DNA of 61,523 nucleotides from a virus. Lineage: Duplodnaviria; Caudoviricetes. The stretch is from positions 1 to 61,523 of the IMG/VR virus record IMGVR_UViG_3300043548_000080; one strand, given 5' to 3'. Numbering within the stretch: the stretch's first letter is position 1; each line of letters begins with the position of its first letter. The translations under genes and the position numbers were made by a program. Shown piece after piece: positions 1 to 61,523 of this stretch. Under the pieces are notes generated by a model. The model did not search any database. It was not told where the DNA came from and worked only from the letters and a program-made list of their open reading frames with translations.

Positions 1-1688
1 GAGTAGAAACATTTGCTGTTAGCTGTACAGGTGGGTTGGTTACAAACCAGCCTACATTGGCACAATCTGCTCAGATGCCTGGGACAGCTAGAGAACTCAT
101 CAACTTTGAGCCTTCTGTTGAAGGTGGCTATAGACGTATTAATGGGTATACGAAGTGGTCTAACACTCCTGTTTCTGCTTTGCCTATTGTTTGGACAAGA
201 CAAGCCTATTCCATTGGAGCTACATCAATCAATGTTGGTGGGTGGTACTATCTGTCCGATTTCAATGGAACAGGAACAATAACATTCACTGTGTCTGGGT
301 CTGCTACCGTATACACGGTGTCATCTATTACTGATGATCCTTCTTCTCCTAGAGACATCCATGCTGTTATTACGTTTACACCGGCTTTGACAACCAATTT
401 AACAGCGAGACATTTTGTATTCCTTCAACAGAATTCTTTTATTCTTACAGAACTGTCGTTGTTCACGCTTAATGAGCATGTCATTACCATTAACGAATAC
501 GGCAACATTGGAAGAAATCTAAACAATGTCCTCTACCTTTCTCTTGGAGATTATCCTTCTGGTTCTTCTTTCTATTCTAGGGTGAATGGGGCAGGACAGA
601 CAGGAACAACTCTAACAATTAAGAATCTAAAACAGCGTCCTGAGGCTTATGATACTTTCTGGATAGAGACAGGATCAAGCACGTTTCCTAGTTTGTTTGC
701 TATTTCTAGCGTATCGTCCTATTCAGCAACAACTGGAACAGCTACTCTGACAATTTACCCAGCCCTTCCTTCTAGTCCAGCTAATGAAGCTCTTATTGTA
801 TGGGTTAGAAGACTAGCTAATATGTCCAGCAGTTTTACATATAGTTCTGGAAAATACTCTAAAGGGGAAACAAGCTATGTAGCCTATCCCGCAGGAGACA
901 GATATCCCCTGATTGTGTCTTCTACTTCATATGAACCTGTAACGCAGCTATACGATATTCTTCAGAGCGATGGAGAAGCTGTGATTAATGCAGCTTATTA
1001 CAAGAACCATCTGTTCTGGGCTTCTCCTTCAAATTTGTATTTCTCTGCTCCGTTTGATGAGTATGACTACACGGCTGCTTCGGGAGCAGGACAAATAACA
1101 GTTCCTGGTACTGTTGTTGGTCTAATGCCGCTTAGAGATAGTCTGATTATTTTTTGTCGATTTAACATCTTTAGACTGACAGGATCAAGTGTAGACAACT
1201 TTAGTCTTTCTGTCATTACGGAAAACACAGGATGCGTTGATGGTCTTTCCATTCAAGAAATCAATGGTGATGTGATGTTCCTGTCTGATACAGGTCTTTC
1301 TCGTCTTTCTGATTCTGATCAGTCTAGTGGACTTGGAATTAGTGTCTTGTCCAATACTATTAAGACAGAGATGAACACTCTTCTTACTGATTCATTGAAT
1401 GGTCAGAACTTCTATCCTAGTGTGTTCCTCCCCGGTAAGGGTCAATACCGTGTGTTTAAGTACAACAATTCCACTACACCAGCAAATACCATTGCAATTG
1501 CTGGTTCTCAGGTTAGTCTTAATCCTGCAGAAACCTTCTGGTCTTTGATTCAAGGTATCAAGCCCATTGTTTCTGATTTTTGGAGATATGAGAATACTGT
1601 TGTGTTTGTCAATAACAACGGGTCTGGACAAACCACTTACATCTATGAGATGGATAGCGGTAACACCTTTGATGGTACAAACATCACT
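1..1688 (+). repeat. Copy 1 of the imperfect 1688-bp end repeat (offset 59,835 bp)
   Basis: Collinear with 59836-61523 without net indel; identical over 1-127 and 1614-1688, diverged between. Confidence 0.95.
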
Positions 1689-2018
1689 GCCACCTACAGC
1701 ACTCCTTACTATCACATGAATGATCCTAGGGTGCGTAAGGCGTTCTTGAATTTAGAAACCACTGTGGAGCCTGAAGGTGCTGTCACCATCACCGTTGACA
1801 CCCTTCTCAACTACAGCAAGTCTGATGTGATTCAGCCTCCTGCTGTCGTTGTTGGCACCACAGGAACCACATATGGAGACAACACCAGCCCTAGCTATGT
1901 CACTCCGTTGATTGGCAACGGTGAAGTTGTCTCGTTGAAGTTCACCTCCAACACCAATATTCCTCCGTATGTTATTCAATCGTTCACCGTTGAATACTCA
2001 ACCAACGACAGACGCTAA
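1..2018 (+). CDS. Tail nozzle / tail tubular protein B-like (beta-propeller) protein, allele 1; true start lies 10 nt before the window (ATG seen at 59826 in the end copy)
   Basis: N-terminal LINFEPSVEGGYRRINGY and propeller-like repeats (LYFSAPFDEYDY, GCVDGLSIQEINGDVMFLS); C-terminal YHMNDPRVRK; follows the tail adaptor gene on the circular map. Confidence 0.7.
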   Translation, partial: VETFAVSCTGGLVTNQPTLAQSAQMPGTARELINFEPSVEGGYRRINGYTKWSNTPVSALPIVWTRQAYSIGATSINVGGWYYLSDFNGTGTITFTVSGSATVYTVSSITDDPSSPRDIHAVITFTPALTTNLTARHFVFLQQNSFILTELSLFTLNEHVITINEYGNIGRNLNNVLYLSLGDYPSGSSFYSRVNGAGQTGTTLTIKNLKQRPEAYDTFWIETGSSTFPSLFAISSVSSYSATTGTATLTIYPALPSSPANEALIVWVRRLANMSSSFTYSSGKYSKGETSYVAYPAGDRYPLIVSSTSYEPVTQLYDILQSDGEAVINAAYYKNHLFWASPSNLYFSAPFDEYDYTAASGAGQITVPGTVVGLMPLRDSLIIFCRFNIFRLTGSSVDNFSLSVITENTGCVDGLSIQEINGDVMFLSDTGLSRLSDSDQSSGLGISVLSNTIKTEMNTLLTDSLNGQNFYPSVFLPGKGQYRVFKYNNSTTPANTIAIAGSQVSLNPAETFWSLIQGIKPIVSDFWRYENTVVFVNNNGSGQTTYIYEMDSGNTFDGTNITATYSTPYYHMNDPRVRKAFLNLETTVEPEGAVTITVDTLLNYSKSDVIQPPAVVVGTTGTTYGDNTSPSYVTPLIGNGEVVSLKFTSNTNIPPYVIQSFTVEYSTNDRR

Positions 2019-2027
2019 GGGGCGCCT

Positions 2028-2225
2028 ATGTCTTCAACAGAGCAAATTACAGAGTCTGGTGCAATTGTTGCCGCAAAGATGGCTCCTCCTGCAACAGTGT
2101 CTTTAGCGACGTTGGCTGGATATCAGGTGTCAGAGATTTTGGTGTGGGCTACTCTCATCTACACGGTTCTGCTGATAGGGCAAAAGCTCTATCAAATCTA
2201 CAAAGACCTAAAACGCCGTGATTGA
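2028..2225 (+). CDS. Small holin-like membrane protein
   Basis: 65 aa, hydrophobic segments, basic C-terminus, first gene of the lysis cluster. Confidence 0.5.
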   Translation: MSSTEQITESGAIVAAKMAPPATVSLATLAGYQVSEILVWATLIYTVLLIGQKLYQIYKDLKRRD

Positions 2226-2706
2226 TCCTGTCAGCGCTTTCGCCACTGCCACTGCTGCCTACAACGCCATTAAAAGAGGCATTGAGATAGGTCAGGAGAT
2301 TGAAGACATTGCTTCAAGCTTGGGTAGATGGTTCAACGCATGTGCTGACATAAACAAGGCTGACGAAGAAGCAAACAACCCGTCTCTGTTCAAGCAGATA
2401 GTACATAAAGGATCGGTAGAGCAGGAAGCCTTAGAAGCTCTGATAAGAAGAAAGAAGATTGAGGAGCAGGAGACAGAGTTGAGAACAATGATTGTCTATC
2501 GCTTTGGCATCAATGCCTACAGAGAGATGATAGAAGAGCGTAAAAAGATTACCACCAATAGAAAGAGACTACAGCACCTACAGGCACAGAAGAGAAAGGG
2601 CGCTGTAATGAACACCATATTAGGGGCCTCTATCATTTTCTTAGCCTACCTAATCTGGGCCATAGCTGATGTGGTGTATTCACTAATGCAAGGAGCAGAG
2701 TTATGA
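2218..2706 (+). CDS. Hypothetical coiled-coil protein with C-terminal transmembrane helix
   Basis: 162-aa ORF coupled to its neighbours; C-terminal ILGASIIFLAYLIWAI. Confidence 0.6.
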   Translation: MIDPVSAFATATAAYNAIKRGIEIGQEIEDIASSLGRWFNACADINKADEEANNPSLFKQIVHKGSVEQEALEALIRRKKIEEQETELRTMIVYRFGINAYREMIEERKKITTNRKRLQHLQAQKRKGAVMNTILGASIIFLAYLIWAIADVVYSLMQGAEL

Positions 2707-3209
2707 TTAGTTTGTTGTCCACGATTGCTTCCTTTTTGATGGGTGGTCTGCCTAAGTTTTTGGAGTTTTTCCAAGACAGATCAGACAAGAAACATGAGCT
2801 TGCTCTTGCCCGTATGCAGAATGACAAAGAGTTGCAAATGCTTGAAAGAGGCTATGTTGCCCAAGCCCGTGTTGAAGAAATCAGGCTAGACCAACAGAAG
2901 GTTGATGCTTCCATTCGAGAACATGAAACAGTGGTTGATCATCAGAAGGCGTTGTTAGCTCATGATATTGCTATTGGTCAAGGAGCAAGCCGTTGGGTTG
3001 TCAACCTCAGAGCCATCATTCGTCCTTTGGTCACCCTCATCTTCGTTATTGAGCTTGTCATCATCAACTTCGCTATCATTTGGTGGGGCTGGTCTGAAGG
3101 GCTCGATTTCAACACTGTTGTGATGCAGGCATTCACTGATGATGAAATGATCATCTTGTCTTCCATCATTGCCTTCTGGTTTGGTACTCAGGCTTTCTCT
3201 AAGAAATGA
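2703..3209 (+). CDS. Holin of 3TM (GTA-holin-like) type
   Basis: WVVNLRAIIRPLVT motif and C-terminal IIAFWFG; directly upstream of lysozyme. Confidence 0.65.
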   Translation: MISLLSTIASFLMGGLPKFLEFFQDRSDKKHELALARMQNDKELQMLERGYVAQARVEEIRLDQQKVDASIREHETVVDHQKALLAHDIAIGQGASRWVVNLRAIIRPLVTLIFVIELVIINFAIIWWGWSEGLDFNTVVMQAFTDDEMIILSSIIAFWFGTQAFSKK

Positions 3210-3712
3210 AAACAAGCAAAAAAGGTATAGAATTGATGCACCAGTTTGAAGGGTGTCGTCTAAAGCCCTATCTATGCCCTGCTCACATCTGGACCATTGG
3301 TTATGGTCATGTCTTGTATCAGGATCAGATTGCGTTGCCTATGACCGCTAAGGAGGGCTACACAGGGTTGGTTAGAAAAGACTACCCATTGCGTGCTGCT
3401 GATAGCAGAACATGGAGCAAGGAAGAAGTGAATGGGCTTTTTGAGAACGATCTCAGCATATTTGAGCGAGGCGTATTTCGTCTTGCTCCTAGTCTTATTG
3501 GTCGTCAAGGAGCATTTGATGCTTGTGTCTCTTTTGCGTTCAATGCAGGGTTAGGTAATTTCCAGCGTTCTGGAATGCGTATGGCTATCAATAGAGGAGA
3601 CTTTGAGAAAGCTGCTGATGCTTTCATGTCGTGGACTAAAGCGGCAGGAAAGGTGCTTCCTGGTCTTGTTAGACGTAGGCAGGCAGAAAGAGCTTTGTTT
3701 CTGAGTGAATAG
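3206..3712 (+). CDS. Endolysin, phage lysozyme (GH24)
   Basis: FEGCRLKPYLCPAHIWTIGYGH catalytic region; FDACVSFAFNAG; C-terminal LPGLVRRRQAERALF. Confidence 0.92.
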   Translation: MKTSKKGIELMHQFEGCRLKPYLCPAHIWTIGYGHVLYQDQIALPMTAKEGYTGLVRKDYPLRAADSRTWSKEEVNGLFENDLSIFERGVFRLAPSLIGRQGAFDACVSFAFNAGLGNFQRSGMRMAINRGDFEKAADAFMSWTKAAGKVLPGLVRRRQAERALFLSE

Positions 3713-3719
3713 GACAAAT

Positions 3720-6700
3720 ATGAACACATCTTTTACATCTAAGCAGCGTGAAGTATTGGCTCGTAAGCTGGGCTACGATGGCCCTATGCAGGGCTTTGAC
3801 GAGTTTCTCCAAAGCTCTCCTGCATTGATGATGAAGTACAACGCTGTCTCGGATAAGTATGCCCAGCGCATGGCTAAGGGTGGTGTTGTTGGATATGCTG
3901 ATGGTGGTGGAGTTCCGGAAAAGTTTGCTGGTCTCCCCTCTTCCAGTAATGTTATATTTGATGGTAAGTCGTTTGTTGATGTGGACACAGGAAATAAGTA
4001 TGACCCTGCCACCACAAATACATACTACGATCCTGTCACAAAGAAGGCTACTTACGTCTTTAACAACACACAAGTAAACGCTCCTGCACCGGCTCCTACA
4101 TCTGTAACAGCCCCTGCCCCGTCGCCTACGCAAACTCCTGGTCCGATTGATGGTGTCGGTCCTCTCCAAAATTCTACAACGTCTCCTTCTCCTTCTCCGT
4201 CTCCTGCACCAGCCCCTGTAGAGGCACCGGCTCCTGCACCTGTTTCTTCTCCTGCACCAGCGCCAACAGGCTCTGTTACCGGAGGTGGTGGAACTACCTT
4301 TGAAGAAACAGAAGGCAGAGCTGGTGTCCCCAAGCCGGGAGATGCTGCCGCTGTTACATCAGCTAAGACAGCCATCACTCCTGAACAATCCATTGCTGGC
4401 ACGGGTGGCGCAGGCACAGCCGCTACAGCGACAACAACGCAGGCAGGGACAGCGGCACAAGCTGCACAGCCTACGCAAATTACAGCAAAGACAGCCGAGG
4501 CTACGGGTGCTGCTGAAGGCATCAAAACTGCTTTGGAAGGAACACAAGCTGCACAAGGCTCTGTAAGCCAACAAGCTCAGGTGAGACCTGAGGCAGGGAT
4601 TGTTTCTGAAGGCGCTACTGCTAAGGCACCTGAAGCACCTGATGCTGCTCAAGTGACAGCGCCCACACCTTTGCAGATGACAGAGGAACAGAAGGCAAAG
4701 GCAGCTACTGTTGCTGATGTTGGTGGTTTTGCTAAATCTGATGCTCAAACAACAGAAGGTGTGTTTAAGACAGATCCTGCGCTATTGTCAGGAACACCAG
4801 AAGCAAAAGCAGCAACCAACTACACCCTGCCTGAGACGAAGTATGCTGGTATGGATGCTCCTGCTGTGTTGCCTCCGGCAAAGGCTGCTGAGATTCCTGC
4901 AGCTAATACAGAGCAAACAACAGCATCTTCCACTGCAGTTGGTCAGCAGCGTGCTATCACCCAAGAAGAACTGATTGATGTCTCTAAGCAAGCTCTTCAG
5001 ATTGATGAACCTGTCAAGGCTATTGCAGCCACGATGGACAAGCTCAATGAAGAAGCCAAGATGAAGGCTGAACAAGGAGACTTTAGTCAATATCTTGCTA
5101 CACTACAAACAGGCACCGTCTCTGCTGAATCCACTGTCTTTGGTCAGGTGGAAAAGCTGCTGAATCAATTTAAGGATGGAACACCCTTATGGGCGGCTGA
5201 GGGGATTAAAGCAGCGAATGCTGCTATGGCTGCTAGAGGCTTAGGAGGCAGCAGCATGGCTGGTGCTGCCATAGTCCGAGCAATGATGGAAGAGGCTCTT
5301 CCCTACGCTAAGATTGATGCTGCTACTTTTGCTGCAATGGATATGCAAAATCTTAGCAATAGACAAGCTGTTGCAATTGCCAATGCAGCAGCACAGCAGG
5401 GTTTGGAGCTTGCAAACTTAGATAATAGACAAAAAGCAGCCCTTCAGAATAGCACCAACGCCTTTGCCTTACAGACACAGAGTTTGTCTAATATGCAAGC
5501 TGTAGTGTTAGCAAACGCTAACATCAAAGCTGCTGTTGCTGAGAAGAACCTTGATGTCAAAACACAGACATCTCTTGCCAACGCTGCAAGATACGCTGAA
5601 GTGAACAACCTTAACCTGAGCAATTCGCAACAGGCTGTGTTGGCACGCTCAGCAGAGAACTTGCAAGTGGAGTTCACCAATCTGTCGGCTAGACAACAGA
5701 CAGCGTTGAGTAATCTCCAGGTGAGAGCAGCTATGAAGGGTCAAGAACTCACCAACGATCAGCAGATGGCTGTGCTTCAAAGCACACAAAACTTTGAAGC
5801 CGCTGGCATTGAAGCCAGCAACAAGCAACAAGCCTTCATTCAAGACTTCCAAGCCAGAGCAGCGCTGGAGGGACAGGTGTTGTCTAACACGCAGCAGACA
5901 GCGTTGTTCAATGTCAGCAGTGTTCTTCAAGAGCGTAACCTCAACTTGAACAATGAGCAACAGACTCGTTTGTTCAACACGACAAATGCAATGAACATTG
6001 ATCTTGCTAATCTGTCTAACAAGCAACAGACAGCGTTGGCTAATGCTCAGATTGAAGCTGCTCTGAAGGGGCAGGAGTTGACGAACAAGCAGCAGGTGAA
6101 CATCACCAATGCTGCCCGTGTTGCTGAAATTGCCAATGTCAACTTCACAGCAGCACAGCAGAATGCTCTTGCCAATGCACAGTTTATTCAGCAGATTAAC
6201 CTGGCTGATCTGAGCAACGAACAGGCCTCTGTTCTCGCCAATGCCGCTACATATGCGTCTATGGACATGGCAAATCTGAACAACAGACAGCAAGCTGCTG
6301 TCATGAATGCTCAGAATTTCCTGGCTATGGACATGGCTAACCTTGATCGTGAGCAGCAGGCTACGTTGTTCAAGGGTCAGCAAATCAGTGCTGCTTTGTT
6401 GTCTGATGCGGCTGCTGAAAACGCTATGAAGCAGTTCAACGCCACTAGTCAGAACCAGGTAGATCAGTTCATGGTTTCCTTGGCTACGCAGGTCAATCAG
6501 TTTAATGCTTCGCAGAAGAACGCCATTGACCAGTTCAACACAGACCAGGCCAACGCTGTGTCAAAGTTCAACACTGAACAGACGAATGCTAGAGCACAGT
6601 TTAATGCCAATCAGCGTCTTGTCATTGACCAGAGCAACGCTCAATGGCGCAGAGAAGTGTCCACTGCTGACACGGCTGCTACGAATGCTGCTCTGTATTT

Positions 6701-6926
6701 GACAGCACAGAATATGCAACAGATGACTCTGGCAGAGTACAATAATGAGACGCAGTTGTTTAGAGACCAGATGGAAAAGGTTTGGAGTAGCTTTGAAAAA
6801 GACCAAGATCGTATCACCACTCTAGCTTCTGCTGAAATTAGTGCTAAGGCTGTTGAAACAGCAGCTTCCACAAAAGCTAAAAGCGATATGTGGACGACAA
6901 TTGGTGGATGGCTTGCTAATCTCTAA
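3720..6926 (+). CDS. Large internal virion / ejection protein with Pro-Ala linker and long N/Q/A-rich 22- and 11-residue repeats
   Basis: ~1070-aa ORF; composition and repeats; position after tail and lysis genes. Confidence 0.6.
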   Translation: MNTSFTSKQREVLARKLGYDGPMQGFDEFLQSSPALMMKYNAVSDKYAQRMAKGGVVGYADGGGVPEKFAGLPSSSNVIFDGKSFVDVDTGNKYDPATTNTYYDPVTKKATYVFNNTQVNAPAPAPTSVTAPAPSPTQTPGPIDGVGPLQNSTTSPSPSPSPAPAPVEAPAPAPVSSPAPAPTGSVTGGGGTTFEETEGRAGVPKPGDAAAVTSAKTAITPEQSIAGTGGAGTAATATTTQAGTAAQAAQPTQITAKTAEATGAAEGIKTALEGTQAAQGSVSQQAQVRPEAGIVSEGATAKAPEAPDAAQVTAPTPLQMTEEQKAKAATVADVGGFAKSDAQTTEGVFKTDPALLSGTPEAKAATNYTLPETKYAGMDAPAVLPPAKAAEIPAANTEQTTASSTAVGQQRAITQEELIDVSKQALQIDEPVKAIAATMDKLNEEAKMKAEQGDFSQYLATLQTGTVSAESTVFGQVEKLLNQFKDGTPLWAAEGIKAANAAMAARGLGGSSMAGAAIVRAMMEEALPYAKIDAATFAAMDMQNLSNRQAVAIANAAAQQGLELANLDNRQKAALQNSTNAFALQTQSLSNMQAVVLANANIKAAVAEKNLDVKTQTSLANAARYAEVNNLNLSNSQQAVLARSAENLQVEFTNLSARQQTALSNLQVRAAMKGQELTNDQQMAVLQSTQNFEAAGIEASNKQQAFIQDFQARAALEGQVLSNTQQTALFNVSSVLQERNLNLNNEQQTRLFNTTNAMNIDLANLSNKQQTALANAQIEAALKGQELTNKQQVNITNAARVAEIANVNFTAAQQNALANAQFIQQINLADLSNEQASVLANAATYASMDMANLNNRQQAAVMNAQNFLAMDMANLDREQQATLFKGQQISAALLSDAAAENAMKQFNATSQNQVDQFMVSLATQVNQFNASQKNAIDQFNTDQANAVSKFNTEQTNARAQFNANQRLVIDQSNAQWRREVSTADTAATNAALYLTAQNMQQMTLAEYNNETQLFRDQMEKVWSSFEKDQDRITTLASAEISAKAVETAASTKAKSDMWTTIGGWLANL

Positions 6927-6934
6927 GGACAAGT

Positions 6935-7129
6935 ATGAACAACTACAAATCGCTAATGGCTAAGGTTGATGCCATCATTGAAAAACAGAACAAGAGCCTT
7001 CCTGTTTCAACATCAGGGCTGTTGTCTCCTAAGGGAAAGCCTTCTAAGACACCTATGGATAGTCCTGAGGCACAGATTGCAAAGTATGTTTCCATCATCA
7101 GAAAGCAACGTGAGGAGTTGGTTAAATGA
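6935..7129 (+). CDS. Hypothetical protein
   Basis: 64-aa ORF with AAGGA RBS, coupled to next gene. Confidence 0.55.
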   Translation: MNNYKSLMAKVDAIIEKQNKSLPVSTSGLLSPKGKPSKTPMDSPEAQIAKYVSIIRKQREELVK

Positions 7130-7581
7130 TTGAAATTACACAGCACCCGATTCCTGGTATGTCACTGACGACAACACCAGGAAATCGTCCTTGGGAGCAA
7201 CCCCCACAGTTTGTCACTCTTGATCAGGTGGTTGCCTATTACACAGAAAAGCTGACAACAGAGCAGAGTGTCGATGTTGTTCTGCAGGCTATGGAAGCCA
7301 ATGTGTCTCTGATGTCGCTGGCAAGGACACTGGTTAAAACTGGTGTCATGAAAGGCATCCATAGCGTTGATGTTGGCTTCGTTGCTCTTCCTATCCTCAT
7401 TGAATTGATGAAGACCATTGGTGACATGAACGACATGGGCTACATCGTTGAGGATGAAGATTTTGAAGCAGCAACAGAGATTGATGAAGCCACTGCTAAG
7501 GAAGTGCTTCAACAGGCTGTTGCTGAAGTGAAACAAGCCCCTGCTGTCAAACAGGCGGCTGGTCTAATGGCGAGGGAATAA
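7126..7581 (+). CDS. Hypothetical virion-module protein
   Basis: 151 aa, PIPGMSLT..PWEQPP N-terminus; GAGGAG RBS. Confidence 0.65.
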   Translation: MIEITQHPIPGMSLTTTPGNRPWEQPPQFVTLDQVVAYYTEKLTTEQSVDVVLQAMEANVSLMSLARTLVKTGVMKGIHSVDVGFVALPILIELMKTIGDMNDMGYIVEDEDFEAATEIDEATAKEVLQQAVAEVKQAPAVKQAAGLMARE

Positions 7582-7582
7582 C

Positions 7583-8854
7583 ATGGCTTCAATTGCATTG
7601 ATGGGGTTGTTGACAGGCTTTGCCAAAGGAGCCTCTGAGCGTATTGAGAAAGAACGTGAAGAGAACGAAGAACTCATTAGAAGCCGTCTCAAACTTGCCG
7701 CTGTTAACAAGCAAAAGAGGGATGTTGAGACATCCGCTAGAAAGAAAGAACTGATGGACAGATACAGCACCATCTCTCCCTATCTTGATGGTTCTGAATC
7801 AGAAGAACAAAAACTTGCTCTTCTTTCTAATGACGTTTTTGCTAAGGGATTTGTTGAGAAGAAGAGTGCGGGAGAAGTTGTTGATTTGGATGCCTATATA
7901 CAGAGAAATCAAGATAAGCTTCCTAAGAATTTCAGCACTGTCCAAAAATACATTGACAGCATTTCAACAACACTTGAGCCTGTAGCTCCTGAACAAATGC
8001 AAGCTGCTCTTGGTGAGCAACGAGGATTTATGGGGGCTAGGACAGGTGTTAGTCCAGGAAGAGCAGAACGAATTGCTAGAACGATGGGAAGCGGCGCCTC
8101 TGCTGCTGAGTTGTTGGCTTATGAGCAGCCTGCTACTTCTGCTGGTGACCCTTTGATGGACTATGCCCGATTTGGAACCATCACTGCTGAGGAATCGTTT
8201 AAGACATTGGAGTCTAAGGCTCAGAAGCTGAGGCTCAAACGCATTAAAGAACAAGATCCTGACAAACGGGCAATGCTTGATGATGAAATTGATGTCACCG
8301 AGCAAAGCATGTTAGCGCATAAAGAAGCAACAACAGCGCGTACACCAGAGCAAAAACAAAGGACAGTTGCTGACATCACTTCAAGCACAAACAGGTATGT
8401 CAATACCCGTATGCAACAGAAGTATGGGAATGATTGGTTAGCTTTCTCTGAAGAGAAAACACAACAACTTCCTGACGGCACTGTCTACACATTCAGAGGT
8501 GTTAAAACAGACATGCCTAAGGACCAGCAGGATAAGCTGTTTGCTGACATGCGTGAATTTGCTCGTCGTGCTCTTATTGACAACAGATTCATTGTTGAGG
8601 GTGTTCCTGTTTATGACTCTGTTAGAGAAGTGATGAACAACTTTGGCATTACAGGTTTTATGACAGGGACAGCAGCAACTCGTACTGCTACAGGTGCGTC
8701 TGTTGCTAGACCTGCCGCTGGAGCACCACCGGCAGCAAGTTCTCAGCAGACACGAACCAGAGCACAGGTAGAAGCTGTGGCAAAGGCTCGTAGTGTTCCT
8801 TATGACGTAGCTAAGAGAGCCGCTGAGGCGCAAGGCATCAGAGTGGTTGATTAA
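7583..8854 (+). CDS. Putative internal virion protein
   Basis: 423 aa, helical, N-terminal GLLTGFAKG; position in ejectosome-like cluster. Confidence 0.55.
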   Translation: MASIALMGLLTGFAKGASERIEKEREENEELIRSRLKLAAVNKQKRDVETSARKKELMDRYSTISPYLDGSESEEQKLALLSNDVFAKGFVEKKSAGEVVDLDAYIQRNQDKLPKNFSTVQKYIDSISTTLEPVAPEQMQAALGEQRGFMGARTGVSPGRAERIARTMGSGASAAELLAYEQPATSAGDPLMDYARFGTITAEESFKTLESKAQKLRLKRIKEQDPDKRAMLDDEIDVTEQSMLAHKEATTARTPEQKQRTVADITSSTNRYVNTRMQQKYGNDWLAFSEEKTQQLPDGTVYTFRGVKTDMPKDQQDKLFADMREFARRALIDNRFIVEGVPVYDSVREVMNNFGITGFMTGTAATRTATGASVARPAAGAPPAASSQQTRTRAQVEAVAKARSVPYDVAKRAAEAQGIRVVD

Positions 8855-8856
8855 AT

Positions 8857-11800
8857 ATGGCGACATCCTTTGATTTTCTTAAAGCAGAAGAAGAGCTTCA
8901 ACAGCAAAAGCCTGCCTTTGATTTTCTGGAAGCAGAGAAGAGTATGCAGGCTCCTGTTCCTGCAGCACAGCCTGCACAGCCTCAACAGACTTCCTTTGAC
9001 TTCATTGCAGCAGAGAAGCAGCTAGAGAAGCCTTTTGTTCCACCAGGAAAACCAGCAGTAATTGATGTTACACAGGGTCTAGCTCCTCGTCCTGCAAGGA
9101 CTGCTGCTGAAATAACAGAGCCTGTCATCGACTACAGCGCTGCTGCTACGGAGATGATGTCTCCTGCTCCTTCAGCACCCCGCTATACCATTGAAGACAT
9201 CGTCCAGAACAAGGACGAATTCAACATTGTCCAGCGATTCATGAAGGAGCGTTATCCAAACAAGGCTTTGCCAGAAGACCCGTTGAAGCTAGTGGCTGAG
9301 TTTAAGCGCTCCCAAGCCAAGACAGACTTTGGTCTAGCCAATGAACTAACTTGGGCATTGAATGCTACACCTGAGCAGAAAGAAATTGCTAGACAAGCCT
9401 ATGGGCTTTCGGACAAGATTGGTGGGGCTGGTCTTGGGCCAGAAATTCTAGCCACGCTGCAGAGCCCTTCCACCTACGTTGGTGGCATTGCAGGATGGGC
9501 CGTTAGACAAGCTGCTACACGGGCTGTGAAGTCTGGCCTGAAGACAGCCCTGACAACAGCAGCCGTCACTGGTGGTGTTGAGGGTGCTGCTGCAGGCGCC
9601 ACAGATGTCATTTCTCAGACTACTAAAAAAGAACTTGGTCTTCAGGAAGAAGTCGATTATGCACAGACAGCCCTCACTGTGGGTCTTAGTACAGCTTTAG
9701 GTGCTGTCGGTGGTGTTGGTGTTGGCGCTGCTCCAATTCTCACAACACAGCAACGTATTTCTTCGTTGATTCAACGTAGAGGACAATCTGCAGGGACTAT
9801 CGACAAACCCACGGCTGACTTCCTTGCTCAATTCAGAACAAAGGAAAAGGCTGCAGGAGAGAACAGAAAAGCCATATTCGCTGATAGCATTGCTAGAAGA
9901 GAAGCCAGAGAAGTGTCACTGGATAAGATGGATGAGCCTGGGCTGGTAACAGAAGCTGTCCTGAGTGAGGACATTGTTGAAGACATCTTTAAGGTGGCTA
10001 AACAACTCTATACAGACTATCCACAGCTTCGTCCAAATCTGCAAGAAGTGAGAATTACACAAGCTGTTGCAGACACACTGTCTGAAGCTGATCCAGATAT
10101 GCTTCAACAAGCCATCAAACGGGCTGGTGTTGATGAACAGCAGTTCTTTGAAGCATTCAGAGTGACATTGTCTCAGGCTGGTGCAACTCTTAGCGAAGCA
10201 TCAAAGTTGTCTCGTTTCTTGAAGGGCGCTGTTGCTGGTGATCCTAAGCTGGAGGAGGCTCTCCAGAAGATGTCCAAGGCTTCTGAAGGAACTACATACT
10301 GGTCTGGTTTGGAAGCGACTGCTGCAGGTGCTAGAGTGTCTGTTGCTGCCTCCACCGCAGGCTTTTCCACTGCTGTGATGAACGCCATCGGTCTTATGGG
10401 GTCGGTGCCGTTGAAGGTGGCCTCTGACACCATTGATGCTGTCTATTCAACAACAGGAAGACTCATTAACGATATGCGCGGTGGTAATGTTCCAATCAAC
10501 GCGGCAAGAGTAAGAGAGGATATTTCTGAAGCCTTTGCTGACAGCACATACATCCTTGTAAAAATGGCTGATGGTGGCTATAGCGCTGAGCTATCTGATT
10601 TGATGCTCAAAGATCAGCCTCGTTTGAACAGGCTCATCAGCGCCATTGGTGGTGAAGCTGTAGACACAGATGGGATGCCTTCTAAGATAGATAAGCTGAT
10701 GTCCACCATTAACGTCTTCAACAGAGCCGTTGACAGTGTTGTACGTCGTCCTGTGTTTGTCCAGGCTGTGAAGGAGCGTATGCAGGCTATTGGTCTAGAC
10801 TTTGAAGACTATGTAGCCAACAGTAAGCCAATTCCTGTTGCTGTTCTGCGTGGTGCTGTGGATGACGCTAACAAGCTGACATTCTCGTATAGCTTTAAAC
10901 CAACAAGCGAAAAGAGCGTTGAGGGCTATGCTGAAAACTTAGCTCATAGTGTTCTTTCTCTGGTGAATAAGAACCCTGTTGGTACTATTGTAGGAACAGC
11001 CGTTAATCCCTTCCTTCGTTTCAGTCTCAACGCTATCCGTTACACCTATCGGATGACTCCTGGGTCTGCTCTTGGAGGAGCTAAAGAACTTCTGACCGCA
11101 CAGAAGATGCTTGATGCAGGGAAGATTGAAGAAGCTGCTGGTCTTGTCTATGAAGGTAAGAAGAAAATTATCGACTCCATCGTCGGTACAGCAGCCATTG
11201 CTGGCGGTATTGCCTACAGACAAGAGAACTCGGACATTGAGTTTTGGCAATATAGAGACGAAGACGGTAATGTCGAAGATGGCAGTGGTTTGTTCCCGTT
11301 TGTCAATGTGTCTGCTATGGCTGAGGCTTCATTGTTCCTAAAAGACCTGCCTCAGACTCTGTATTACACGCTGACAATGTCTCCAGAAGAAAGAGCAAAG
11401 GAAGCTGCTGACATCCGTAAGCGGGCTGAAAGTGTAGCTCTGAATGAAAAAGGAAGACAAAACCTTCTCCTCCAAGCAGAACGTCTTGAACTAGACCGTG
11501 TTCGTAAATTCGATGGAAAGAAGTTTGTTGAGCTTATGACTGGTCTTGGTAGACAGTCAGCGGCTCAAAACACAGTGTTTGATCAGGCTGCTCGCATATT
11601 TGAAGGAGGCATCACAGAAGGTCTTCAGAGAAAAGCAGGCACAGCCGCTGGTGACTTCCTTGGACGATTCGATAACTTCTTCAACCCTATCTATGACATC
11701 GCCAACTTCATCATGGAAGACTACAAGGTTGTAGACACCCGTGCTCCTACAGCGCTGGAGCAGGATGTTGGTCCCTTTGCTGATGCCTTACTGGGGCCTC

Positions 11801-12396
11801 TTATGGGGCCTGTGCCGGGTCTTCGTGGACAACTGCAGGAGAAGCCTTCTCTGTTTCAATCAGAGCCTCAGCAGGTTCCTACAGCGATTAGGCAGGTACA
11901 AGGGCTTAGACCTACACCACCTACATCACGCATTGAAAACGAACTGGCTAGGCTGCGTCTTGAACCATTCTCTGTGTTCAAAACCACTGGAGACAAGACA
12001 CTAGACAATTTCACCATTCGTCTTGCCCAGGCTCCTTTCCAAGCGGCGGTGGAACAACTCATCTTCAAAGACCCTATGTACAAGTCGATGTCCATCAATG
12101 GTCAGAGAAACGCTATCAAAGAGCGGATGAATATGGTGTTGAATGATGTCAAGAAGACAGCTAGAGAAGTGTATCTGCAGACACAGCCTGAAGAAGCTAT
12201 TCAACTTATGTATTATGGGTTGTCCAGAGAAAAGAAGGAAGCTGCTGAAGACCAGTTCATGAAAACATTCAAGCGTCGTCCTACAACATTGGAGGACAAG
12301 CTTAGAGTGATTCAGGGAGACTTTGACATCTCTGGAGATGTTGGGAGAAATCCTTTAACAGCAGAACAAATGAGGCGACTAGGACTAGGACGCTAA
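8857..12396 (+). CDS. Large internal virion protein (position analogous to T7 gp16)
   Basis: 1179 aa, Gly/Ala-rich putative membrane segments, last gene of the late arm. Confidence 0.6.
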   Translation: MATSFDFLKAEEELQQQKPAFDFLEAEKSMQAPVPAAQPAQPQQTSFDFIAAEKQLEKPFVPPGKPAVIDVTQGLAPRPARTAAEITEPVIDYSAAATEMMSPAPSAPRYTIEDIVQNKDEFNIVQRFMKERYPNKALPEDPLKLVAEFKRSQAKTDFGLANELTWALNATPEQKEIARQAYGLSDKIGGAGLGPEILATLQSPSTYVGGIAGWAVRQAATRAVKSGLKTALTTAAVTGGVEGAAAGATDVISQTTKKELGLQEEVDYAQTALTVGLSTALGAVGGVGVGAAPILTTQQRISSLIQRRGQSAGTIDKPTADFLAQFRTKEKAAGENRKAIFADSIARREAREVSLDKMDEPGLVTEAVLSEDIVEDIFKVAKQLYTDYPQLRPNLQEVRITQAVADTLSEADPDMLQQAIKRAGVDEQQFFEAFRVTLSQAGATLSEASKLSRFLKGAVAGDPKLEEALQKMSKASEGTTYWSGLEATAAGARVSVAASTAGFSTAVMNAIGLMGSVPLKVASDTIDAVYSTTGRLINDMRGGNVPINAARVREDISEAFADSTYILVKMADGGYSAELSDLMLKDQPRLNRLISAIGGEAVDTDGMPSKIDKLMSTINVFNRAVDSVVRRPVFVQAVKERMQAIGLDFEDYVANSKPIPVAVLRGAVDDANKLTFSYSFKPTSEKSVEGYAENLAHSVLSLVNKNPVGTIVGTAVNPFLRFSLNAIRYTYRMTPGSALGGAKELLTAQKMLDAGKIEEAAGLVYEGKKKIIDSIVGTAAIAGGIAYRQENSDIEFWQYRDEDGNVEDGSGLFPFVNVSAMAEASLFLKDLPQTLYYTLTMSPEERAKEAADIRKRAESVALNEKGRQNLLLQAERLELDRVRKFDGKKFVELMTGLGRQSAAQNTVFDQAARIFEGGITEGLQRKAGTAAGDFLGRFDNFFNPIYDIANFIMEDYKVVDTRAPTALEQDVGPFADALLGPLMGPVPGLRGQLQEKPSLFQSEPQQVPTAIRQVQGLRPTPPTSRIENELARLRLEPFSVFKTTGDKTLDNFTIRLAQAPFQAAVEQLIFKDPMYKSMSINGQRNAIKERMNMVLNDVKKTAREVYLQTQPEEAIQLMYYGLSREKKEAAEDQFMKTFKRRPTTLEDKLRVIQGDFDISGDVGRNPLTAEQMRRLGLGR

Positions 12397-12397
12397 C

Positions 12398-12425
12398 AAA
12401 AAGAAGGCCCCTTACGGGGCCTTTG
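12398..12425. terminator. Bidirectional intrinsic terminator where the two genome arms converge
   Basis: AAGGCCCC-TTAC-GGGGCCTT hairpin with A-run upstream and T-run downstream. Confidence 0.85.
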
Positions 12426-12749
12426 TCATTTCCAATCGTCGTCTCTGAATAATCTGTTATGGATATCCATGTAGCCTGCCTCCAGAGCTAAGGCATAGCT
12501 GCTTTCGTCAAATCCAAAGGTGTTGTACAGAACATAACGATAGGTTCCCTTGTCTTGAAACTCAGCCTTGTGGATGCGTCGAACAACACAGCAAAACACA
12601 TCTAGTTGTTGGCTTTTGGTGAGGCTGTTCCAGTATTTCTCTTGCTCAGCTTTAATCTCCTGCATAGCTTTTTCGTATTCCTGGGACATTTCTGCAAGTG
12701 CATCTAGGGCTTTGGTTCGTTCAATGATGTCAAAAACTGTCTGCTCCAT
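12426..12749 (-). CDS. Hypothetical protein
   Basis: 107-aa ORF with AGGA RBS. Confidence 0.65.
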   Translation of the reverse strand: MEQTVFDIIERTKALDALAEMSQEYEKAMQEIKAEQEKYWNSLTKSQQLDVFCCVVRRIHKAEFQDKGTYRYVLYNTFGFDESSYALALEAGYMDIHNRLFRDDDWK

Positions 12750-12811
12750 GATTTTTCCTATTGTTCCAGAATGTTTTCTATAGAAACCGTTTGTTCCATG
12801 CTATTTCTTAT

Positions 12812-12898
12812 TGGTGCGGCAGACCAGAGTCGAACTGGTACGACAATGTTGTCGAGGGATTTTAAGTCCCTTGCGTCTACCGATTTCGCCACTACCGC
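12812..12898 (-). tRNA. tRNA-Leu(TAA)
   Basis: GCGGTAG acceptor, GGGAC-TTAAAA-TCCC anticodon arm, long variable arm, GTTCGACTC T-loop, encoded CCA. Confidence 0.93.
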
Positions 12899-12903
12899 AT
12901 GTG

Positions 12904-12979
12904 TGGTGCCCTGTGTAGGAATCGAACCTACTATCTCCGGGTTACAAATCCGATGCATCGCCAGCAATGCTTACAGGGC
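12904..12979 (-). tRNA. tRNA-Thr(TGT)
   Basis: GCCCTGT/ACAGGGC acceptor, loop TTTGTAA, GGTTCGATTCC T-arm, encoded CCA; one anticodon-stem mismatch. Confidence 0.88.
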
Positions 12980-12981
12980 TT

Positions 12982-13059
12982 TGGTACGTCTGGCAGGACT
13001 TGAACCTAGCAACCTGCCGCTTAGAAGGCGGCTGCTCTATCCTATTGAGCTACAGACGT
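12982..13059 (-). tRNA. tRNA-Arg(TCT)
   Basis: ACGTCTG/CAGACGT acceptor, GCCGC-CTTCTAA-GCGGC anticodon arm, encoded CCA; apparent bulge in T-stem. Confidence 0.88.
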
Positions 13060-13362
13060 ATATTCCTCAGTGACATCCTTCCATGTCTCAATATTGTTGA
13101 GAGCAGCCCAATCTTCCCACAACGCAAGACTGCGTCCAATGAGACCAGCAGGTTCTCCAATGAGTGTATACACTCTACCGCTCCTGGTAGTGCCTGTCAT
13201 GGTAGTCATGTCAAACTTTAGCATGAACGTGCTAACTCTTACCATTCCAATCAAATCAGTCTGGTCAACTCCACAGAAGTGTCTACCGTCGTCTGCTTCA
13301 ACAACAGCCCAATGGGTGAGCTTGATGTTGTTTACGTCTTTACTTACCGGAGTGATCCACAT
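13042..13362 (-). CDS. Hypothetical protein
   Basis: 106 aa with GTTRSGRVYTLIG motif; AAGGAAG RBS. Confidence 0.65.
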   Translation of the reverse strand: MWITPVSKDVNNIKLTHWAVVEADDGRHFCGVDQTDLIGMVRVSTFMLKFDMTTMTGTTRSGRVYTLIGEPAGLIGRSLALWEDWAALNNIETWKDVTEEYTSVAQ

Positions 13363-13522
13363 GGTTCTTCCTTTTGAGTGAGTCTAGGTTATCAAAATAG
13401 GCTCGGTCAAAACCACGCTGCCATTCTTTGCCTTTGCTGGTGGTGTAGTTGTACTTGTTCTCAGTCCAGCCTCGGCTGAAGGCATAGTAGCCTTCTTTGT
13501 AAGCGAATGAGTTATTGGTCAT
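13340..13522 (-). CDS. Hypothetical small protein
   Basis: 60 aa, AYKEGYYAF..EWQRGF; coupled to neighbours. Confidence 0.55.
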   Translation of the reverse strand: MTNNSFAYKEGYYAFSRGWTENKYNYTTSKGKEWQRGFDRAYFDNLDSLKRKNHVDHSGK

Positions 13523-13778
13523 CCTTCTTCTCCTCTACCTTCTCGTTGAAGGGTGTCTTGTGGAAGCCGCTAAAATTGTTCATCTCTTGAATCGGTACAA
13601 ACTCACCGATGTAGATGTTCATCAAAGGGAGTCTGATGATGTGCCCAATGTAGCAAAGGATGGTTTCTCCGTCAAGCTCTTTGCCGTTTTCATCGTAGGC
13701 ACCAACACGAACACACATATGTTCGTTGAACTCGAAGTCGATGCCAAAGCCATGTCGAAATTCAATTTGAATGCTCAT
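13512..13778 (-). CDS. Hypothetical protein
   Basis: 88-aa ORF coupled to phoH stop. Confidence 0.55.
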   Translation of the reverse strand: MSIQIEFRHGFGIDFEFNEHMCVRVGAYDENGKELDGETILCYIGHIIRLPLMNIYIGEFVPIQEMNNFSGFHKTPFNEKVEEKKDDQ

Positions 13779-14527
13779 TTCTGTTCTCCGTCCTCATACT
13801 TGGTCTTGGCAATGATGTAGTCTTTGACCAAGCTACTCCTGACAATGTCGTTCACACCAAACTCGAACTTGCTGAATTGAGTCATGCTGTCAGCAATGGA
13901 CATGAACTTAGGTAGTCCTGTCCTGTCATCCTTCTTCCGTAGGTCAGTCTGACGAATGTCTCCACAGAAGATGATTTTACTGTTGCTACCGACACGGGTA
14001 ATGATGGTGTCTAGTTCTTCAAAGTTCATATTCTGGAATTCATCAACAAGGATGATGGAGTTCCAGAACGTGGTGCCTCGGATGAACGACGTAGACAAGA
14101 ATTCTATGTGTCCTTGCTCACAAAGTCTATCCCAAGCATCCTTCCTGTTGAAGAAGTCTGTTGTAATTTGACGATAGGGCTGGATGTACACCTCCATCTT
14201 GTCTTCAACATTGCCTGGAAGATGTCCCATGTCTCTGCCTTGAACAGCAGAGCGAATGATGACAACCCGGTCAAACGATGAAGACTTGTCCAGCACCTCT
14301 TCCAAGGCCCTATAGAGGGCTATGTAGCTCTTACCTGTACCAGCAACACCATGCAGACACATGAAGTAGTGACCAGCCTTGTAGGCGTCAAAGAAAGCCT
14401 TCTGCATGGCTGTCTTAGGCTGGACGGTGCCCATGTCGTCCAGCTTTATCTTGAGCGATCTTGTCGTAGTTTGGCTAGGGGTTTCTGTAGCACCTTCAAA
14501 CAACGCTGCCTTTCTCTTCGTAACCAT
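13775..14527 (-). CDS. phoH: PhoH-family ATPase
   Basis: GVAGTGKS Walker A, GHLPG, FIRGTTF, ILVDEFQN, GDIRQTD, DIVRSSLV. Confidence 0.92.
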   Translation of the reverse strand: MVTKRKAALFEGATETPSQTTTRSLKIKLDDMGTVQPKTAMQKAFFDAYKAGHYFMCLHGVAGTGKSYIALYRALEEVLDKSSSFDRVVIIRSAVQGRDMGHLPGNVEDKMEVYIQPYRQITTDFFNRKDAWDRLCEQGHIEFLSTSFIRGTTFWNSIILVDEFQNMNFEELDTIITRVGSNSKIIFCGDIRQTDLRKKDDRTGLPKFMSIADSMTQFSKFEFGVNDIVRSSLVKDYIIAKTKYEDGEQK

Positions 14528-14542
14528 AGCTCTCCTCATGGA

Positions 14543-14571
14543 AAAGAAGGAGCCATTGTAGCTCCTTCTTT
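14543..14571 (-). terminator. Intrinsic terminator after nrdJ
   Basis: AAGAAGGAGC-N7-GCTCCTTCTT hairpin ending in T-run on minus strand. Confidence 0.65.
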
Positions 14572-14580
14572 GTTTCAGTT

Positions 14581-15465
14581 TTAAGGCATTTCACATACAC
14601 CAGCAGTGCAGGCTAGCATTTGTGCTCCTTCGACATTATCGGTGTTTTCGATGAATGTTTCCCAGGCAATGTCCTTAGGAATCTGATGTACAAGCTTGTT
14701 ATATGTATCAGCATCAATTTCCTCATAAGGAGCTTGACGGTAGGTTCCTCCATCGTGTGGGAGGAAACTAACACCAGTGATTTCATCAAAGTGTTTCCAC
14801 ACCCAAGCACCAACCTCAGGCCACTCCTCTTCCTTGACGGAGATGGTGACAGAAGGCTTGTGCTCACACCAATGGCGTTGATAGATGAGCCACAGACGTA
14901 GATGCTGAATAGCCGTCATGTCGTCACGAACAACAGCATCATCTGCACACTTCATCGGGAAGCTGAAGACAGTGGTGCTGTCAGGCTTCATTACACAAGG
15001 TTCAGCATGAAAGCCACTGTTCTTCAGAAAAGCCGTCAGAGGGTCTTTGTTGTCGCTGCGGACACGCCGAATGTAGTGGCGCGAATGCTGCGGATGAATT
15101 CCACTGGCTGTGCCTGCAAGCTGAGACGCTGTACCTTCTGGCTTGACACAAGTGACAGCAGCAGACTGAGGGATGCCAATGGCTTCAGCAAGTTCTTTGT
15201 TGGTTTGCACAGCAATGCTGCGGAACTTCTCAAGAAGCGCAGGCAAAGACTCATCGTCAGGATTGTTGAGTAGAGCATTGTCGAGAATACCCGTCATTGA
15301 AACACCCAAGAGACGCTCTTCCTCGGTGTTGGTTTGCCATACCTTACGCAGGTAAGGGAAGTGTGTCATCGTCGATTGAAAAGTTCCCAAAATTGTTGCC
15401 AGAGCAACTTTCTCAGCCAGTCGTTCAACGGTGTCGTCGCTACGAACAACAACAGTGGAAAGATT
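14581..15465 (-). CDS. nrdJ: Class II (adenosylcobalamin-dependent) ribonucleotide reductase, exon 2
   Basis: Begins NLSTVVV; ERLLGVSMTG, TCVKPEGTASQL, CEHKPSVT, C-terminal LACTAGVCE. Confidence 0.9.
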   Translation of the reverse strand, partial: NLSTVVVRSDDTVERLAEKVALATILGTFQSTMTHFPYLRKVWQTNTEEERLLGVSMTGILDNALLNNPDDESLPALLEKFRSIAVQTNKELAEAIGIPQSAAVTCVKPEGTASQLAGTASGIHPQHSRHYIRRVRSDNKDPLTAFLKNSGFHAEPCVMKPDSTTVFSFPMKCADDAVVRDDMTAIQHLRLWLIYQRHWCEHKPSVTISVKEEEWPEVGAWVWKHFDEITGVSFLPHDGGTYRQAPYEEIDADTYNKLVHQIPKDIAWETFIENTDNVEGAQMLACTAGVCEMP

Positions 15466-15487
15466 CAGATGCATTCGCTGTGGGTCG

Positions 15488-15955
15488 TTAATCCACAACA
15501 GGGAATGTAGAGTTGATCCACAGAGAGAAAGATTGCAATTGTTCAATTGTCGCATCGCTTTTCATCTTGTTGGCTAGTTGAGAGATAACTTGTACGTTTC
15601 CCTTTACATAGCCTTTTGTGTTGTCAATCCGGTCAAGAGAAGGAGAATAGTTATTAGGTCCGTGACCTTTTCCATAACTGTGGTTGTTAATCTTCAAAGG
15701 CAGTCCAAGAATTGGACAAGTCTCTGGGATAACAATGTCTTCTACTTCTATGTTGAATGCCATTCCAGAAGCTGCTGCTCTTTGCTTTGCTCTGTTGTGC
15801 ATTCGCCATTCCGGCGACATTGACTTAACACGTTTGCAATTGCATTCCTTGCACAAGGTCATTCTGCTAGTTTTTTCAAAGACTACACCACAAGCTGTGC
15901 ACTCTCTGTGTGTTGTGCTAACAAAATATCCTTCTCTGTTTTTTACCAACTCCAT
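15488..15955 (-). CDS. Intron-encoded HNH-type homing endonuclease with N-terminal Zn-finger
   Basis: CxxC..CxxC; CPILG, SPSLDRIDNTKGYVKGNVQVISQLANKMK; AGGAGG RBS. Confidence 0.85.
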   Translation of the reverse strand: MELVKNREGYFVSTTHRECTACGVVFEKTSRMTLCKECNCKRVKSMSPEWRMHNRAKQRAAASGMAFNIEVEDIVIPETCPILGLPLKINNHSYGKGHGPNNYSPSLDRIDNTKGYVKGNVQVISQLANKMKSDATIEQLQSFSLWINSTFPVVD

Positions 15956-15984
15956 GACAAACCTCCTAGTTCTGTAATACTTCC

Positions 15985-16013
15985 GTTTTACAGTATTCAG
16001 ATCTGTTTGTCAA
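15985..16013 (-). promoter_or_regulatory. Sigma70-like promoter inside the intron, upstream of the HNH gene
   Basis: TTGACA-17 nt-TAAAAC. Confidence 0.6.
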
Positions 16014-16220
16014 CCCATCTGCATATTCCTATGCAGCTTAGACTATATCATCACCCTTTTCAGGGGCCGTGCGCTTCCATCCACTTGGATGTACTCTCTT
16101 TCGAGATAGTCGTTGCACCTTCCTAATTTCTTAGGCTTGGCTCAGGATTGCCCGGTCTGGGTTTCCCCTGAATTCACACGGTGTTCAACAAGGATTACTC
16201 CTTGAGGCTGCTATCTATTA

Positions 16221-17234
16221 ACAGAATTGATAAGGCCGTAGAATAATTTCGGAGCAAGGGTTCGTACCCCATTCTTGCTCGGCATCTCTCCTCCCATTCT
16301 TAGCTGCCTGAATTTTGCTTGCATATCGGCTGAAAATGCCTCGTTCACCAGAATGGCTGTCATAGATGGAACACCATTCACGCATGAACTTACCAACATC
16401 AGGACGGCTATCATACACAGCGCTGTTGTTTGCCAACGCCCGTTGACCATTCCCGTCCCACCAATTTCCTGCCTTGGCATGAGCCATACGATCATCACCA
16501 AGATTGGACAGAGAAATCATGGCGCTGCGACGAACACCACCAACAACCACCACTTCACCAATCTTGCACATGATGTCATGGCATTCCAGAGAAGTGAGTT
16601 TTCGACCAGTGGCACCCTTGAACTTCTGTGTCACATACTTGAACAGTTCTTCCAGAGGACCAGGACCGGAGGCACGCCCACCAAAGGTCTTCAAACGGGC
16701 TCCAGCAGGACGAACACCAGAGACATCCCACTTAGGCACTTCACCAGCGTACAGAAGCGCTACAAGCTGCCGTAGAGCCTTTGCCCAGCCTTCCTTGCTG
16801 TCCTTGACCACAATGGTGGTGGCGCTGTCAAACAGCCGCTCAGGTACATCAGGAAGCTTGTTGACGTATTGCTGCTCAACACTGAAGCCAACACCAGTGC
16901 CGCACAGCAAGATGTACATGGCTTCATCGAAAGCCTTGGGATCATCAATGGGCAGATAGGAGCAGTTGTAGCCTGCCACATTCTGACGCTCCAATGCCTC
17001 ACCAGCGGTCATGATGGAGCGCATGGAAGGCAACACTTCCCTGTCCGTCACAGCCTTCTGAAGCGCTGAACGAAGTTCAGGATTGAGATTGTAATTGTGC
17101 TTCTCTTTCAGGTGCTTTTGCATGAAATCGAAATAGCGATTGACCGTCTCAGGCCAATGCTCGCGTCGTCCTTCGTTGTCCAAGAAGCGGGCATACCGGC
17201 TCTTGGCAATGTATGTTTCATAAGGGGTCATCAT
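16221..17234 (-). CDS. nrdJ: Class II ribonucleotide reductase, exon 1
   Basis: GYNCSY, GTGVGFS, GGVRRSAMISLS, GTNPCSEIILRPYQFC. Confidence 0.92.
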
Positions 17235-17254
17235 TTCTTCCTTTACAGAAAACA

Positions 17255-17276
17255 AAGGCAGCATTGAAGCTGCCTT
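17255..17276 (-). terminator. Possible intrinsic terminator between methyltransferase and nrdJ
   Basis: AAGGCAGC-N6-GCTGCCTT followed by TGTTTT on minus strand. Confidence 0.5.
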
Positions 17277-17296
17277 AAATTGGGTCGATGGTTATA

Positions 17297-18214
17297 TCAC
17301 AGATTCATATAGGCTTCTATGAATGTTTGCGCGACTTGCGGGACGATGGCATTACCGTAGGCGCGCAATCGTCCCACTTTGGCGGGAGCCCCATGAGCCA
17401 GCGGGAATGTGCCGGGTTCAACTGGCCTCCACTTTCCATCCCGGCAGAAGAGCCAGTCAGCATCTCGCCAGTGGTCGTTAGTCGGGCCGGGATTGGTTTT
17501 GCGTAGTCCACCAACGCTTCGGTCAGGTAACCTGTCTCCCGTCCGGTAGCTGCTCGACTCGGTCTCATATGCTTGCGATCGACTGTGTCCATCGTATTGG
17601 GCGCAGGCCAGCTTGATAGTTTCGCCGCTCCAGGTAACTTCAACGAAATCTTGTTTGTTCCGTCCAGATTCTTGCCGCTGTAGCAGTGTGTACTCCCGTG
17701 TTGATCGTTTGTGATCGCAGTGGGCCACCCAGTAAAGTCGTTGTCTGATATGCGGGGCACCGACGCCCGCAGCGCACAGATCTGCCGCTGCGCTGGAGTA
17801 GTTCGCTCCTTCCAAGTCAGCTTGTACAGAGTCGAGCCAAGATAAGCCGTCTTTGCTCGCAACCTGTTCGCCAAAGACAACTGAAGGCTTGCAGGCTGCA
17901 ATGAGTCTGAACATTTCAGGCCAGAGATGTCGTTCGTCATCAAATCCTTTTCCTTTTCCTGCACTGCTAAACGGTTGACAAGGACAGCTCCCTGTCCATA
18001 CTTCTCTGTCATCAGACCAACCTGCTTGTCGTAAAGCATAACTCCAAACTCCAATTCCACCGAAGAAATGACATTGCTTGTAGCCTTTCAAGTCTTCTGG
18101 TTGAACATCAACAATTGATCGTGTGTCTACATCTCCTTTTGCAATGTGTCCTGCCTCAATTAGATTACGCAGCCATTGAGCAGCGTAGGCATCAATCTCG
18201 TTGTAGTAAACCAT
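17297..18214 (-). CDS. C5-cytosine DNA methyltransferase, alpha polypeptide (motifs I-VIII and X)
   Basis: FFGGIG (I), GSCPCQPFS (IV), EQV (VI), PHIRQRLY (VIII), RLRAYGNAI (X); motif IX absent from this frame. Confidence 0.88.
17317..17940 (-). CDS. C5 methyltransferase beta polypeptide, nested in an alternative frame (carries motif IX)
   Basis: Open 207-codon frame with AGGAAAAGGA RBS before ATG 17940; WPT/WPA repeats and [17 protein letters not shown]. Confidence 0.72.
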
Positions 18215-18296
18215 GATTAGCTATTGTCATCTGTCTTTCAGATAAATGCAATGTATCCGCAAAGCAGATACACCGCAAGTATCTGTGTCTACATGT

Positions 18297-18671
18297 TTAG
18301 CGATTGTCACCACTTCCCTGAATCACGTTTCGTTGCTTCCTATCCTCCAGCTTGTTGATGTTCATTTGAGCGATGTCTTCCAACTTCCAGTAGTAGTTGC
18401 TGGCAATACCTGCAACAAACCACAGGATATCACCTAGTTCCTTCTTCAATGCTTCCTGCCTATTCTCCCATGAGAACATGTCAACAGACGTTGGATTGTC
18501 TCTGACATATTTAGCCTGCACACCACAGAGTTCACCTACCTCAGCAGCAATGCCTGGAAAGAGATAGGAAGATTCTTTAGCTGTGGGCAGTGCATAGCTC
18601 CATGCTTTTTCTTGATAGTCATTCAACGTCTTGATACCAACTCCTGCAGTAGAAGTAGTTTCCGTATTCAT
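18297..18671 (-). CDS. mazG: MazG-like nucleotide pyrophosphohydrolase (start uncertain)
   Basis: AEVGEL, KKELGDILWFV, NINKLEDRKQRNVIQGSGDNR. Confidence 0.82.
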   Translation of the reverse strand: MNTETTSTAGVGIKTLNDYQEKAWSYALPTAKESSYLFPGIAAEVGELCGVQAKYVRDNPTSVDMFSWENRQEALKKELGDILWFVAGIASNYYWKLEDIAQMNINKLEDRKQRNVIQGSGDNR

Positions 18672-18798
18672 CGATGAGCCTTTCTGGATATCCATTGTCA
18701 ATGAGCCATTGTCTGAAATCAACAACGGTCTCTGGGATTGGTTTAGGGAAGCCATATTTCCATCCTTGTGGTGGATCAACAAACTTGATTCGTACCAT
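18619..18798 (-). CDS. Hypothetical small protein
   Basis: 59 aa, VDPPQGWKYGFPK..WLIDNGYP; GGGAG RBS. Confidence 0.6.
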   Translation of the reverse strand: MVRIKFVDPPQGWKYGFPKPIPETVVDFRQWLIDNGYPERLIDEYGNYFYCRSWYQDVE

Positions 18799-19435
18799 AG
18801 TAGCTCCCGTCAGGCATTTCAAATAAGGAAGGAAGCAATTCAGAAACAATCTTCTTACATTGCTGAGCCACTTCCCTATGTTCCTTTTGAGTAGCGTCGT
18901 CACAGCGTACATCAATGTAGTGCAGCCAGCTACGCACAGTACCATTGACATACATTCGGGACATCGTCAACCCTTCAGGCAACACCTTCCTAGCCACCTC
19001 TTTTGCAATGCCCATGTGTAGGGCATGTTCATACACATTCTTAGCCTGCTTCCAGGTCTTCTGTTGCTGCTCTTCCCACCAACGCTGCACTTCCCTGTCT
19101 TCAGTGGGTAGGCTGTTCTGCCTATTTTTGTTGTCTTGCATCCTAGCCTCGCTGATGTCATGGTCTCCCACAACAGCATAACGCTGGCTAAATTCTTGGA
19201 AGCTAAAGCTTCGGTGCCGCAGGATTTGTCGAGCAATGTCCCGAGTTGTTTCAATCTCGATGCAGACATTGCCCATTTCAAACACAGACCAATGCTTGTG
19301 CTTCATGCAATAGCGAAGAAGCTTTGGTGCTGTCCCGTCATTGTGCTGGTTAGCAGGATTGCTGACACGGGCACAATAGGCAATGACGCTTTCAAGATTC
19401 GGTGTTGCCCAGATGAGTGTAGCTTTTGACGGCAT
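18776..19435 (-). CDS. thyX: FAD-dependent thymidylate synthase
   Basis: HWSVFE, QILRHRSFSFQEFSQRY (RHRx7S), ARKVLP, TQKEHR. Confidence 0.93.
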   Translation of the reverse strand: MPSKATLIWATPNLESVIAYCARVSNPANQHNDGTAPKLLRYCMKHKHWSVFEMGNVCIEIETTRDIARQILRHRSFSFQEFSQRYAVVGDHDISEARMQDNKNRQNSLPTEDREVQRWWEEQQQKTWKQAKNVYEHALHMGIAKEVARKVLPEGLTMSRMYVNGTVRSWLHYIDVRCDDATQKEHREVAQQCKKIVSELLPSLFEMPDGSYYGTNQVC

Positions 19436-19769
19436 CTTTCTGTTCCTGAAGATAGTTGTTGATGGCTGAGTAGATGGAAGCTTCAAAAACTTTCTGAGCT
19501 GTTTCGTTGTCCATGTGGACTACCAGAGTTTCTTCGTCCTTACCATCAGCAACATCTTGGAAGAACTTCTCAGCTTCTGATGGCACCATATAGTATTTCA
19601 GCACTGCCTCAATGCCTATACGGGTGTTGAAGGTGGCGTTCTGGTCTTCAGGATGTTTATCATCAAAGCTTGGGCTTTGTTCTTCTTGCCACAGGTTTTT
19701 GTACTCCTTCTGCAGAAACGACATAATGAAGATTTCTGCTGTTTCCTCGTCCAGTTCTAGCGTGTACAT
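19392..19769 (-). CDS. Hypothetical acidic protein
   Basis: ORF from MYTLELDEE with AAGGA RBS. Confidence 0.55.
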   Translation of the reverse strand: MYTLELDEETAEIFIMSFLQKEYKNLWQEEQSPSFDDKHPEDQNATFNTRIGIEAVLKYYMVPSEAEKFFQDVADGKDEETLVVHMDNETAQKVFEASIYSAINNYLQEQKDAVKSYTHLGNTES

Positions 19770-20136
19770 TTCGTTCCTTTCGTTCCTTTGCTGTCTTCTC
19801 TTTATGACAGACCTTACACAAAACTTGTAGACCATCCTTCTCACAGAACAGACGCTCTACAAACCTATCCCAACTGACAAATCCCTCTGTAGTATGCACC
19901 ACTGGTTCAATGTGGTCAACAGCCACAAGCTTTGCAGGGAATTGTTCTGAGCAATGAGCACACTTGTAATGCTGTGCCAGCTTTCCTGTTTCCTTGTTGA
20001 TGTAGCGCCCTACACAGGCTTCCTTCAGCACCTGATATTTCACAGGCCAGCGTCTGGAAGCGCTGCGTAGAGCGCTGACAACAAAGCTTCTAAACCTTGC
20101 TTCTGTCCAGGTTCCTCCGTTGTACTCACCAGCCAT
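19663..20136 (-). CDS. HNH-family endonuclease
   Basis: YKCAHC..VDHIEPVV..LQVLCKVCHKEKT. Confidence 0.75.
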   Translation of the reverse strand: MAGEYNGGTWTEARFRSFVVSALRSASRRWPVKYQVLKEACVGRYINKETGKLAQHYKCAHCSEQFPAKLVAVDHIEPVVHTTEGFVSWDRFVERLFCEKDGLQVLCKVCHKEKTAKERKERNVHARTGRGNSRNLHYVVSAEGVQKPVARRTKPKL

Positions 20137-20524
20137 GTGGGTCTGAATGTTTCTGAATTTTTGTAGTTTCCCAATCAGAGGAGCTGCTGTAGAAACCTTT
20201 TCCACTGTAGCTGTACTCTTCTGTATTCCCCTTCTCCAGATTGATGTCCATCTGAATGAGGAACATCAACGATGACATAGCATGTGCCAGATGGTGCAGC
20301 CCTGATTCTTGGTCGCGCTCCTCGCCGCCAAACCATTGCCACATATGGCGATTGGCTGCATCGAAATATCGTTGTCGTCCGTTCTCAAGTTTCTCCCAAT
20401 TATCAGGACTGTACTTTTTAGCCCCATAGGTGAGAACAGCTACCATTTCTAACAAGGCATCAGTCTTCATCAAAGAAAACTGAGGCTTGCCTTCGTCATA
20501 CTTCACACCGTCGGTGGAGTCCAT
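20126..20524 (-). CDS. dATP/dGTP diphosphohydrolase domain protein (DUF5664-like)
   Basis: GVKYDEGKPQFSL, LTYGAKKYSPDNW, DQESGLHHLAHA. Confidence 0.8.
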   Translation of the reverse strand: MDSTDGVKYDEGKPQFSLMKTDALLEMVAVLTYGAKKYSPDNWEKLENGRQRYFDAANRHMWQWFGGEERDQESGLHHLAHAMSSLMFLIQMDINLEKGNTEEYSYSGKGFYSSSSDWETTKIQKHSDPHGW

Positions 20525-21192
20525 AGTTCCTTTTCCTTTCTTCTTAGCCATAGAAGCTGACCATTCTCAATGACACGTTCTTCATTGCCTTCATAAGCTT
20601 CGATACACGCCTCATACATCTGTCTCTCTGTGGTGCATTCCTCAAGCAGCTTAGCAGCCTTTACAGGCCCTATGCCATGAAGACCAATGATGTTGTCAAC
20701 AGCATCTCCTGTCAAGATTTGCTTGTAGAAGCTTCTCAGCCCATCAAAGGGTTCTATGAAATAGTGCTCTCGTTTAACAGGATTGAAGATGTGACAAGGC
20801 ACTTGCATGAAGTCTTTGTCGATGGAGATGATGCAGCACTGGTGATTTAGCTTAGTAGCCTCAATAGCAATGGCGTCGTCGGCTTCCTCTCCCTTAGACA
20901 ATACAGCCTTCCATTCCTTCAACAGATGTTGCCGCACCACAGGCAGATGCTTAGGCTTTGGCTGGGTTCTGTTGCCCTTGTAGACGGCTGTCTTGGCTAG
21001 GGTGTTTCTGAAGTTGGCAGGCCCTGTCAAATATATTTGCCAAGAGTCATACCACCTATCATAGGTATCACACGATAACAATGCCATCGTTATGATGCTG
21101 TCGATGGTGTAACGTGCCATAGAAGCTGAATCGTCTTTGCAGGCGAATGCAGCCCTATAGCACATCGGATCTCCGTCGATGAGCGCCTTCAC
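20503..21192 (-). CDS. 5'-3' exonuclease (T7 gp6-like)
   Basis: LIDGD, NFR..YKGNR, EADD, SIDKD, LTGDAVDNIIGLHGIGPVKA. Confidence 0.88.
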   Translation of the reverse strand: MKALIDGDPMCYRAAFACKDDSASMARYTIDSIITMALLSCDTYDRWYDSWQIYLTGPANFRNTLAKTAVYKGNRTQPKPKHLPVVRQHLLKEWKAVLSKGEEADDAIAIEATKLNHQCCIISIDKDFMQVPCHIFNPVKREHYFIEPFDGLRSFYKQILTGDAVDNIIGLHGIGPVKAAKLLEECTTERQMYEACIEAYEGNEERVIENGQLLWLRRKEKELWTPPTV

Positions 21193-21350
21193 TCCACTTC
21201 CCTCACCAGCTTTGCATCATCGATGACAAGCCTCTGTTGCTGCTCAACCTGCTGCACGATGTAGCCAGCAAGATGATGCTGACCAATGACGCGCAGAGCC
21301 TGGACAACAACAGAGACGTCACCTTCTGACGGCAGCTTGATGGAGATCAT
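21189..21350 (-). CDS. Hypothetical small protein (53 aa)
   Basis: MISIKLPSEGDV...; start and stop overlap both neighbours. Confidence 0.5.
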   Translation of the reverse strand: MISIKLPSEGDVSVVVQALRVIGQHHLAGYIVQQVEQQQRLVIDDAKLVREVE

Positions 21351-21757
21351 CAGAGCACTTCGTCGTCGTTCAATGTCACCTTTCCACCAACACCACCCTT
21401 GGTGAATTCGACATGCTCAGTGACAACCATCTTCTTCAACGAAGGAGAGATGCCCTTCTTGTTCTTGTACTTCCACTCATAGCAAGACACAACAGCTTTA
21501 GCCTTGCTGCCATTGCCGATGTCCTCATTGATTTCATCGCCGTCAGTGTCATACACCTTGATGGGCTTGTTAGACTTGCAGGTGATGTATTTGCCAAGTT
21601 CGTCCTTTTCCTTGACATCAATACCCATCTCTTCCAGTGCTTGAACAGCAGCGTCAGAGAGTTGGCAAAGATCGATTTGATACTTGCCGCTCATGTCGTT
21701 GACTTTGTTGTGTTGGCACCAGAACAGGGTTGCCTTCAGTTTCACAGCTTGATCCAT
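21350..21757 (-). CDS. Single-stranded DNA-binding protein (gp2.5-like)
   Basis: GKYQIDL, IGNGSKAK, acidic C-terminus; next to polymerase. Confidence 0.65.
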   Translation of the reverse strand: MDQAVKLKATLFWCQHNKVNDMSGKYQIDLCQLSDAAVQALEEMGIDVKEKDELGKYITCKSNKPIKVYDTDGDEINEDIGNGSKAKAVVSCYEWKYKNKKGISPSLKKMVVTEHVEFTKGGVGGKVTLNDDEVL

Positions 21758-21807
21758 GTTTCTTCCTTCAATGTGCTACAGAATTGAACACGCTGTAGCT
21801 TCGTGTG

Positions 21808-23622
21808 TTAGTGACATTCCTTCCAGTTGCTGCCGGTCTTACCTTCAGCATCCACCCTACAACGGAACTTCAGAGCCTCACCAGCCTTCGCTGCTGCCTG
21901 CTCCACCAATCGAGCAGATTCCTCGGATTGTTGAGGAAGAACACTCCATTGTGTTTCGTCGTGAACGAAGGCAATGAGTTTAGCATCAATGTTGTTGTCC
22001 TTCAATAGCTGTATAGATTCTACAAGCCACTGCTTGGCGATGATGGCACCAGCAGATTGAAGCAGCGTGTTGAGAGCAGCGTGCTCGCTTCTAACCCATA
22101 CACGCCTGCCATCGAGTCCAGGCAGATGTCCTTTCTTTACGAACTTCGACAGCTTCTTCTTCAACTCAGCCAGACCGGGCGTGTTGTTGATGAAGTTGTC
22201 AATGAGCCTCTTACCCTTGGTTGAAGAACCTCCGACGATGGAGCCAGCCTTCTCGGCACCGGCACCATACAAGACACCATAGGTCAGCGTCTTCGTCATG
22301 TTCCGCACCTTCTTATGCTCGGCACTGTCCTCCTTCACTGTGCCCCTAGGAACCAGCCCAAAGGCTTGTGCATTCATCCAATGCACATCGCCTGTTAGCA
22401 GAGTGTTCGTCCATTCTTCGTCGTTCAGATAGTGAGCAAGGCAGCGTAGCTCGATGCCGCTAAGATCAACACCAACCTGCTTCCTTCCCTGACCTGGATG
22501 CCATACCTCTCTGCATTCATTGCCATAAGGCGCAGACACGTTAGGAACCTGTCCCAAATTGGGGCTGTTGTGTGTAGCCCTACCTGTTACAGCACCACAG
22601 GCAATGATGCGTCCGTAGACAACACCGTTCTTTTCCTTCTCCATCCAACTGCTCACCTGTGCCACACGCTTCTGCAGCATTAGGTATTCGTTGAGCAGTT
22701 TAGCCTCTGGCTTGTCAATGTCAGAGAGGATGTCTTCATTGATGGAGATAGATCCCTTCTCCGTTGTCTCAGTGAACTGGACACCAAGGCTCTGTAGGCG
22801 TTCTGCAATCTGCTGTCTGCTTCCGGGATTAAACGGAATAACCTTCACCTTCATCGGCCCAGGCATTGCTTCCTGTATTAGCTTAGATGGCTTAGCAATA
22901 CCGGATGTCTTGAGCAGTTCAAGCAGAGCACCTTTGGTGTCTGCTTTGTATTCCTTCCAATCATCGGCAACAACCTCCCAATACTGAGGGGTCTTAGTTT
23001 CTTCTATGGTTGGTGGAAAAACTTCTTGAAGCTTATTTTCAATGTCAGCCATCTTACCTGACAACGTAGCCAGAAGAGTCTGGCATTTAGGGACATCGAG
23101 CGGATAGCCATTGTCCATCATCCTTTTGCAAATGTGAGAAACCTTGTGCTCCAGTTCAATGCTATAGGCACTGAAGCCCATAGCATTCATCTCCTGCGTC
23201 AGATGTTGATACAGCTTCTCCAGCAGCAATACATCCTGAATGCAATAGTCTTCCATCTCCTGTGACCAGCCTGTGTCGAAGGCATCGAAGTCTCCTTTGT
23301 GGTCACCAAACCGAATGCCCCAGCTACGCAGGCTGTGCTTACCTGCCTTTGGGTCTTCCTCTGGAGGAGCAAGCTCAGGGTTGTACAGACGGGACATCAC
23401 CAGCGTATCTACCTGCATATGCTCAGGGATATACACCTTCCATACCTTGGCTAGGACATCGAAGTCAAACTCAATGCCGTTGTGAGCAACAACCTGATGC
23501 TCATCCAGATATTGCTGTAGCCCTGTCCTGTCACGCCATGCTTTCACCTCATCATCTTTCTTGGTGACAACAAGCCAGATGGTGTCATGGGCTAGGTTGG
23601 TTTCGATGTCCAAGAAAATCAC
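21808..23622 (-). CDS. Family A DNA polymerase (T7-like) with 3'-5' exonuclease
   Basis: LDIET, HNGIEFD, YCIQD exonuclease motifs; DLSGIELR (A), KTLTYGVLYG (B), FVHDE (C). Confidence 0.93.
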   Translation of the reverse strand: MIFLDIETNLAHDTIWLVVTKKDDEVKAWRDRTGLQQYLDEHQVVAHNGIEFDFDVLAKVWKVYIPEHMQVDTLVMSRLYNPELAPPEEDPKAGKHSLRSWGIRFGDHKGDFDAFDTGWSQEMEDYCIQDVLLLEKLYQHLTQEMNAMGFSAYSIELEHKVSHICKRMMDNGYPLDVPKCQTLLATLSGKMADIENKLQEVFPPTIEETKTPQYWEVVADDWKEYKADTKGALLELLKTSGIAKPSKLIQEAMPGPMKVKVIPFNPGSRQQIAERLQSLGVQFTETTEKGSISINEDILSDIDKPEAKLLNEYLMLQKRVAQVSSWMEKEKNGVVYGRIIACGAVTGRATHNSPNLGQVPNVSAPYGNECREVWHPGQGRKQVGVDLSGIELRCLAHYLNDEEWTNTLLTGDVHWMNAQAFGLVPRGTVKEDSAEHKKVRNMTKTLTYGVLYGAGAEKAGSIVGGSSTKGKRLIDNFINNTPGLAELKKKLSKFVKKGHLPGLDGRRVWVRSEHAALNTLLQSAGAIIAKQWLVESIQLLKDNNIDAKLIAFVHDETQWSVLPQQSEESARLVEQAAAKAGEALKFRCRVDAEGKTGSNWKECH

Positions 23623-25223
23623 AGCACCACCTCTTCTTCCTCCACCTCATCGCACTGAAGCATTCTTCCTGATTGTTTGCTGTACAGCAAATAACAGGCC
23701 GGTCCTGTCTCGCCATTCCATCGATTCTTCAACACACGAAGCCGTGTCTTGTTGCGCTCCATTGGGTCATCAGCTTGTCCATTGCGTTCAAGACCAATCA
23801 CCATGTCGCTGAGTTGTGCAATGGCGGCGCTGCCGCGAAGCTGAGACAGGGATGTAGCCGCCCCTTCTTCGTGTCCCTTGCCATCAGGACGCTTCAGGTG
23901 TGACACCACAAACAAGCTGATGGTTGTTTCTTCAACCAACATACGAAGCTTGGTCATGATTTCGTCAATGGCTTTGCGTTCGTCTCCATTCTCCTGACTG
24001 CTGACAAGAATAGACAGATGGTCTAGGAAGATGTATTTGCAATTGAGAGCCTTTGCCATATACCGGACACGGTTGACAATGTTCTCAATGGCACCGGAGC
24101 CAAAATGCTGAAACAGATAGAGACGTCCTGTGCCAAGGGTGCGTTCAAAAGCATCCTTTCGTTCTTCTTTAGAGGCTTCTGTATCTGGTAGATGCAATGG
24201 CTTGTTAGCAGCCAGAGACATTAGAGACAAACCAGTCTTTCTGATTCCTTCTTCCATGAACAGGAATCCAAGATTGTCCTCAGTATTGCACAACACATGC
24301 CAAGCAATTTCACGCATAACCTGTGACTTACCCAAACCACTGCCAGCAGTGATGGTGACCAGTTCACCAGTGCGGATGCCGTTGGTGAGAGAGTTCAACC
24401 CATCCCAAGGATAGAGACACTGTGCAGGCTCTGGTGGTGTGGACACCAAGTCCCACAACGTTGTTCCTGCAATGATGCCGTCAGGAATGAATGGCTCAGC
24501 ACTCCACCACCTATGCACAAACACAGCCTCCTTGTTGGCTGCGGTGTAGTCACAGGCGTCCTTCATCTCAGGGTCGTGCTTGAACACCTTAGCTTTGTTA
24601 CCAAAGAGTTCTGCTACCTCCTTAGCTGCTTTCTTTCCAGGCTCATCATTGTCAAAGCAGATGACAATGGTTTCAAAACTGTCCAACCATTCATAGGCTG
24701 CACGGCAATCCTTCAGAGCACCAGCAGCGCCACTACGAATGCTGACACAAGGCCACTTACTTCCTGTTGCCTGGAACGCTGCCAATGCATCGAACTCACC
24801 CTCGGTGATGGTGACATACTTACCACCTGTGGTGTACAGGTGTTGACCAAACAACGTAGCCTTTCCAAACTCTCCTTCAGTGTGAAACTTCTTCTCTGCA
24901 ATGTTCCGCACCTTGGCAGCAACAAGGGCACCGTCCTTGTCGTGATAAGGGAAGAAGAAGTCTTTGTCGCTCTTGACGACACCATAGCGCTCTAGAGTGG
25001 CTCGGGTTAGACGCCTGTCTGAAACAGAGCAGGGTTCGTTGTCGTCAAAATGCTTAGAGACGTTGTTCACAGTTTTCCTTTTACGTTGCGGCTCTGGCGT
25101 TTCGCCGTTGCTGGGGGTGTAGTGGTTGCAGGAAAAACAGAAGCTACTGCCGTCCTCGTTGATGCTTCTGGCATCGCTGCTTCCACAGTTGTCACAGGAG
25201 ACATGAGTGCGGATAAACGACAT
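23619..25223 (-). CDS. Primase-helicase (T7 gp4-like)
   Basis: N-terminal Zn finger, TOPRIM EGEFD..FDNDEPG, AGSGLGKS, FLDHLS, LRGSAAIAQLSD, LKNR. Confidence 0.93.
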   Translation of the reverse strand: MSFIRTHVSCDNCGSSDARSINEDGSSFCFSCNHYTPSNGETPEPQRKRKTVNNVSKHFDDNEPCSVSDRRLTRATLERYGVVKSDKDFFFPYHDKDGALVAAKVRNIAEKKFHTEGEFGKATLFGQHLYTTGGKYVTITEGEFDALAAFQATGSKWPCVSIRSGAAGALKDCRAAYEWLDSFETIVICFDNDEPGKKAAKEVAELFGNKAKVFKHDPEMKDACDYTAANKEAVFVHRWWSAEPFIPDGIIAGTTLWDLVSTPPEPAQCLYPWDGLNSLTNGIRTGELVTITAGSGLGKSQVMREIAWHVLCNTEDNLGFLFMEEGIRKTGLSLMSLAANKPLHLPDTEASKEERKDAFERTLGTGRLYLFQHFGSGAIENIVNRVRYMAKALNCKYIFLDHLSILVSSQENGDERKAIDEIMTKLRMLVEETTISLFVVSHLKRPDGKGHEEGAATSLSQLRGSAAIAQLSDMVIGLERNGQADDPMERNKTRLRVLKNRWNGETGPACYLLYSKQSGRMLQCDEVEEEEVVL

Positions 25224-25336
25224 AGTTCTTCTCTAATCTCTTTTAGTTGGTTCTGAAGGTCTTGAATATCTTCAAAGCTTCTGTGTTTTCGTTCAGCGGC
25301 CAACTCAGCAGCCGTCTTTGTGTTGCTTGATAGCAT
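25067..25336 (-). CDS. Hypothetical protein overlapping the primase start
   Basis: ORF track; AAGGA upstream; long overlap lowers confidence. Confidence 0.35.
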   Translation of the reverse strand: MLSSNTKTAAELAAERKHRSFEDIQDLQNQLKEIREELCRLSALMSPVTTVEAAMPEASTRTAVASVFPATTTPPATAKRQSRNVKGKL

Positions 25337-25739
25337 CCTTCATCCTTTCGATGATGTGTTTAGACATATCCCATCCTGAGCGATGTTGCCACCACAGGGG
25401 TGTAGTGACACCTGATTTGTCTAGTAGATCACGACACTGTGCAATGACTTGCTTTTGTTCTTTGGTGTAGCGCTTTGAATAGTCTTTGTCCTGTTGTTCA
25501 ACAGCCTTCGATGCTTCCAACACAGCCTGTTCCATTTCATAACGGAACATCTCTGCTGCTGCAACAAAGCTTGCAGTGTCTGGTGTGACATCGTAGTTGT
25601 AACGTCTTCCACAATCGGTGTAGCAATAGGTGAGACGGAATGTCCCAGGCTTCATCAGGTCATTGTCATAACTGCGTTCAACGTTGAATGCAGGTATATA
25701 ACGCTTTCCTATTTTTTTGTACAGCACTTCGCCACTCAT
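25305..25739 (-). CDS. Hypothetical protein
   Basis: 144 aa, LYKKIGKRYIP N-terminus. Confidence 0.65.
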   Translation of the reverse strand: MSGEVLYKKIGKRYIPAFNVERSYDNDLMKPGTFRLTYCYTDCGRRYNYDVTPDTASFVAAAEMFRYEMEQAVLEASKAVEQQDKDYSKRYTKEQKQVIAQCRDLLDKSGVTTPLWWQHRSGWDMSKHIIERMKDAIKQHKDGC

Positions 25740-25844
25740 AGCAATGCCTCTCCAACATCAGACACTGAAACATACACAGATGTACGGACAGCAGGGTTGT
25801 GCTTCATCTCACCATCGCTGTCTTGATAGTAGAGAAAAGGCCAA

Positions 25845-26039
25845 TCAGCTTTCCTCTTCGTAGGGATAGAAGAGAGACTGAATGTCGGAGAGTTCTTTGT
25901 AGACGGCTTCATCAACATCCCCATACTTAAGCCTTGATCGAATGTATTCACGGATTTCCTCACAGGTTGATTGATACTTATGCCAGTTGAGCATGCCCTT
26001 GGCTTCCCATTCATCGTCACATTCAATCGACACTTTCAT
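25845..26039 (-). CDS. Hypothetical protein
   Basis: MKVSIECDDEW..IRSRLKY; 64 aa. Confidence 0.55.
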   Translation of the reverse strand: MKVSIECDDEWEAKGMLNWHKYQSTCEEIREYIRSRLKYGDVDEAVYKELSDIQSLFYPYEEES

Positions 26040-27183
26040 GCTCTGCCCTTCTGTTAAACCCAAAACGAGGAACATCAAGCTTGGTTTCCCCAATTAGCTG
26101 TGAGGGGAACTGCCTTATCTCCTGTGCCTTGGTAGATCCCTTCAGCGTGTGAACAAAATACGGAGACACTGAGGCAACGCTGCGGTGTCCTGACAACATC
26201 ATCACGGTGAGCATGTCAGCACCATTCTCAATGGTCTCAGTGATGGCAGTGCGACGAAGGTCACGAAGTTGAAGATGCTTTGGCAGTTTAGCAGCCTCCG
26301 CTATCTTGTGGAAGAGGGCGTTGATGGTGAGCACATCATAGGCTTTCCATTCAGAGTCAACACGCCTCATCCTAGGGGCCACTAGGTGGCGACAAGGGAA
26401 GTCTGTCCATTGCTGCTGCAGCACAGAGTGAAGACCATCGGAGATGGGAAGCTTCACCGTTGCACCACGCTTGCTTTGGGTGATGGTGACCATCCTATCC
26501 TTCAGATCAATCTGAGGCCACTTCAGCTTGAGGATGTCGCTGACACGCTGTCCCCACTCATATAGGCAGTAGAACAAGATGCCAGCGTTACGCCATTCCC
26601 ACTTGGAAAAGGCAGTGTTGAGGAAAGCCATAACATGCTTGCGTTCCCACATTATCTTCCGTCCCTTGCCCTTCTTTGTACGGACATGAGAGAATGGATT
26701 AAATGTGGAATAGCCATGTCTAATACCCCAATTAAAAGCGATGCGGTAGTAGACAACAGTTTTGTGTGCCGATTCTAGAGAGCCTTCCTGTACAGCCTGT
26801 TCGTATATGCGCTGACACATTGGAACAGACAACTGCTCCACCTTTGCGTTGTGAAACTCGACACCACCAATGCGGCGGTGTGCCCAAGACATCAGTCCTT
26901 GCTTGTAGGCCAGCTTAGTGACGGTGGCTAGTGTGGTGTAGTCGCTGCTTAGCATGTAGTTGGCAATGAGACTACCAACCCTGCCTTCCTTCTTTGTTCT
27001 CTTTGCTTCGTCTCTAGATTTACGCCATTCCTCGATGCGTCCTGCTCCATTCTCTGCTGCCTTCAGCACCTCCTGTAAATCTTTGCTCCATTTGCGCTTG
27101 ACAACACCAGCCTGCACTGCTTTGTCGGGCGGGCTATAGTAGTAACCATCGCCATCAGGGCGAACATATGACGGGAAATTCAT
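26023..27183 (-). CDS. Tyrosine recombinase / integrase-family protein
   Basis: GQRVSDILKLKW (Arg I), QSKRG (Lys), LRDLRRTA, SGHRS, SPY catalytic Tyr. Confidence 0.85.
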   Translation of the reverse strand: MNFPSYVRPDGDGYYYSPPDKAVQAGVVKRKWSKDLQEVLKAAENGAGRIEEWRKSRDEAKRTKKEGRVGSLIANYMLSSDYTTLATVTKLAYKQGLMSWAHRRIGGVEFHNAKVEQLSVPMCQRIYEQAVQEGSLESAHKTVVYYRIAFNWGIRHGYSTFNPFSHVRTKKGKGRKIMWERKHVMAFLNTAFSKWEWRNAGILFYCLYEWGQRVSDILKLKWPQIDLKDRMVTITQSKRGATVKLPISDGLHSVLQQQWTDFPCRHLVAPRMRRVDSEWKAYDVLTINALFHKIAEAAKLPKHLQLRDLRRTAITETIENGADMLTVMMLSGHRSVASVSPYFVHTLKGSTKAQEIRQFPSQLIGETKLDVPRFGFNRRAEHESVD

Positions 27184-27371
27184 TTTTGAATGAACACCTT
27201 TTCATGAAGGTCGAGGTAGTTGGTTTGTCCCTGTTCGTTTTCGCAGATAGCTTCTCCTAGCTCACATCGTTTGAAAAGAAACACCTCGTCATACATGTCT
27301 TTGATGTATGAACCAGGCTTTGCTTGTGACAAAGGGATGGGTTTGTCAGAGAAAGACAGCGAGGAATGCAC
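27180..27371 (-). CDS. Hypothetical protein
   Basis: 63-aa ORF, AGGAG RBS, coupled to recombinase. Confidence 0.5.
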   Translation of the reverse strand: MHSSLSFSDKPIPLSQAKPGSYIKDMYDEVFLFKRCELGEAICENEQGQTNYLDLHEKVFIQK

Positions 27372-27413
27372 AGATTGCTCCTATGAAGAAAAGGGTGATG
27401 GCGGTGTCGTCGG

Positions 27414-27770
27414 TCATTTCATGTTCCTCCCAATCTCTGCCGCAGCCCTGACGATGGCGCGGCGCGTGGCAACAAGCCTGTCATCACCACTGCCCAGAAA
27501 CTCGACATGCAGCGGGTCGTCGTCATCCACTCGCCACACCTCAACCATCCCGAGCGGAACGTCAAAGCCGTCGTCAACAATCGGGAACTGCCGCGCATGA
27601 AGCCGCAGCCGCACCATCAGCCGCAGCGCATCGCCGTCGTCGGTGAGGGGGTTCCATTCATGAGGCCAATCTCGAAGGTCGTCTTCGCCTAGAAAAATAG
27701 TAGGCGTCCAGTCTTGCCAGCGCAGTCCCGCCGCCTTGGCAGCGAGTTCAAGTAATTCGCGGTCTGTCAT
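27414..27770 (-). CDS. Hypothetical protein, paralog of 28746-29063
   Basis: MTDRELLELAAKAAG..WNPLTDDGDALRL..ATRRAIVRAAAEIG. Confidence 0.7.
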   Translation of the reverse strand: MTDRELLELAAKAAGLRWQDWTPTIFLGEDDLRDWPHEWNPLTDDGDALRLMVRLRLHARQFPIVDDGFDVPLGMVEVWRVDDDDPLHVEFLGSGDDRLVATRRAIVRAAAEIGRNMK

Positions 27771-28051
27771 GGCTTCTCCTCCGCCTTCAAGTCCTCAATC
27801 TGTATCTCATACCCGCGAACACCCAGCTTTGTGCGCAATGAAAAGTTTTCCTGTTCCAATCTCTCTGCCATAGGGATCAACTCATCCAGTTCTTTGTTTT
27901 GGTTGAGGATGTGTTGAGTAAGACGATCCACTTCATTGTGAAGACGGCGCAGTTCGGCGGCGGCTTCTTGAATCAAGTCTGGATCAGCGCCGGTTTCGGG
28001 CACGGAATCTAGTTCATCAGCCAGACACAAGGCGGCAAGTTGTTCACTCAT
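27767..28051 (-). CDS. Hypothetical coiled-coil protein
   Basis: ALCLADEL..AAAELRRLH; ATGA overlap with next gene. Confidence 0.6.
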   Translation of the reverse strand: MSEQLAALCLADELDSVPETGADPDLIQEAAAELRRLHNEVDRLTQHILNQNKELDELIPMAERLEQENFSLRTKLGVRGYEIQIEDLKAEEKP

Positions 28052-28415
28052 GGTTATTGCTCCTCAACACCTGCTCGATGGCCTTGGCAAACCAGTTTGC
28101 AGACTGTTCTTCCGTAACCGTTCGCAGCCACAAGTCCTGTATCTCTTCCTCCGTCAGCCCTTGCCACTCGCGGCGGGGTGGGTGGGGATAGAGGGGCGTC
28201 CAGTCGCTGAAGCGGAACCCTTCGCCGTTGTTGAGATGCAAGTCTTGCCCCGGCGTCATCCACGCCACCGGCTCCTGCACCGGCTCTGCCAGCGCGGCGC
28301 GGAGTGCGTATTCGGCGTCTCTCACTGGACATGGCCCGGGAAGCCTCTGGTGCGTGGCATAGGCTTCCAACGCCTCCAGCGCCTGCTCCATCGCGGACCG
28401 TTCTAAATCATTCAT
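28044..28415 (-). CDS. Hypothetical protein (EPVAW / WQGLT-type module)
   Basis: QALEALE..LRAALAEPVQEPVAW..REWQGLTEEEI. Confidence 0.65.
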   Translation of the reverse strand: MNDLERSAMEQALEALEAYATHQRLPGPCPVRDAEYALRAALAEPVQEPVAWMTPGQDLHLNNGEGFRFSDWTPLYPHPPRREWQGLTEEEIQDLWLRTVTEEQSANWFAKAIEQVLRSNNHE

Positions 28416-28749
28416 CCTTCTTCTCCTCAATCTTTAGTAGTTTCTTCAGACGACGGATTTCAGCCTTGAGATTACGATTCTCATAGTCTGCCCAACCTGC
28501 TCGTTCCTGCATCTCCGTCATCTGCTTGGCAAAGTCACGATCACTGGGGGTAAGTTCTTCTTCAGGGTTAATGAAGAATTTACCTTGATCCCAATCAAAG
28601 CCCATTTGAGCACTCTTGACTTTAGTAAATGGTGAGCCGCCAACAGTACTGTATGGTAGTTTGATACCGATGACTACTTCTGGATCTTCACCAGATCGCA
28701 TGAATTCAATATGACGATCAATGTATTTTTTCAATTCACTTAGTTTCAT
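28408..28749 (-). CDS. Hypothetical protein
   Basis: 113 aa, AT-richer than neighbours; GFDWDQGK. Confidence 0.65.
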   Translation of the reverse strand: MKLSELKKYIDRHIEFMRSGEDPEVVIGIKLPYSTVGGSPFTKVKSAQMGFDWDQGKFFINPEEELTPSDRDFAKQMTEMQERAGWADYENRNLKAEIRRLKKLLKIEEKKDE

Positions 28750-29063
28750 ACCATAGCCTTTCCAATTTCTGCTGCTGCCCTGACGATGGCGCGGCGGGTG
28801 GCGGCGAGGGGGTCGCCTTCATACTTCAATTCGTCATAGCCAGCACCTGGAGTACCAACTCCAATTGCATCGACAAAAACTGAAATGTGCAGGCTCAACT
28901 TCACCGCCAGTTCCAGCGCCTGCCCGGAGTCGGTGAGTGGGTCAAACGAGTGATACGTTTTGCCCTGGTAGTACATCGGCTGCCACTTGTCAGGCGGTCC
29001 GTCCCATTCAAGCCGTATCCCCGCCGCCTTCGCAGCGAGTTCAAGGTATTCGCGGTCACTCAT
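28746..29063 (-). CDS. Hypothetical protein, paralog of 27414-27770
   Basis: MSDREYLELAAKAAG..FDPLTDSGQALEL..ATRRAIVRAAAEIG. Confidence 0.7.
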   Translation of the reverse strand: MSDREYLELAAKAAGIRLEWDGPPDKWQPMYYQGKTYHSFDPLTDSGQALELAVKLSLHISVFVDAIGVGTPGAGYDELKYEGDPLAATRRAIVRAAAEIGKAMV

Positions 29064-29644
29064 GTGTTCTCCTCTGCTGCCTGGATAGCGTCAATGCTTT
29101 TCTGGATCGGACGCGTTTGCTCTTGGTGATATTTCAACGCCTCCAGCAGCGCATCGCGCTGGGCGGTCAGCGTCGCCACCGGCTCGACCTGCTGCGCTGG
29201 CTCCACCAGTTCGCCAGCCCGAATGCTCGCGCCGATGTCCACTGGGCCGAATGTGTCCAGTTGATGGGTGACGCAGCCGTCCCACTGCGCAGCGATGCGT
29301 TCGCGCTCTGCGACAGCCACCGGCTCATCCTGCTGCGCCAGGGCGGCGCGGAGTCGATGAATCTCAGCCATGTGCTCGCGCAGAGACTCCTGCGTTGCTT
29401 CCAACAGAGACCAATCGCGCTCATCCTGCTGCGCCAGCGCGACGCGGAGGTTCATCTTTTCCTTCTCTTTGCGCCAGTATTTTTTGCGTTCAGCTAGCCA
29501 TGCAGAGGCTTCCTCTTCTTGTCTCAACGCAGCGCGGAGGTCGTCATGTAGCACCGCTCTTGCTGCCTCAAAATCACGTATGGTTGCAAAATCGCGCATA
29601 GTGAACGCAAGAGCCTGCTGGGCGGCGGTTTGTAGTGTTGTCAT
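29060..29644 (-). CDS. Hypothetical modular protein
   Basis: 194 aa with repeated LRxALAQQDE / EPVA segments. Confidence 0.6.
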   Translation of the reverse strand: MTTLQTAAQQALAFTMRDFATIRDFEAARAVLHDDLRAALRQEEEASAWLAERKKYWRKEKEKMNLRVALAQQDERDWSLLEATQESLREHMAEIHRLRAALAQQDEPVAVAERERIAAQWDGCVTHQLDTFGPVDIGASIRAGELVEPAQQVEPVATLTAQRDALLEALKYHQEQTRPIQKSIDAIQAAEENT

Positions 29645-29645
29645 T

Positions 29646-29843
29646 TCAATCCTCCAACCACATCAAAATGTCTTCGTCGTCAATCAGCAGGTTTCCATGC
29701 TGTCGTTCAACGTCGAAGCAGTTGTTACAAACAATCATGTGCTTCACACATTTATGTCCATACCTATCGTAGCTTCCGACAGATATAGATACACCTTTGT
29801 CATCCTTGCTAGCTTGATGACCACAACTAAACACTGTTGACAT
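29646..29843 (-). CDS. Hypothetical Cys-containing protein
   Basis: CGH..CNNC. Confidence 0.5.
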   Translation of the reverse strand: MSTVFSCGHQASKDDKGVSISVGSYDRYGHKCVKHMIVCNNCFDVERQHGNLLIDDEDILMWLED

Positions 29844-29844
29844 G

Positions 29845-30048
29845 TTAGTGACTTAGGTTAATGGCATCACCAGCAAGGGAAGCCATGTTTCGGATGACGT
29901 TAATTAAATAGCGTTCGTAGTTTGTGACAGGTGTAGGCAGTGTGGTTTCACCCGCTACACGAATGTAATGAAGGGTTTGTTTAAGTTCGTCATTTTCTTT
30001 CTTTAGACTGCTGATGTTTGCGTGGAGGATAGGGATGATGTCGTTCAT
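29845..30048 (-). CDS. Hypothetical protein
   Basis: 67-aa ORF with ATGA overlap. Confidence 0.5.
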   Translation of the reverse strand: MNDIIPILHANISSLKKENDELKQTLHYIRVAGETTLPTPVTNYERYLINVIRNMASLAGDAINLSH

Positions 30049-30593
30049 GGCTTGACATTGAAGTTGAAGGCAATGAGTTGGCAGAAGAGTCTGTATTGCT
30101 CCAAGGCTTCTTGGTTATCCTTGTGGGTGGTTTCAATGGCCTTGCTGAACTCATGGACAGTGCCGCTGAAGCATCCACAGTTGACACGAACACCTATTTT
30201 CTTGTCTCGGTGTGCCGTAGTGAAGCGTCCTGATGATTTTGCTGGACCTATGACCAGATAGTCGGAGGTTTTCGTAATAACAGCATCACCGTAGACCATA
30301 GCATTGCCGTAGACCCAAGCATCACCGTAGACTATAGCATTGCCGTAGACCCGAGCATTGCCGTAGACCCGAGCATTGCCGTAGACCCGAGCATTGCCGG
30401 AGACCATAGCATTGCCGGAGACCATAGCATTGCTGTAGACCATAGCATTGCCGGAGACCATAGCATTGCCGGAGACCATAGCATTGCTGTAGACCCGAGC
30501 ATTGTCGGAGACCATAGCATCGCCGTAGACCAAAGCATCGCCGGAGACCCGAGCATCACCGGAGACCCGAGCATTGTCAAAAACATTCTTCAT
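30045..30593 (-). CDS. Hexapeptide-repeat (left-handed beta-helix) protein
   Basis: (G/S)(N/D)A(R/M)V(S/Y) repeats followed by IGP..SGRFTTA..VNCGCFSG. Confidence 0.8.
   Translation of the reverse strand: MKNVFDNARVSGDARVSGDALVYGDAMVSDNARVYSNAMVSGNAMVSGNAMVYSNAMVSGNAMVSGNARVYGNARVYGNARVYGNAIVYGDAWVYGNAMVYGDAVITKTSDYLVIGPAKSSGRFTTAHRDKKIGVRVNCGCFSGTVHEFSKAIETTHKDNQEALEQYRLFCQLIAFNFNVKP
30284..30580. repeat. Tandem 18-bp repeat, about 16 degenerate units (GCATTGCCGTAGACCCGA-type)
   Basis: Direct reading of the sequence; encodes the hexapeptide repeats. Confidence 0.9.
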
Positions 30594-30594
30594 T

Positions 30595-31428
30595 TCACAC
30601 CACCAGATCAAATAGTTGTTGATTGACGCGAACATGCTCCTGTATGCTGGCAATGGGCCGTGCCTTGCGTTCCCCTTGCCCCTTGTCGGTGAAGCTTTGC
30701 ACCATCACATGACCACGCACAACATTCTCTTGAATGCGATTGAGCACAGTCCAGGCATCATAGGTGTCATCTTCTTGACGCTGGCAGGACAAAGCATTCT
30801 GCACGGTCTTTGCCGTTGCATAGGTTCCCTTGGGTGTTTCATCAGGCACATAGGCACCTTCGAGGAAGTCCCAGCGTAGCTGCACAGCCTTCTTCGCTAG
30901 TGCTGCTGCTTCGTCATAGTCCATTGTCCGTTGACGCAAAGCTTCGATGGCGTCCATCATCTTAGGCAGACCAGCAATGATGTTTTGTAGCATTCCTTCA
31001 AAGCCCGACATAGCCTTGTGGGTATGCCGCAGGTTGGCGCTGAATCCATCGCCAGCGATGATGCCGTTGGAGCAGATGAAGCGATAGGCACCAGCGAAAA
31101 GTTTGACGCCGCTGGTGCCGTCATGGCTGTTATAGGCGATGATTTCGCTACGCAGACCACCATCACCATCAGCATCCTTCGCAAACGCCACCATATGCGC
31201 TGCATGGCGCTGCTCGCCCTTGCGGGCACGTTTCTGCGCTGCTTGGACAGGGTGGTAGCCGTAGTCGGCCAACACTGGCAGCAGGTCGCTGGTGTTCAAC
31301 GCATGATAGCGGCTGGTGAGTCTTTCGGCCTTGTCTTCAGCGTAGACGCTGGGAGCACGACGCAGGATGTCGTCAGAGGTGAGAATGCCGTTGTCGGCGC
31401 GGCGGGAGAAGATGAGATTTTGCTTCAT
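30595..31428 (-). CDS. DUF932/DUF945-family protein
   Basis: NSHDGTS..GAYRFICSNGII..RHT; WTVLNRIQEN. Confidence 0.8.
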   Translation of the reverse strand: MKQNLIFSRRADNGILTSDDILRRAPSVYAEDKAERLTSRYHALNTSDLLPVLADYGYHPVQAAQKRARKGEQRHAAHMVAFAKDADGDGGLRSEIIAYNSHDGTSGVKLFAGAYRFICSNGIIAGDGFSANLRHTHKAMSGFEGMLQNIIAGLPKMMDAIEALRQRTMDYDEAAALAKKAVQLRWDFLEGAYVPDETPKGTYATAKTVQNALSCQRQEDDTYDAWTVLNRIQENVVRGHVMVQSFTDKGQGERKARPIASIQEHVRVNQQLFDLVV

Positions 31429-31658
31429 GACAGACCCTTTTGTGCTTGAGCACGCTTGTAGAAAACAATGACATTGTCTTCCTTAGAAGACACTTCGATG
31501 ATGTCGGGATGCAGCAGCAGCCCATTGATGTGCATGTACAGCATCACCCCAGCTACACTGCCAAACTCCTTAGACCACTGATGGCCGTTGGAGAACGTCC
31601 AAGTTAGAGTATGCATCAGATGATCCCCATCACCATCAGACCAAGGGCGGCTATACAC
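31425..31658 (-). CDS. Hypothetical protein (start uncertain)
   Basis: ORF with ATGA overlap to DUF932 gene. Confidence 0.45.
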   Translation of the reverse strand: MYSRPWSDGDGDHLMHTLTWTFSNGHQWSKEFGSVAGVMLYMHINGLLLHPDIIEVSSKEDNVIVFYKRAQAQKGLS

Positions 31659-31679
31659 ACTGCCAGCAACAAGGCATCA

Positions 31680-31850
31680 TCAATGTGCATACATTACCCC
31701 CATCAGGAGAATGACACCCATGATTGCGGCATAGGCCAGCAGATTAGCCGCCACCGCCTGGGCTCGTTTTGTCATGTAGACGCTGCCGCCAATGCCGCCA
31801 ACGCTCCAGAAAATCATTCTGCCGTTTCGTTTGAGTTTCATTTCTGTCAT
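31680..31850 (-). CDS. Small membrane protein (56 aa)
   Basis: MTEMKLKRNGRMIFWSVGG..LLAYAAIMGVILLMGVMYAH; AAGG upstream. Confidence 0.45.
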   Translation of the reverse strand: MTEMKLKRNGRMIFWSVGGIGGSVYMTKRAQAVAANLLAYAAIMGVILLMGVMYAH

Positions 31851-31928
31851 CCTTGCTAATGGGGAGAAGAGGTTTTCGTTGCCTGATGGAGAGGGTGAAT
31901 AGTGTGTGTCTTGCTATGCTTCCCTCCG

Positions 31929-31973
31929 GTGTTGCGATGAAGAAAGTATCTCCGATGTTGTGACGCTGGTCTA
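31929..31973 (-). promoter_or_regulatory. Putative early promoter
   Basis: TAGACC-17-GATACT followed 5 nt later by CATCGCAACAC (also at 33763-33773). Confidence 0.5.
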
Positions 31974-31987
31974 ATTGATTGTTTCAA

Positions 31988-32350
31988 TCAGAGCCAAGAC
32001 GCTGATAGCACCTGCCTATGCTGCAGGAAGACAACGTCAGCAGCATGGATGGGAGCATCGTCAGGCTTCGTCACGAAGGTGTCTGCCTTGTAGGGGTTGT
32101 ATGCGACAGGCACAAGGTGGACAACCCTAGCTAGGCTGGAAGGTTCGACGATGGTGCCGACGACACCAGCGTGGACGTTTTTGCGCCGCTCCTTCAGCAC
32201 TCGCTGACGTCCTGCTTCCGACACTTTGAAAATGCAGGAAGACAGGACAATGTTGTCAGTATGCTGAATGACACGCCCCTTCATTGGGCCTTCGAGAGCC
32301 TTCACAGACCAGCACTTGCGATGGAGGTTGAAGTAGACGAATACTTTCAC
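31988..32350 (-). CDS. Conserved phage hypothetical protein
   Basis: VFVYFNLHRKCWSV..VSEAGRQRVLKERRKNVHA..YNPYK. Confidence 0.75.
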   Translation of the reverse strand: MKVFVYFNLHRKCWSVKALEGPMKGRVIQHTDNIVLSSCIFKVSEAGRQRVLKERRKNVHAGVVGTIVEPSSLARVVHLVPVAYNPYKADTFVTKPDDAPIHAADVVFLQHRQVLSASWL

Positions 32351-32553
32351 TTTGCACTCCCTTTCTTGACAATCGACAAACCCAGCAACCTATCCCTGCA
32401 GGCATCAATTTCTGCCCACAGTTTCTGAGCATAGGGGTCAGTGTATTCGTACTGCCCGAGTCTCAGTGTGTAGTGGCAGTCGGAAATAGCATGGTGTAGT
32501 TGTTGCCGGTTATACCGGGACACCTTCAGCGTCAGGGTTTCTTTGTCAATCAT
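32347..32553 (-). CDS. Hypothetical protein
   Basis: MIDKETLTLK..YAQKLWAEIDACRD. Confidence 0.55.
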   Translation of the reverse strand: MIDKETLTLKVSRYNRQQLHHAISDCHYTLRLGQYEYTDPYAQKLWAEIDACRDRLLGLSIVKKGSAK

Positions 32554-32726
32554 TGCTTGCACTCCACGATGGCGTTAAGTGTAGACCCTGTCCAGTAGGA
32601 TTGCATCAGGGTATACCCGCATGCATCAAGATGGTTCTTCAATGCAAGGGCAGCATTGTCGGTTTTGAATTCGATACTGCCGACTACGTCAGCATCGGAC
32701 TCGATGAGGATGATGAGATATTGCAT
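32550..32726 (-). CDS. Hypothetical protein (58 aa)
   Basis: MQYLIILIESDAD...; GGAG RBS; ATGA overlap. Confidence 0.5.
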   Translation of the reverse strand: MQYLIILIESDADVVGSIEFKTDNAALALKNHLDACGYTLMQSYWTGSTLNAIVECKQ

Positions 32727-32747
32727 GGTGTTTCTCCGTTGACGTTA

Positions 32748-32990
32748 TCAAACATCATACCTATGTTGCACGATGACAATTGCTTTATTGTCATGCAACG
32801 GGTCCAGCAACACCCTGCAATGATGGCAATAGTATGACCCTGCGCCATTGCCATGAGAATAGAATTTGTTCATTGCATCACAGAAGACACTATCGTAATC
32901 CACTGAGTCTTCATTGGAATACACCTGATAATAGGTGTCATTACCATCGACACCCAATTCGATGTTACCGATTTTGATATATTGCAGCAT
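32748..32990 (-). CDS. Hypothetical protein
   Basis: 80 aa; GAGGA RBS. Confidence 0.55.
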   Translation of the reverse strand: MLQYIKIGNIELGVDGNDTYYQVYSNEDSVDYDSVFCDAMNKFYSHGNGAGSYYCHHCRVLLDPLHDNKAIVIVQHRYDV

Positions 32991-33087
32991 GATGGTGTTT
33001 CCTCGGTTGACGTTGACAGAATTTATTCTAATGACCCAGCATAGTCCAGACCATTAGGACAAACCCTATGTCGGGTTTGTACTAGGA

Positions 33088-33729
33088 TTAGTGTTTGTTG
33101 ATCTTGATAACACGCATCATTTTCTTCCCGTGGGCAGGGTAGGCGATGACGGGAATGGTTTTGTCATAGCAGGCACGGCATCCATTGCATTTACCATCAT
33201 GCTCATAGGCACGGCACAGGACGGCACCATCAGGCACGTTAGAGGCATCAGGGATGATGGTGCTGCCGTGTCTGGCATCGAAGGTGCCATCAATGCTATC
33301 GGAAGAGAATCGCACCATGACATTGGGCAGAGCCTGCATACGATGAATGACGCTAGCAAACTTAGGAAACTTCATCATGCGAGTAGGCAACCAATGTTTC
33401 ACCCACGTCGTGGCTTGCATAACTTGCAGCATTTTCTCTGCAAGCCCAATGGCATACATGTCACCGCTATCGAACCAACGGAAATACCTTGCGCTATCAA
33501 GCGCAACAACCATATCGGAAACCCATTCATCCCTTTCCCAATCAACGCGATTAGCAAGCCTAGGTGCTTTGACATTGGGGTAATTGTAATTACCCGTGGT
33601 GGCGTAGCAACCCGAGCATGCAGGCACCAGAGAACCATCGAGATTGACACTACCGGGACAAGTGTCCAAAGCCTGCAGGGACCACGACAAGATACCGTCC
33701 AGCTTAGATGTCTTTGAAAGCTTGAGCAT
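33088..33729 (-). CDS. GP88-family (radical-SAM-like) phage protein
   Basis: TCPGS..ACSGCYA, YFRWFDSGD, HWLPTR, C..CNGCRACY. Confidence 0.7.
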   Translation of the reverse strand: MLKLSKTSKLDGILSWSLQALDTCPGSVNLDGSLVPACSGCYATTGNYNYPNVKAPRLANRVDWERDEWVSDMVVALDSARYFRWFDSGDMYAIGLAEKMLQVMQATTWVKHWLPTRMMKFPKFASVIHRMQALPNVMVRFSSDSIDGTFDARHGSTIIPDASNVPDGAVLCRAYEHDGKCNGCRACYDKTIPVIAYPAHGKKMMRVIKINKH

Positions 33730-33762
33730 GACGTTTTCCTTTCCTGCCGTTGTCGGCGTGTT

Positions 33763-33808
33763 GTGTTGCGATGGAGTTATTTAAGCACGGCTAATAAATC
33801 CGAGTAAA
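33763..33808 (-). promoter_or_regulatory. Putative first early promoter
   Basis: TTTACT-18-TTAAAT followed 5 nt later by CATCGCAACAC. Confidence 0.45.
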
Positions 33809-34214
33809 GCGTAGGGTTTTCCTGGCGCATGTGCGTGTGTGTGTGCGTAGGCGCGTGTGCGTGTGCGGGCGCACACGTTGACGTAATGACGGTGCGTAAG
33901 CAAAGACTGTGCCAGATCTGTTGGGGTAAACCCTCGAAAACGCGCAGGAGCTCCTAAGTAAATTTTTGAAGGGCAAGGTAAGGGCTAGGGGTGAAAAACG
34001 ATCCTGTGCTGTTTAAACGCGTTTTAGCGGCATCGGGTTTACCCTGATGAATTGATGTTGCGGTGCAGCATGGCATGGTTGTTGCTAGGCCAGGCTAAAT
34101 AAGCAACGGCTTATATAAGGAAATGCTTATGTGTCCTGGCTTGCGCGTATGTGCGCGTATGTGTGTGCGCTGGCGCAGGCCGGTGAAGGTTGTTGCATAC
34201 ACAGACTCAAGGGT

Positions 34215-34245
34215 TGTGGATAACCTGTGGATAACCTGTGGATAA
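34215..34245. promoter_or_regulatory. Three tandem perfect DnaA boxes
   Basis: TGTGGATAA at 34215, 34226 and 34237 (reverse complement of TTATCCACA), 11-bp period. Confidence 0.8.
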
Positions 34246-34300
34246 CTTTTAACCTGACCCCATTTTTTTCGATTCTGAGTCTATGTTGCAGATACTGCTC

Positions 34301-34313
34301 TAAGTCGTTGATT
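34301..34313 (-). promoter_or_regulatory. IHF consensus site
   Basis: AATCAACGACTTA matches WATCAANNNNTTR. Confidence 0.6.
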
Positions 34314-34756
34314 TACAAGACTTTTCTGGCTTTCATGGCGCCGATGGCTAACCCTGCCTGATGGCGACACGGCAGGCTCGACGCGGCGCTGGCGGCGCTG
34401 GTGGGGTGGGCCTGGGCCACCGGGGGGTACAGCGTTATTTGTATATACCTCCCTACACAGATCTGGTTTTTTACCTTAGTTACGTCACCATATATCAACA
34501 CAGCCTCCAACACACCACAGCCTAAGTTGTTGTCCTATCTCTTCTTTTCTTTTGATGTTTCATGCAACCGATGTTGTCATACGTTGTCGCTGACAGCTAT
34601 GCCGATGTCCTCACAGACAACACAGCCTCAGCAGGGGCCTCTACAGCCTCTTCCAGCAACACAGCCTATGCACCCTACGCTGAAGCCTGCACAGGGGCTC
34701 TAAAGCCTTGGTTTCTGAGCAGGGCATGTTAAAGAGCAACAAAGACAACAAAGGGC

Positions 34757-34784
34757 TTGACACAGGTGTGTTGTTGTGTATAAC
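34757..34784 (+). promoter_or_regulatory. Sigma70-like promoter at the start of the late arm
   Basis: TTGACA-16-TATAAC with upstream TG. Confidence 0.7.
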
Positions 34785-34790
34785 ATAGCC

Positions 34791-35281
34791 TTGTCTGCTT
34801 CACGGACGTCTACACCTGGGTGAAGCAATGAAGACAAAGATGCCTACCAGGGGTGAGCAACAAAGGCATCAACGTGGGGCTAGGGTCTAGAGCGTGTTGT
34901 GGGCAGCTTCAGTGAGCTGTAATAGTCTGGACTGAACACTGAATAAGCTTGCTAAGCTTTTTGAGGCTTAGTAGGCAGAGCTATGTCTATATAGTTATGT
35001 AGACTGATGTAGACAGAGAGTAGTTCTAAAGGGTTCTGATGGTGTTATTGAAATAGTCAGTGTTATATCAATCTACACTAATCAGCATCGGAAAAGACCT
35101 ATATAGCAAGACAGAACAATAATAAGTGCTAATAGCCTCTAACACCGCTAATTAAAGCTATTTCATAATGTGAAATGTGCTGATAGAATAACATCAGCGA
35201 TATCATCTACATTAAACAGGTACTTCGTACCAGACTATGTAGTCTATATAGCCCTAAACAACAAAGAGCTTTTTTGTTGTT
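34791..35281 (+). ncRNA. Candidate structured non-coding RNA (~490 nt)
   Basis: ORF-free, starts just after the promoter, many hairpins with G-U pairs, long-range complementarity, ends in a hairpin. Confidence 0.4.
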
Positions 35282-35558
35282 AACAAAAGCCGCTAGGCTT
35301 TTTCTGTTTCCCTTAAAGCACCCGATGTTTCAAACAAGAGAACAACTTCAACATAAGCTCCATAAGTGGCCTCATAGCGTTTATTCAGAGGCAATGAAGG
35401 AAGTGTTTAAGAAAGAAGAGCGTTGTTCTTCTGTTGGTTTTCATTCTGATGTTTATTTCGTAAGAGCCGCTATGGAAAAGCATAGTGGTTTGTTGTTCCC
35501 TTTGTTTCTCGTTGAGAGAGCAATGAAAAAAGAAGGATGGAAAAATGTCAACTCCTGA
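35274..35558 (+). CDS. Hypothetical protein (likely start MFQTREQ)
   Basis: FHSDVYFVRAAME motif; overlaps next gene. Confidence 0.5.
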   Translation: MLLTKAARLFLFPLKHPMFQTREQLQHKLHKWPHSVYSEAMKEVFKKEERCSSVGFHSDVYFVRAAMEKHSGLLFPLFLVERAMKKEGWKNVNS

Positions 35559-35802
35559 TAACACCGTAAATATTGCACCAGCAGCGCGGCTGACGGCTAT
35601 TACGAAGAGTGATAGCACTGTTTATTCACCGCTCATTAGAGCCATCTATGTTGGTGTTGGAGGCAACATCAATGTTGTTGACAGTGCTGGAAACACTGTG
35701 TTGTTTGTTGGCGTTCCTCAGGGCGCTGTGTTGGGTCCGTTTGCAGTGTCTAAGGTGATGAGTGCTAGCACCACTGCTAGTTCTATGGTGGGGTTCATTT
35801 AA
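35545..35802 (+). CDS. Head spike base protein (GTA Rcc01079-like)
   Basis: AITKSDST..RAIYVGVGGNINV..VSKVMSASTTA; precedes a fibre gene. Confidence 0.7.
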   Translation: MSTPDNTVNIAPAARLTAITKSDSTVYSPLIRAIYVGVGGNINVVDSAGNTVLFVGVPQGAVLGPFAVSKVMSASTTASSMVGFI

Positions 35803-37557
35803 GTGTCTGGTCTTTCTTTGTCAACGGCTATGTCTATAGCCAATATTGGTGGTAGACCGTATAGTCCTTCTGCTTTGTTTGTAACAGGGGCTAATGGTAT
35901 TTGGTATGAACCAAGCGACCCCACCACCCTGTTCACCACCTCCACCGGCACCACGCCCTGCGCTGTTCCTGGCTCTGGGTCTCAGGTGCTGGTGGGGTTG
36001 ATGCTGGATAAGTCGCAGGGTTTGGTGCTTGGGTCGGAGTTGCTGGCTGATTCTGGATTTAATAACGCAGCTTCGTGGCAATCAAACGCTGGCGTCACAA
36101 TTTCTGGTGGCGAAGCCATTTGGAACACGGCTACCAATAGTGTATATGTCCGCCAACCGCTCATAACCACAGCAAATACCTATTATGAATTTACTGTCGT
36201 CTGTTCTTCGTACACGGCAGGAACGGTATTTGTTGGTATTGGCGCCGGCGGAACAAATCTTACGAGCTTTCCAATCAACGCGGTAGGTACTGTTACATTT
36301 AGAATCAACGTCGAAGCAAACTCTGGAACTGTTTGGCTTTTGACTCCCACAGGAGGAGCGCAACTTAGCATCACAAGCTTTTCCGTTAGGCAGGTTTCCG
36401 GCAACCACGCCATCGCCTTCAACGACACCACCGCACGCCCGGAGTTGAGTGCGCGGGTGAATTTGTTGACGTATTCGGAGCAGTTTGATAATTCGTATTG
36501 GACGAAAGTTGCTTCTACAATAGCGGCCAACACTGGCATTGCGCCAGATGGAACAAATACTGCTGACAAGCTGATTGAAAACGCCGCAACAACAATTCAT
36601 TACGTATCAAGAATTACGGCCGACTTTACGGCTGGCGTGACTTACACGCTATCGGCTTACGTTAAAGCTGCGGAGCGTCAATGGGTCGTTCTTGGATTTC
36701 TAAACGAATCTAATCGTTCTGTTTGGTTTGGTGTTGCGAACGGCGTTGTTGGAACAATGCAATCCAATGTTGCTACAGCGTCAATTCAGGCTGTTGGAAA
36801 TGGTTGGTATCGTTGCGTAATGACGACAACCAGCGCAAGCGCACAGCCATATCCAAGTATTGCAATAGCCAGCGCGGACGGCACCAGCAATTACACCGGC
36901 GACGGCACCAGCGGCATCTTCATCTGGGGCGCCGACCTCCGCCCCGCCAACATCGGCTCTGCCATCCCGTCCTACCAGCGGATTGCAGACCAGTACACCT
37001 ACGACAGCAACGGCTTCCCGACCTATCTGCGCTTTGACGGCGTGGATGACTCGATGTATACGCCTGCGAGCATCAACTTCAGCGGCACGGACAAGATGTC
37101 GGTGTTTGCGGGGGTGCGGAAGTTGAGTGATGTGAGCGCAGGGTGTCTGGTAGAGCTTTCATCTAACTACTCAGCAAACGACGGAACATTTACGGGTTTT
37201 GCGCCGGGTTCTAATTTCCCGACCGGATACGATTGGCCGTATCGTGGAACCGCTACGGTAGCAACGCCGGGTTTTGCAGCGGAGGCCCCGACCACCAACG
37301 TAATTTCTTCTGCGTACAACATTTCTGCGCCTAGCGCGGTAATTAGATCAAACGGCGCACAAGTGTCTTCCGCTACTACAGGCGCGGGCACCGGCAACTT
37401 TGGCAACTACCCGCTGTTCATAGGTCGCCGCAACAACGCCACGTTCCCTCTCAACGGCCACCTCTACAGCCTAATCACCGTAGGCACACAACTGCAAAGC
37501 GGCAGCATCACGGCTACGGAGCAATACGTTGCCGGAAAGACAGGGGTGCAGATATGA
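35803..37557 (+). CDS. Head spike / fibre protein with lectin-like domains
   Basis: GIWYEPSD, NLLTYSEQFDN..TADKLIE, NGWYRC, GIFIWGA, YLRFDGVDD. Confidence 0.7.
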   Translation: MSGLSLSTAMSIANIGGRPYSPSALFVTGANGIWYEPSDPTTLFTTSTGTTPCAVPGSGSQVLVGLMLDKSQGLVLGSELLADSGFNNAASWQSNAGVTISGGEAIWNTATNSVYVRQPLITTANTYYEFTVVCSSYTAGTVFVGIGAGGTNLTSFPINAVGTVTFRINVEANSGTVWLLTPTGGAQLSITSFSVRQVSGNHAIAFNDTTARPELSARVNLLTYSEQFDNSYWTKVASTIAANTGIAPDGTNTADKLIENAATTIHYVSRITADFTAGVTYTLSAYVKAAERQWVVLGFLNESNRSVWFGVANGVVGTMQSNVATASIQAVGNGWYRCVMTTTSASAQPYPSIAIASADGTSNYTGDGTSGIFIWGADLRPANIGSAIPSYQRIADQYTYDSNGFPTYLRFDGVDDSMYTPASINFSGTDKMSVFAGVRKLSDVSAGCLVELSSNYSANDGTFTGFAPGSNFPTGYDWPYRGTATVATPGFAAEAPTTNVISSAYNISAPSAVIRSNGAQVSSATTGAGTGNFGNYPLFIGRRNNATFPLNGHLYSLITVGTQLQSGSITATEQYVAGKTGVQI

Positions 37558-38009
37558 GCGACGTTTTTAGAACAATGATTGTTACAGCCGCAGACGCGCC
37601 GCTCGTCAGAGCTATTGCGGACATGTTCGCAGGCTCTCCGCAGAACATGTGGATTGTGGGCCTGAGCGCTGACGGCAAAGCCCCGGCGACGCACTACATC
37701 AGCACGGGCGGTGTACCGGAAGGCTATCAGGTGATGGCGCCGTGGCAGGTCTGGGAGCAAGACGAAACCGGCGCATGGCAGATGACCGACAGCTACCCTG
37801 GTCAGCCTGACATCGTGTGGCAAGCCTGTCAGCAACCTATTCCCAACACCGAGTCGCCGCAGCCAGCAGTGCCCTGCGCGCTGAAAGAGGTTGAGGGTGT
37901 CTTCGCCAGAGCCGACATGACGGCGCAAGACCCCTTCGTTGCGATGGGGCGCTTGGGCTTACAGCTTATTCAAACTAGTATGGAAGAAGACAATGCCTTA
38001 TATGACTGA
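37554..38009 (+). CDS. Hypothetical fibre-associated protein
   Basis: LSADGKAPATHYISTG; ATGA overlap with fibre gene. Confidence 0.6.
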   Translation: MSDVFRTMIVTAADAPLVRAIADMFAGSPQNMWIVGLSADGKAPATHYISTGGVPEGYQVMAPWQVWEQDETGAWQMTDSYPGQPDIVWQACQQPIPNTESPQPAVPCALKEVEGVFARADMTAQDPFVAMGRLGLQLIQTSMEEDNALYD

Positions 38010-38253
38010 TGGCAAGCGAGACTATAAGAAGCAACAAAAATACGACGGCAAGCCTTCCGTCATTGCCGACAGAGCCCAAAGAAACGCTGCTAGAGCTAAA
38101 TTGAAGAAAGAGGGTGTTTCTGTTGCTGGCAAGGATGTTGCCCATAAGCTTGCGTTAAGCAAAGGCGGCTCTAATGAGAGGAGCAATTTGATGGTGCAGG
38201 CTCCGTCAAAGAACAAGAGTTTTTCTCGTAAGAAGGATGGGTCAATGAAATGA
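37993..38253 (+). CDS. Small basic HNH-like protein
   Basis: RAQRNAAR..GKDVAH..KGGSN..NL. Confidence 0.6.
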   Translation: MPYMTDGKRDYKKQQKYDGKPSVIADRAQRNAARAKLKKEGVSVAGKDVAHKLALSKGGSNERSNLMVQAPSKNKSFSRKKDGSMK

Positions 38254-38501
38254 AGACACCAGCTTGGACCCGTAAGGAAGGAAAAGACCCCGCAGGGGGC
38301 CTTAATGCCAAAGGCAGGGCCTCTTACAACAAAGCCACAGGAGGCAATTTGAAGCCTCCAGCGCCCCATCCAAAGACAGAGAAGGACAAGGCTAGGCGTA
38401 GCAGCTTCTGTGCGCGTATGAGCGGAATGCCAGGCCCTATGAAGGATGAGAAGGGAAAGCCGACAAGGAAGGCGTTGTCTCTCAAGGCTTGGAACTGCTG
38501 A
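38250..38501 (+). CDS. Small basic phage protein
   Basis: GGLNAKGRASY..RRSSFCARM..WNC. Confidence 0.7.
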   Translation: MKTPAWTRKEGKDPAGGLNAKGRASYNKATGGNLKPPAPHPKTEKDKARRSSFCARMSGMPGPMKDEKGKPTRKALSLKAWNC

Positions 38502-38502
38502 C

Positions 38503-38874
38503 ATGGCCCGCACCAACGAAGCCCTATGGGAGAAGGCTAAGGCAGAAGCCAAAGCCAAGATGGGTGGTAAACATTCTGCTAGGGCTATGCAGCTAGCAGG
38601 AAAGCTGTACAAAGAAAAAGGTGGTGGCTATAAAGGCCCCAAAACAGAAGCTCAGAAGAGCATGTCTAAATGGACCAAAGAGTCTTGGACAACGAAGTCT
38701 GGAAAGCCTTCGTCAGAGACAGGAGAGCGTTATTTGCCTGAGAAAGCCATCAAGGCATTGACGTCTTCTGAATATGCTGCTACAACGCGGGCTAAGCGTG
38801 AAGGCACCCGTCAAGGGAAGCAGTTTGTTGCTCAGCCTAAGAAGGTGGCTGAGAAGACAGCTAAATACAGATAG
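38503..38874 (+). CDS. Small basic phage protein (DUF5872-like)
   Basis: SARAMQL..YKEKGGGY..KWTKESW..GERYLP. Confidence 0.65.
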   Translation: MARTNEALWEKAKAEAKAKMGGKHSARAMQLAGKLYKEKGGGYKGPKTEAQKSMSKWTKESWTTKSGKPSSETGERYLPEKAIKALTSSEYAATTRAKREGTRQGKQFVAQPKKVAEKTAKYR

Positions 38875-38882
38875 GAAATATC

Positions 38883-39581
38883 ATGGTTCTCCCACTCATT
38901 GCTAGGGGCGTTGGTGCTCTTGCTGCTAAGCAGGCGTCTAAAGAAGTTGCTAAAAGAGCGCCAGGACGCGCTGAAAAATTCATGGGTATGGCAGATGAAG
39001 TGAAGCCTCTTCGTCTCACTGACGATGTTATGCGTGCTGGTGAAAGAGCCGCTGGCCCTGCTGCAGAGAGAGGAATGTCTGCCGCGTCAAAGGCTGGTCT
39101 TGCTACTGCTGCTGCTTTAGGTGCTGGTATGGGTGTTGGTGCTTTGCGTTCTGGTAAGGAAGAAAAGACGACAAAGGCTAGCGAAGCAGCAAGAAGTGCT
39201 GAAGAAGACAATAAAGCACCTAGCACAAAGACTGCAGCGGCTAAGAAGAGCGCTACACGCATTTCTTTTGAACGTGAGTTTGCTAGGAACAGGGCTGCTG
39301 GCGAAAGAGAATTCACATTCAACGGTGAAACATACACTACCCGTTATGATGGAGAAACAGCAGCCCAGCATCGCAAGAAGATGGAAGATATTGTTGATAA
39401 AGAAAACAGGTTGCGTGCTAGAGACGACGAAACTATGAGAAAGGCTAGAGAAGAGAAGCAGACACTAAAAGCTGATGAGATGCGTAAGGGCGGTATGGTG
39501 AAGAAGCAAGCCTATGCCAAGGGTGGCATGGTTGCTGCCAATTGCGGTGCTTCTATGAAGCCTCAGCAAAGGAAGAAGTGA
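38883..39581 (+). CDS. Hypothetical charged protein with two AxGG-type tags
   Basis: 232 aa; EFTFNGETYTT; MRKGGMV, YAKGGMV. Confidence 0.65.
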   Translation: MVLPLIARGVGALAAKQASKEVAKRAPGRAEKFMGMADEVKPLRLTDDVMRAGERAAGPAAERGMSAASKAGLATAAALGAGMGVGALRSGKEEKTTKASEAARSAEEDNKAPSTKTAAAKKSATRISFEREFARNRAAGEREFTFNGETYTTRYDGETAAQHRKKMEDIVDKENRLRARDDETMRKAREEKQTLKADEMRKGGMVKKQAYAKGGMVAANCGASMKPQQRKK

Positions 39582-39748
39582 TGCCTGCTACAAAGATGAA
39601 GATGTGTGAAGGATGTTCCAGCCCTGCTGCATGTAAGAAGGCTGGGAAGTGTCTGATGAAGGACAAGACCAATAAGCCTCAGCGTGGAGCTAAGGGCATG
39701 GCTGTCCTCATTGCTGTTGGTATGCCTAAGAAGGGTAAGGGGCGCTGA
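39581..39748 (+). CDS. Small Cys-rich basic protein
   Basis: CEGCSSPAACKKAGKC. Confidence 0.55.
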   Translation: MPATKMKMCEGCSSPAACKKAGKCLMKDKTNKPQRGAKGMAVLIAVGMPKKGKGR

Positions 39749-39749
39749 T

Positions 39750-40328
39750 ATGGCTACGAAGAATCCTGTAAAGAATCTTAAAGCTAAACTGGATAAAGAA
39801 ACGGCAGGTTCTGGTAGACGCTTTGGCGAGGAAAAGCCTGTTCAAAGGAATGTTGATAATTACGAAGACTATGTAAATCGTTCCCCTAAGGAAAGCAATG
39901 CCAACCGTTGGGCAGCTTCTGTCAAGGAAGACGTTGTAAAGTCTCAAAAGACAGATGTTAAGCGTCTCATCAAGGGTGTTGCTGGTAAGGTCAAAGAAGG
40001 CTCTACAGAGGCTGAAGAAAAGTTTGGCAGAAAGCAAATGAAAGCTGCTGCTGTTAGAGGTGGATTGCGTACAGCCAGTAGGCTTGGGTATCTAACAGGT
40101 GCAGCTGGTACTGGATATGCCGTTGGTGCCACGGCTAAAGAACTGTATGACAATGCCAAGGAAGGCAGGGAGCGTAGACGCCTTCAAGAAGAGAATGAAA
40201 AAGCTTTGGATAAAGCTGGCGACATCATCAATAGAGAAGATGTTGTTGGTCTTGCTCGCGGTGGTGCCGTAGCCAAGAAGATGGCTAAGGGTGGTGTTGC
40301 TAAGAAAATGCTTACAAAAAGGAAATAA
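39750..40328 (+). CDS. Hypothetical basic protein with AxGG-type tags
   Basis: C-terminal LARGGAV..MAKGGVA. Confidence 0.6.
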   Translation: MATKNPVKNLKAKLDKETAGSGRRFGEEKPVQRNVDNYEDYVNRSPKESNANRWAASVKEDVVKSQKTDVKRLIKGVAGKVKEGSTEAEEKFGRKQMKAAAVRGGLRTASRLGYLTGAAGTGYAVGATAKELYDNAKEGRERRRLQEENEKALDKAGDIINREDVVGLARGGAVAKKMAKGGVAKKMLTKRK

Positions 40329-40329
40329 T

Positions 40330-40704
40330 ATGCCCTCCTGCGGAACAAAGAAAATGGCTAAAGGTGGTGAAGTAAAGAAGAAGGTTGAGGCCAAGAAGCC
40401 TACTCCTGTTCTTGACAAAAAGATGAAGCCTGAGGACATGCCTCCTAATAAGGCTGCTATGGATATGATGCGTGAATGGGAAGATAAAGAAAAGCGTCGT
40501 AAGATGGGAGAGAGATATGAACAAATCATGCCTCCTTCTGGTCTTGCAAAGGGCGGCGCTATCCAACAAGCCAAAGTTGGGAAGGTGATGAAGGAATTCA
40601 AAGCCGGTAGCCTCCACAGTGGCAAGGGTGGCAAAGTGGTTAAGAGCCCTAAGCAAGCAATTGCAATTGCGTTGTCTGAGGCTCAACGGATGAAGAAGAA
40701 GTAA
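40330..40704 (+). CDS. Basic protein with C-terminal DUF6496-like domain
   Basis: KVMKEFKAGSLHSGKGGKVVKSPKQAIAIALSEA. Confidence 0.65.
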   Translation: MPSCGTKKMAKGGEVKKKVEAKKPTPVLDKKMKPEDMPPNKAAMDMMREWEDKEKRRKMGERYEQIMPPSGLAKGGAIQQAKVGKVMKEFKAGSLHSGKGGKVVKSPKQAIAIALSEAQRMKKK

Positions 40705-41933
40705 TGTCAATAACAAGCTACCCAGCGCTGGTAACACTAAATGAGCCCATCTCTATTGGTGGTACTAGCGCTGATGCTTTTGGGCGCACTCGTGTTAGTG
40801 CTCCGGTCACGCTTTTTGACAGCCAAAACAGATATGCAAAGAGTGCTGATTTCGATGAGTCTCTATCTGGTAGCGCTACTTCTACTCATGCTCCTAATGA
40901 ATCTACTGTCCTCCTCACTGTATCCACCACATCAGGAGATAAGGTAGTCAGAGAGACCAAGAGAGTGTTTGCTTACCAGCCAGGGAAGTCTCTGCTGGTG
41001 ATGAACACTTTTGTCATGCCTACAACACATGTCAATTTACGTTGCCGTGTAGGTTTCTTTGGTGAACAAAACGGTGTGTTCTTTGAACGCAGAGGCTCTC
41101 TTCTGCGTATGGTGCGACGTACATACACCAGTGGTGGTGTTGTAGACAACATTGAAGAACAAACTGCTTGGAATGGTGACAAGCTGGATGGAACAGGTCC
41201 TTCTGGTATTTCTATAGACACAACAAAGGCGCAGATTTTCTGGCAAGACTTTGAGTGGCTTGGTGTTGGCAGTGTCAGAACTGGCTTTGTTATCAACGGC
41301 AAATTCATTGTCTGCCACACATTCAATCATGCAAACATTCTCGCACTCGTCTACATGACAACGGCAATGTTGCCTGTTCGTTATGAGATTGAGAACCTTG
41401 ACACCACAGGCCCAAGCAGCAGAACAATGAAGCAAATCTGCTCCACCGTCATCAGCGAAGGGGGCTATGAAAAGAGAGTGCCTTTGCAGACGGCTAGAAG
41501 GACCGCAGCAGCCTCTGTGGGTACAACAGTGGTTCCGTTGCTGTCTCTTCGATTAGACAGCGCTAGGCTTGATTCTGTTGTCATTCCTGATGGCTACAGT
41601 GTGTTACCCATTGCCTCTGCTTCAACAACGTTTGAAATACAGCTTATCAAGAATGCAACGCTGACATCTCCCTCTTGGGCACAGACAACATCTGACAATG
41701 TGGAATTTGACACATCAGCCACTGCTGTCTCTGGTGGCACCATCGTGGATAGCGTATACACTGTAGAGAGCAACCAGACGTCCGATTCTGTCTCCAATAA
41801 TAGAGACTACAATTTCTCTATGCAGTTTGGAAGAACACTGGCAGGGGTGAGCGACATCTACACTCTTGCTGCTCGTACTCTCAGCGGCACTCAGAGTGCC
41901 ATTGCCACCTTCTCTTTCTGGGATTTGACATGA
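40704..41933 (+). CDS. Putative virion structural protein (beta-rich)
   Basis: DAFGRTRVS, YQPGKS, FEWLGVGSVRTGF, LPVRYEI. Confidence 0.65.
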   Translation: MSITSYPALVTLNEPISIGGTSADAFGRTRVSAPVTLFDSQNRYAKSADFDESLSGSATSTHAPNESTVLLTVSTTSGDKVVRETKRVFAYQPGKSLLVMNTFVMPTTHVNLRCRVGFFGEQNGVFFERRGSLLRMVRRTYTSGGVVDNIEEQTAWNGDKLDGTGPSGISIDTTKAQIFWQDFEWLGVGSVRTGFVINGKFIVCHTFNHANILALVYMTTAMLPVRYEIENLDTTGPSSRTMKQICSTVISEGGYEKRVPLQTARRTAAASVGTTVVPLLSLRLDSARLDSVVIPDGYSVLPIASASTTFEIQLIKNATLTSPSWAQTTSDNVEFDTSATAVSGGTIVDSVYTVESNQTSDSVSNNRDYNFSMQFGRTLAGVSDIYTLAARTLSGTQSAIATFSFWDLT

Positions 41934-42265
41934 CGGGAAACAAGAACAGATCAGTTGCTAAGGTATTGACTACGTCAACGGCTGATGTCTATGTTGTTCC
42001 TGCGGCTTTTAAGGCTGAGGTAGATTCCGTTGTCATCACCAACACCAGTGCTAGTGATGTTAGGATGGACTTGAACTGGTATGAAGCAACGACAGCAACG
42101 TCGTATGCTCTTGGCAACGATGTCATCATCAAAGCCAATAGTGTTGTTCAGCTAACCAATGCTCTCTACCTAGACAAGAATGACAAAATCACAGGAAGTG
42201 CTGCGGTTGATAGCGTCATCACTGTGACGGTGAGGACTAGGGAATACTTTGCTGAAAGGTTGTAA
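41930..42265 (+). CDS. Small beta-rich putative virion protein
   Basis: 111 aa; VYVVP..VITN..LYLDKNDKI. Confidence 0.6.
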   Translation: MTGNKNRSVAKVLTTSTADVYVVPAAFKAEVDSVVITNTSASDVRMDLNWYEATTATSYALGNDVIIKANSVVQLTNALYLDKNDKITGSAAVDSVITVTVRTREYFAERL

Positions 42266-42267
42266 AC

Positions 42268-42471
42268 ATGTTTGCACCACTCATCGCTATCTGTCTCTTG
42301 GGCGTTGAGTGCAATTTGTTTACAAGAGCAGACAAGAAGATGTATCAGACGTATGAAGAATGTGAAAAAGCAACCACCAAAGACGTAAAAGAAATTTGGG
42401 AGCGTTTGCGTTCTCGTAATATTGATGCGACAATCGGTTTTAAGTGCGAAGTACCAAAGGATAGGGTCTAA
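42268..42471 (+). CDS. Small Cys-containing hypothetical protein
   Basis: MFAPLIAICLLGVEC..YEECE..FKC. Confidence 0.55.
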   Translation: MFAPLIAICLLGVECNLFTRADKKMYQTYEECEKATTKDVKEIWERLRSRNIDATIGFKCEVPKDRV

Positions 42472-42833
42472 TGAAAAAAGAATTGACAGATCAGCAGAAG
42501 AAGTTTCTAGAGGTGTTGTTCTCTGAGGCTAACGGCAACCCAACCAGGGCTAAGGTGTTGGCTGGTTACAGCGAAGGCTATAGCACTAAAACGCTCATGG
42601 CTGGGTTGAAAGAGGAGGTGTTGGAGGCTACCAAGCTCTACATCGCAATGAACGCTCCTAAGGCTGCTATGGCTGTTATTGGAGGCATTGACGATCCTAC
42701 GCAGCTTGGCATCAAGGAAAAGCTGAACGCTGCTAAAGACCTGTTAGACCGTGCTGGACTCATCAAGACAGAGAAAATTGAGGTGAGTGGGGGTGGTGGT
42801 GTTATGTTGTTGCCTGCTAAGGACAATGAGTGA
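42471..42833 (+). CDS. Putative terminase small subunit
   Basis: LTDQQKKFL..AKVLAGYS HTH-like N-terminus, AAKDLLDRAG; upstream of TerL. Confidence 0.6.
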   Translation: MKKELTDQQKKFLEVLFSEANGNPTRAKVLAGYSEGYSTKTLMAGLKEEVLEATKLYIAMNAPKAAMAVIGGIDDPTQLGIKEKLNAAKDLLDRAGLIKTEKIEVSGGGGVMLLPAKDNE

Positions 42834-43365
42834 AAGAAATCTAGGTAGTTGGATACTTCCACAGCCAGTAGAAAAGGAGCGATATGTTCCAATCCCCAGA
42901 TGGAGACACACATTTGTTGTTCCTTTTGGTTATGAGGAGAGGGAAGGAGACACTGAATGGCTCTATCCCATCAAAAAAGAGCTAGATGTTCTTGAACTTG
43001 CTAAGAAACATGTCAAGAAATACACATACACAGATGTAGCTGCTTGGATGACTACACAAACAGGACGAAAAATCACTGGTCCTGGTTTGAAATATCGTAT
43101 AAAAAGTGAAATAGGAAGGCATAAGCGTGCTGGATTCTATCGATCCCTTGCTCGACGGTACAAAGAAGCTCTCCAGAAAGCCCAAGAGTACGAAGAAAGG
43201 CTTGGAAAAGCCGAAAAAACAGAGTTCTTTGATTCAGACCCTTTCATCCAACTCAGCAGAGATTGGGAACAAGCAGATAGAGATACCAAAGGGGCTGGAA
43301 GAGGAAAACAACGTCATCTTCAAGCCAAATCCAGGCCCTCAGACAGCATTTCTTGCAGCACCTGA
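42826..43365 (+). CDS. Hypothetical DNA-binding protein overlapping TerL
   Basis: VPFGYE..YTDVAAWM..TGRKITGPGL, reminiscent of recombinase-type DNA-binding domains. Confidence 0.55.
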   Translation: MSERNLGSWILPQPVEKERYVPIPRWRHTFVVPFGYEEREGDTEWLYPIKKELDVLELAKKHVKKYTYTDVAAWMTTQTGRKITGPGLKYRIKSEIGRHKRAGFYRSLARRYKEALQKAQEYEERLGKAEKTEFFDSDPFIQLSRDWEQADRDTKGAGRGKQRHLQAKSRPSDSISCST

Positions 43366-44698
43366 GCGGGAAGTGCTCTATGGAGGGGCTGCAGGAGGAG
43401 GAAAGAGCTATGCGTTGCTTGTTGACCCTCTACGTTACATCACCCATCCACAGTTTTCAGGTCTAATTCTTCGTCACACCACTGAAGAGCTTAGAGAACT
43501 TATTTGGAAGAGTCAAGAACTCTATCCAAAGGTTATTCCAGGCATTGTCTGGAGCGAAAGAAAGATGCAATGGCAGCATCCCAATGGAGGAAGACTGTGG
43601 ATGTCCTACCTAGACAGGGATGAAGATGTATTGCGTTATCAGGGTTTGAGCTTTGTCTATGTGGCCTTTGATGAATTGAACCAGTGGAATAGCCCTTTTG
43701 CATGGAACTACATGCGAAGCCGTTTGCGGACAGCAGCGTCTGATTTGCCTGTGTTTATGCGAGCAACCACTAACCCAGGTAATGCTGGTCACTGGTGGGT
43801 GAAGAAGATGTTCATTGATCCTGCTCCTCCTGGGCAGGCTTTCTGGGCAACAGACATTGAGACAGGTGAAACACTCACCTATCCTAAAGGACATGAAAAG
43901 GAAGGACAAGCGCTGTTTAAGCGTAGGTTCATTCCAGCAACTTTGAGAGACAATCCGTATCTGTACAGCAATGGCGACTATGAAGCTATGCTGTTGTCTC
44001 TTCCTGAAACACAACGTAGGCAGCTTCTTTATGGTGATTGGGACATTGCAGAGGGTGCGGCTTTTCCTGAATTTAATCGGAGGCTGCATGTTGTTGAGCC
44101 TTATCGCATCCCTACTGATTGGCCTCGTTTCAGAGCCTGCGACTACGGCTACGGTAGTTGGTCAGCAGTGCTCTGGTTTGCCGTAGCTCCTGATGAGTCT
44201 TTGGTGGTATATCGTGAGATGTATGTAACGAAGGTGTTGGCTGAAGATCTAGCCAATATGGTGTTGAATGCGGAAGATGGGGAGAAGATAAGATACGGTG
44301 TTCTTGACAGTTCTACTTGGCATAAAAGAGGTGATACAGGTCCTTCCATTGCTGAGCGAATGATATTGAAGGGATGCAAATGGCGTCCTTCTGACAGAAG
44401 TGCTGGTAGCAGAATTTCAGGCAAGAACGAAATTCATAGGCGTCTTCAAGTTGATGAGTTCACTGAAAAGCCCCGCATCACTTTTTTCAACACTTGTACC
44501 AACATCATTTCACAGCTTCCTCTAATCCCATTGGACAAGAACAATCCTGAAGACATTGATGTGAAATATGCTAACGATCACTTGTATGACGCATTGCGTT
44601 ATGGCGTGATGTCTCGTCCTCGTAGCAAGTCTGTGTTTGATTTTGACGGTGATTCAAATCAACGGTTTGCACCAGCGGACAGCCGTTTTGGTTATTGA
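43127..44698 (+). CDS. terL: Terminase large subunit
   Basis: YGGAAGGGKS Walker A, VAFDEL Walker B, ATTNPG, ACDYG and DHLYDALRY nuclease motifs. Confidence 0.93.
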   Translation: MLDSIDPLLDGTKKLSRKPKSTKKGLEKPKKQSSLIQTLSSNSAEIGNKQIEIPKGLEEENNVIFKPNPGPQTAFLAAPEREVLYGGAAGGGKSYALLVDPLRYITHPQFSGLILRHTTEELRELIWKSQELYPKVIPGIVWSERKMQWQHPNGGRLWMSYLDRDEDVLRYQGLSFVYVAFDELNQWNSPFAWNYMRSRLRTAASDLPVFMRATTNPGNAGHWWVKKMFIDPAPPGQAFWATDIETGETLTYPKGHEKEGQALFKRRFIPATLRDNPYLYSNGDYEAMLLSLPETQRRQLLYGDWDIAEGAAFPEFNRRLHVVEPYRIPTDWPRFRACDYGYGSWSAVLWFAVAPDESLVVYREMYVTKVLAEDLANMVLNAEDGEKIRYGVLDSSTWHKRGDTGPSIAERMILKGCKWRPSDRSAGSRISGKNEIHRRLQVDEFTEKPRITFFNTCTNIISQLPLIPLDKNNPEDIDVKYANDHLYDALRYGVMSRPRSKSVFDFDGDSNQRFAPADSRFGY

Positions 44699-44710
44699 TG
44701 TAGGAATAAT

Positions 44711-46825
44711 ATGGCAAAAGAAATGGATACACCCTTCACTGACGACAAGGCTATTGCTTTGCCGGATACAGAGGCGTTCAAGTCTTCATCGCTTTCTCGC
44801 TTTGTTGAAGAGCGGTTTAGCCGTTCTAAGACGGCTCGTCGTTTTGATGAAGAACGGTGGCTCCGGGCCTACAGAAACTACAGAGGTCTTTACGGTCCTG
44901 ACACAAAATTTACAGACTCTGAGAAGAGTCGTGTCTTTCTCAAGATTACGAAGGTGAAGACGTTAGCGGCATATGGGCAAATCACTGATGTGCTGTTTGC
45001 CAACAACAGCTTTCCGTTGTCTGTGGAGCCTACAACGCTTCCTGAAGGGGTTGCAGAGCATGTCCATGTGGATACAAACCCACAAGCTGCTAATACGCCT
45101 CAGCAAGGCGCAGAGAGTCCCAATTTGGGATCATTGTTTGGCTACAAGGGTGATGGTAAGGATTTGCCTCCCGGCTCCACTCCGCAGTCCCTCATGGGAC
45201 GTCTTGGGCCTCTAAAGAATGCTCTTGAGGGTCTTGACGTCAAGGAAGGCCCTGGTGTAACACCCACCTCAATCACCTTCAGCCCTGCAATGGTGGCTGC
45301 TAAAAAGATGGAGAAGAAGATTAAGGATCAGCTTGATGAGAGCAATGCTACCAAGCATTTGCGCTCTACAGCGTTTGAGATGGTGTTGTTTGGCACCGGC
45401 ATCATGAAGGGTCCATTTGCTGTTGACAAGGAATATGCCCGTTGGGGCCAAGATGGAAAGTATGATCCTCTCATTAAGACAATGCCTCAAGCTGCTCATG
45501 TTAGCGTCTTTAATTCCTATCCCGATCCTGATGCAACATACATGGAAGAGGCGGGCTATTTCATTGAAAGACACAAGCTGAGCAAGACTCAGTTGTTGGC
45601 TTTGAAGAAGCGCCCAATGTTCCGAAACAGTGTTATTGATGCGCTTGTTGACGAAGGTCATAATTATATCAAAGAGTATTGGGAAGACGATCTAAACGAT
45701 TTTGCTCCTAATGCTGAGGTGGAACGCTGGGAAGTGTTGGAGTTCTGGGGTGGTGTCACCATTGAGATGTTGGAAGAGAACGACATTAACATTCCTGAAG
45801 AACTCAAAGACAAGACTGAAGTACAGGCAAACATTTGGTATAGCAAGGGCAAGATTTTGCGTCTTGTCCTGAATCCGTTTAAGCCTTCGCGTATTCCCTA
45901 CTATGCCGTTCCTTATGAACTGAATCCATATTCGTTCTTTGGTGTGGGTATGGCTGAGAACATGGACGACAGCCAAACCCTTATGAACGGTTTTATGAGA
46001 ATGGCTGTGGACAACGCTGTATTGTCTGGAAACCTCATCCTTGAAGTGGATGAAACCAATCTGGTTCCTGGTCAGGATATGACCATCTACCCAGGTAAGA
46101 TTTTCCGTAGACAAGGCGGTGCTCCGGGTCAAGCCATCTTTGGTACTAAGTTCCCTAATGTGGCTGCAGAGAACATGCAGCTTTTTGACAAGGCACGGGT
46201 GTTGGCTGATGAGTCAACGGGTATGCCTTCGTTTGCTCATGGACAAACAGGTGTGACAGGTGTTGGTAGAACAGCCTCTGGCATCTCTATGCTGATGAAT
46301 GCAGCTAGTGGCAACATCAAGACTGTTATCAAGAATGTGGATGACTACCTTCTTCGTCCTCTTGGCGAAGCATTCTTTGCTTTCAATATGCAGTTTGATC
46401 CGACACCGGATATTGTTGGTGACTTGGAAGTGAAAGCAAGGGGCACTGAGAGCCTGATGCAGAATGAAGTGAGAAGTCAGCGTCTGTTGCAATTCCTTCA
46501 AATCATTCAGAATCCGACACTGGCTCCGTTTGCCAAGCTGCCTTATATTGTTCGTGAGATTGCTAAGAGCATGGACCTTGATCCTGATCTTGTGTCTAAC
46601 AACATGGATGAAGCCGCTAAGCAAGCCTTTGTTCTGCAGAAGATGGCACCGCCTCCTGCACCAGCGGCACCTGCTGAAGGAGCACCACAGCCCGGTGGAG
46701 CACCTCCTGTTTCTGACATGACAGGTGGTGGTGGTGGCAACATTGGTGTTGGTGCTGCTGCTCGTCCGGGTGAGCAAGGCTTCAGTGCTGCTCCTCAGGC
46801 TCCGCAAGGGATGGCAATGCAATGA
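44711..46825 (+). CDS. Portal protein
   Basis: 704 aa after TerL; FGTGIMKGP, YPDPDA, YPGKIF, RTASGISMLM. Confidence 0.85.
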   Translation: MAKEMDTPFTDDKAIALPDTEAFKSSSLSRFVEERFSRSKTARRFDEERWLRAYRNYRGLYGPDTKFTDSEKSRVFLKITKVKTLAAYGQITDVLFANNSFPLSVEPTTLPEGVAEHVHVDTNPQAANTPQQGAESPNLGSLFGYKGDGKDLPPGSTPQSLMGRLGPLKNALEGLDVKEGPGVTPTSITFSPAMVAAKKMEKKIKDQLDESNATKHLRSTAFEMVLFGTGIMKGPFAVDKEYARWGQDGKYDPLIKTMPQAAHVSVFNSYPDPDATYMEEAGYFIERHKLSKTQLLALKKRPMFRNSVIDALVDEGHNYIKEYWEDDLNDFAPNAEVERWEVLEFWGGVTIEMLEENDINIPEELKDKTEVQANIWYSKGKILRLVLNPFKPSRIPYYAVPYELNPYSFFGVGMAENMDDSQTLMNGFMRMAVDNAVLSGNLILEVDETNLVPGQDMTIYPGKIFRRQGGAPGQAIFGTKFPNVAAENMQLFDKARVLADESTGMPSFAHGQTGVTGVGRTASGISMLMNAASGNIKTVIKNVDDYLLRPLGEAFFAFNMQFDPTPDIVGDLEVKARGTESLMQNEVRSQRLLQFLQIIQNPTLAPFAKLPYIVREIAKSMDLDPDLVSNNMDEAAKQAFVLQKMAPPPAPAAPAEGAPQPGGAPPVSDMTGGGGGNIGVGAAARPGEQGFSAAPQAPQGMAMQ

Positions 46826-47043
46826 AGGAAAAGCCTTGGCTTAAACGAATGGTTCCTATGACGTCTCCTCTACTCTGGGAAGCCTTTGATGACATGCTCA
46901 ACTATTCTATTGAGCTACAACGAAAGCAGATGGAACAGACAGACAACATGGTAGAGGTGTATAGAGCACAGGGATCTATTACGTCGTTGAAACGGCTAAA
47001 GCAATTGAAGGAAGAGATACAAAATGCTCAGGAGAAAAAGTAA
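46822..47043 (+). CDS. Small conserved protein after portal
   Basis: VYRAQGSITSLKRLKQLKE. Confidence 0.7.
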   Translation: MKEKPWLKRMVPMTSPLLWEAFDDMLNYSIELQRKQMEQTDNMVEVYRAQGSITSLKRLKQLKEEIQNAQEKK

Positions 47044-49208
47044 TGGACTATGAGTCTCTATTAAAGCTCCCCGGCTCTGAAGACATTGAATTGTTGTTTA
47101 GAACAGGAAGAGGATCAACATACGCTTACTATAAAGATAACACTACAACAAGAAATCGTAGTAGCGAAAAGCATACAGATAAATCTACAGGAATTCAGCC
47201 AAGATCGGGAAAAACTGTATTTATGTCAGAGGATTCTGTGAATAGAATTGCCGGTCTTTTCCAGAACCCAGACATGGCAACTCGGTTTATTCCTGTTTTA
47301 GATAAGGAAGGAAAACCTACAGGCAAAGCAAAACTTGAATTGTTGGAAGATTATGGACCACGTAAAGCAGGGTCAACATTAGCTATTGTTGACTATAAGA
47401 CAAAGCCTGAAGTAGGATTATCTCCTGTTGAAGTTTATGCAAGCGAAAGTAAGACAGGAGATTCAGGAAGATATATCCATTTTGGGAACAAAATTACTGA
47501 AGTAAAACCAAAGCCGATGGGTACAAAGGTAGGCAAACTTGCTGGTCTTGCTTCTTTATTTGGAATGGGGTCTACCAAAGCTAGTGAAGTTGCTTCTGAA
47601 GTCGGAGAAGCGTTGCTTCCTCCGGGACTTACGCCATCACCTCTTGCTTCTGGTACTTTAACGCCAGAGCAAAAGGCAGTTTCTGATGCTGCATACGAAG
47701 AAAAACTTGCAAGAGAAAAAGAAGCTCGTATACAAGCACAGCAGTCTAAGATGAAAGCACAATCTCTTATGCGTAGAGGTGTTGTTCTTCCCGAAGAAAG
47801 ATTGATTGGCTGGGGCGAAGTAAAGAATGAGGAAGTTAAAATGGCAAAAGGTGGAATGATGAAACCAACTATCAAAGGCTTCCAAGACGGCGGTATGAAC
47901 GTTGACCCCGTTAGCGGCAACGAAGTGCCTACAGGGTCTCTTCCTGAAGAAGTGAGGGACGATGTAGACGCTAAGCTGTCGCCGGGTGAGTTTGTCATCC
48001 CTGCTGATGTTGTCCGCTTTATTGGTCTTGAACGTCTGATGAAGATGCGTGATGAGGCTAAGAAGGGCCTTGAGCGCATGTCTCAGATTGGTCAGATGGG
48101 TAATGCTGAAGAGGTTGGTGAAGAGTCCAACAGCACCTATGAAGACGACGACTTTGAGAGCGAGATTGATGACATCTTAGGCGAGATTGAGAGCGAGAAA
48201 GGCGATGTCAACGATCAGACAGAGACGATGATGGCTGCTGGTGGCTTTATCAAAAGCGGCACTGATTTAACCAAAGCTCCTAAGAACCCTATCTTTGATG
48301 TCCGTTATTACAAGAGAGACAAAGACGGTGCAGTGATGTACATCACCCACATCAATGGCAAGCCTATGACACCCATTCCTGAGGGTTTCAAGCAAGTGGC
48401 TCAGGAAGAAGCACAGAAGGTGGGCTTAGCTGCTGACGAAGCTAAGACAGCTTCTAAGGCAGCGACAACTTCTGTTGCTGACACAACCAACATTGATGGC
48501 AGAGGAACAGATGCTGGTGGTGTCCGAGGAACAGGACCAGGTGGGTCTCTTCAGTTGTCTGACTTAGATATGGGCGCTCAGGTGTCTTCTAACGCAGTGA
48601 AGGGTGCTGCTGCTGTTGGTGCTTTCTTAGGTATTCCTGGTATGGGATTTGCGGTTTCAAAAGCAGACCAAATTGCTGGCTACTTGTCTGGCGTTTCTGG
48701 CAGAGCAGCAGGCGCAGCAAACATCAACGCAATGGCTCAAGAGCTTGGTGTTGATCCTAATACAACAGCAGGAAGAGCGGCAGCTTCTTCCGCGCTAGAT
48801 AGCTTGTCTGCCAACCTTGGTGGTCCTGCTGCAACATCGGGTACAGGTGGTACAGGCGGTGCTGCCGCTTCTGCTGGAGCCGCTGCTGCTTCTGCTGCTG
48901 CTTCTGCAGGCTATTCTCAGAGTGCTATTGGAGCAGCAGCACAGGCTGCAGCTAATGCCATCATTGGTGGAAAGAGCGCTGCAGAAGCAGCCGCTGCAGG
49001 ACAACAGGCTGCACAGGCTGCTCAGGCATCACAAGCAGAAGCTGCTGGCTCTGGCGGCGGTGGTGGTGATTATGGCGGTGTTGGTGGAACCACAGGCGGC
49101 GGCGATACTATGGGGTTCGGTGGTGAATACGCTGAAGGTGGTCTAGTCAATCGTCGCCAATACCCAGCAAAGAAGAAGCGTGGCAAAGGCATTGCTGCTT
49201 CTAAATAG
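47043..49208 (+). CDS. Multidomain putative virion protein with AxGG tags and a DDxxAxLSxGEFV domain
   Basis: 721 aa; VRDDVDAKLSPGEFVIPADVV; Gly/Ala-rich C-terminus. Confidence 0.65.
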   Translation: MDYESLLKLPGSEDIELLFRTGRGSTYAYYKDNTTTRNRSSEKHTDKSTGIQPRSGKTVFMSEDSVNRIAGLFQNPDMATRFIPVLDKEGKPTGKAKLELLEDYGPRKAGSTLAIVDYKTKPEVGLSPVEVYASESKTGDSGRYIHFGNKITEVKPKPMGTKVGKLAGLASLFGMGSTKASEVASEVGEALLPPGLTPSPLASGTLTPEQKAVSDAAYEEKLAREKEARIQAQQSKMKAQSLMRRGVVLPEERLIGWGEVKNEEVKMAKGGMMKPTIKGFQDGGMNVDPVSGNEVPTGSLPEEVRDDVDAKLSPGEFVIPADVVRFIGLERLMKMRDEAKKGLERMSQIGQMGNAEEVGEESNSTYEDDDFESEIDDILGEIESEKGDVNDQTETMMAAGGFIKSGTDLTKAPKNPIFDVRYYKRDKDGAVMYITHINGKPMTPIPEGFKQVAQEEAQKVGLAADEAKTASKAATTSVADTTNIDGRGTDAGGVRGTGPGGSLQLSDLDMGAQVSSNAVKGAAAVGAFLGIPGMGFAVSKADQIAGYLSGVSGRAAGAANINAMAQELGVDPNTTAGRAAASSALDSLSANLGGPAATSGTGGTGGAAASAGAAAASAAASAGYSQSAIGAAAQAAANAIIGGKSAAEAAAAGQQAAQAAQASQAEAAGSGGGGGDYGGVGGTTGGGDTMGFGGEYAEGGLVNRRQYPAKKKRGKGIAASK

Positions 49209-49334
49209 CGTACAATAAAACAAGCTAGCTCTGGAGCGACCTAACTAGCTAAGAAACAACAAGTCGCGTATTGGCTACCTATTTCCCAGGCAACATAGCC
49301 TGCCACAGATAGCCCCATTCTAAAAGGAAACGAG

Positions 49335-50201
49335 ATGACTGAAGCTGTTGCTACACCTGTTCAGGTGAAGGCTGTACCTTTCTCTATGCGTCGAAACAGC
49401 AATGAAGATAGGATTAAGCAAGACGAAGAAGACCTTGAAACTCTGAAGAAACAGTTTGAAAGTGCTTCAGAAAAGCCACAAACAAATGAAGAAGAAGTAG
49501 AGCCAACAAGCGCTGAAGAGAAGACCTTTAAGAAGCGCTATGGTGATTTGCGTCGTCATACGCAGAAGATTGAGACAGAACTGAAGAGCCAGATTGATGC
49601 TCTTAAAAACCAGCTTGATGCAGCTACTAAGAAGGAAATCAAGCTTCCAAAGAGTGAAGTAGAACTCAATGCTTGGGCTGAGCAGTATCCTGACGTCTAC
49701 AAGATTGTAGAAACCATTGCTATCAAGAAAGCTAAGGAACAGTCTCAGTCGCTGGAAGAGCGTATGAAAAAGGTGGATGAAATGGAACATCAGGCTCAGC
49801 GCAGCAAGGCTGAGGCTGAATTGATGGCTCTTCATCCTGACTTCGACAAGATTAAGGAAGATGATGCCTTCCACGATTGGGTTGAGCAACAACCTAAATG
49901 GGTCCAGCAAGCCCTGTATGAGAACGATAACGATGCTAGGGCTGCGGCACGGGCTATCGACCTGTATAAGGCTGACAAGGGCATTGCTAGGGCTAGGAAG
50001 GCCGATCCAAAGGATGCAGCTATGGCTGTAAACACTCGTCAAGGGCGCTCTTCCCCTTCTGTTGAGAATACTGAAGGTGTCTTCTATGAAAGCCAAATTA
50101 ACAAGATGTCTGACAAGGAGTTTGAAGCTAAGATGGAAGACATTGAAAAAGCTCGACGGGCAGGTAAGATTGTCTTTGATCTGTCTGGTGCAGCACGATA
50201 G
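49335..50201 (+). CDS. Capsid scaffolding protein
   Basis: Acidic coiled coil, FKKRYGDLRRH, HPDF; immediately upstream of capsid. Confidence 0.75.
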   Translation: MTEAVATPVQVKAVPFSMRRNSNEDRIKQDEEDLETLKKQFESASEKPQTNEEEVEPTSAEEKTFKKRYGDLRRHTQKIETELKSQIDALKNQLDAATKKEIKLPKSEVELNAWAEQYPDVYKIVETIAIKKAKEQSQSLEERMKKVDEMEHQAQRSKAEAELMALHPDFDKIKEDDAFHDWVEQQPKWVQQALYENDNDARAAARAIDLYKADKGIARARKADPKDAAMAVNTRQGRSSPSVENTEGVFYESQINKMSDKEFEAKMEDIEKARRAGKIVFDLSGAAR

Positions 50202-50204
50202 CTA

Positions 50205-50233
50205 TTGACAAAACGATGCTGATGTGATTTAAC
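50205..50233 (+). promoter_or_regulatory. Sigma70-like promoter upstream of major capsid gene
   Basis: TTGACA-17-TTTAAC. Confidence 0.55.
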
Positions 50234-50443
50234 AGCGTCTGCGTTTTAGGGCGAAAAGGGTGTCTACCTCTGTCCACACAAGTGGTCTAGCCTTATTCTG
50301 TGTCACAACACAGCAAAAACAAGAACTACCCAATCGATATAGCCGATACTGTATAGCGGGTCATGAGCGCTATCCAGTGTCCACCTAGTTAGAAAGGCCC
50401 TTGCTAAGTTGGTTGTGCTTTCAAGCCATAAAGGAGAAACAAA

Positions 50444-51511
50444 ATGGCGTTTGCAAGTGCTTCTGGGTATGGTAATCTGCCCAATGGGAACTGGAGTCCC
50501 ATTATCTATTCCAAGAAGGTCCAATTGGCCTTCAGAAAGTCGTCTGTCGCTCAAGCCATCACCAACAGTGATTACTTCGGTGAAATCTCATCGATGGGCG
50601 ATGCTGTCAAGATTATTCTTGAGCCGGAAGTGTCGGTGCGTCAATACGCTCGTGGCACGCAAATCACGGCACAAGACCTCGAAGACAGTGATTTCACGCT
50701 CGTCGTTGACAAGGCTAACTACTTCGCGTTCAAGCTGGACGACATCGAAGCCGCTCAGTCGCACATCAACTGGCTCTCGCTGGCCTCTGATCGTGCTGCT
50801 TATCGTCTTCGTGACCAGTTCGACCAAGACGTTCTTGGCTACCTCGCTGGTTTTGAGCAGTCTGTTCTGCACGGCAGTGCTGACACGGCCCGCACTACCT
50901 TCCCTGGTACTAAGGCTAACTCGTCTGCTGGCTCGGACGAATTGCTGTCGTCGATGAAGCTGACGAAGGAAGACTTCGGTCATATCACTTCGCCGGGTAC
51001 GAACAACTCGATTCCGGTGGCTCCTCGTTTCCCCGGCGCTACCGGCCTTGGGACCACGACGGCTTCGCCGCTGATGATTGTTGCTCGTATGTCGCGTCTG
51101 CTTGACCAGCAGAACGTTGACACCACTGGCCGTTGGCTCGTTGTCGATCCGGTGTTCGTTGAAATGCTGAAGGATGAAGACTCGCGTCTTCTGAATGCAG
51201 ACTTCGGCGGCTCTGGTCTGCAGAACGGTCTGGTTGTGCGTAACCTGCACGGCTTCAGCGTCTATGTCAGCAACAACCTGCCTAAGGTTGGTACTGGTCC
51301 GGGCACTGTTGGCACCACCAATCAGAACACCGACTACGGCATCATTGTGGCTGGTCATGACAGCGCTGTGGCTTCGGCTGAGCAGATCAACAAGGTGGAA
51401 ACCTATCGTGATCCTGACAGCTTCGCTGACATCGTTCGTGGTATGCACCTCTATGGAAGAAAAGTGCTGAAGCCTGAGGCTATCACAACGGCTAAGTACA
51501 ACGTCGCCTAA
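50444..51511 (+). CDS. Major capsid protein
   Basis: 355 aa; WSPIIYSKK, FAFKLDDIE, ETYRDPDSFADIVRGMHLYGRKV; AAGGAG RBS. Confidence 0.88.
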   Translation: MAFASASGYGNLPNGNWSPIIYSKKVQLAFRKSSVAQAITNSDYFGEISSMGDAVKIILEPEVSVRQYARGTQITAQDLEDSDFTLVVDKANYFAFKLDDIEAAQSHINWLSLASDRAAYRLRDQFDQDVLGYLAGFEQSVLHGSADTARTTFPGTKANSSAGSDELLSSMKLTKEDFGHITSPGTNNSIPVAPRFPGATGLGTTTASPLMIVARMSRLLDQQNVDTTGRWLVVDPVFVEMLKDEDSRLLNADFGGSGLQNGLVVRNLHGFSVYVSNNLPKVGTGPGTVGTTNQNTDYGIIVAGHDSAVASAEQINKVETYRDPDSFADIVRGMHLYGRKVLKPEAITTAKYNVA

Positions 51512-51517
51512 TGAGAC

Positions 51518-51541
51518 AGGGAAGGCTAGTCCTTCCCTTTT
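51518..51541 (+). terminator. Intrinsic terminator after capsid gene
   Basis: GGGAAGG-CTAGT-CCTTCCC-TTTT. Confidence 0.75.
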
Positions 51542-51567
51542 CTCTCACAAATCTGAAAGGAACCTAA

Positions 51568-52062
51568 ATGGCTACTATTGATCTCTCCAACGGTCTTGGT
51601 GGTGCCCCGCGTCCTGTGCGGTCGCTCACCAATATTCCGTATTTCGTTGAAAAGACGATTGACTTTGCTGTTGCTGCTACGGCTAAGGGCTCTGCTCTGG
51701 CTGCTGCTGATGTCATCGAAGTTATCGATGTCCCGGCTAACACGATGGTGATTAACGCTGGTCTGCAAGTGATTACCGTTGCCACTGGTGAGTCCTCGGA
51801 CACCACCGTTGACCTCGGCATCACAACTACTGAGCCTGACAACTTTGTTGATGGCTTTGACCTCGACGCCGCTGCTGCTGGTGCTTATGCCCAGAACGCT
51901 GCTGCGTTTCAGCCGCTGATTGTTGGCACGGCTGACACCATCGACCTGCTCATCGCCACTGCTACCACTGCCCCGACGGGTGGTAAGGTTCGTGTGTGGG
52001 CTGTGATGTGTGACATTGGCGCTAAGCCTGCTCCTGGCATCGTTGACACTGACGTCATCTAA
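51568..52062 (+). CDS. Putative capsid decoration protein
   Basis: 164 aa, Ala/Thr-rich beta protein directly after MCP. Confidence 0.6.
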   Translation: MATIDLSNGLGGAPRPVRSLTNIPYFVEKTIDFAVAATAKGSALAAADVIEVIDVPANTMVINAGLQVITVATGESSDTTVDLGITTTEPDNFVDGFDLDAAAAGAYAQNAAAFQPLIVGTADTIDLLIATATTAPTGGKVRVWAVMCDIGAKPAPGIVDTDVI

Positions 52063-52072
52063 GCCAGCTTAG

Positions 52073-52113
52073 GGAGAGGAGAAGACAACGTTGTTGTCTT
52101 TCCTCTCCTTTTT
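52073..52113 (+). terminator. Intrinsic terminator
   Basis: GGAGAGGA-G-AAGACAAC..GTTGTCTT-TCCTCTCC-TTTTT. Confidence 0.75.
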
Positions 52114-52127
52114 CATGAGGAACTATC

Positions 52128-52550
52128 ATGCCTATTACACAAGCAATGTGCAACTCTTTCAAGACAGAGCTTCTTGGAGGCACACATGACCTTGACACTG
52201 ATGTCATCAAGATTGCCTTGTACACAAGCAGCGCCACGCTTAGTGCTTCTACAACGGCTTATTCAACCACCAATGAGGTGACGGGTAGCACAGGCTATAC
52301 AGCAGGCGGGAACACTCTAACTAGCCCTGTTATTTCTCTAAGCGGCTCGACAGCCATTGTTGACTTTGCTGACACTACTTGGTCTGCATCAACCATCACT
52401 GCTAGAGGTGCTCTCATCTATAACAGCAGCAAGAGCAATAGAGCCATTGCTGTCCTTGATTTCAGCACAGACAAGAGCAGCACCAACGGCGACTTCACCA
52501 TTGTGATGCCAACGGCTGATGCATCTAACGCATTGATTCGTATTGCCTAA
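52128..52550 (+). CDS. Virion structural protein
   Basis: AMCNSFKTELL..KIALYT..GYTAGG..ARGALIYN..VLDF. Confidence 0.7.
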   Translation: MPITQAMCNSFKTELLGGTHDLDTDVIKIALYTSSATLSASTTAYSTTNEVTGSTGYTAGGNTLTSPVISLSGSTAIVDFADTTWSASTITARGALIYNSSKSNRAIAVLDFSTDKSSTNGDFTIVMPTADASNALIRIA

Positions 52551-52559
52551 GGAATAGAG

Positions 52560-52799
52560 ATGAAGATTGATTTTGAATTTGACACACCGCATGGCGTTTT
52601 CAGAGACGCTCTTCATCTTCCTGATGGGCATGGTTTCAGTGTAGAGGAGATCCAGGCCATGAAGCAGCAGCGGGTGGACAACTGGATCGCCATCGTCACC
52701 GCCCCGCCTGCAGAACCCGTGGAAGAGCCTGCACCTGTAATAGAGGAACCTGCGCCCGAGTACATCGAGATCGATGGCGTCCGCTATGTGAGGGTGTGA
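52560..52799 (+). CDS. Hypothetical fibre-associated protein
   Basis: 79 aa; FRDALHLPD..QRVDNW. Confidence 0.6.
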   Translation: MKIDFEFDTPHGVFRDALHLPDGHGFSVEEIQAMKQQRVDNWIAIVTAPPAEPVEEPAPVIEEPAPEYIEIDGVRYVRV

Positions 52800-52800
52800 C

Positions 52801-55800
52801 ATGGCCGACCGCTTTTGGCGAGGGCTTGCAACCGATCTTTGGGACGCCACAGCAGGCACGAAGTGGGCGGCTACGGTAGGCGGCGCTGGGGGCGCTGCTG
52901 TGCCTACGGCAGCAGATGATGTGTTCTTTGATGGCACATCTTTGACCTGCACTGTATCTGGCTCCCGTGTCGCTAAGTCGATCAACTGCACCGGCTACAC
53001 CGCAACGTTGGCAGGTACGGCTACGCCTGCGTTGACAATCTCGGGCTCCCTCACGCTTGTTGCCGGGATGACGTTGACTTATGCCGGAACAACCACGTTT
53101 AACGGTACGGGAACATTGACTAGCGCAGGCAAGACGTTGGGGCCTGTGACGATCAGCGGCAGTGGCATCACTGTGACGTTGGGCGACCCGTTGAATATTG
53201 GCAGCAATACGCTGACAGTTCTTGAAGGCACGTTCACAACAGCAAACTTTGATATTTCTGCAAATGTTTTTAATACGTCTAGTGTATCTGCAAGAACTAT
53301 AAATTTTGGTACTAGTCAAATAACTTTAGCTAATAACGGAGTTGCGTGGCAATCTGGAAATACTACGAACCTGACACTCAACGCCGGTACTTCTACGATT
53401 ATTTTTTCTAGCGGTGGCTCTGCTTTTGATATAGCTTCTGGATCGCTTACTTTTTACAATGTAAGTTTTACCAGCACTGCGACCACCGGAACAAGGACAT
53501 TTCCGCAGTCTCCAGATGGGACAACATTTAATAACATAGCCGTAACTGGCCCCGCCGCTGCTGGTGTGGTGCAAATAGCTTTCCCCGCAAGATGCACCAT
53601 CAGCGGCACCCTGTCAACGACAGGCACCGCAGGCAACCGGCGTGTCTGGTTCCGTGGAACTACCTACGGCCTTGCCCAAACCCTCACCATCAATAGCGCC
53701 CCTAGCCTGACCGACGCTGACTTCAGAGACATCTACGTCATCGGCACAGCAGCGCCCATCAGCGGCACCAGGGTAGGCGACCTCAGGGGCTGCAGAGGCA
53801 TCACGTTCAGCACACCAAAAACGGTGTACTGGAACCTTGCTGGCGCACAGAACTGGAGCGCTACCGGCTGGTCTGACACTTCTACCGGAACACCGTCCGA
53901 TAATTTCTTCCCGCTGGCGCAAGACACAGCTACGTTCACCAACGCCGGGTCGGTGACGGGCACTATCACGATGAACTCTGCCGTGCCTTATACGGGTACG
54001 GTGGATATGTCTGGCCGCACAAGCGCCATGACGCTGTCTATTAGTACAAACCAGACCATTTATGGTGACTGGAAAAATGGATCTGGTATAACGTTTGCTG
54101 GCGGGGGCACGTTAACGTACTCTGGGCGAAACACACAGACCATTACCAGTGCAGGAAAAACGTTTACTTGTCCAATCACCGTCGATACCTACGGTGGTTC
54201 TGTTGAGCTTTTTGACCCGCTAAACATTGGTTTAAACGCCATCACTGTCAATAACGGTAATTTTGATACCAAAAACAATAATATTACTGCTAGTAGAGTA
54301 ACATCTGCCAGTAGCACCGTGAGATCAATTAGCTTTGGCAGCAGCACGGTAACATTGTCTTCTGCGTCAGACGCCATTCAGTTTGGTGGAGAAAATTTAA
54401 CATTCAACGCTAGCACATCTCAGATTACATGCTCAGGAGAGTCTACTGGTAGAATTTTTCTAGGGGGAAATAATACCTTTTACAATGTTTCTTTTACTGG
54501 AACAAACAATCTAATTTCGGCTGAAATAGCAGGCGCAAACACCTTTACTAACCTTACTATTTCGGCTCCCGCCGCTGCGGGGCTAGTACAAATACGTCTT
54601 AGCGCCAACCAAACCATCACCGGCACCCTCACCGTCGCCGGGGCCACCCCCGTCCGTCGCATCTTCGTCCGCTCTGACACCCTTGGCACCCAACGCACGC
54701 TCAGCGTAGGCACGCTCAGCGCCACCGACTGCGACTTTAGAGACATCGCCATCACAGGGACTGCTGCCGGGTCTTCTCCGACCCGTGCAGGCGACTGCGG
54801 TGGCAACAGCGGCATCACGTTTCCTGCAGCGAAGACTGTCTATTGGAACCTTGCAGGGACTCAGAACTGGTCTGCAACGGGCTGGGCACCGGGCTCTGGC
54901 GGCACGCCTGACATTAATCAGTTCCCGCTGGCTCAGGACACGGCGGTGTTTGACAACGCTGGCTCCATAGGAACGGTGACGATTAATACTGCCTGGAACA
55001 TAGGAACAATGGATGCCTCTGCGCGGACATCTGGAGGATCTCTGAGCACAAGCACAAATAATCCAGTTGTGTATGGAAATTGGCTGTGGGGAACCTTGAG
55101 TTCAAGCTCGCAAACTGGCTCTTACACGTTTTCAAAACGTGGAACGCAAACCATTACTAGCGCAGGAACGCTATTTGGAAGCTCAATAATAATTGACTCT
55201 GTATCGGGTACAGTTCAACTTGCTGATGCCATTTCTACCAATATAGCCAGAACTATTACGTTAACTAGCGGTACGTTTGATGCCGCTACATATAACGTCA
55301 CAATAGGGTTGTTCGCGCTTACTGGCGGAACGCTTAGAATGGGCTCGGGAACTTGGACATTAGGCGGAACCGGCACTATCTGGAACATGGGAACGCCTAC
55401 GGCCTTTTATAAAGGCGCCGCCGATATTGTTACATCCAACGCCAGCACTACTGCCAGAACCTTTGCCGGTAACGGCCTATCTTACAACAAACTTACTATT
55501 GGACCCGCTACCGGCATCTCCACCCTCACCATTTCCGGCAACAACCAATTCACCGAACTCGCCAGCACCAAGACCGTAGCTCACACGATTGCCCTTGGCA
55601 CCACAACGCAAACCTTCGGCAAATGGACGGTGACAGGCACCGCAGGCAACGTCGTCACCCTGACCGGCACTGGTACCAGCCACAGCCTCGTAGGAGCCTG
55701 CACCACCGGTATTGACTACCTCGCTATGGGTAGCATCGGCTTCGCAGCCACAAGCCCCGGTGAGTTCTACGCGGGAGCCAACAGCACGGCAACTGCTGCG

Positions 55801-57825
55801 GTTGCTCCGGTCTATCTGACAGCCAAACCTGCTGACAGCACACGCTACTGGGTTGGCGGCACAGGCAACTGGAGCGACACAGCACGTTGGTCTACGTCGT
55901 CTGGCGGGGCTTCTGGGGCCTCTGTTCCGCGCAGTCATGACGATGTGGTGTTCAACTCAGCCTCCAACGCCACCGCCTACACAGCTACGGTGGACGCTGT
56001 CACTGGCGGCGTTAGGATGAAGGCGTTGACCATTGCTGGCCCTGCGTCTGGGAATGTGACATTGGCTGGGTCTACGGCGATGGTAGGCATCCACGGCAAT
56101 GTGACGCTGCCTGCGACGGGGCTGACGCGGACGTATACGGGCGCTATCACGCTGTCTAGCAATTCAACGGGGTTGACGTTTACGACGAATGGGGTGACGC
56201 TTGCAAGTGCAATAGCGGTTAATGGTGTGGACTGCGGGTGGAGTCTTGGTAGTGCGCTGAATATAGAGACGTCGGCGCTGACGGTTACCAGTGGATCAAT
56301 TGACCTTGCAACCTATAATCTAACTGCGGCACAAATATCTTCAGACAATGGAAATTCCAGAACAATTGATTTTGATACTGGAACAACCACGCTTTCACTT
56401 TCTACGCCAATCAATTTTGGAACAACTGAAACCAACCGCGCCAATCTTACGGTCACTGCAAGCACCTCACAAATTAATCTGTCTTCTTCTACTTCGTCTG
56501 GTCAATTTAATGGTAACAACCAAACCTTCTACAATGTAGCCTTTACTAACACCGGCGGAGGCTCCTTTACCCTCAACGGAGCCAACAGCTTCAACAACTT
56601 GTCCTTCACTGGAATCACCTCTGCTGGCCTGAAGAACATCTCCCTTACAGCCAACCAAACCGTCACAGGCACGCTCACCTTCTCCGCAGGTACTGACGCC
56701 ACCATGCGGCACTTCTGCCGCAGCGACACCATCGGCACCACCCGCACCATCACAGCCGCTGCTGTGAGCATGACCGACGTAGACTTCCGCGACGTCACCA
56801 TCGCTGGTGCTGCTGCGCCAGCCTCTGGTACGCGGATTGGAGACTGCAAGGGCAACAGCGGCATCACGTTCACGGCTGCGGCTAACAAGTATTGGAACCT
56901 TGCGGCTGGCGGCAATTGGTCTGCAACGGGTTGGGCCACAAGCAGCGGAGGCACCCCAGCCATCAACAACTTCCCATTGGCACAGGACACCTGTTTCTTT
57001 GAAGCCACGGGGCTGAACAGCGGCGCCACCGTTACCGTCAACCAGAGCTACAACATCGGCACCATCGACATGTCGGCTAGGACGGCTAATACGATGACGC
57101 TGGCGACGGGGTCTGCAGCGCCTGCAATCTATGGCAACTGGGTCAATGGCACCGGGACGACGCTGAGCGGTACGGGAACGATTACGTTTGCAGGCCGTGG
57201 AAGCCAAACGATTGCAAGTGCGGGAAAGACGTTTACGCAAAATGTGACAGTTAATAGTCCAAGCGGCTCCTTGACTTTGCAAGATGCTTTTACAGGTACA
57301 AGTGCTGTTAGTCTTACTGTTATTAGTGGTACGTTTAATTCTGCTAACTTTAACGTGGTACTTTCAACATTTGATAGCGGCTACGCAACACAAAGAACTG
57401 TAGCAATTGGATCAAGTAATTGGACTATTACTGCGTCTAGTTTTAGCGTAAATCCTCCAACAAACCTCACCGTCACAGGCACAGGCACAATCAGCCTAAC
57501 ATCTGCATCTGCTAAACAATTTACTGGCGGCGGCGTAGCCTACACCAACATCACCCTTAACCAAGGCGGTGCAGGTACGCTCACCATCAGCGGCAACAAC
57601 ACGCTCAAGGACATCACCAACACCTACAAGGCCACAGGTGCTACCACCATCAACATGGGCACAACGACACAACGTGTCAGCCAGTGGACTGCTGCAGGCG
57701 AAGCAGGAAGGCTCTTGACCATCCAGGGAACCTCTGCCTCCAGCCCTTGCACACTCATCCACACCGGCACAGGCACGGCTGCTAACGTGGACTACCTTGT
57801 CGTTACAGGCGTGAGGGCTTACTAA
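52801..57825 (+). CDS. Giant beta-helical fibre/adhesin-like protein with five ~340-aa modules
   Basis: 1674 aa, Thr/Gly-rich; recurring YW..G..NWS..W...GG.P...P.AQD module head. Confidence 0.75.
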   Translation: MADRFWRGLATDLWDATAGTKWAATVGGAGGAAVPTAADDVFFDGTSLTCTVSGSRVAKSINCTGYTATLAGTATPALTISGSLTLVAGMTLTYAGTTTFNGTGTLTSAGKTLGPVTISGSGITVTLGDPLNIGSNTLTVLEGTFTTANFDISANVFNTSSVSARTINFGTSQITLANNGVAWQSGNTTNLTLNAGTSTIIFSSGGSAFDIASGSLTFYNVSFTSTATTGTRTFPQSPDGTTFNNIAVTGPAAAGVVQIAFPARCTISGTLSTTGTAGNRRVWFRGTTYGLAQTLTINSAPSLTDADFRDIYVIGTAAPISGTRVGDLRGCRGITFSTPKTVYWNLAGAQNWSATGWSDTSTGTPSDNFFPLAQDTATFTNAGSVTGTITMNSAVPYTGTVDMSGRTSAMTLSISTNQTIYGDWKNGSGITFAGGGTLTYSGRNTQTITSAGKTFTCPITVDTYGGSVELFDPLNIGLNAITVNNGNFDTKNNNITASRVTSASSTVRSISFGSSTVTLSSASDAIQFGGENLTFNASTSQITCSGESTGRIFLGGNNTFYNVSFTGTNNLISAEIAGANTFTNLTISAPAAAGLVQIRLSANQTITGTLTVAGATPVRRIFVRSDTLGTQRTLSVGTLSATDCDFRDIAITGTAAGSSPTRAGDCGGNSGITFPAAKTVYWNLAGTQNWSATGWAPGSGGTPDINQFPLAQDTAVFDNAGSIGTVTINTAWNIGTMDASARTSGGSLSTSTNNPVVYGNWLWGTLSSSSQTGSYTFSKRGTQTITSAGTLFGSSIIIDSVSGTVQLADAISTNIARTITLTSGTFDAATYNVTIGLFALTGGTLRMGSGTWTLGGTGTIWNMGTPTAFYKGAADIVTSNASTTARTFAGNGLSYNKLTIGPATGISTLTISGNNQFTELASTKTVAHTIALGTTTQTFGKWTVTGTAGNVVTLTGTGTSHSLVGACTTGIDYLAMGSIGFAATSPGEFYAGANSTATAAVAPVYLTAKPADSTRYWVGGTGNWSDTARWSTSSGGASGASVPRSHDDVVFNSASNATAYTATVDAVTGGVRMKALTIAGPASGNVTLAGSTAMVGIHGNVTLPATGLTRTYTGAITLSSNSTGLTFTTNGVTLASAIAVNGVDCGWSLGSALNIETSALTVTSGSIDLATYNLTAAQISSDNGNSRTIDFDTGTTTLSLSTPINFGTTETNRANLTVTASTSQINLSSSTSSGQFNGNNQTFYNVAFTNTGGGSFTLNGANSFNNLSFTGITSAGLKNISLTANQTVTGTLTFSAGTDATMRHFCRSDTIGTTRTITAAAVSMTDVDFRDVTIAGAAAPASGTRIGDCKGNSGITFTAAANKYWNLAAGGNWSATGWATSSGGTPAINNFPLAQDTCFFEATGLNSGATVTVNQSYNIGTIDMSARTANTMTLATGSAAPAIYGNWVNGTGTTLSGTGTITFAGRGSQTIASAGKTFTQNVTVNSPSGSLTLQDAFTGTSAVSLTVISGTFNSANFNVVLSTFDSGYATQRTVAIGSSNWTITASSFSVNPPTNLTVTGTGTISLTSASAKQFTGGGVAYTNITLNQGGAGTLTISGNNTLKDITNTYKATGATTINMGTTTQRVSQWTAAGEAGRLLTIQGTSASSPCTLIHTGTGTAANVDYLVVTGVRAY

Positions 57826-58733
57826 TGAGCGATTGGTACGCTGGTAGTAATTCAACAAACAACGGCTCTCTTGGCTGGTTGTTCTCTGCCCCTGCTGGCG
57901 GTGGCGTCACTGTCAATGCTTCTGGAGTTATCTCTACAGGCTCTGTAGGAAGTGTTGCTGTAACGACAGTAGCCAATGTAAGCGTTTCAGGAAACGAAGC
58001 TGTTGGTTCTGTAGGAAACGTTGTTGTTGCTTTCCCTGTCTCCGTAAGCGCTACAGGTGTCTCTGCCGTTGGCTCTGTTGGTGATGTTGTCGTTATTTTC
58101 ACTACCTTTGTATATGCAACAGGCACCTCAGCTACGTCTTCTGTTGGAAGTGTTGCTGTAAACACATCGGTTAATTATGCTGCATCTGGTGTAAGCGCCA
58201 CAGGTAGTGTTGGTGTTGTCTCTGTTATCGCAGAAGCTTCCTTCACTGTCTCTGGTGTTAGTGCTACATCTTTCGTAGGAAATGTAGATGTTTCGTTGCC
58301 TAGAACAGTGTCTGTATCTGGTGTTGAAGCAACAGGTGCTGTTGGGTCTGTAACCATCACCATTGGGCATCAAGAGGATGTTGTAGGTGTTCAAGCAAGC
58401 GGAAACATTGGTGTTGTAAACATCATTGGTAATGCTTCGTTTGCTGTGACAGGTGTCAACGGTACATTACAGCTAGGGTCTGTCATTGTTCAAGGTGCTG
58501 CTGTCACAGATGCCACTGGCTTTTCTCTGACAAGCTTCTTAAACTCTGTCACCGTTACAACAACGCAGTTTGACTACGAGGCTGTAAAAACCCTTTATGA
58601 GAGACGCCGCACTGTCTATGTTGGTGCCCGAGAAGAACGCATCACATACATTGCAGCACAGCCGCGTACTGTCTATATTTCTCCAGATAGAACAACTTCT
58701 TCAGAGCAGCGCCGAGCTTATGCTGACACTTGA
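57825..58733 (+). CDS. Val/Ser/Gly-rich repeat fibre-shaft protein
   Basis: Repeated SGVSATGSVGxV units; C-terminal RTVYV/RTVYI. Confidence 0.7.
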   Translation: MSDWYAGSNSTNNGSLGWLFSAPAGGGVTVNASGVISTGSVGSVAVTTVANVSVSGNEAVGSVGNVVVAFPVSVSATGVSAVGSVGDVVVIFTTFVYATGTSATSSVGSVAVNTSVNYAASGVSATGSVGVVSVIAEASFTVSGVSATSFVGNVDVSLPRTVSVSGVEATGAVGSVTITIGHQEDVVGVQASGNIGVVNIIGNASFAVTGVNGTLQLGSVIVQGAAVTDATGFSLTSFLNSVTVTTTQFDYEAVKTLYERRRTVYVGAREERITYIAAQPRTVYISPDRTTSSEQRRAYADT

Positions 58734-58758
58734 CAAGAAACTTGTTTCTTCCTATAAC
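58730..58758 (+). promoter_or_regulatory. Sigma70-like promoter for tail/lysis/internal protein operon
   Basis: TTGACA-17-TATAAC. Confidence 0.7.
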
Positions 58759-58778
58759 ACCTCAGCTAAGGAATAGCT

Positions 58779-59099
58779 ATGTCTTACAAATGGCCCAACA
58801 AAGACCCTGATGAAACACTTGACTACAGCGTAGACTGGTCGAGATGGCTTGGCACGGGTGTCACTATTGCCTCTGTAGCCTGGTTTGTTGATAACGCTTC
58901 TGGCGTTAAAACCTCCTTTGGTGCTGGTGTTTCTGTCAACGGTTTGCAGAATGTTTCTCAGACTAATACAACCACTGTAGCTACCATCAATCTTGGTTTA
59001 GGTACAGTGAACAAGGAATACAAAATCTACTGCCGCATCACTGACAGCAGTGGGTCTATTGTTGAGCGTGTCATCAAGCTGAACATCAAGGAAAACTGA
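58779..59099 (+). CDS. Fibre-tail adaptor protein
   Basis: KDPDETLDYSVDWSRWL..YKIYCRITD. Confidence 0.7.
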   Translation: MSYKWPNKDPDETLDYSVDWSRWLGTGVTIASVAWFVDNASGVKTSFGAGVSVNGLQNVSQTNTTTVATINLGLGTVNKEYKIYCRITDSSGSIVERVIKLNIKEN

Positions 59100-59100
59100 T

Positions 59101-59823
59101 ATGGCTTACAACTTCCTAGAGCTTGTCAATGCCCTCAATAGAAAGCTTAATGAGGTGGAGTTGACGTCAGGGCAGTTTGCTTCTGCAAAGGGCTGGTATG
59201 CCCAATGCAAGGACGCTATCAATGCTTCTCTTCGTGATGTCAACCAGAGCCAACAGCAATGGCCCTTCAACCATGTCACCACTGAAGAGTCGTTGACGGC
59301 TGGCATAAGCCGCTATGCTTTCCCCATTGATGCTGCTCAGATTGACTTTGACAGCTTCCGTATCAAAGAGAACACCACTTTTGGCAACGACACACAACGG
59401 CTTGAGGTGATGACGTATGAAGACTATCTGCGTCAGTATGTAGACCAAGAATACACCGCTGATACCAGCGTTAGAAATCTTCCTAAGTATGTTATTCATG
59501 CTCCTTCGTTGGAATACATTGTGTCGCCTTCTCCCAAGGAAGCCTACACTGTTGTCTACGAATACTACCGCATTCCTGTCGATCTTGAGAATGCAACAGA
59601 TGTTCCGTTTGTGCCTGAGAGATTTAAGCACGTTGTGTTGGATGGTGCTGCCTATCATGCTTACATGTTCAGAAGCAATGAGCAAGCAGCAGCGCTGGCT
59701 AAGGGTAAGTTTGAAGAAGGCGTGAAGAGAATGAGAACAATCCTCATCAATAGATATGAGCATCTCTCTTCCACCTATCTTCCTACCAGCATGAGATACA
59801 TTGCTGGTCCTAGATTGGGTTGA
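59101..59823 (+). CDS. Head-tail adaptor / tail tubular protein A-like
   Basis: FLELVN..LNEVEL..WPF; SPSPKEAYTVVYEYY; VPERFKHV. Confidence 0.7.
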   Translation: MAYNFLELVNALNRKLNEVELTSGQFASAKGWYAQCKDAINASLRDVNQSQQQWPFNHVTTEESLTAGISRYAFPIDAAQIDFDSFRIKENTTFGNDTQRLEVMTYEDYLRQYVDQEYTADTSVRNLPKYVIHAPSLEYIVSPSPKEAYTVVYEYYRIPVDLENATDVPFVPERFKHVVLDGAAYHAYMFRSNEQAAALAKGKFEEGVKRMRTILINRYEHLSSTYLPTSMRYIAGPRLG

Positions 59824-59825
59824 GC

Positions 59826-61523
59826 ATGGCTGATAGAGTAGAAACATTTGCTGTTAGCTGTACAGGTGGGTTGGTTACAAACCAGCCTACATTGGCACAA
59901 TCTGCTCAGATGCCTGGGACAGCTAGAGAACTCATCAACTTTGAGCCTTCTGTTGAAGGTGGATATAGACGTATTAATGGGTATACGAAGCGGTCTAACA
60001 CTCCTATTTCTTCTTTGCCCGTTGTTTGGACAAGACAAGCCTATTCTATTGGAGCTACATCCATCAATGTTGGTGGGTGGTATTTCTTAGCAGATCTTAA
60101 CGGTGAGGGACCAATAACTTTTACTGTATCAGGCTCTTCTACTGTGTACACAGTATCGTCCATCACTGACGATCCTTCTTCTCCTGCGGATACACATGCT
60201 GTTATTACATTTACTCCTGCCTTAACTACAAATTTGACAGCAAGACACTACATATTTCTTCAACAAAACTCTTTCCTTTTAGATGGGTTATCTTTGTTTA
60301 CATTTGATGATCGATTCATTCTTGTAAATGAATACGGAAACATCACAAGAAATCTTAACGAGATTCTGTTTCTCTCACTTGGTGATTATGCTTCTGGTAT
60401 CTTTTTTTATTCTAGAGTAGATGGGGCAGGCCAGACAGGAACAACTCTAACAATTAAGAATCTTAAACAACGTCCAGAATATCTAGATACATTTTGGATA
60501 GAAACAAGCGGAAGTAACTTTCCTAGCTTATTTGTTATATCTAATGTGGCATCTTACTCTGCTGCAAATGGAACAGCTACTCTCACAATTTACCCATCTC
60601 TTCCTACTAGCCCTGCAAATGAATCTCTTATTGTTTGGGTTAGAAGAAGAAGAAGAATGCTAAGTAGTTTTACTATTAAGCCTGCTAAGTATTCTAAAGG
60701 AGCAACTAGCTATGTTGCATATCCAGCGGGAGAAGAATATCCTTTAATCTTCACTACAACAGCTTATGAGCCTGTAACACAGCTATACGACATCATTCAA
60801 GCGGACGCTGAGCCTTTGTTGTTTGCTTCTTATTACAAGAACCATTTGTTCTGGGCTTCTCCCACAAAGCTGTACTTCTCTGCTCCCTTCGATGAGTTTG
60901 ACTATACAGCCGCAGCAGGTGCTGGTCAGATCACAGTACCAGGAACCATCGTTGGCTTGATGACGTTGAGAGACAGTCTAATTATTTTCTGCCGCTACAA
61001 CATCTTTAGACTTGTTGGATCAAGCGTAGATAAATTTAGCCTGTCAGCAATAACGGAAAAGACAGGATGCGTTGATGGTCTTTCCATTCAAGAAATCAAC
61101 GGGGACGTGATGTTCCTGTCTGATACAGGACTCTCTCGTCTTTCCGATTCTGATCAATCTAGCGGTCTTGGAATTAGTGTTATTTCTAACACCATCAAGA
61201 CAGAAGTAAACACTCTTCTTGCTGATTCGGCTAACGGTCAGAACTTCTATCCTAGCGTATTCATCCCTAGTAAGGGTCAATACCGTGTGTTTAAGTACAA
61301 CAATTCCACTACACCAGTAAATACCATTGCAATTGCTGGTTCTCAGGTTAGTCTTAATCCTGCAGAAACCTTCTGGTCTTTGATTCAAGGTATCAAGCCC
61401 ATTGTTTCTGATTTTTGGAGATATGAGAACACTGTTGTGTTCGTCAACAACAACGGGTCTGGACAAACCACTTACATCTATGAGATGGATAGCGGTAACA
61501 CCTTTGATGGTACAAACATCACT
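59826..61523 (+). CDS. Tail nozzle / tail tubular protein B-like protein, allele 2 (open at window end)
   Basis: ATG GCT GAT AGA GTA.. (MADRVETFAVSCTGGLVTNQP) collinear with 1-1688; no stop noticed. Confidence 0.75.
   Translation, partial: MADRVETFAVSCTGGLVTNQPTLAQSAQMPGTARELINFEPSVEGGYRRINGYTKRSNTPISSLPVVWTRQAYSIGATSINVGGWYFLADLNGEGPITFTVSGSSTVYTVSSITDDPSSPADTHAVITFTPALTTNLTARHYIFLQQNSFLLDGLSLFTFDDRFILVNEYGNITRNLNEILFLSLGDYASGIFFYSRVDGAGQTGTTLTIKNLKQRPEYLDTFWIETSGSNFPSLFVISNVASYSAANGTATLTIYPSLPTSPANESLIVWVRRRRRMLSSFTIKPAKYSKGATSYVAYPAGEEYPLIFTTTAYEPVTQLYDIIQADAEPLLFASYYKNHLFWASPTKLYFSAPFDEFDYTAAAGAGQITVPGTIVGLMTLRDSLIIFCRYNIFRLVGSSVDKFSLSAITEKTGCVDGLSIQEINGDVMFLSDTGLSRLSDSDQSSGLGISVISNTIKTEVNTLLADSANGQNFYPSVFIPSKGQYRVFKYNNSTTPVNTIAIAGSQVSLNPAETFWSLIQGIKPIVSDFWRYENTVVFVNNNGSGQTTYIYEMDSGNTFDGTNIT
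59836..61523 (+). repeat. Copy 2 of the imperfect 1688-bp end repeat
   Basis: Direct comparison with 1-1688. Confidence 0.95.

Follow-up and report, generated by a model that had tools for sequence, protein, structure and literature searches.

A conserved, transcribed RNA fold with covarying loop-loop pairing heads the late transcript in a freshwater podophage of the HMO-2011 type

The putL and putR RNAs of phage HK022 are cis-acting processive antiterminators that work without protein factors. In the pRNA of phage phi29, loops join hand in hand through complementarity that covaries. In aquatic habitats, podoviruses of the HMO-2011 type rank among the most abundant phage types; to our knowledge, they encode no RNA polymerase, and no antiterminator is known in them. 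Betaproteobacteria-1 (Rfam RF02932) is reportedly an orphan motif from a survey of 224 motifs. Passages of the main text of the 224-motif survey (PMC5737381) do not mention Betaproteobacteria-1. Here we compare with these systems an RNA of which we found no description in the literature under Betaproteobacteria-1 or HMO-2011-type phages.

The window, which is the whole stretch of DNA analyzed (61,523 nucleotides), is the complete 61.5-kb genome of a freshwater HMO-2011-type podophage and showed no DNA similarity to cultured phages. An earlier note had proposed that positions 34791-35281 encode one structured RNA of ~490 nt, transcribed first in the late arm. As the note stated, this stretch holds no long ORF; the ORFs of at least 30 aa that touch it are 34700..34837 (minus strand, 45 aa), 35170..35283 (plus strand, 37 aa) and 35274..35558, the last being a 5' extension of the downstream gene. 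The 77-aa product of that gene is 51-91% identical in amino acid sequence among relatives and had no Pfam or PHROGs family; its AlphaFold model was helical with low confidence (pLDDT 58). The late (virion) arm downstream of the leader spans ~38 kb. The gap at 33730-35324 is a divergent control region with iteron-like repeats, and within it three tandem copies of TGTGGATAAC, which we take to be the reverse complement of the DnaA box, were found at 34215-34246. The features of the leader are listed in Table 1.

Table 1. Features of the leader and its surroundings (positions in the window).
Feature	Position	Strand	Basis or remark
P1, sigma-70-type promoter TTGACA (34757-34762), 16 nt, TATAAC (34779-34784)	34757..34784	+	sequence and scans
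H1, 7-bp stem GCTTCAC/GTGAAGC; 16-nt loop GGACGTCTACACCTGG, almost invariant	34797..34826	+	covariation
Loop-loop (kissing) pairing CCTGG (34815-34819, H1 loop)/CCAGG (34847-34851, H2 loop)	34815..34851	+	covariation
H2, 7-bp stem GATGCCT/AGGCATC; 18-nt conserved loop ACCAGGGGTGAGCAACAA	34839..34870	+	covariation
P3/H3, extended hairpin GGTCTAGA.C.TGT/ATA.G.TCTGGACT; apical GCAGCT/AGCTGT	34884..34933	+	RNAalifold
H5, 13-bp stem with G-U pairs	34947..34976	+	single-sequence folds
Variable spacer: repeats GCTAAT/GCTGAT..AGAAYAAC and TTTCATAATGTGA, palindromes, local hairpins	34995..35324	+	covered by contig X6
Three CTATATAG palindromes	34987-34994, 35099-35106, 35244-35251		motif count
A/U-rich hairpin AACAACAAA/TTTGTTGTT	35257..35281	+	sequence and fold
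Terminator-like hairpin AAAAGCC-GCTA-GGCTTTT and T-rich run, 22 nt upstream of first gene	35285..35309	+	scans
First late-arm gene, 77-aa protein	35325..35558	+	follows leader in every case

The TTGACA-16-TATAAC promoter described previously, here called P1, is real and conserved in relatives. It was the top sigma-70-like site within 33000-36500, scoring 11/12 in a scan that allows C at the last position, and the transcription start predicted from it lies at ~34791-34793. Of the 11 leaders that were scanned, 10 had a promoter of the form TTGACA-16/18-TA[TAC]AAC 26-33 nt upstream of where the RNA begins; in the exception, L144, the promoter is located further upstream of the RNA.

Contigs from RNA libraries covered the core in four of four runs from four studies, and no RNA contig covered 34300-34774 in the same runs. 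In three of the four runs, contigs had 5' ends at 34803-34808 (34807 in X6; 34803 in X16; 34803 and 34808 in X17), with adapter sequence directly before the ends in X16 and X17. cDNA libraries usually lose ~10-15 nt at true 5' ends, and the ends at 34803-34808 fit this loss; a self-cleaving ribozyme as the source of the shared 34803 end was unsupported. The X18 contig, whose depth was low (3.6), began at ~34775-34781, upstream of the predicted start. The X6 contig was continuous from 34807 to 35717 with 100% identity and passed the hairpins at 35257-35302 into the late genes. Such contigs prove neither ends, strand nor level, and DNA may be present in RNA libraries; likewise, the gap in cover at 34950-35320 in X16-X18 is not evidence of absence. 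The start at the promoter and the read-through in X6 indicate a 5' leader and not a discrete 0.5-kb RNA. Thus, the RNA is transcribed first in the late arm, as the earlier note had it, since contigs start in the P1 start region and reach the late genes. The discrete ~0.5-kb transcript that it had expected was replaced by a continuous RNA contig, which ran through the proposed end at the hairpin 35257-35281.

One X17 contig carried adapter sequence directly after 34932, the 3' end of helix P3. The X17 fragments have an adapter presumably of the read-2 type before 34803 and the reverse of one presumably of the read-1 type after 34932, an order that fits plus-strand RNA if the library was dUTP-stranded. 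The end at 34932 would fit a processed, stable small RNA. It is possible, though on the unlikely side, that an sRNA of ~130-190 nt is cut or trimmed from the 5' end of the P1 transcript and acts in trans on a target in the host or the phage, for example in host takeover, immunity or anti-defence, while the late genes are driven separately. Contig depth, which was 12-21 over the core and 5-10 over the gene, points in the same direction, although such depths cannot rank. However, the X6 contig runs without a break from 34807 into the genes, and neither the sequence nor the scans revealed a terminator directly 3' of the conserved core. By the criteria that pick out the hairpin at 35285-35309 in the window, a terminator-like hairpin lay between the RNA and the first gene in just 2/8 family leaders; a terminator at this place therefore does not characterise the family. 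With 2/8 leaders and a hairpin read through by the RNA contig, we did not find a discrete RNA with a family-conserved intrinsic terminator.

The conserved RNA fold is limited to ~34797-34976, about 180-200 nt, and the remainder of the proposed ~490-nt RNA is a spacer of variable length. RNAalifold with eight sequences recovered H1, H2 and P3/H3, with compensatory pairs at 7/46. In a MAFFT alignment of nine sequences, 99.4% of cells paired and 8/37 pairs changed on both sides, compared with 0-2 when the pairing was slid; the covariation score was 0.267 against 0.124 in shuffles and was reached by 0/500 of them. When MW202701 was added to the nine sequences in a model-fitted alignment, 21/37 pairs changed on both sides with 98.1% paired (slid controls, 2-9; shuffles, 0/500). 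This covariation rests on ~6-7 independent lineages.

Each of the seven H1 pairs showed changes of both partners in one or more members, with 100% of cells paired, and members had CCACAG/CTGTGG, CTGTAG/CTACAG or GTAGTC/GGCTAC as alternative stems. The note had drawn H1 with an outer TTGTCT/AGACAA extension; comparison supported the GCTTCAC/GTGAAGC part, which covaries, and not the extension. The H2 stem was invariant in nine members and was replaced by CCATCT/AGATGG in MW202701, so that four H2 pairs change on both sides. Compensatory pairs numbered 3/12 in P3 and 5/6 in H3. At the position of H5, a hairpin appeared in 7/7 members folded (single-sequence folds, read by eye), and its apical sequences differed: CTAAGCTT/AGGCTTAG, CTATGC/GCATAG, CTTAGCTT/AAGCTGAG and CTAAAGC/GCTTTAG. 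All the local stems listed previously exist in the sequence, and comparative support was obtained for H2, H3 and the 13-bp stem. The proposed stems TTTCAT/GTGAAA and GCTGAT/ATCAGC turned out to be recurring sequence motifs without covariation.

All five loop-loop pairs between H1 and H2 were paired in 100% of cells, and two were compensatory, with CCTTG/CAAGG in L063 and CCGAG/CTCGG in L143. Like phi29 pRNA, this is a podovirus RNA with two complementary, covarying loops, and its transcription opens the virion-gene arm. We consider it most improbable, however, that the loops pair between molecules to form a ring for virion assembly or packaging. In this phage, the large terminase is ordinary and the portal is of the SU10 type, so that the packaging machinery is not of the phi29 type; the short linker of 9-25 nt favours intramolecular pairing, which is probably what occurs here, unlike in pRNA. 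Further, no Rfam family matched at E up to 10, and hence no pRNA model if Rfam holds one.

P3/H3 contains the invariant G-U pairs U116-G160 (10/10) and G124-U154 (9/10), which would be A-C mismatches if read on the opposite strand. The invariant G-U pairs thus fit the plus strand only, and together with the covariation and the RNA-library contigs they agree with the earlier suggestion, made from G-U tolerance, of a plus-strand RNA. The core is not coding, as each of the six frames had at least one stop in 10/10 members, and the variable columns were distributed 32/38/36 over the three codon positions (10 members). We concluded that the core is a real, conserved, transcribed, plus-strand folded RNA heading the late-gene transcript.

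In some variants, the P3 loop houses a homing endonuclease (HNH) gene and the basal helix is preserved; H5 is missing from all three HNH-cassette variants. The cassette was not identified as a group I intron, there being no RF00028 match in L142 or L198 at E up to 10, and with this cut-off the group I intron model likewise matched nothing within 34300-35700. The Rfam scan placed the group I intron (RF00028) of the window phage at 16019-16230 (96.3 bits).

The folding energy of the 491 nt exceeded that of shuffles on the plus strand (z -3.74; 0/100 shuffles), as anticipated for a structured RNA, but the minus strand also gave z -2.90. The excess came from the 3' part and was strand-symmetric (34995-35305: z -3.27 on plus, -3.29 on minus); the core alone (34790-34994) was unremarkable, with z -0.79 and -1.47 on the plus and minus strands, respectively. 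Segment 34995-35324 is a variable, repeat-rich spacer that is transcribed within the leader and is not part of the conserved fold. Its length ranges from ~225 to 530 nt across relatives, and its identity to the window was 0.49-0.56 in 5/6 relatives, compared with 0.61-0.93 for the core.

These results bear on the proposal that all of 34791-35281 is one large ncRNA, held together by long-range helices and ending at the hairpin 35257-35281, which we now consider very unlikely. The z-score of the whole stretch speaks for it. In addition, CTGAT-GTAGA (35004-35013) and TCTAC..ATCAG (35072-35085) pair in L141 with one compensatory change and one wobble (by eye), and the closing stem TTCTGAT/ATCGGAA becomes TTTTGAT/ATCAAAA in L144. 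Against this, the 3' part is near background identity in those five of six relatives, varies more than twofold in length, and has the same z-score on both strands. TAGTCTGG, for which a long-range partner had been proposed, pairs instead with GGTCTAGA in the local, covarying P3. The long-range pairs GGGCTA/TAGCCC and GATGTAGA/TCTACATT are not retained in more distant relatives, and the partners of GGGCTA/TAGCCC and CCAGACTA are missing from the L204 group. Finally, the hairpin 35257-35281, through which the RNA contig passes, is lacking at the equivalent place in L141.

The spacer has further sequence features. CTATATAG occurs in only three copies in 61.5 kb, against 0.30 expected, and three copies were found in 0/100 shuffles; it recurs in the leaders of relatives, including RF02932 carriers, and adjoins a consensus promoter in L084 and L086. 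Taken with the tandem TGTGGATAAC and the iteron-like repeats, three CTATATAG found nowhere else in the genome could mean that the region contains DNA-level signals only (a replication origin, operators and promoters of the divergent control region) and that the RNA is a by-product. The strand-symmetric folding excess of the 3' part and the position of CTATATAG against the promoters of L084 and L086 are consistent with this explanation, which suits the 3' spacer and fails for the core. Core stems and the loop-loop pairing swap sequence yet stay paired, the G-U pairs mismatch on the other strand, and the contigs from RNA libraries begin where the start is predicted; we therefore regard it as even less probable than the large ncRNA. 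By eye, GTCTAC has loop-like and antisense copies in the spacer, which are poorly conserved in L141. Pairing of the H2 loop with 35492-35510 in the small gene is likely due to chance because that segment is constrained by the protein.

Rfam contained nothing relevant for the whole window at gathering thresholds or for 34300-35700 at E up to 10. In particular, the RF02932 model matched nowhere along the record with E up to 10, and its gathering score of 49.4 bits was not reached. The earlier note had not recognised a known family, and the Rfam result agrees for the window itself, but syntenic relatives carry RF02932, which has a similar two-hairpin kissing design. RF02932 was detected in L084, L086, L152 and L155-L160 with 67-86 bits. 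Among 15 viral contigs with the small late gene, nine carry RF02932 in the slot (seven scanned directly and two via the overlapping loci L086/L088, L088 being taken as identical to L086), four carry this RNA and two carry neither. Two relatives have a third sequence type in the slot, after the same type of promoter. In related phages, a TTGACA-17-TAAAAC promoter immediately precedes RF02932, and the homologous small gene follows it at a distance of 370-500 nt.

Both RNAs appear to start with two 5' hairpins with loops of 16-20 nt, in which the 3' part of loop 1 pairs with the 5' part of loop 2, followed by GGGNNAG; in RF02932, the loops would pair as GUGG/CCAC (L084) and GCAG/CUGC (L086), as judged by eye. 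The third domain differs, being a 50-nt P3/H3 plus H5 here and a 6-bp hairpin (16-nt loop) with a CGGGU tail in RF02932. The RF02932 model aligned to MW202701 with H1 to H1 and H2 to H2 at a weak 15.8 bits (E 0.03 per genome, 0.69 for all Rfam). Conversely, model R1, built for this RNA, had the RF02932 site as its best match in L084 3300-3800 with filters off (a weak 5.1 bits, E 0.024), and found 0/9 RF02932 loci with default filters. The core RNA is probably a distant relative of the orphan RF02932 and would do the same job. Betaproteobacteria-1 thereby gains a biological setting, as the leader of a phage late arm, and is joined by a sister family that escapes current models.

What the job may be is suggested by analogy with the HK022 put RNAs. 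These share with the present RNA a build of hairpins with conserved unpaired bases and a position immediately after the promoter of a long phage operon, which host RNA polymerase has to traverse. Unlike put, the present RNA is about three times larger, has loop-loop pairing and occurs once per genome, and its effect on termination is only predicted. We tentatively favour the reading that the core is a put-like or EAR-like leader acting in cis to sustain elongation by host RNA polymerase along the late operon, while placing it somewhat below an even chance. The core domain would act in cis, while being made, on its own transcription complex, so that the host enzyme would read past stop signals within this long operon. 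Such signals could be the hairpins at 35257-35309 and a strong terminator-like site at 51518-51538 after the capsid gene, consisting of an 8-bp hairpin with five GC pairs and a T run. The contact surface may be the almost invariant unpaired bases GGACGUCUAC, GGGGUGAGC and CAACGUGGGGCU, and RF02932 in the same slot of related phages would perform the same job.

The late arm has features that would call for read-through, namely a lack of strong sigma-70-like sites and the hairpin after the capsid gene. Within 35000-54999, no sigma-70-like site scored above 9/12, and 13 were found against 18.5 expected. In the leaders of this RNA's own family, candidates for a second promoter reached only 9/12 (6/8 leaders have one). 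RF02932-type and third-type relatives, in contrast, have a consensus promoter (11-12/12) just upstream of the late genes, which runs counter to the cis-leader view because it makes P1 and the RNA less likely to be needed for late expression there. The RNA would then be the unique product of P1 in these relatives, which speaks for the trans-acting sRNA discussed above, and the X17 end at 34932 and the rarity of a terminator just after the RNA in the family (2/8 leaders) are further points against the cis leader. Moreover, RF02932, the positional counterpart, is classed by Rfam as an sRNA, and three RNA types in one slot resemble exchangeable cassettes. On the other hand, a gene acting in trans would have no need to stand so precisely at the start of the late arm in all relatives.

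Invariant unpaired bases framed by covarying stems, in a 5'-leader position, are also typical of aptamers. We consider it improbable, however, that the core is a riboswitch-like sensor that binds a small molecule or ion and sets transcription into the late genes. No expression platform lies next to the core; the distance from the RNA 5' end to the ATG of the first gene is long and variable, at 431-735 nt in the eight cassette-free members (1156 nt when the cassette is there), just 2/8 leaders have a terminator, and no Rfam riboswitch family matched at E up to 10.

A broader form of the cis-leader reading is more doubtful than that reading itself: an exchangeable RNA module, comprising this family, Betaproteobacteria-1 and the third type, might directly reprogram the host polymerase without a protein factor for processive antitermination over ~38 kb. 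If so, an orphan Rfam motif would gain a function and a widespread new class of polymerase-binding RNAs would emerge, with a fold so important that the basal helix is kept where a homing endonuclease gene sits in the P3 loop. The conserved, transcribed, pseudoknotted leader RNA is a concrete candidate for late-gene control in HMO-2011-type podoviruses; with a loop-loop pairing that covaries and an endonuclease gene sitting in a loop, it is well suited to work on structure and mechanism.

Neither this RNA nor RF02932 was found above threshold in the marine phages HMO-2011, CRP-1 and CRP-3, and 59 loci found via the tail protein had no similarity to the region. In pattern scans, one of five viral matches was due to chance; 45/54 metagenome loci had no blastn match to the core, and L190 had only a 38-nt match, which was treated as chance. 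Of 51 loci from genomes, 48 had no match and two had matches of only 31-33 nt. The single genome match was a contig of 1.66 kb that had been binned with a Pseudomonadales MAG; the RNA was absent from 4/4 other genomes of that MAG's family, and we therefore claim no host. In the GenBank record MW202701.1, the family RNA overlaps a 36-aa CDS on the opposite strand, which is probably spurious.

The window is the entire viral record (61,523 bp; completeness rating 100%), and the sequencing runs in which its DNA occurs are of freshwater origin. It encodes a family A DNA polymerase, a primase-helicase, PhoH, an integrase, a large terminase and an SU10-type portal protein, the last 69% identical to those of Puniceispirillum phage HMO-2011 and Roseobacter phage CRP-1; no DNA similarity to cultured phages was found. 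The minus strand carries the genes at ~12.4-33.7 kb; those at 1-12.4 kb and from 35.3 kb onwards to the record's end lie on the plus strand. The 1.6-kb gap separating the two arms contains 34791-35281, which the earlier note proposed to be a single ~490-nt structured RNA. Upstream are repeats of TGTGGATAAC, a DnaA-box consensus in reverse complement. These repeats in the divergent control region are likely a replication origin, because many other viral contigs (L061, L062, L064, L066, L081 and others) have the same repeat beside the GP88-like gene.

Features of the phage genome and of related loci (window coordinates unless a locus is named)
Feature	Position	Strand	Remarks
G+C-rich TGTGCG-type repeat clusters (two)	33830-33872, 34140-34176		on either side of the TGTGGATAAC DnaA-box-like repeats
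Three tandem exact TGTGGATAAC copies	34215-34246		11-bp spacing; T-rich stretch after; same 1.6-kb gap
Four direct repeats with ACAGCCT	34496-34672		upstream of promoter P1
H1; H2	34797-34826; 34839-34870	+	core RNA
P3/H3 hairpin; H5	34884-34933; 34947-34976	+	core RNA
13-nt motif TTTCATAATGTGA	35161-35176; L141; L204 group; L163 2318-2332		kept; positions differ, leaders otherwise little alike
HNH cassette	L142 558-1222; L198 and L217 297-1090 (minus strand)		in apical part of P3
Third, unrelated non-coding sequence, ~250-480 nt	L163 2006-2500; also L162		after TTGACA-17-TATAAC promoter
Three tRNA genes	12815-13059	-
Group I intron	16019-16230	-	96.3 bits; between ribonucleotide-reductase-domain ORFs 16218-17264 and 15488-15955
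Best late-arm terminator-like hairpin	51518-51538	+	8 bp, 5 G-C, T run; 7 nt past capsid gene 50444-51511

As the earlier note had stated, a TTGACA-16-TATAAC promoter (P1) is present at 34757-34784, the best match in 33000-36500; further, no long ORF crosses 34791-35281 and this region had no match in Rfam. The expectation of unusual folding held in part. The 491 nt folded better than shuffled sequences (plus-strand z = -3.74, minus-strand z = -2.90), but the excess was located in the 3' part. When the stretch was split, z was ordinary for the 5' 205 nt (-0.79 plus, -1.47 minus) and equal on the two strands for the 3' 311 nt (-3.27 and -3.29). Thus, palindromes in the 3' part account for the thermodynamic excess, and the folding-energy signal gives no argument for RNA over DNA.

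Syntenic loci were located through neighbouring proteins. The 77-aa first late gene (35325-35558) as query yielded L141, L142 and L144, and the GP88-like gene led to L063, which aligns over 33854-35541 (nhmmer E 2e-88). A scan for conserved-block patterns gave true homologues in 4 of 5 viral, 8 of 54 metagenome and 1 of 51 genome matches. The covariance model of the core, built from nine homologues, also matched GenBank phage MW202701.1 (38.6 bits, E 2e-9). At L143 2619-2729 (MW202701.1 43380-43490), an annotated 36-aa hypothetical CDS overlaps the core on the opposite strand and is probably a spurious gene call.

Between the RNA 5' end and the end of P3, identity of the relatives to the window was 0.61-0.95; in the remaining leader it was 0.49-0.56 in five of six relatives and 0.79 in the closest. 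The conserved portion is the 5' core, not the whole stretch. RNAalifold predicted H1, H2 and the long P3/H3 hairpin from eight sequences; a 5-bp pairing of the H1 loop with that of H2 (CCUGG/CCAGG) was added by hand before pairs were counted. In a MAFFT alignment of nine sequences, 99.4% of cells were paired and 8 of 37 pairs changed on both sides; slid partners gave 0-2 such pairs and ~30-41% pairing, and none of 500 shuffles reached the covariation score. With MW202701 (10 sequences, in an alignment fitted to the covariance model and hence biased towards it), 21 of 37 pairs changed on both sides (slid controls 2-9; 0/500 shuffles): H1 7/7, loop-loop 2/5, H2 4/7, P3 3/12 and H3 5/6. Covariation supports each of these helices, on a basis of only about 6-7 independent lineages and with slid partners and shuffles as controls. 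The loop-loop pairing CCUGG/CCAGG becomes CCUUG/CAAGG in L063 and CCGAG/CUCGG in MW202701. Two G-U pairs, U116-G160 and G124-U154, never vary; the opposite strand would have A-C mismatches there. None of the 10 members has an open reading frame, and their variable columns lack a period of three.

Of the stems drawn previously, the 13-bp stem (H5) was a hairpin in all seven members folded, with differing apical sequences. The outer TTGTCT/AGACAA extension of H1 was not kept in relatives. The long-range pairs were likewise lost: TAGTCTGG pairs locally with GGTCTAGA instead, with a C-G to U-A covariation, and the CCAGACTA and TAGCCC partners are missing in the L204 group. We are highly confident that the core (~34797-34976) is a real, transcribed, structured RNA.

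A ~790-nt cassette replaces H3 to H5 in L142, L198, L217 and an RNA contig of run X16. It consists of a gene for a 150-aa HNH endonuclease (match to Pfam HNH at E 3.8e-10) and a ~230-nt tail. The flanks of L183 and L142 are nearly identical. By eye, basal P3 is kept across the insertion with both strands changed, from GGUCUAGA/UCUGGACU in L183 to AUUUAGA/UCUAAAU in L142, which suggests that the fold matters even with a mobile gene lodged in the RNA. The cassette matched no group I intron model, and its tail had no match in Rfam. Hairpin stems of the tail differ between L142 and L198 (GGGGCAATA..TATTGCTCC versus GAGAC..GTCTC); the insert may represent a spliced element or else another structured RNA.

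The idea of one fold across the whole stretch fails at 34995-35324, which has no conserved overall fold. The start codon lay 431, 535, 541 (two loci), 636, 687, 690 and 735 nt from the RNA 5' end, and 1156 nt from it in the inserted-gene variant. The 10-nt unit GAGCGTTTAT occurs in seven tandem copies in the L183 spacer (~1300-1400) versus three in the near-isogenic L142, which shows rapid change in spacer length. The interval holds the genome's only three copies of the palindrome CTATATAG (0.30 expected), repeated GCTAAT/GCTGAT..AGAAYAAC motifs and TTTCATAATGTGA, probably a protein-binding site. These motifs reappear in relatives in differing number and order, even where the RNA after the promoter is of another type. 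In the related loci L084 and L086, CTATATAG adjoins a consensus sigma-70 promoter immediately before the late genes. In our reading, 34995-35324 is regulatory DNA, made up of operators, promoters or iterons, and is transcribed too. Some local hairpins in it could be genuine RNA structures: by eye, the pairing of CTGAT-GTAGA with TCTAC..ATCAG survives one compensatory change between the window and L141.

RNA-library contigs (four runs, four studies) were compared over 34300-35900; being contigs, they prove neither ends nor strand nor level, and DNA contamination is possible in such libraries. No contig covered 34300-34774. Run X6 gave a single contig of 911 nt that spans 34807-35717 and is 100% identical; in X18 an L141-like variant is represented by a contig of low depth spanning 34781-35005. 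Sequencing adapter immediately preceded 34803 in contigs of X16 and X17, and 34808 in X17. These 5' boundaries lie 12-17 nt past the predicted start, an offset usual for cDNA libraries at a genuine 5' end. The RNA had been expected to end at the 35257-35281 hairpin, but the X6 contig shows it to run on through hairpins 35257-35309 into the first two genes. Taken together, the 5' boundaries, the empty upstream interval and this read-through speak for a late-transcript 5' leader rather than a discrete ~0.5-kb RNA.

Tentatively, the core is read as a leader that would act in cis on the polymerase transcribing the late operon. This role is favoured because in every relative the RNA, whatever its type, keeps its place at the very start of the late transcript, because its unpaired bases are almost invariant, and because the RNA contig runs through the leader hairpins. 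Further, strong sigma-70-like promoters are lacking in the late arm, second-promoter candidates are only weak in core-RNA family members, and after the capsid gene comes a good terminator-like hairpin, beyond which tail genes would need read-through. Against it, a terminator lies between RNA and gene in just 2 of 8 family leaders, and relatives carrying RF02932 (Rfam Betaproteobacteria-1 RNA) have their own consensus promoter ahead of the late genes. A single X17 contig, with adapter immediately after 34932 at the P3 3' end, is also compatible with a processed small RNA. Such a stable 5' fragment, acting in trans, is a somewhat less likely explanation than the cis-acting leader; others are less probable still.

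RF02932 occupies the place of the core in relatives whose small protein is ~62% identical (67-86 bits), immediately after a TTGACA-17-TAAAAC promoter. Fifteen viral contigs have the small gene; nine of them carry RF02932, four the window-type RNA and two (L162, L163) a third sequence. The RF02932 model had no match in the window, nor had the core model, with default filters, at RF02932 loci; by the family's own test the core RNA is not a member. On MW202701 the RF02932 model aligned H1 to H1 and H2 to H2 at only 15.8 bits. With filters off, the best match of the core model in a 501-nt piece of L084 was the RF02932 site (5.1 bits, E 0.024). By eye, the 3' part of loop 1 pairs with the 5' part of loop 2 in RF02932 members (GUGG/CCAC in L084, GCAG/CUGC in L086), as in the window-type RNA, and GGGAUAG follows, the counterpart of GGGUGAG in the window. 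The two RNAs appear to have a similar two-hairpin design and are, on balance, probably remote homologues. In the third type, a perfect consensus promoter ends 6 nt upstream of the small-gene ATG, suggesting that this mRNA may be leaderless.
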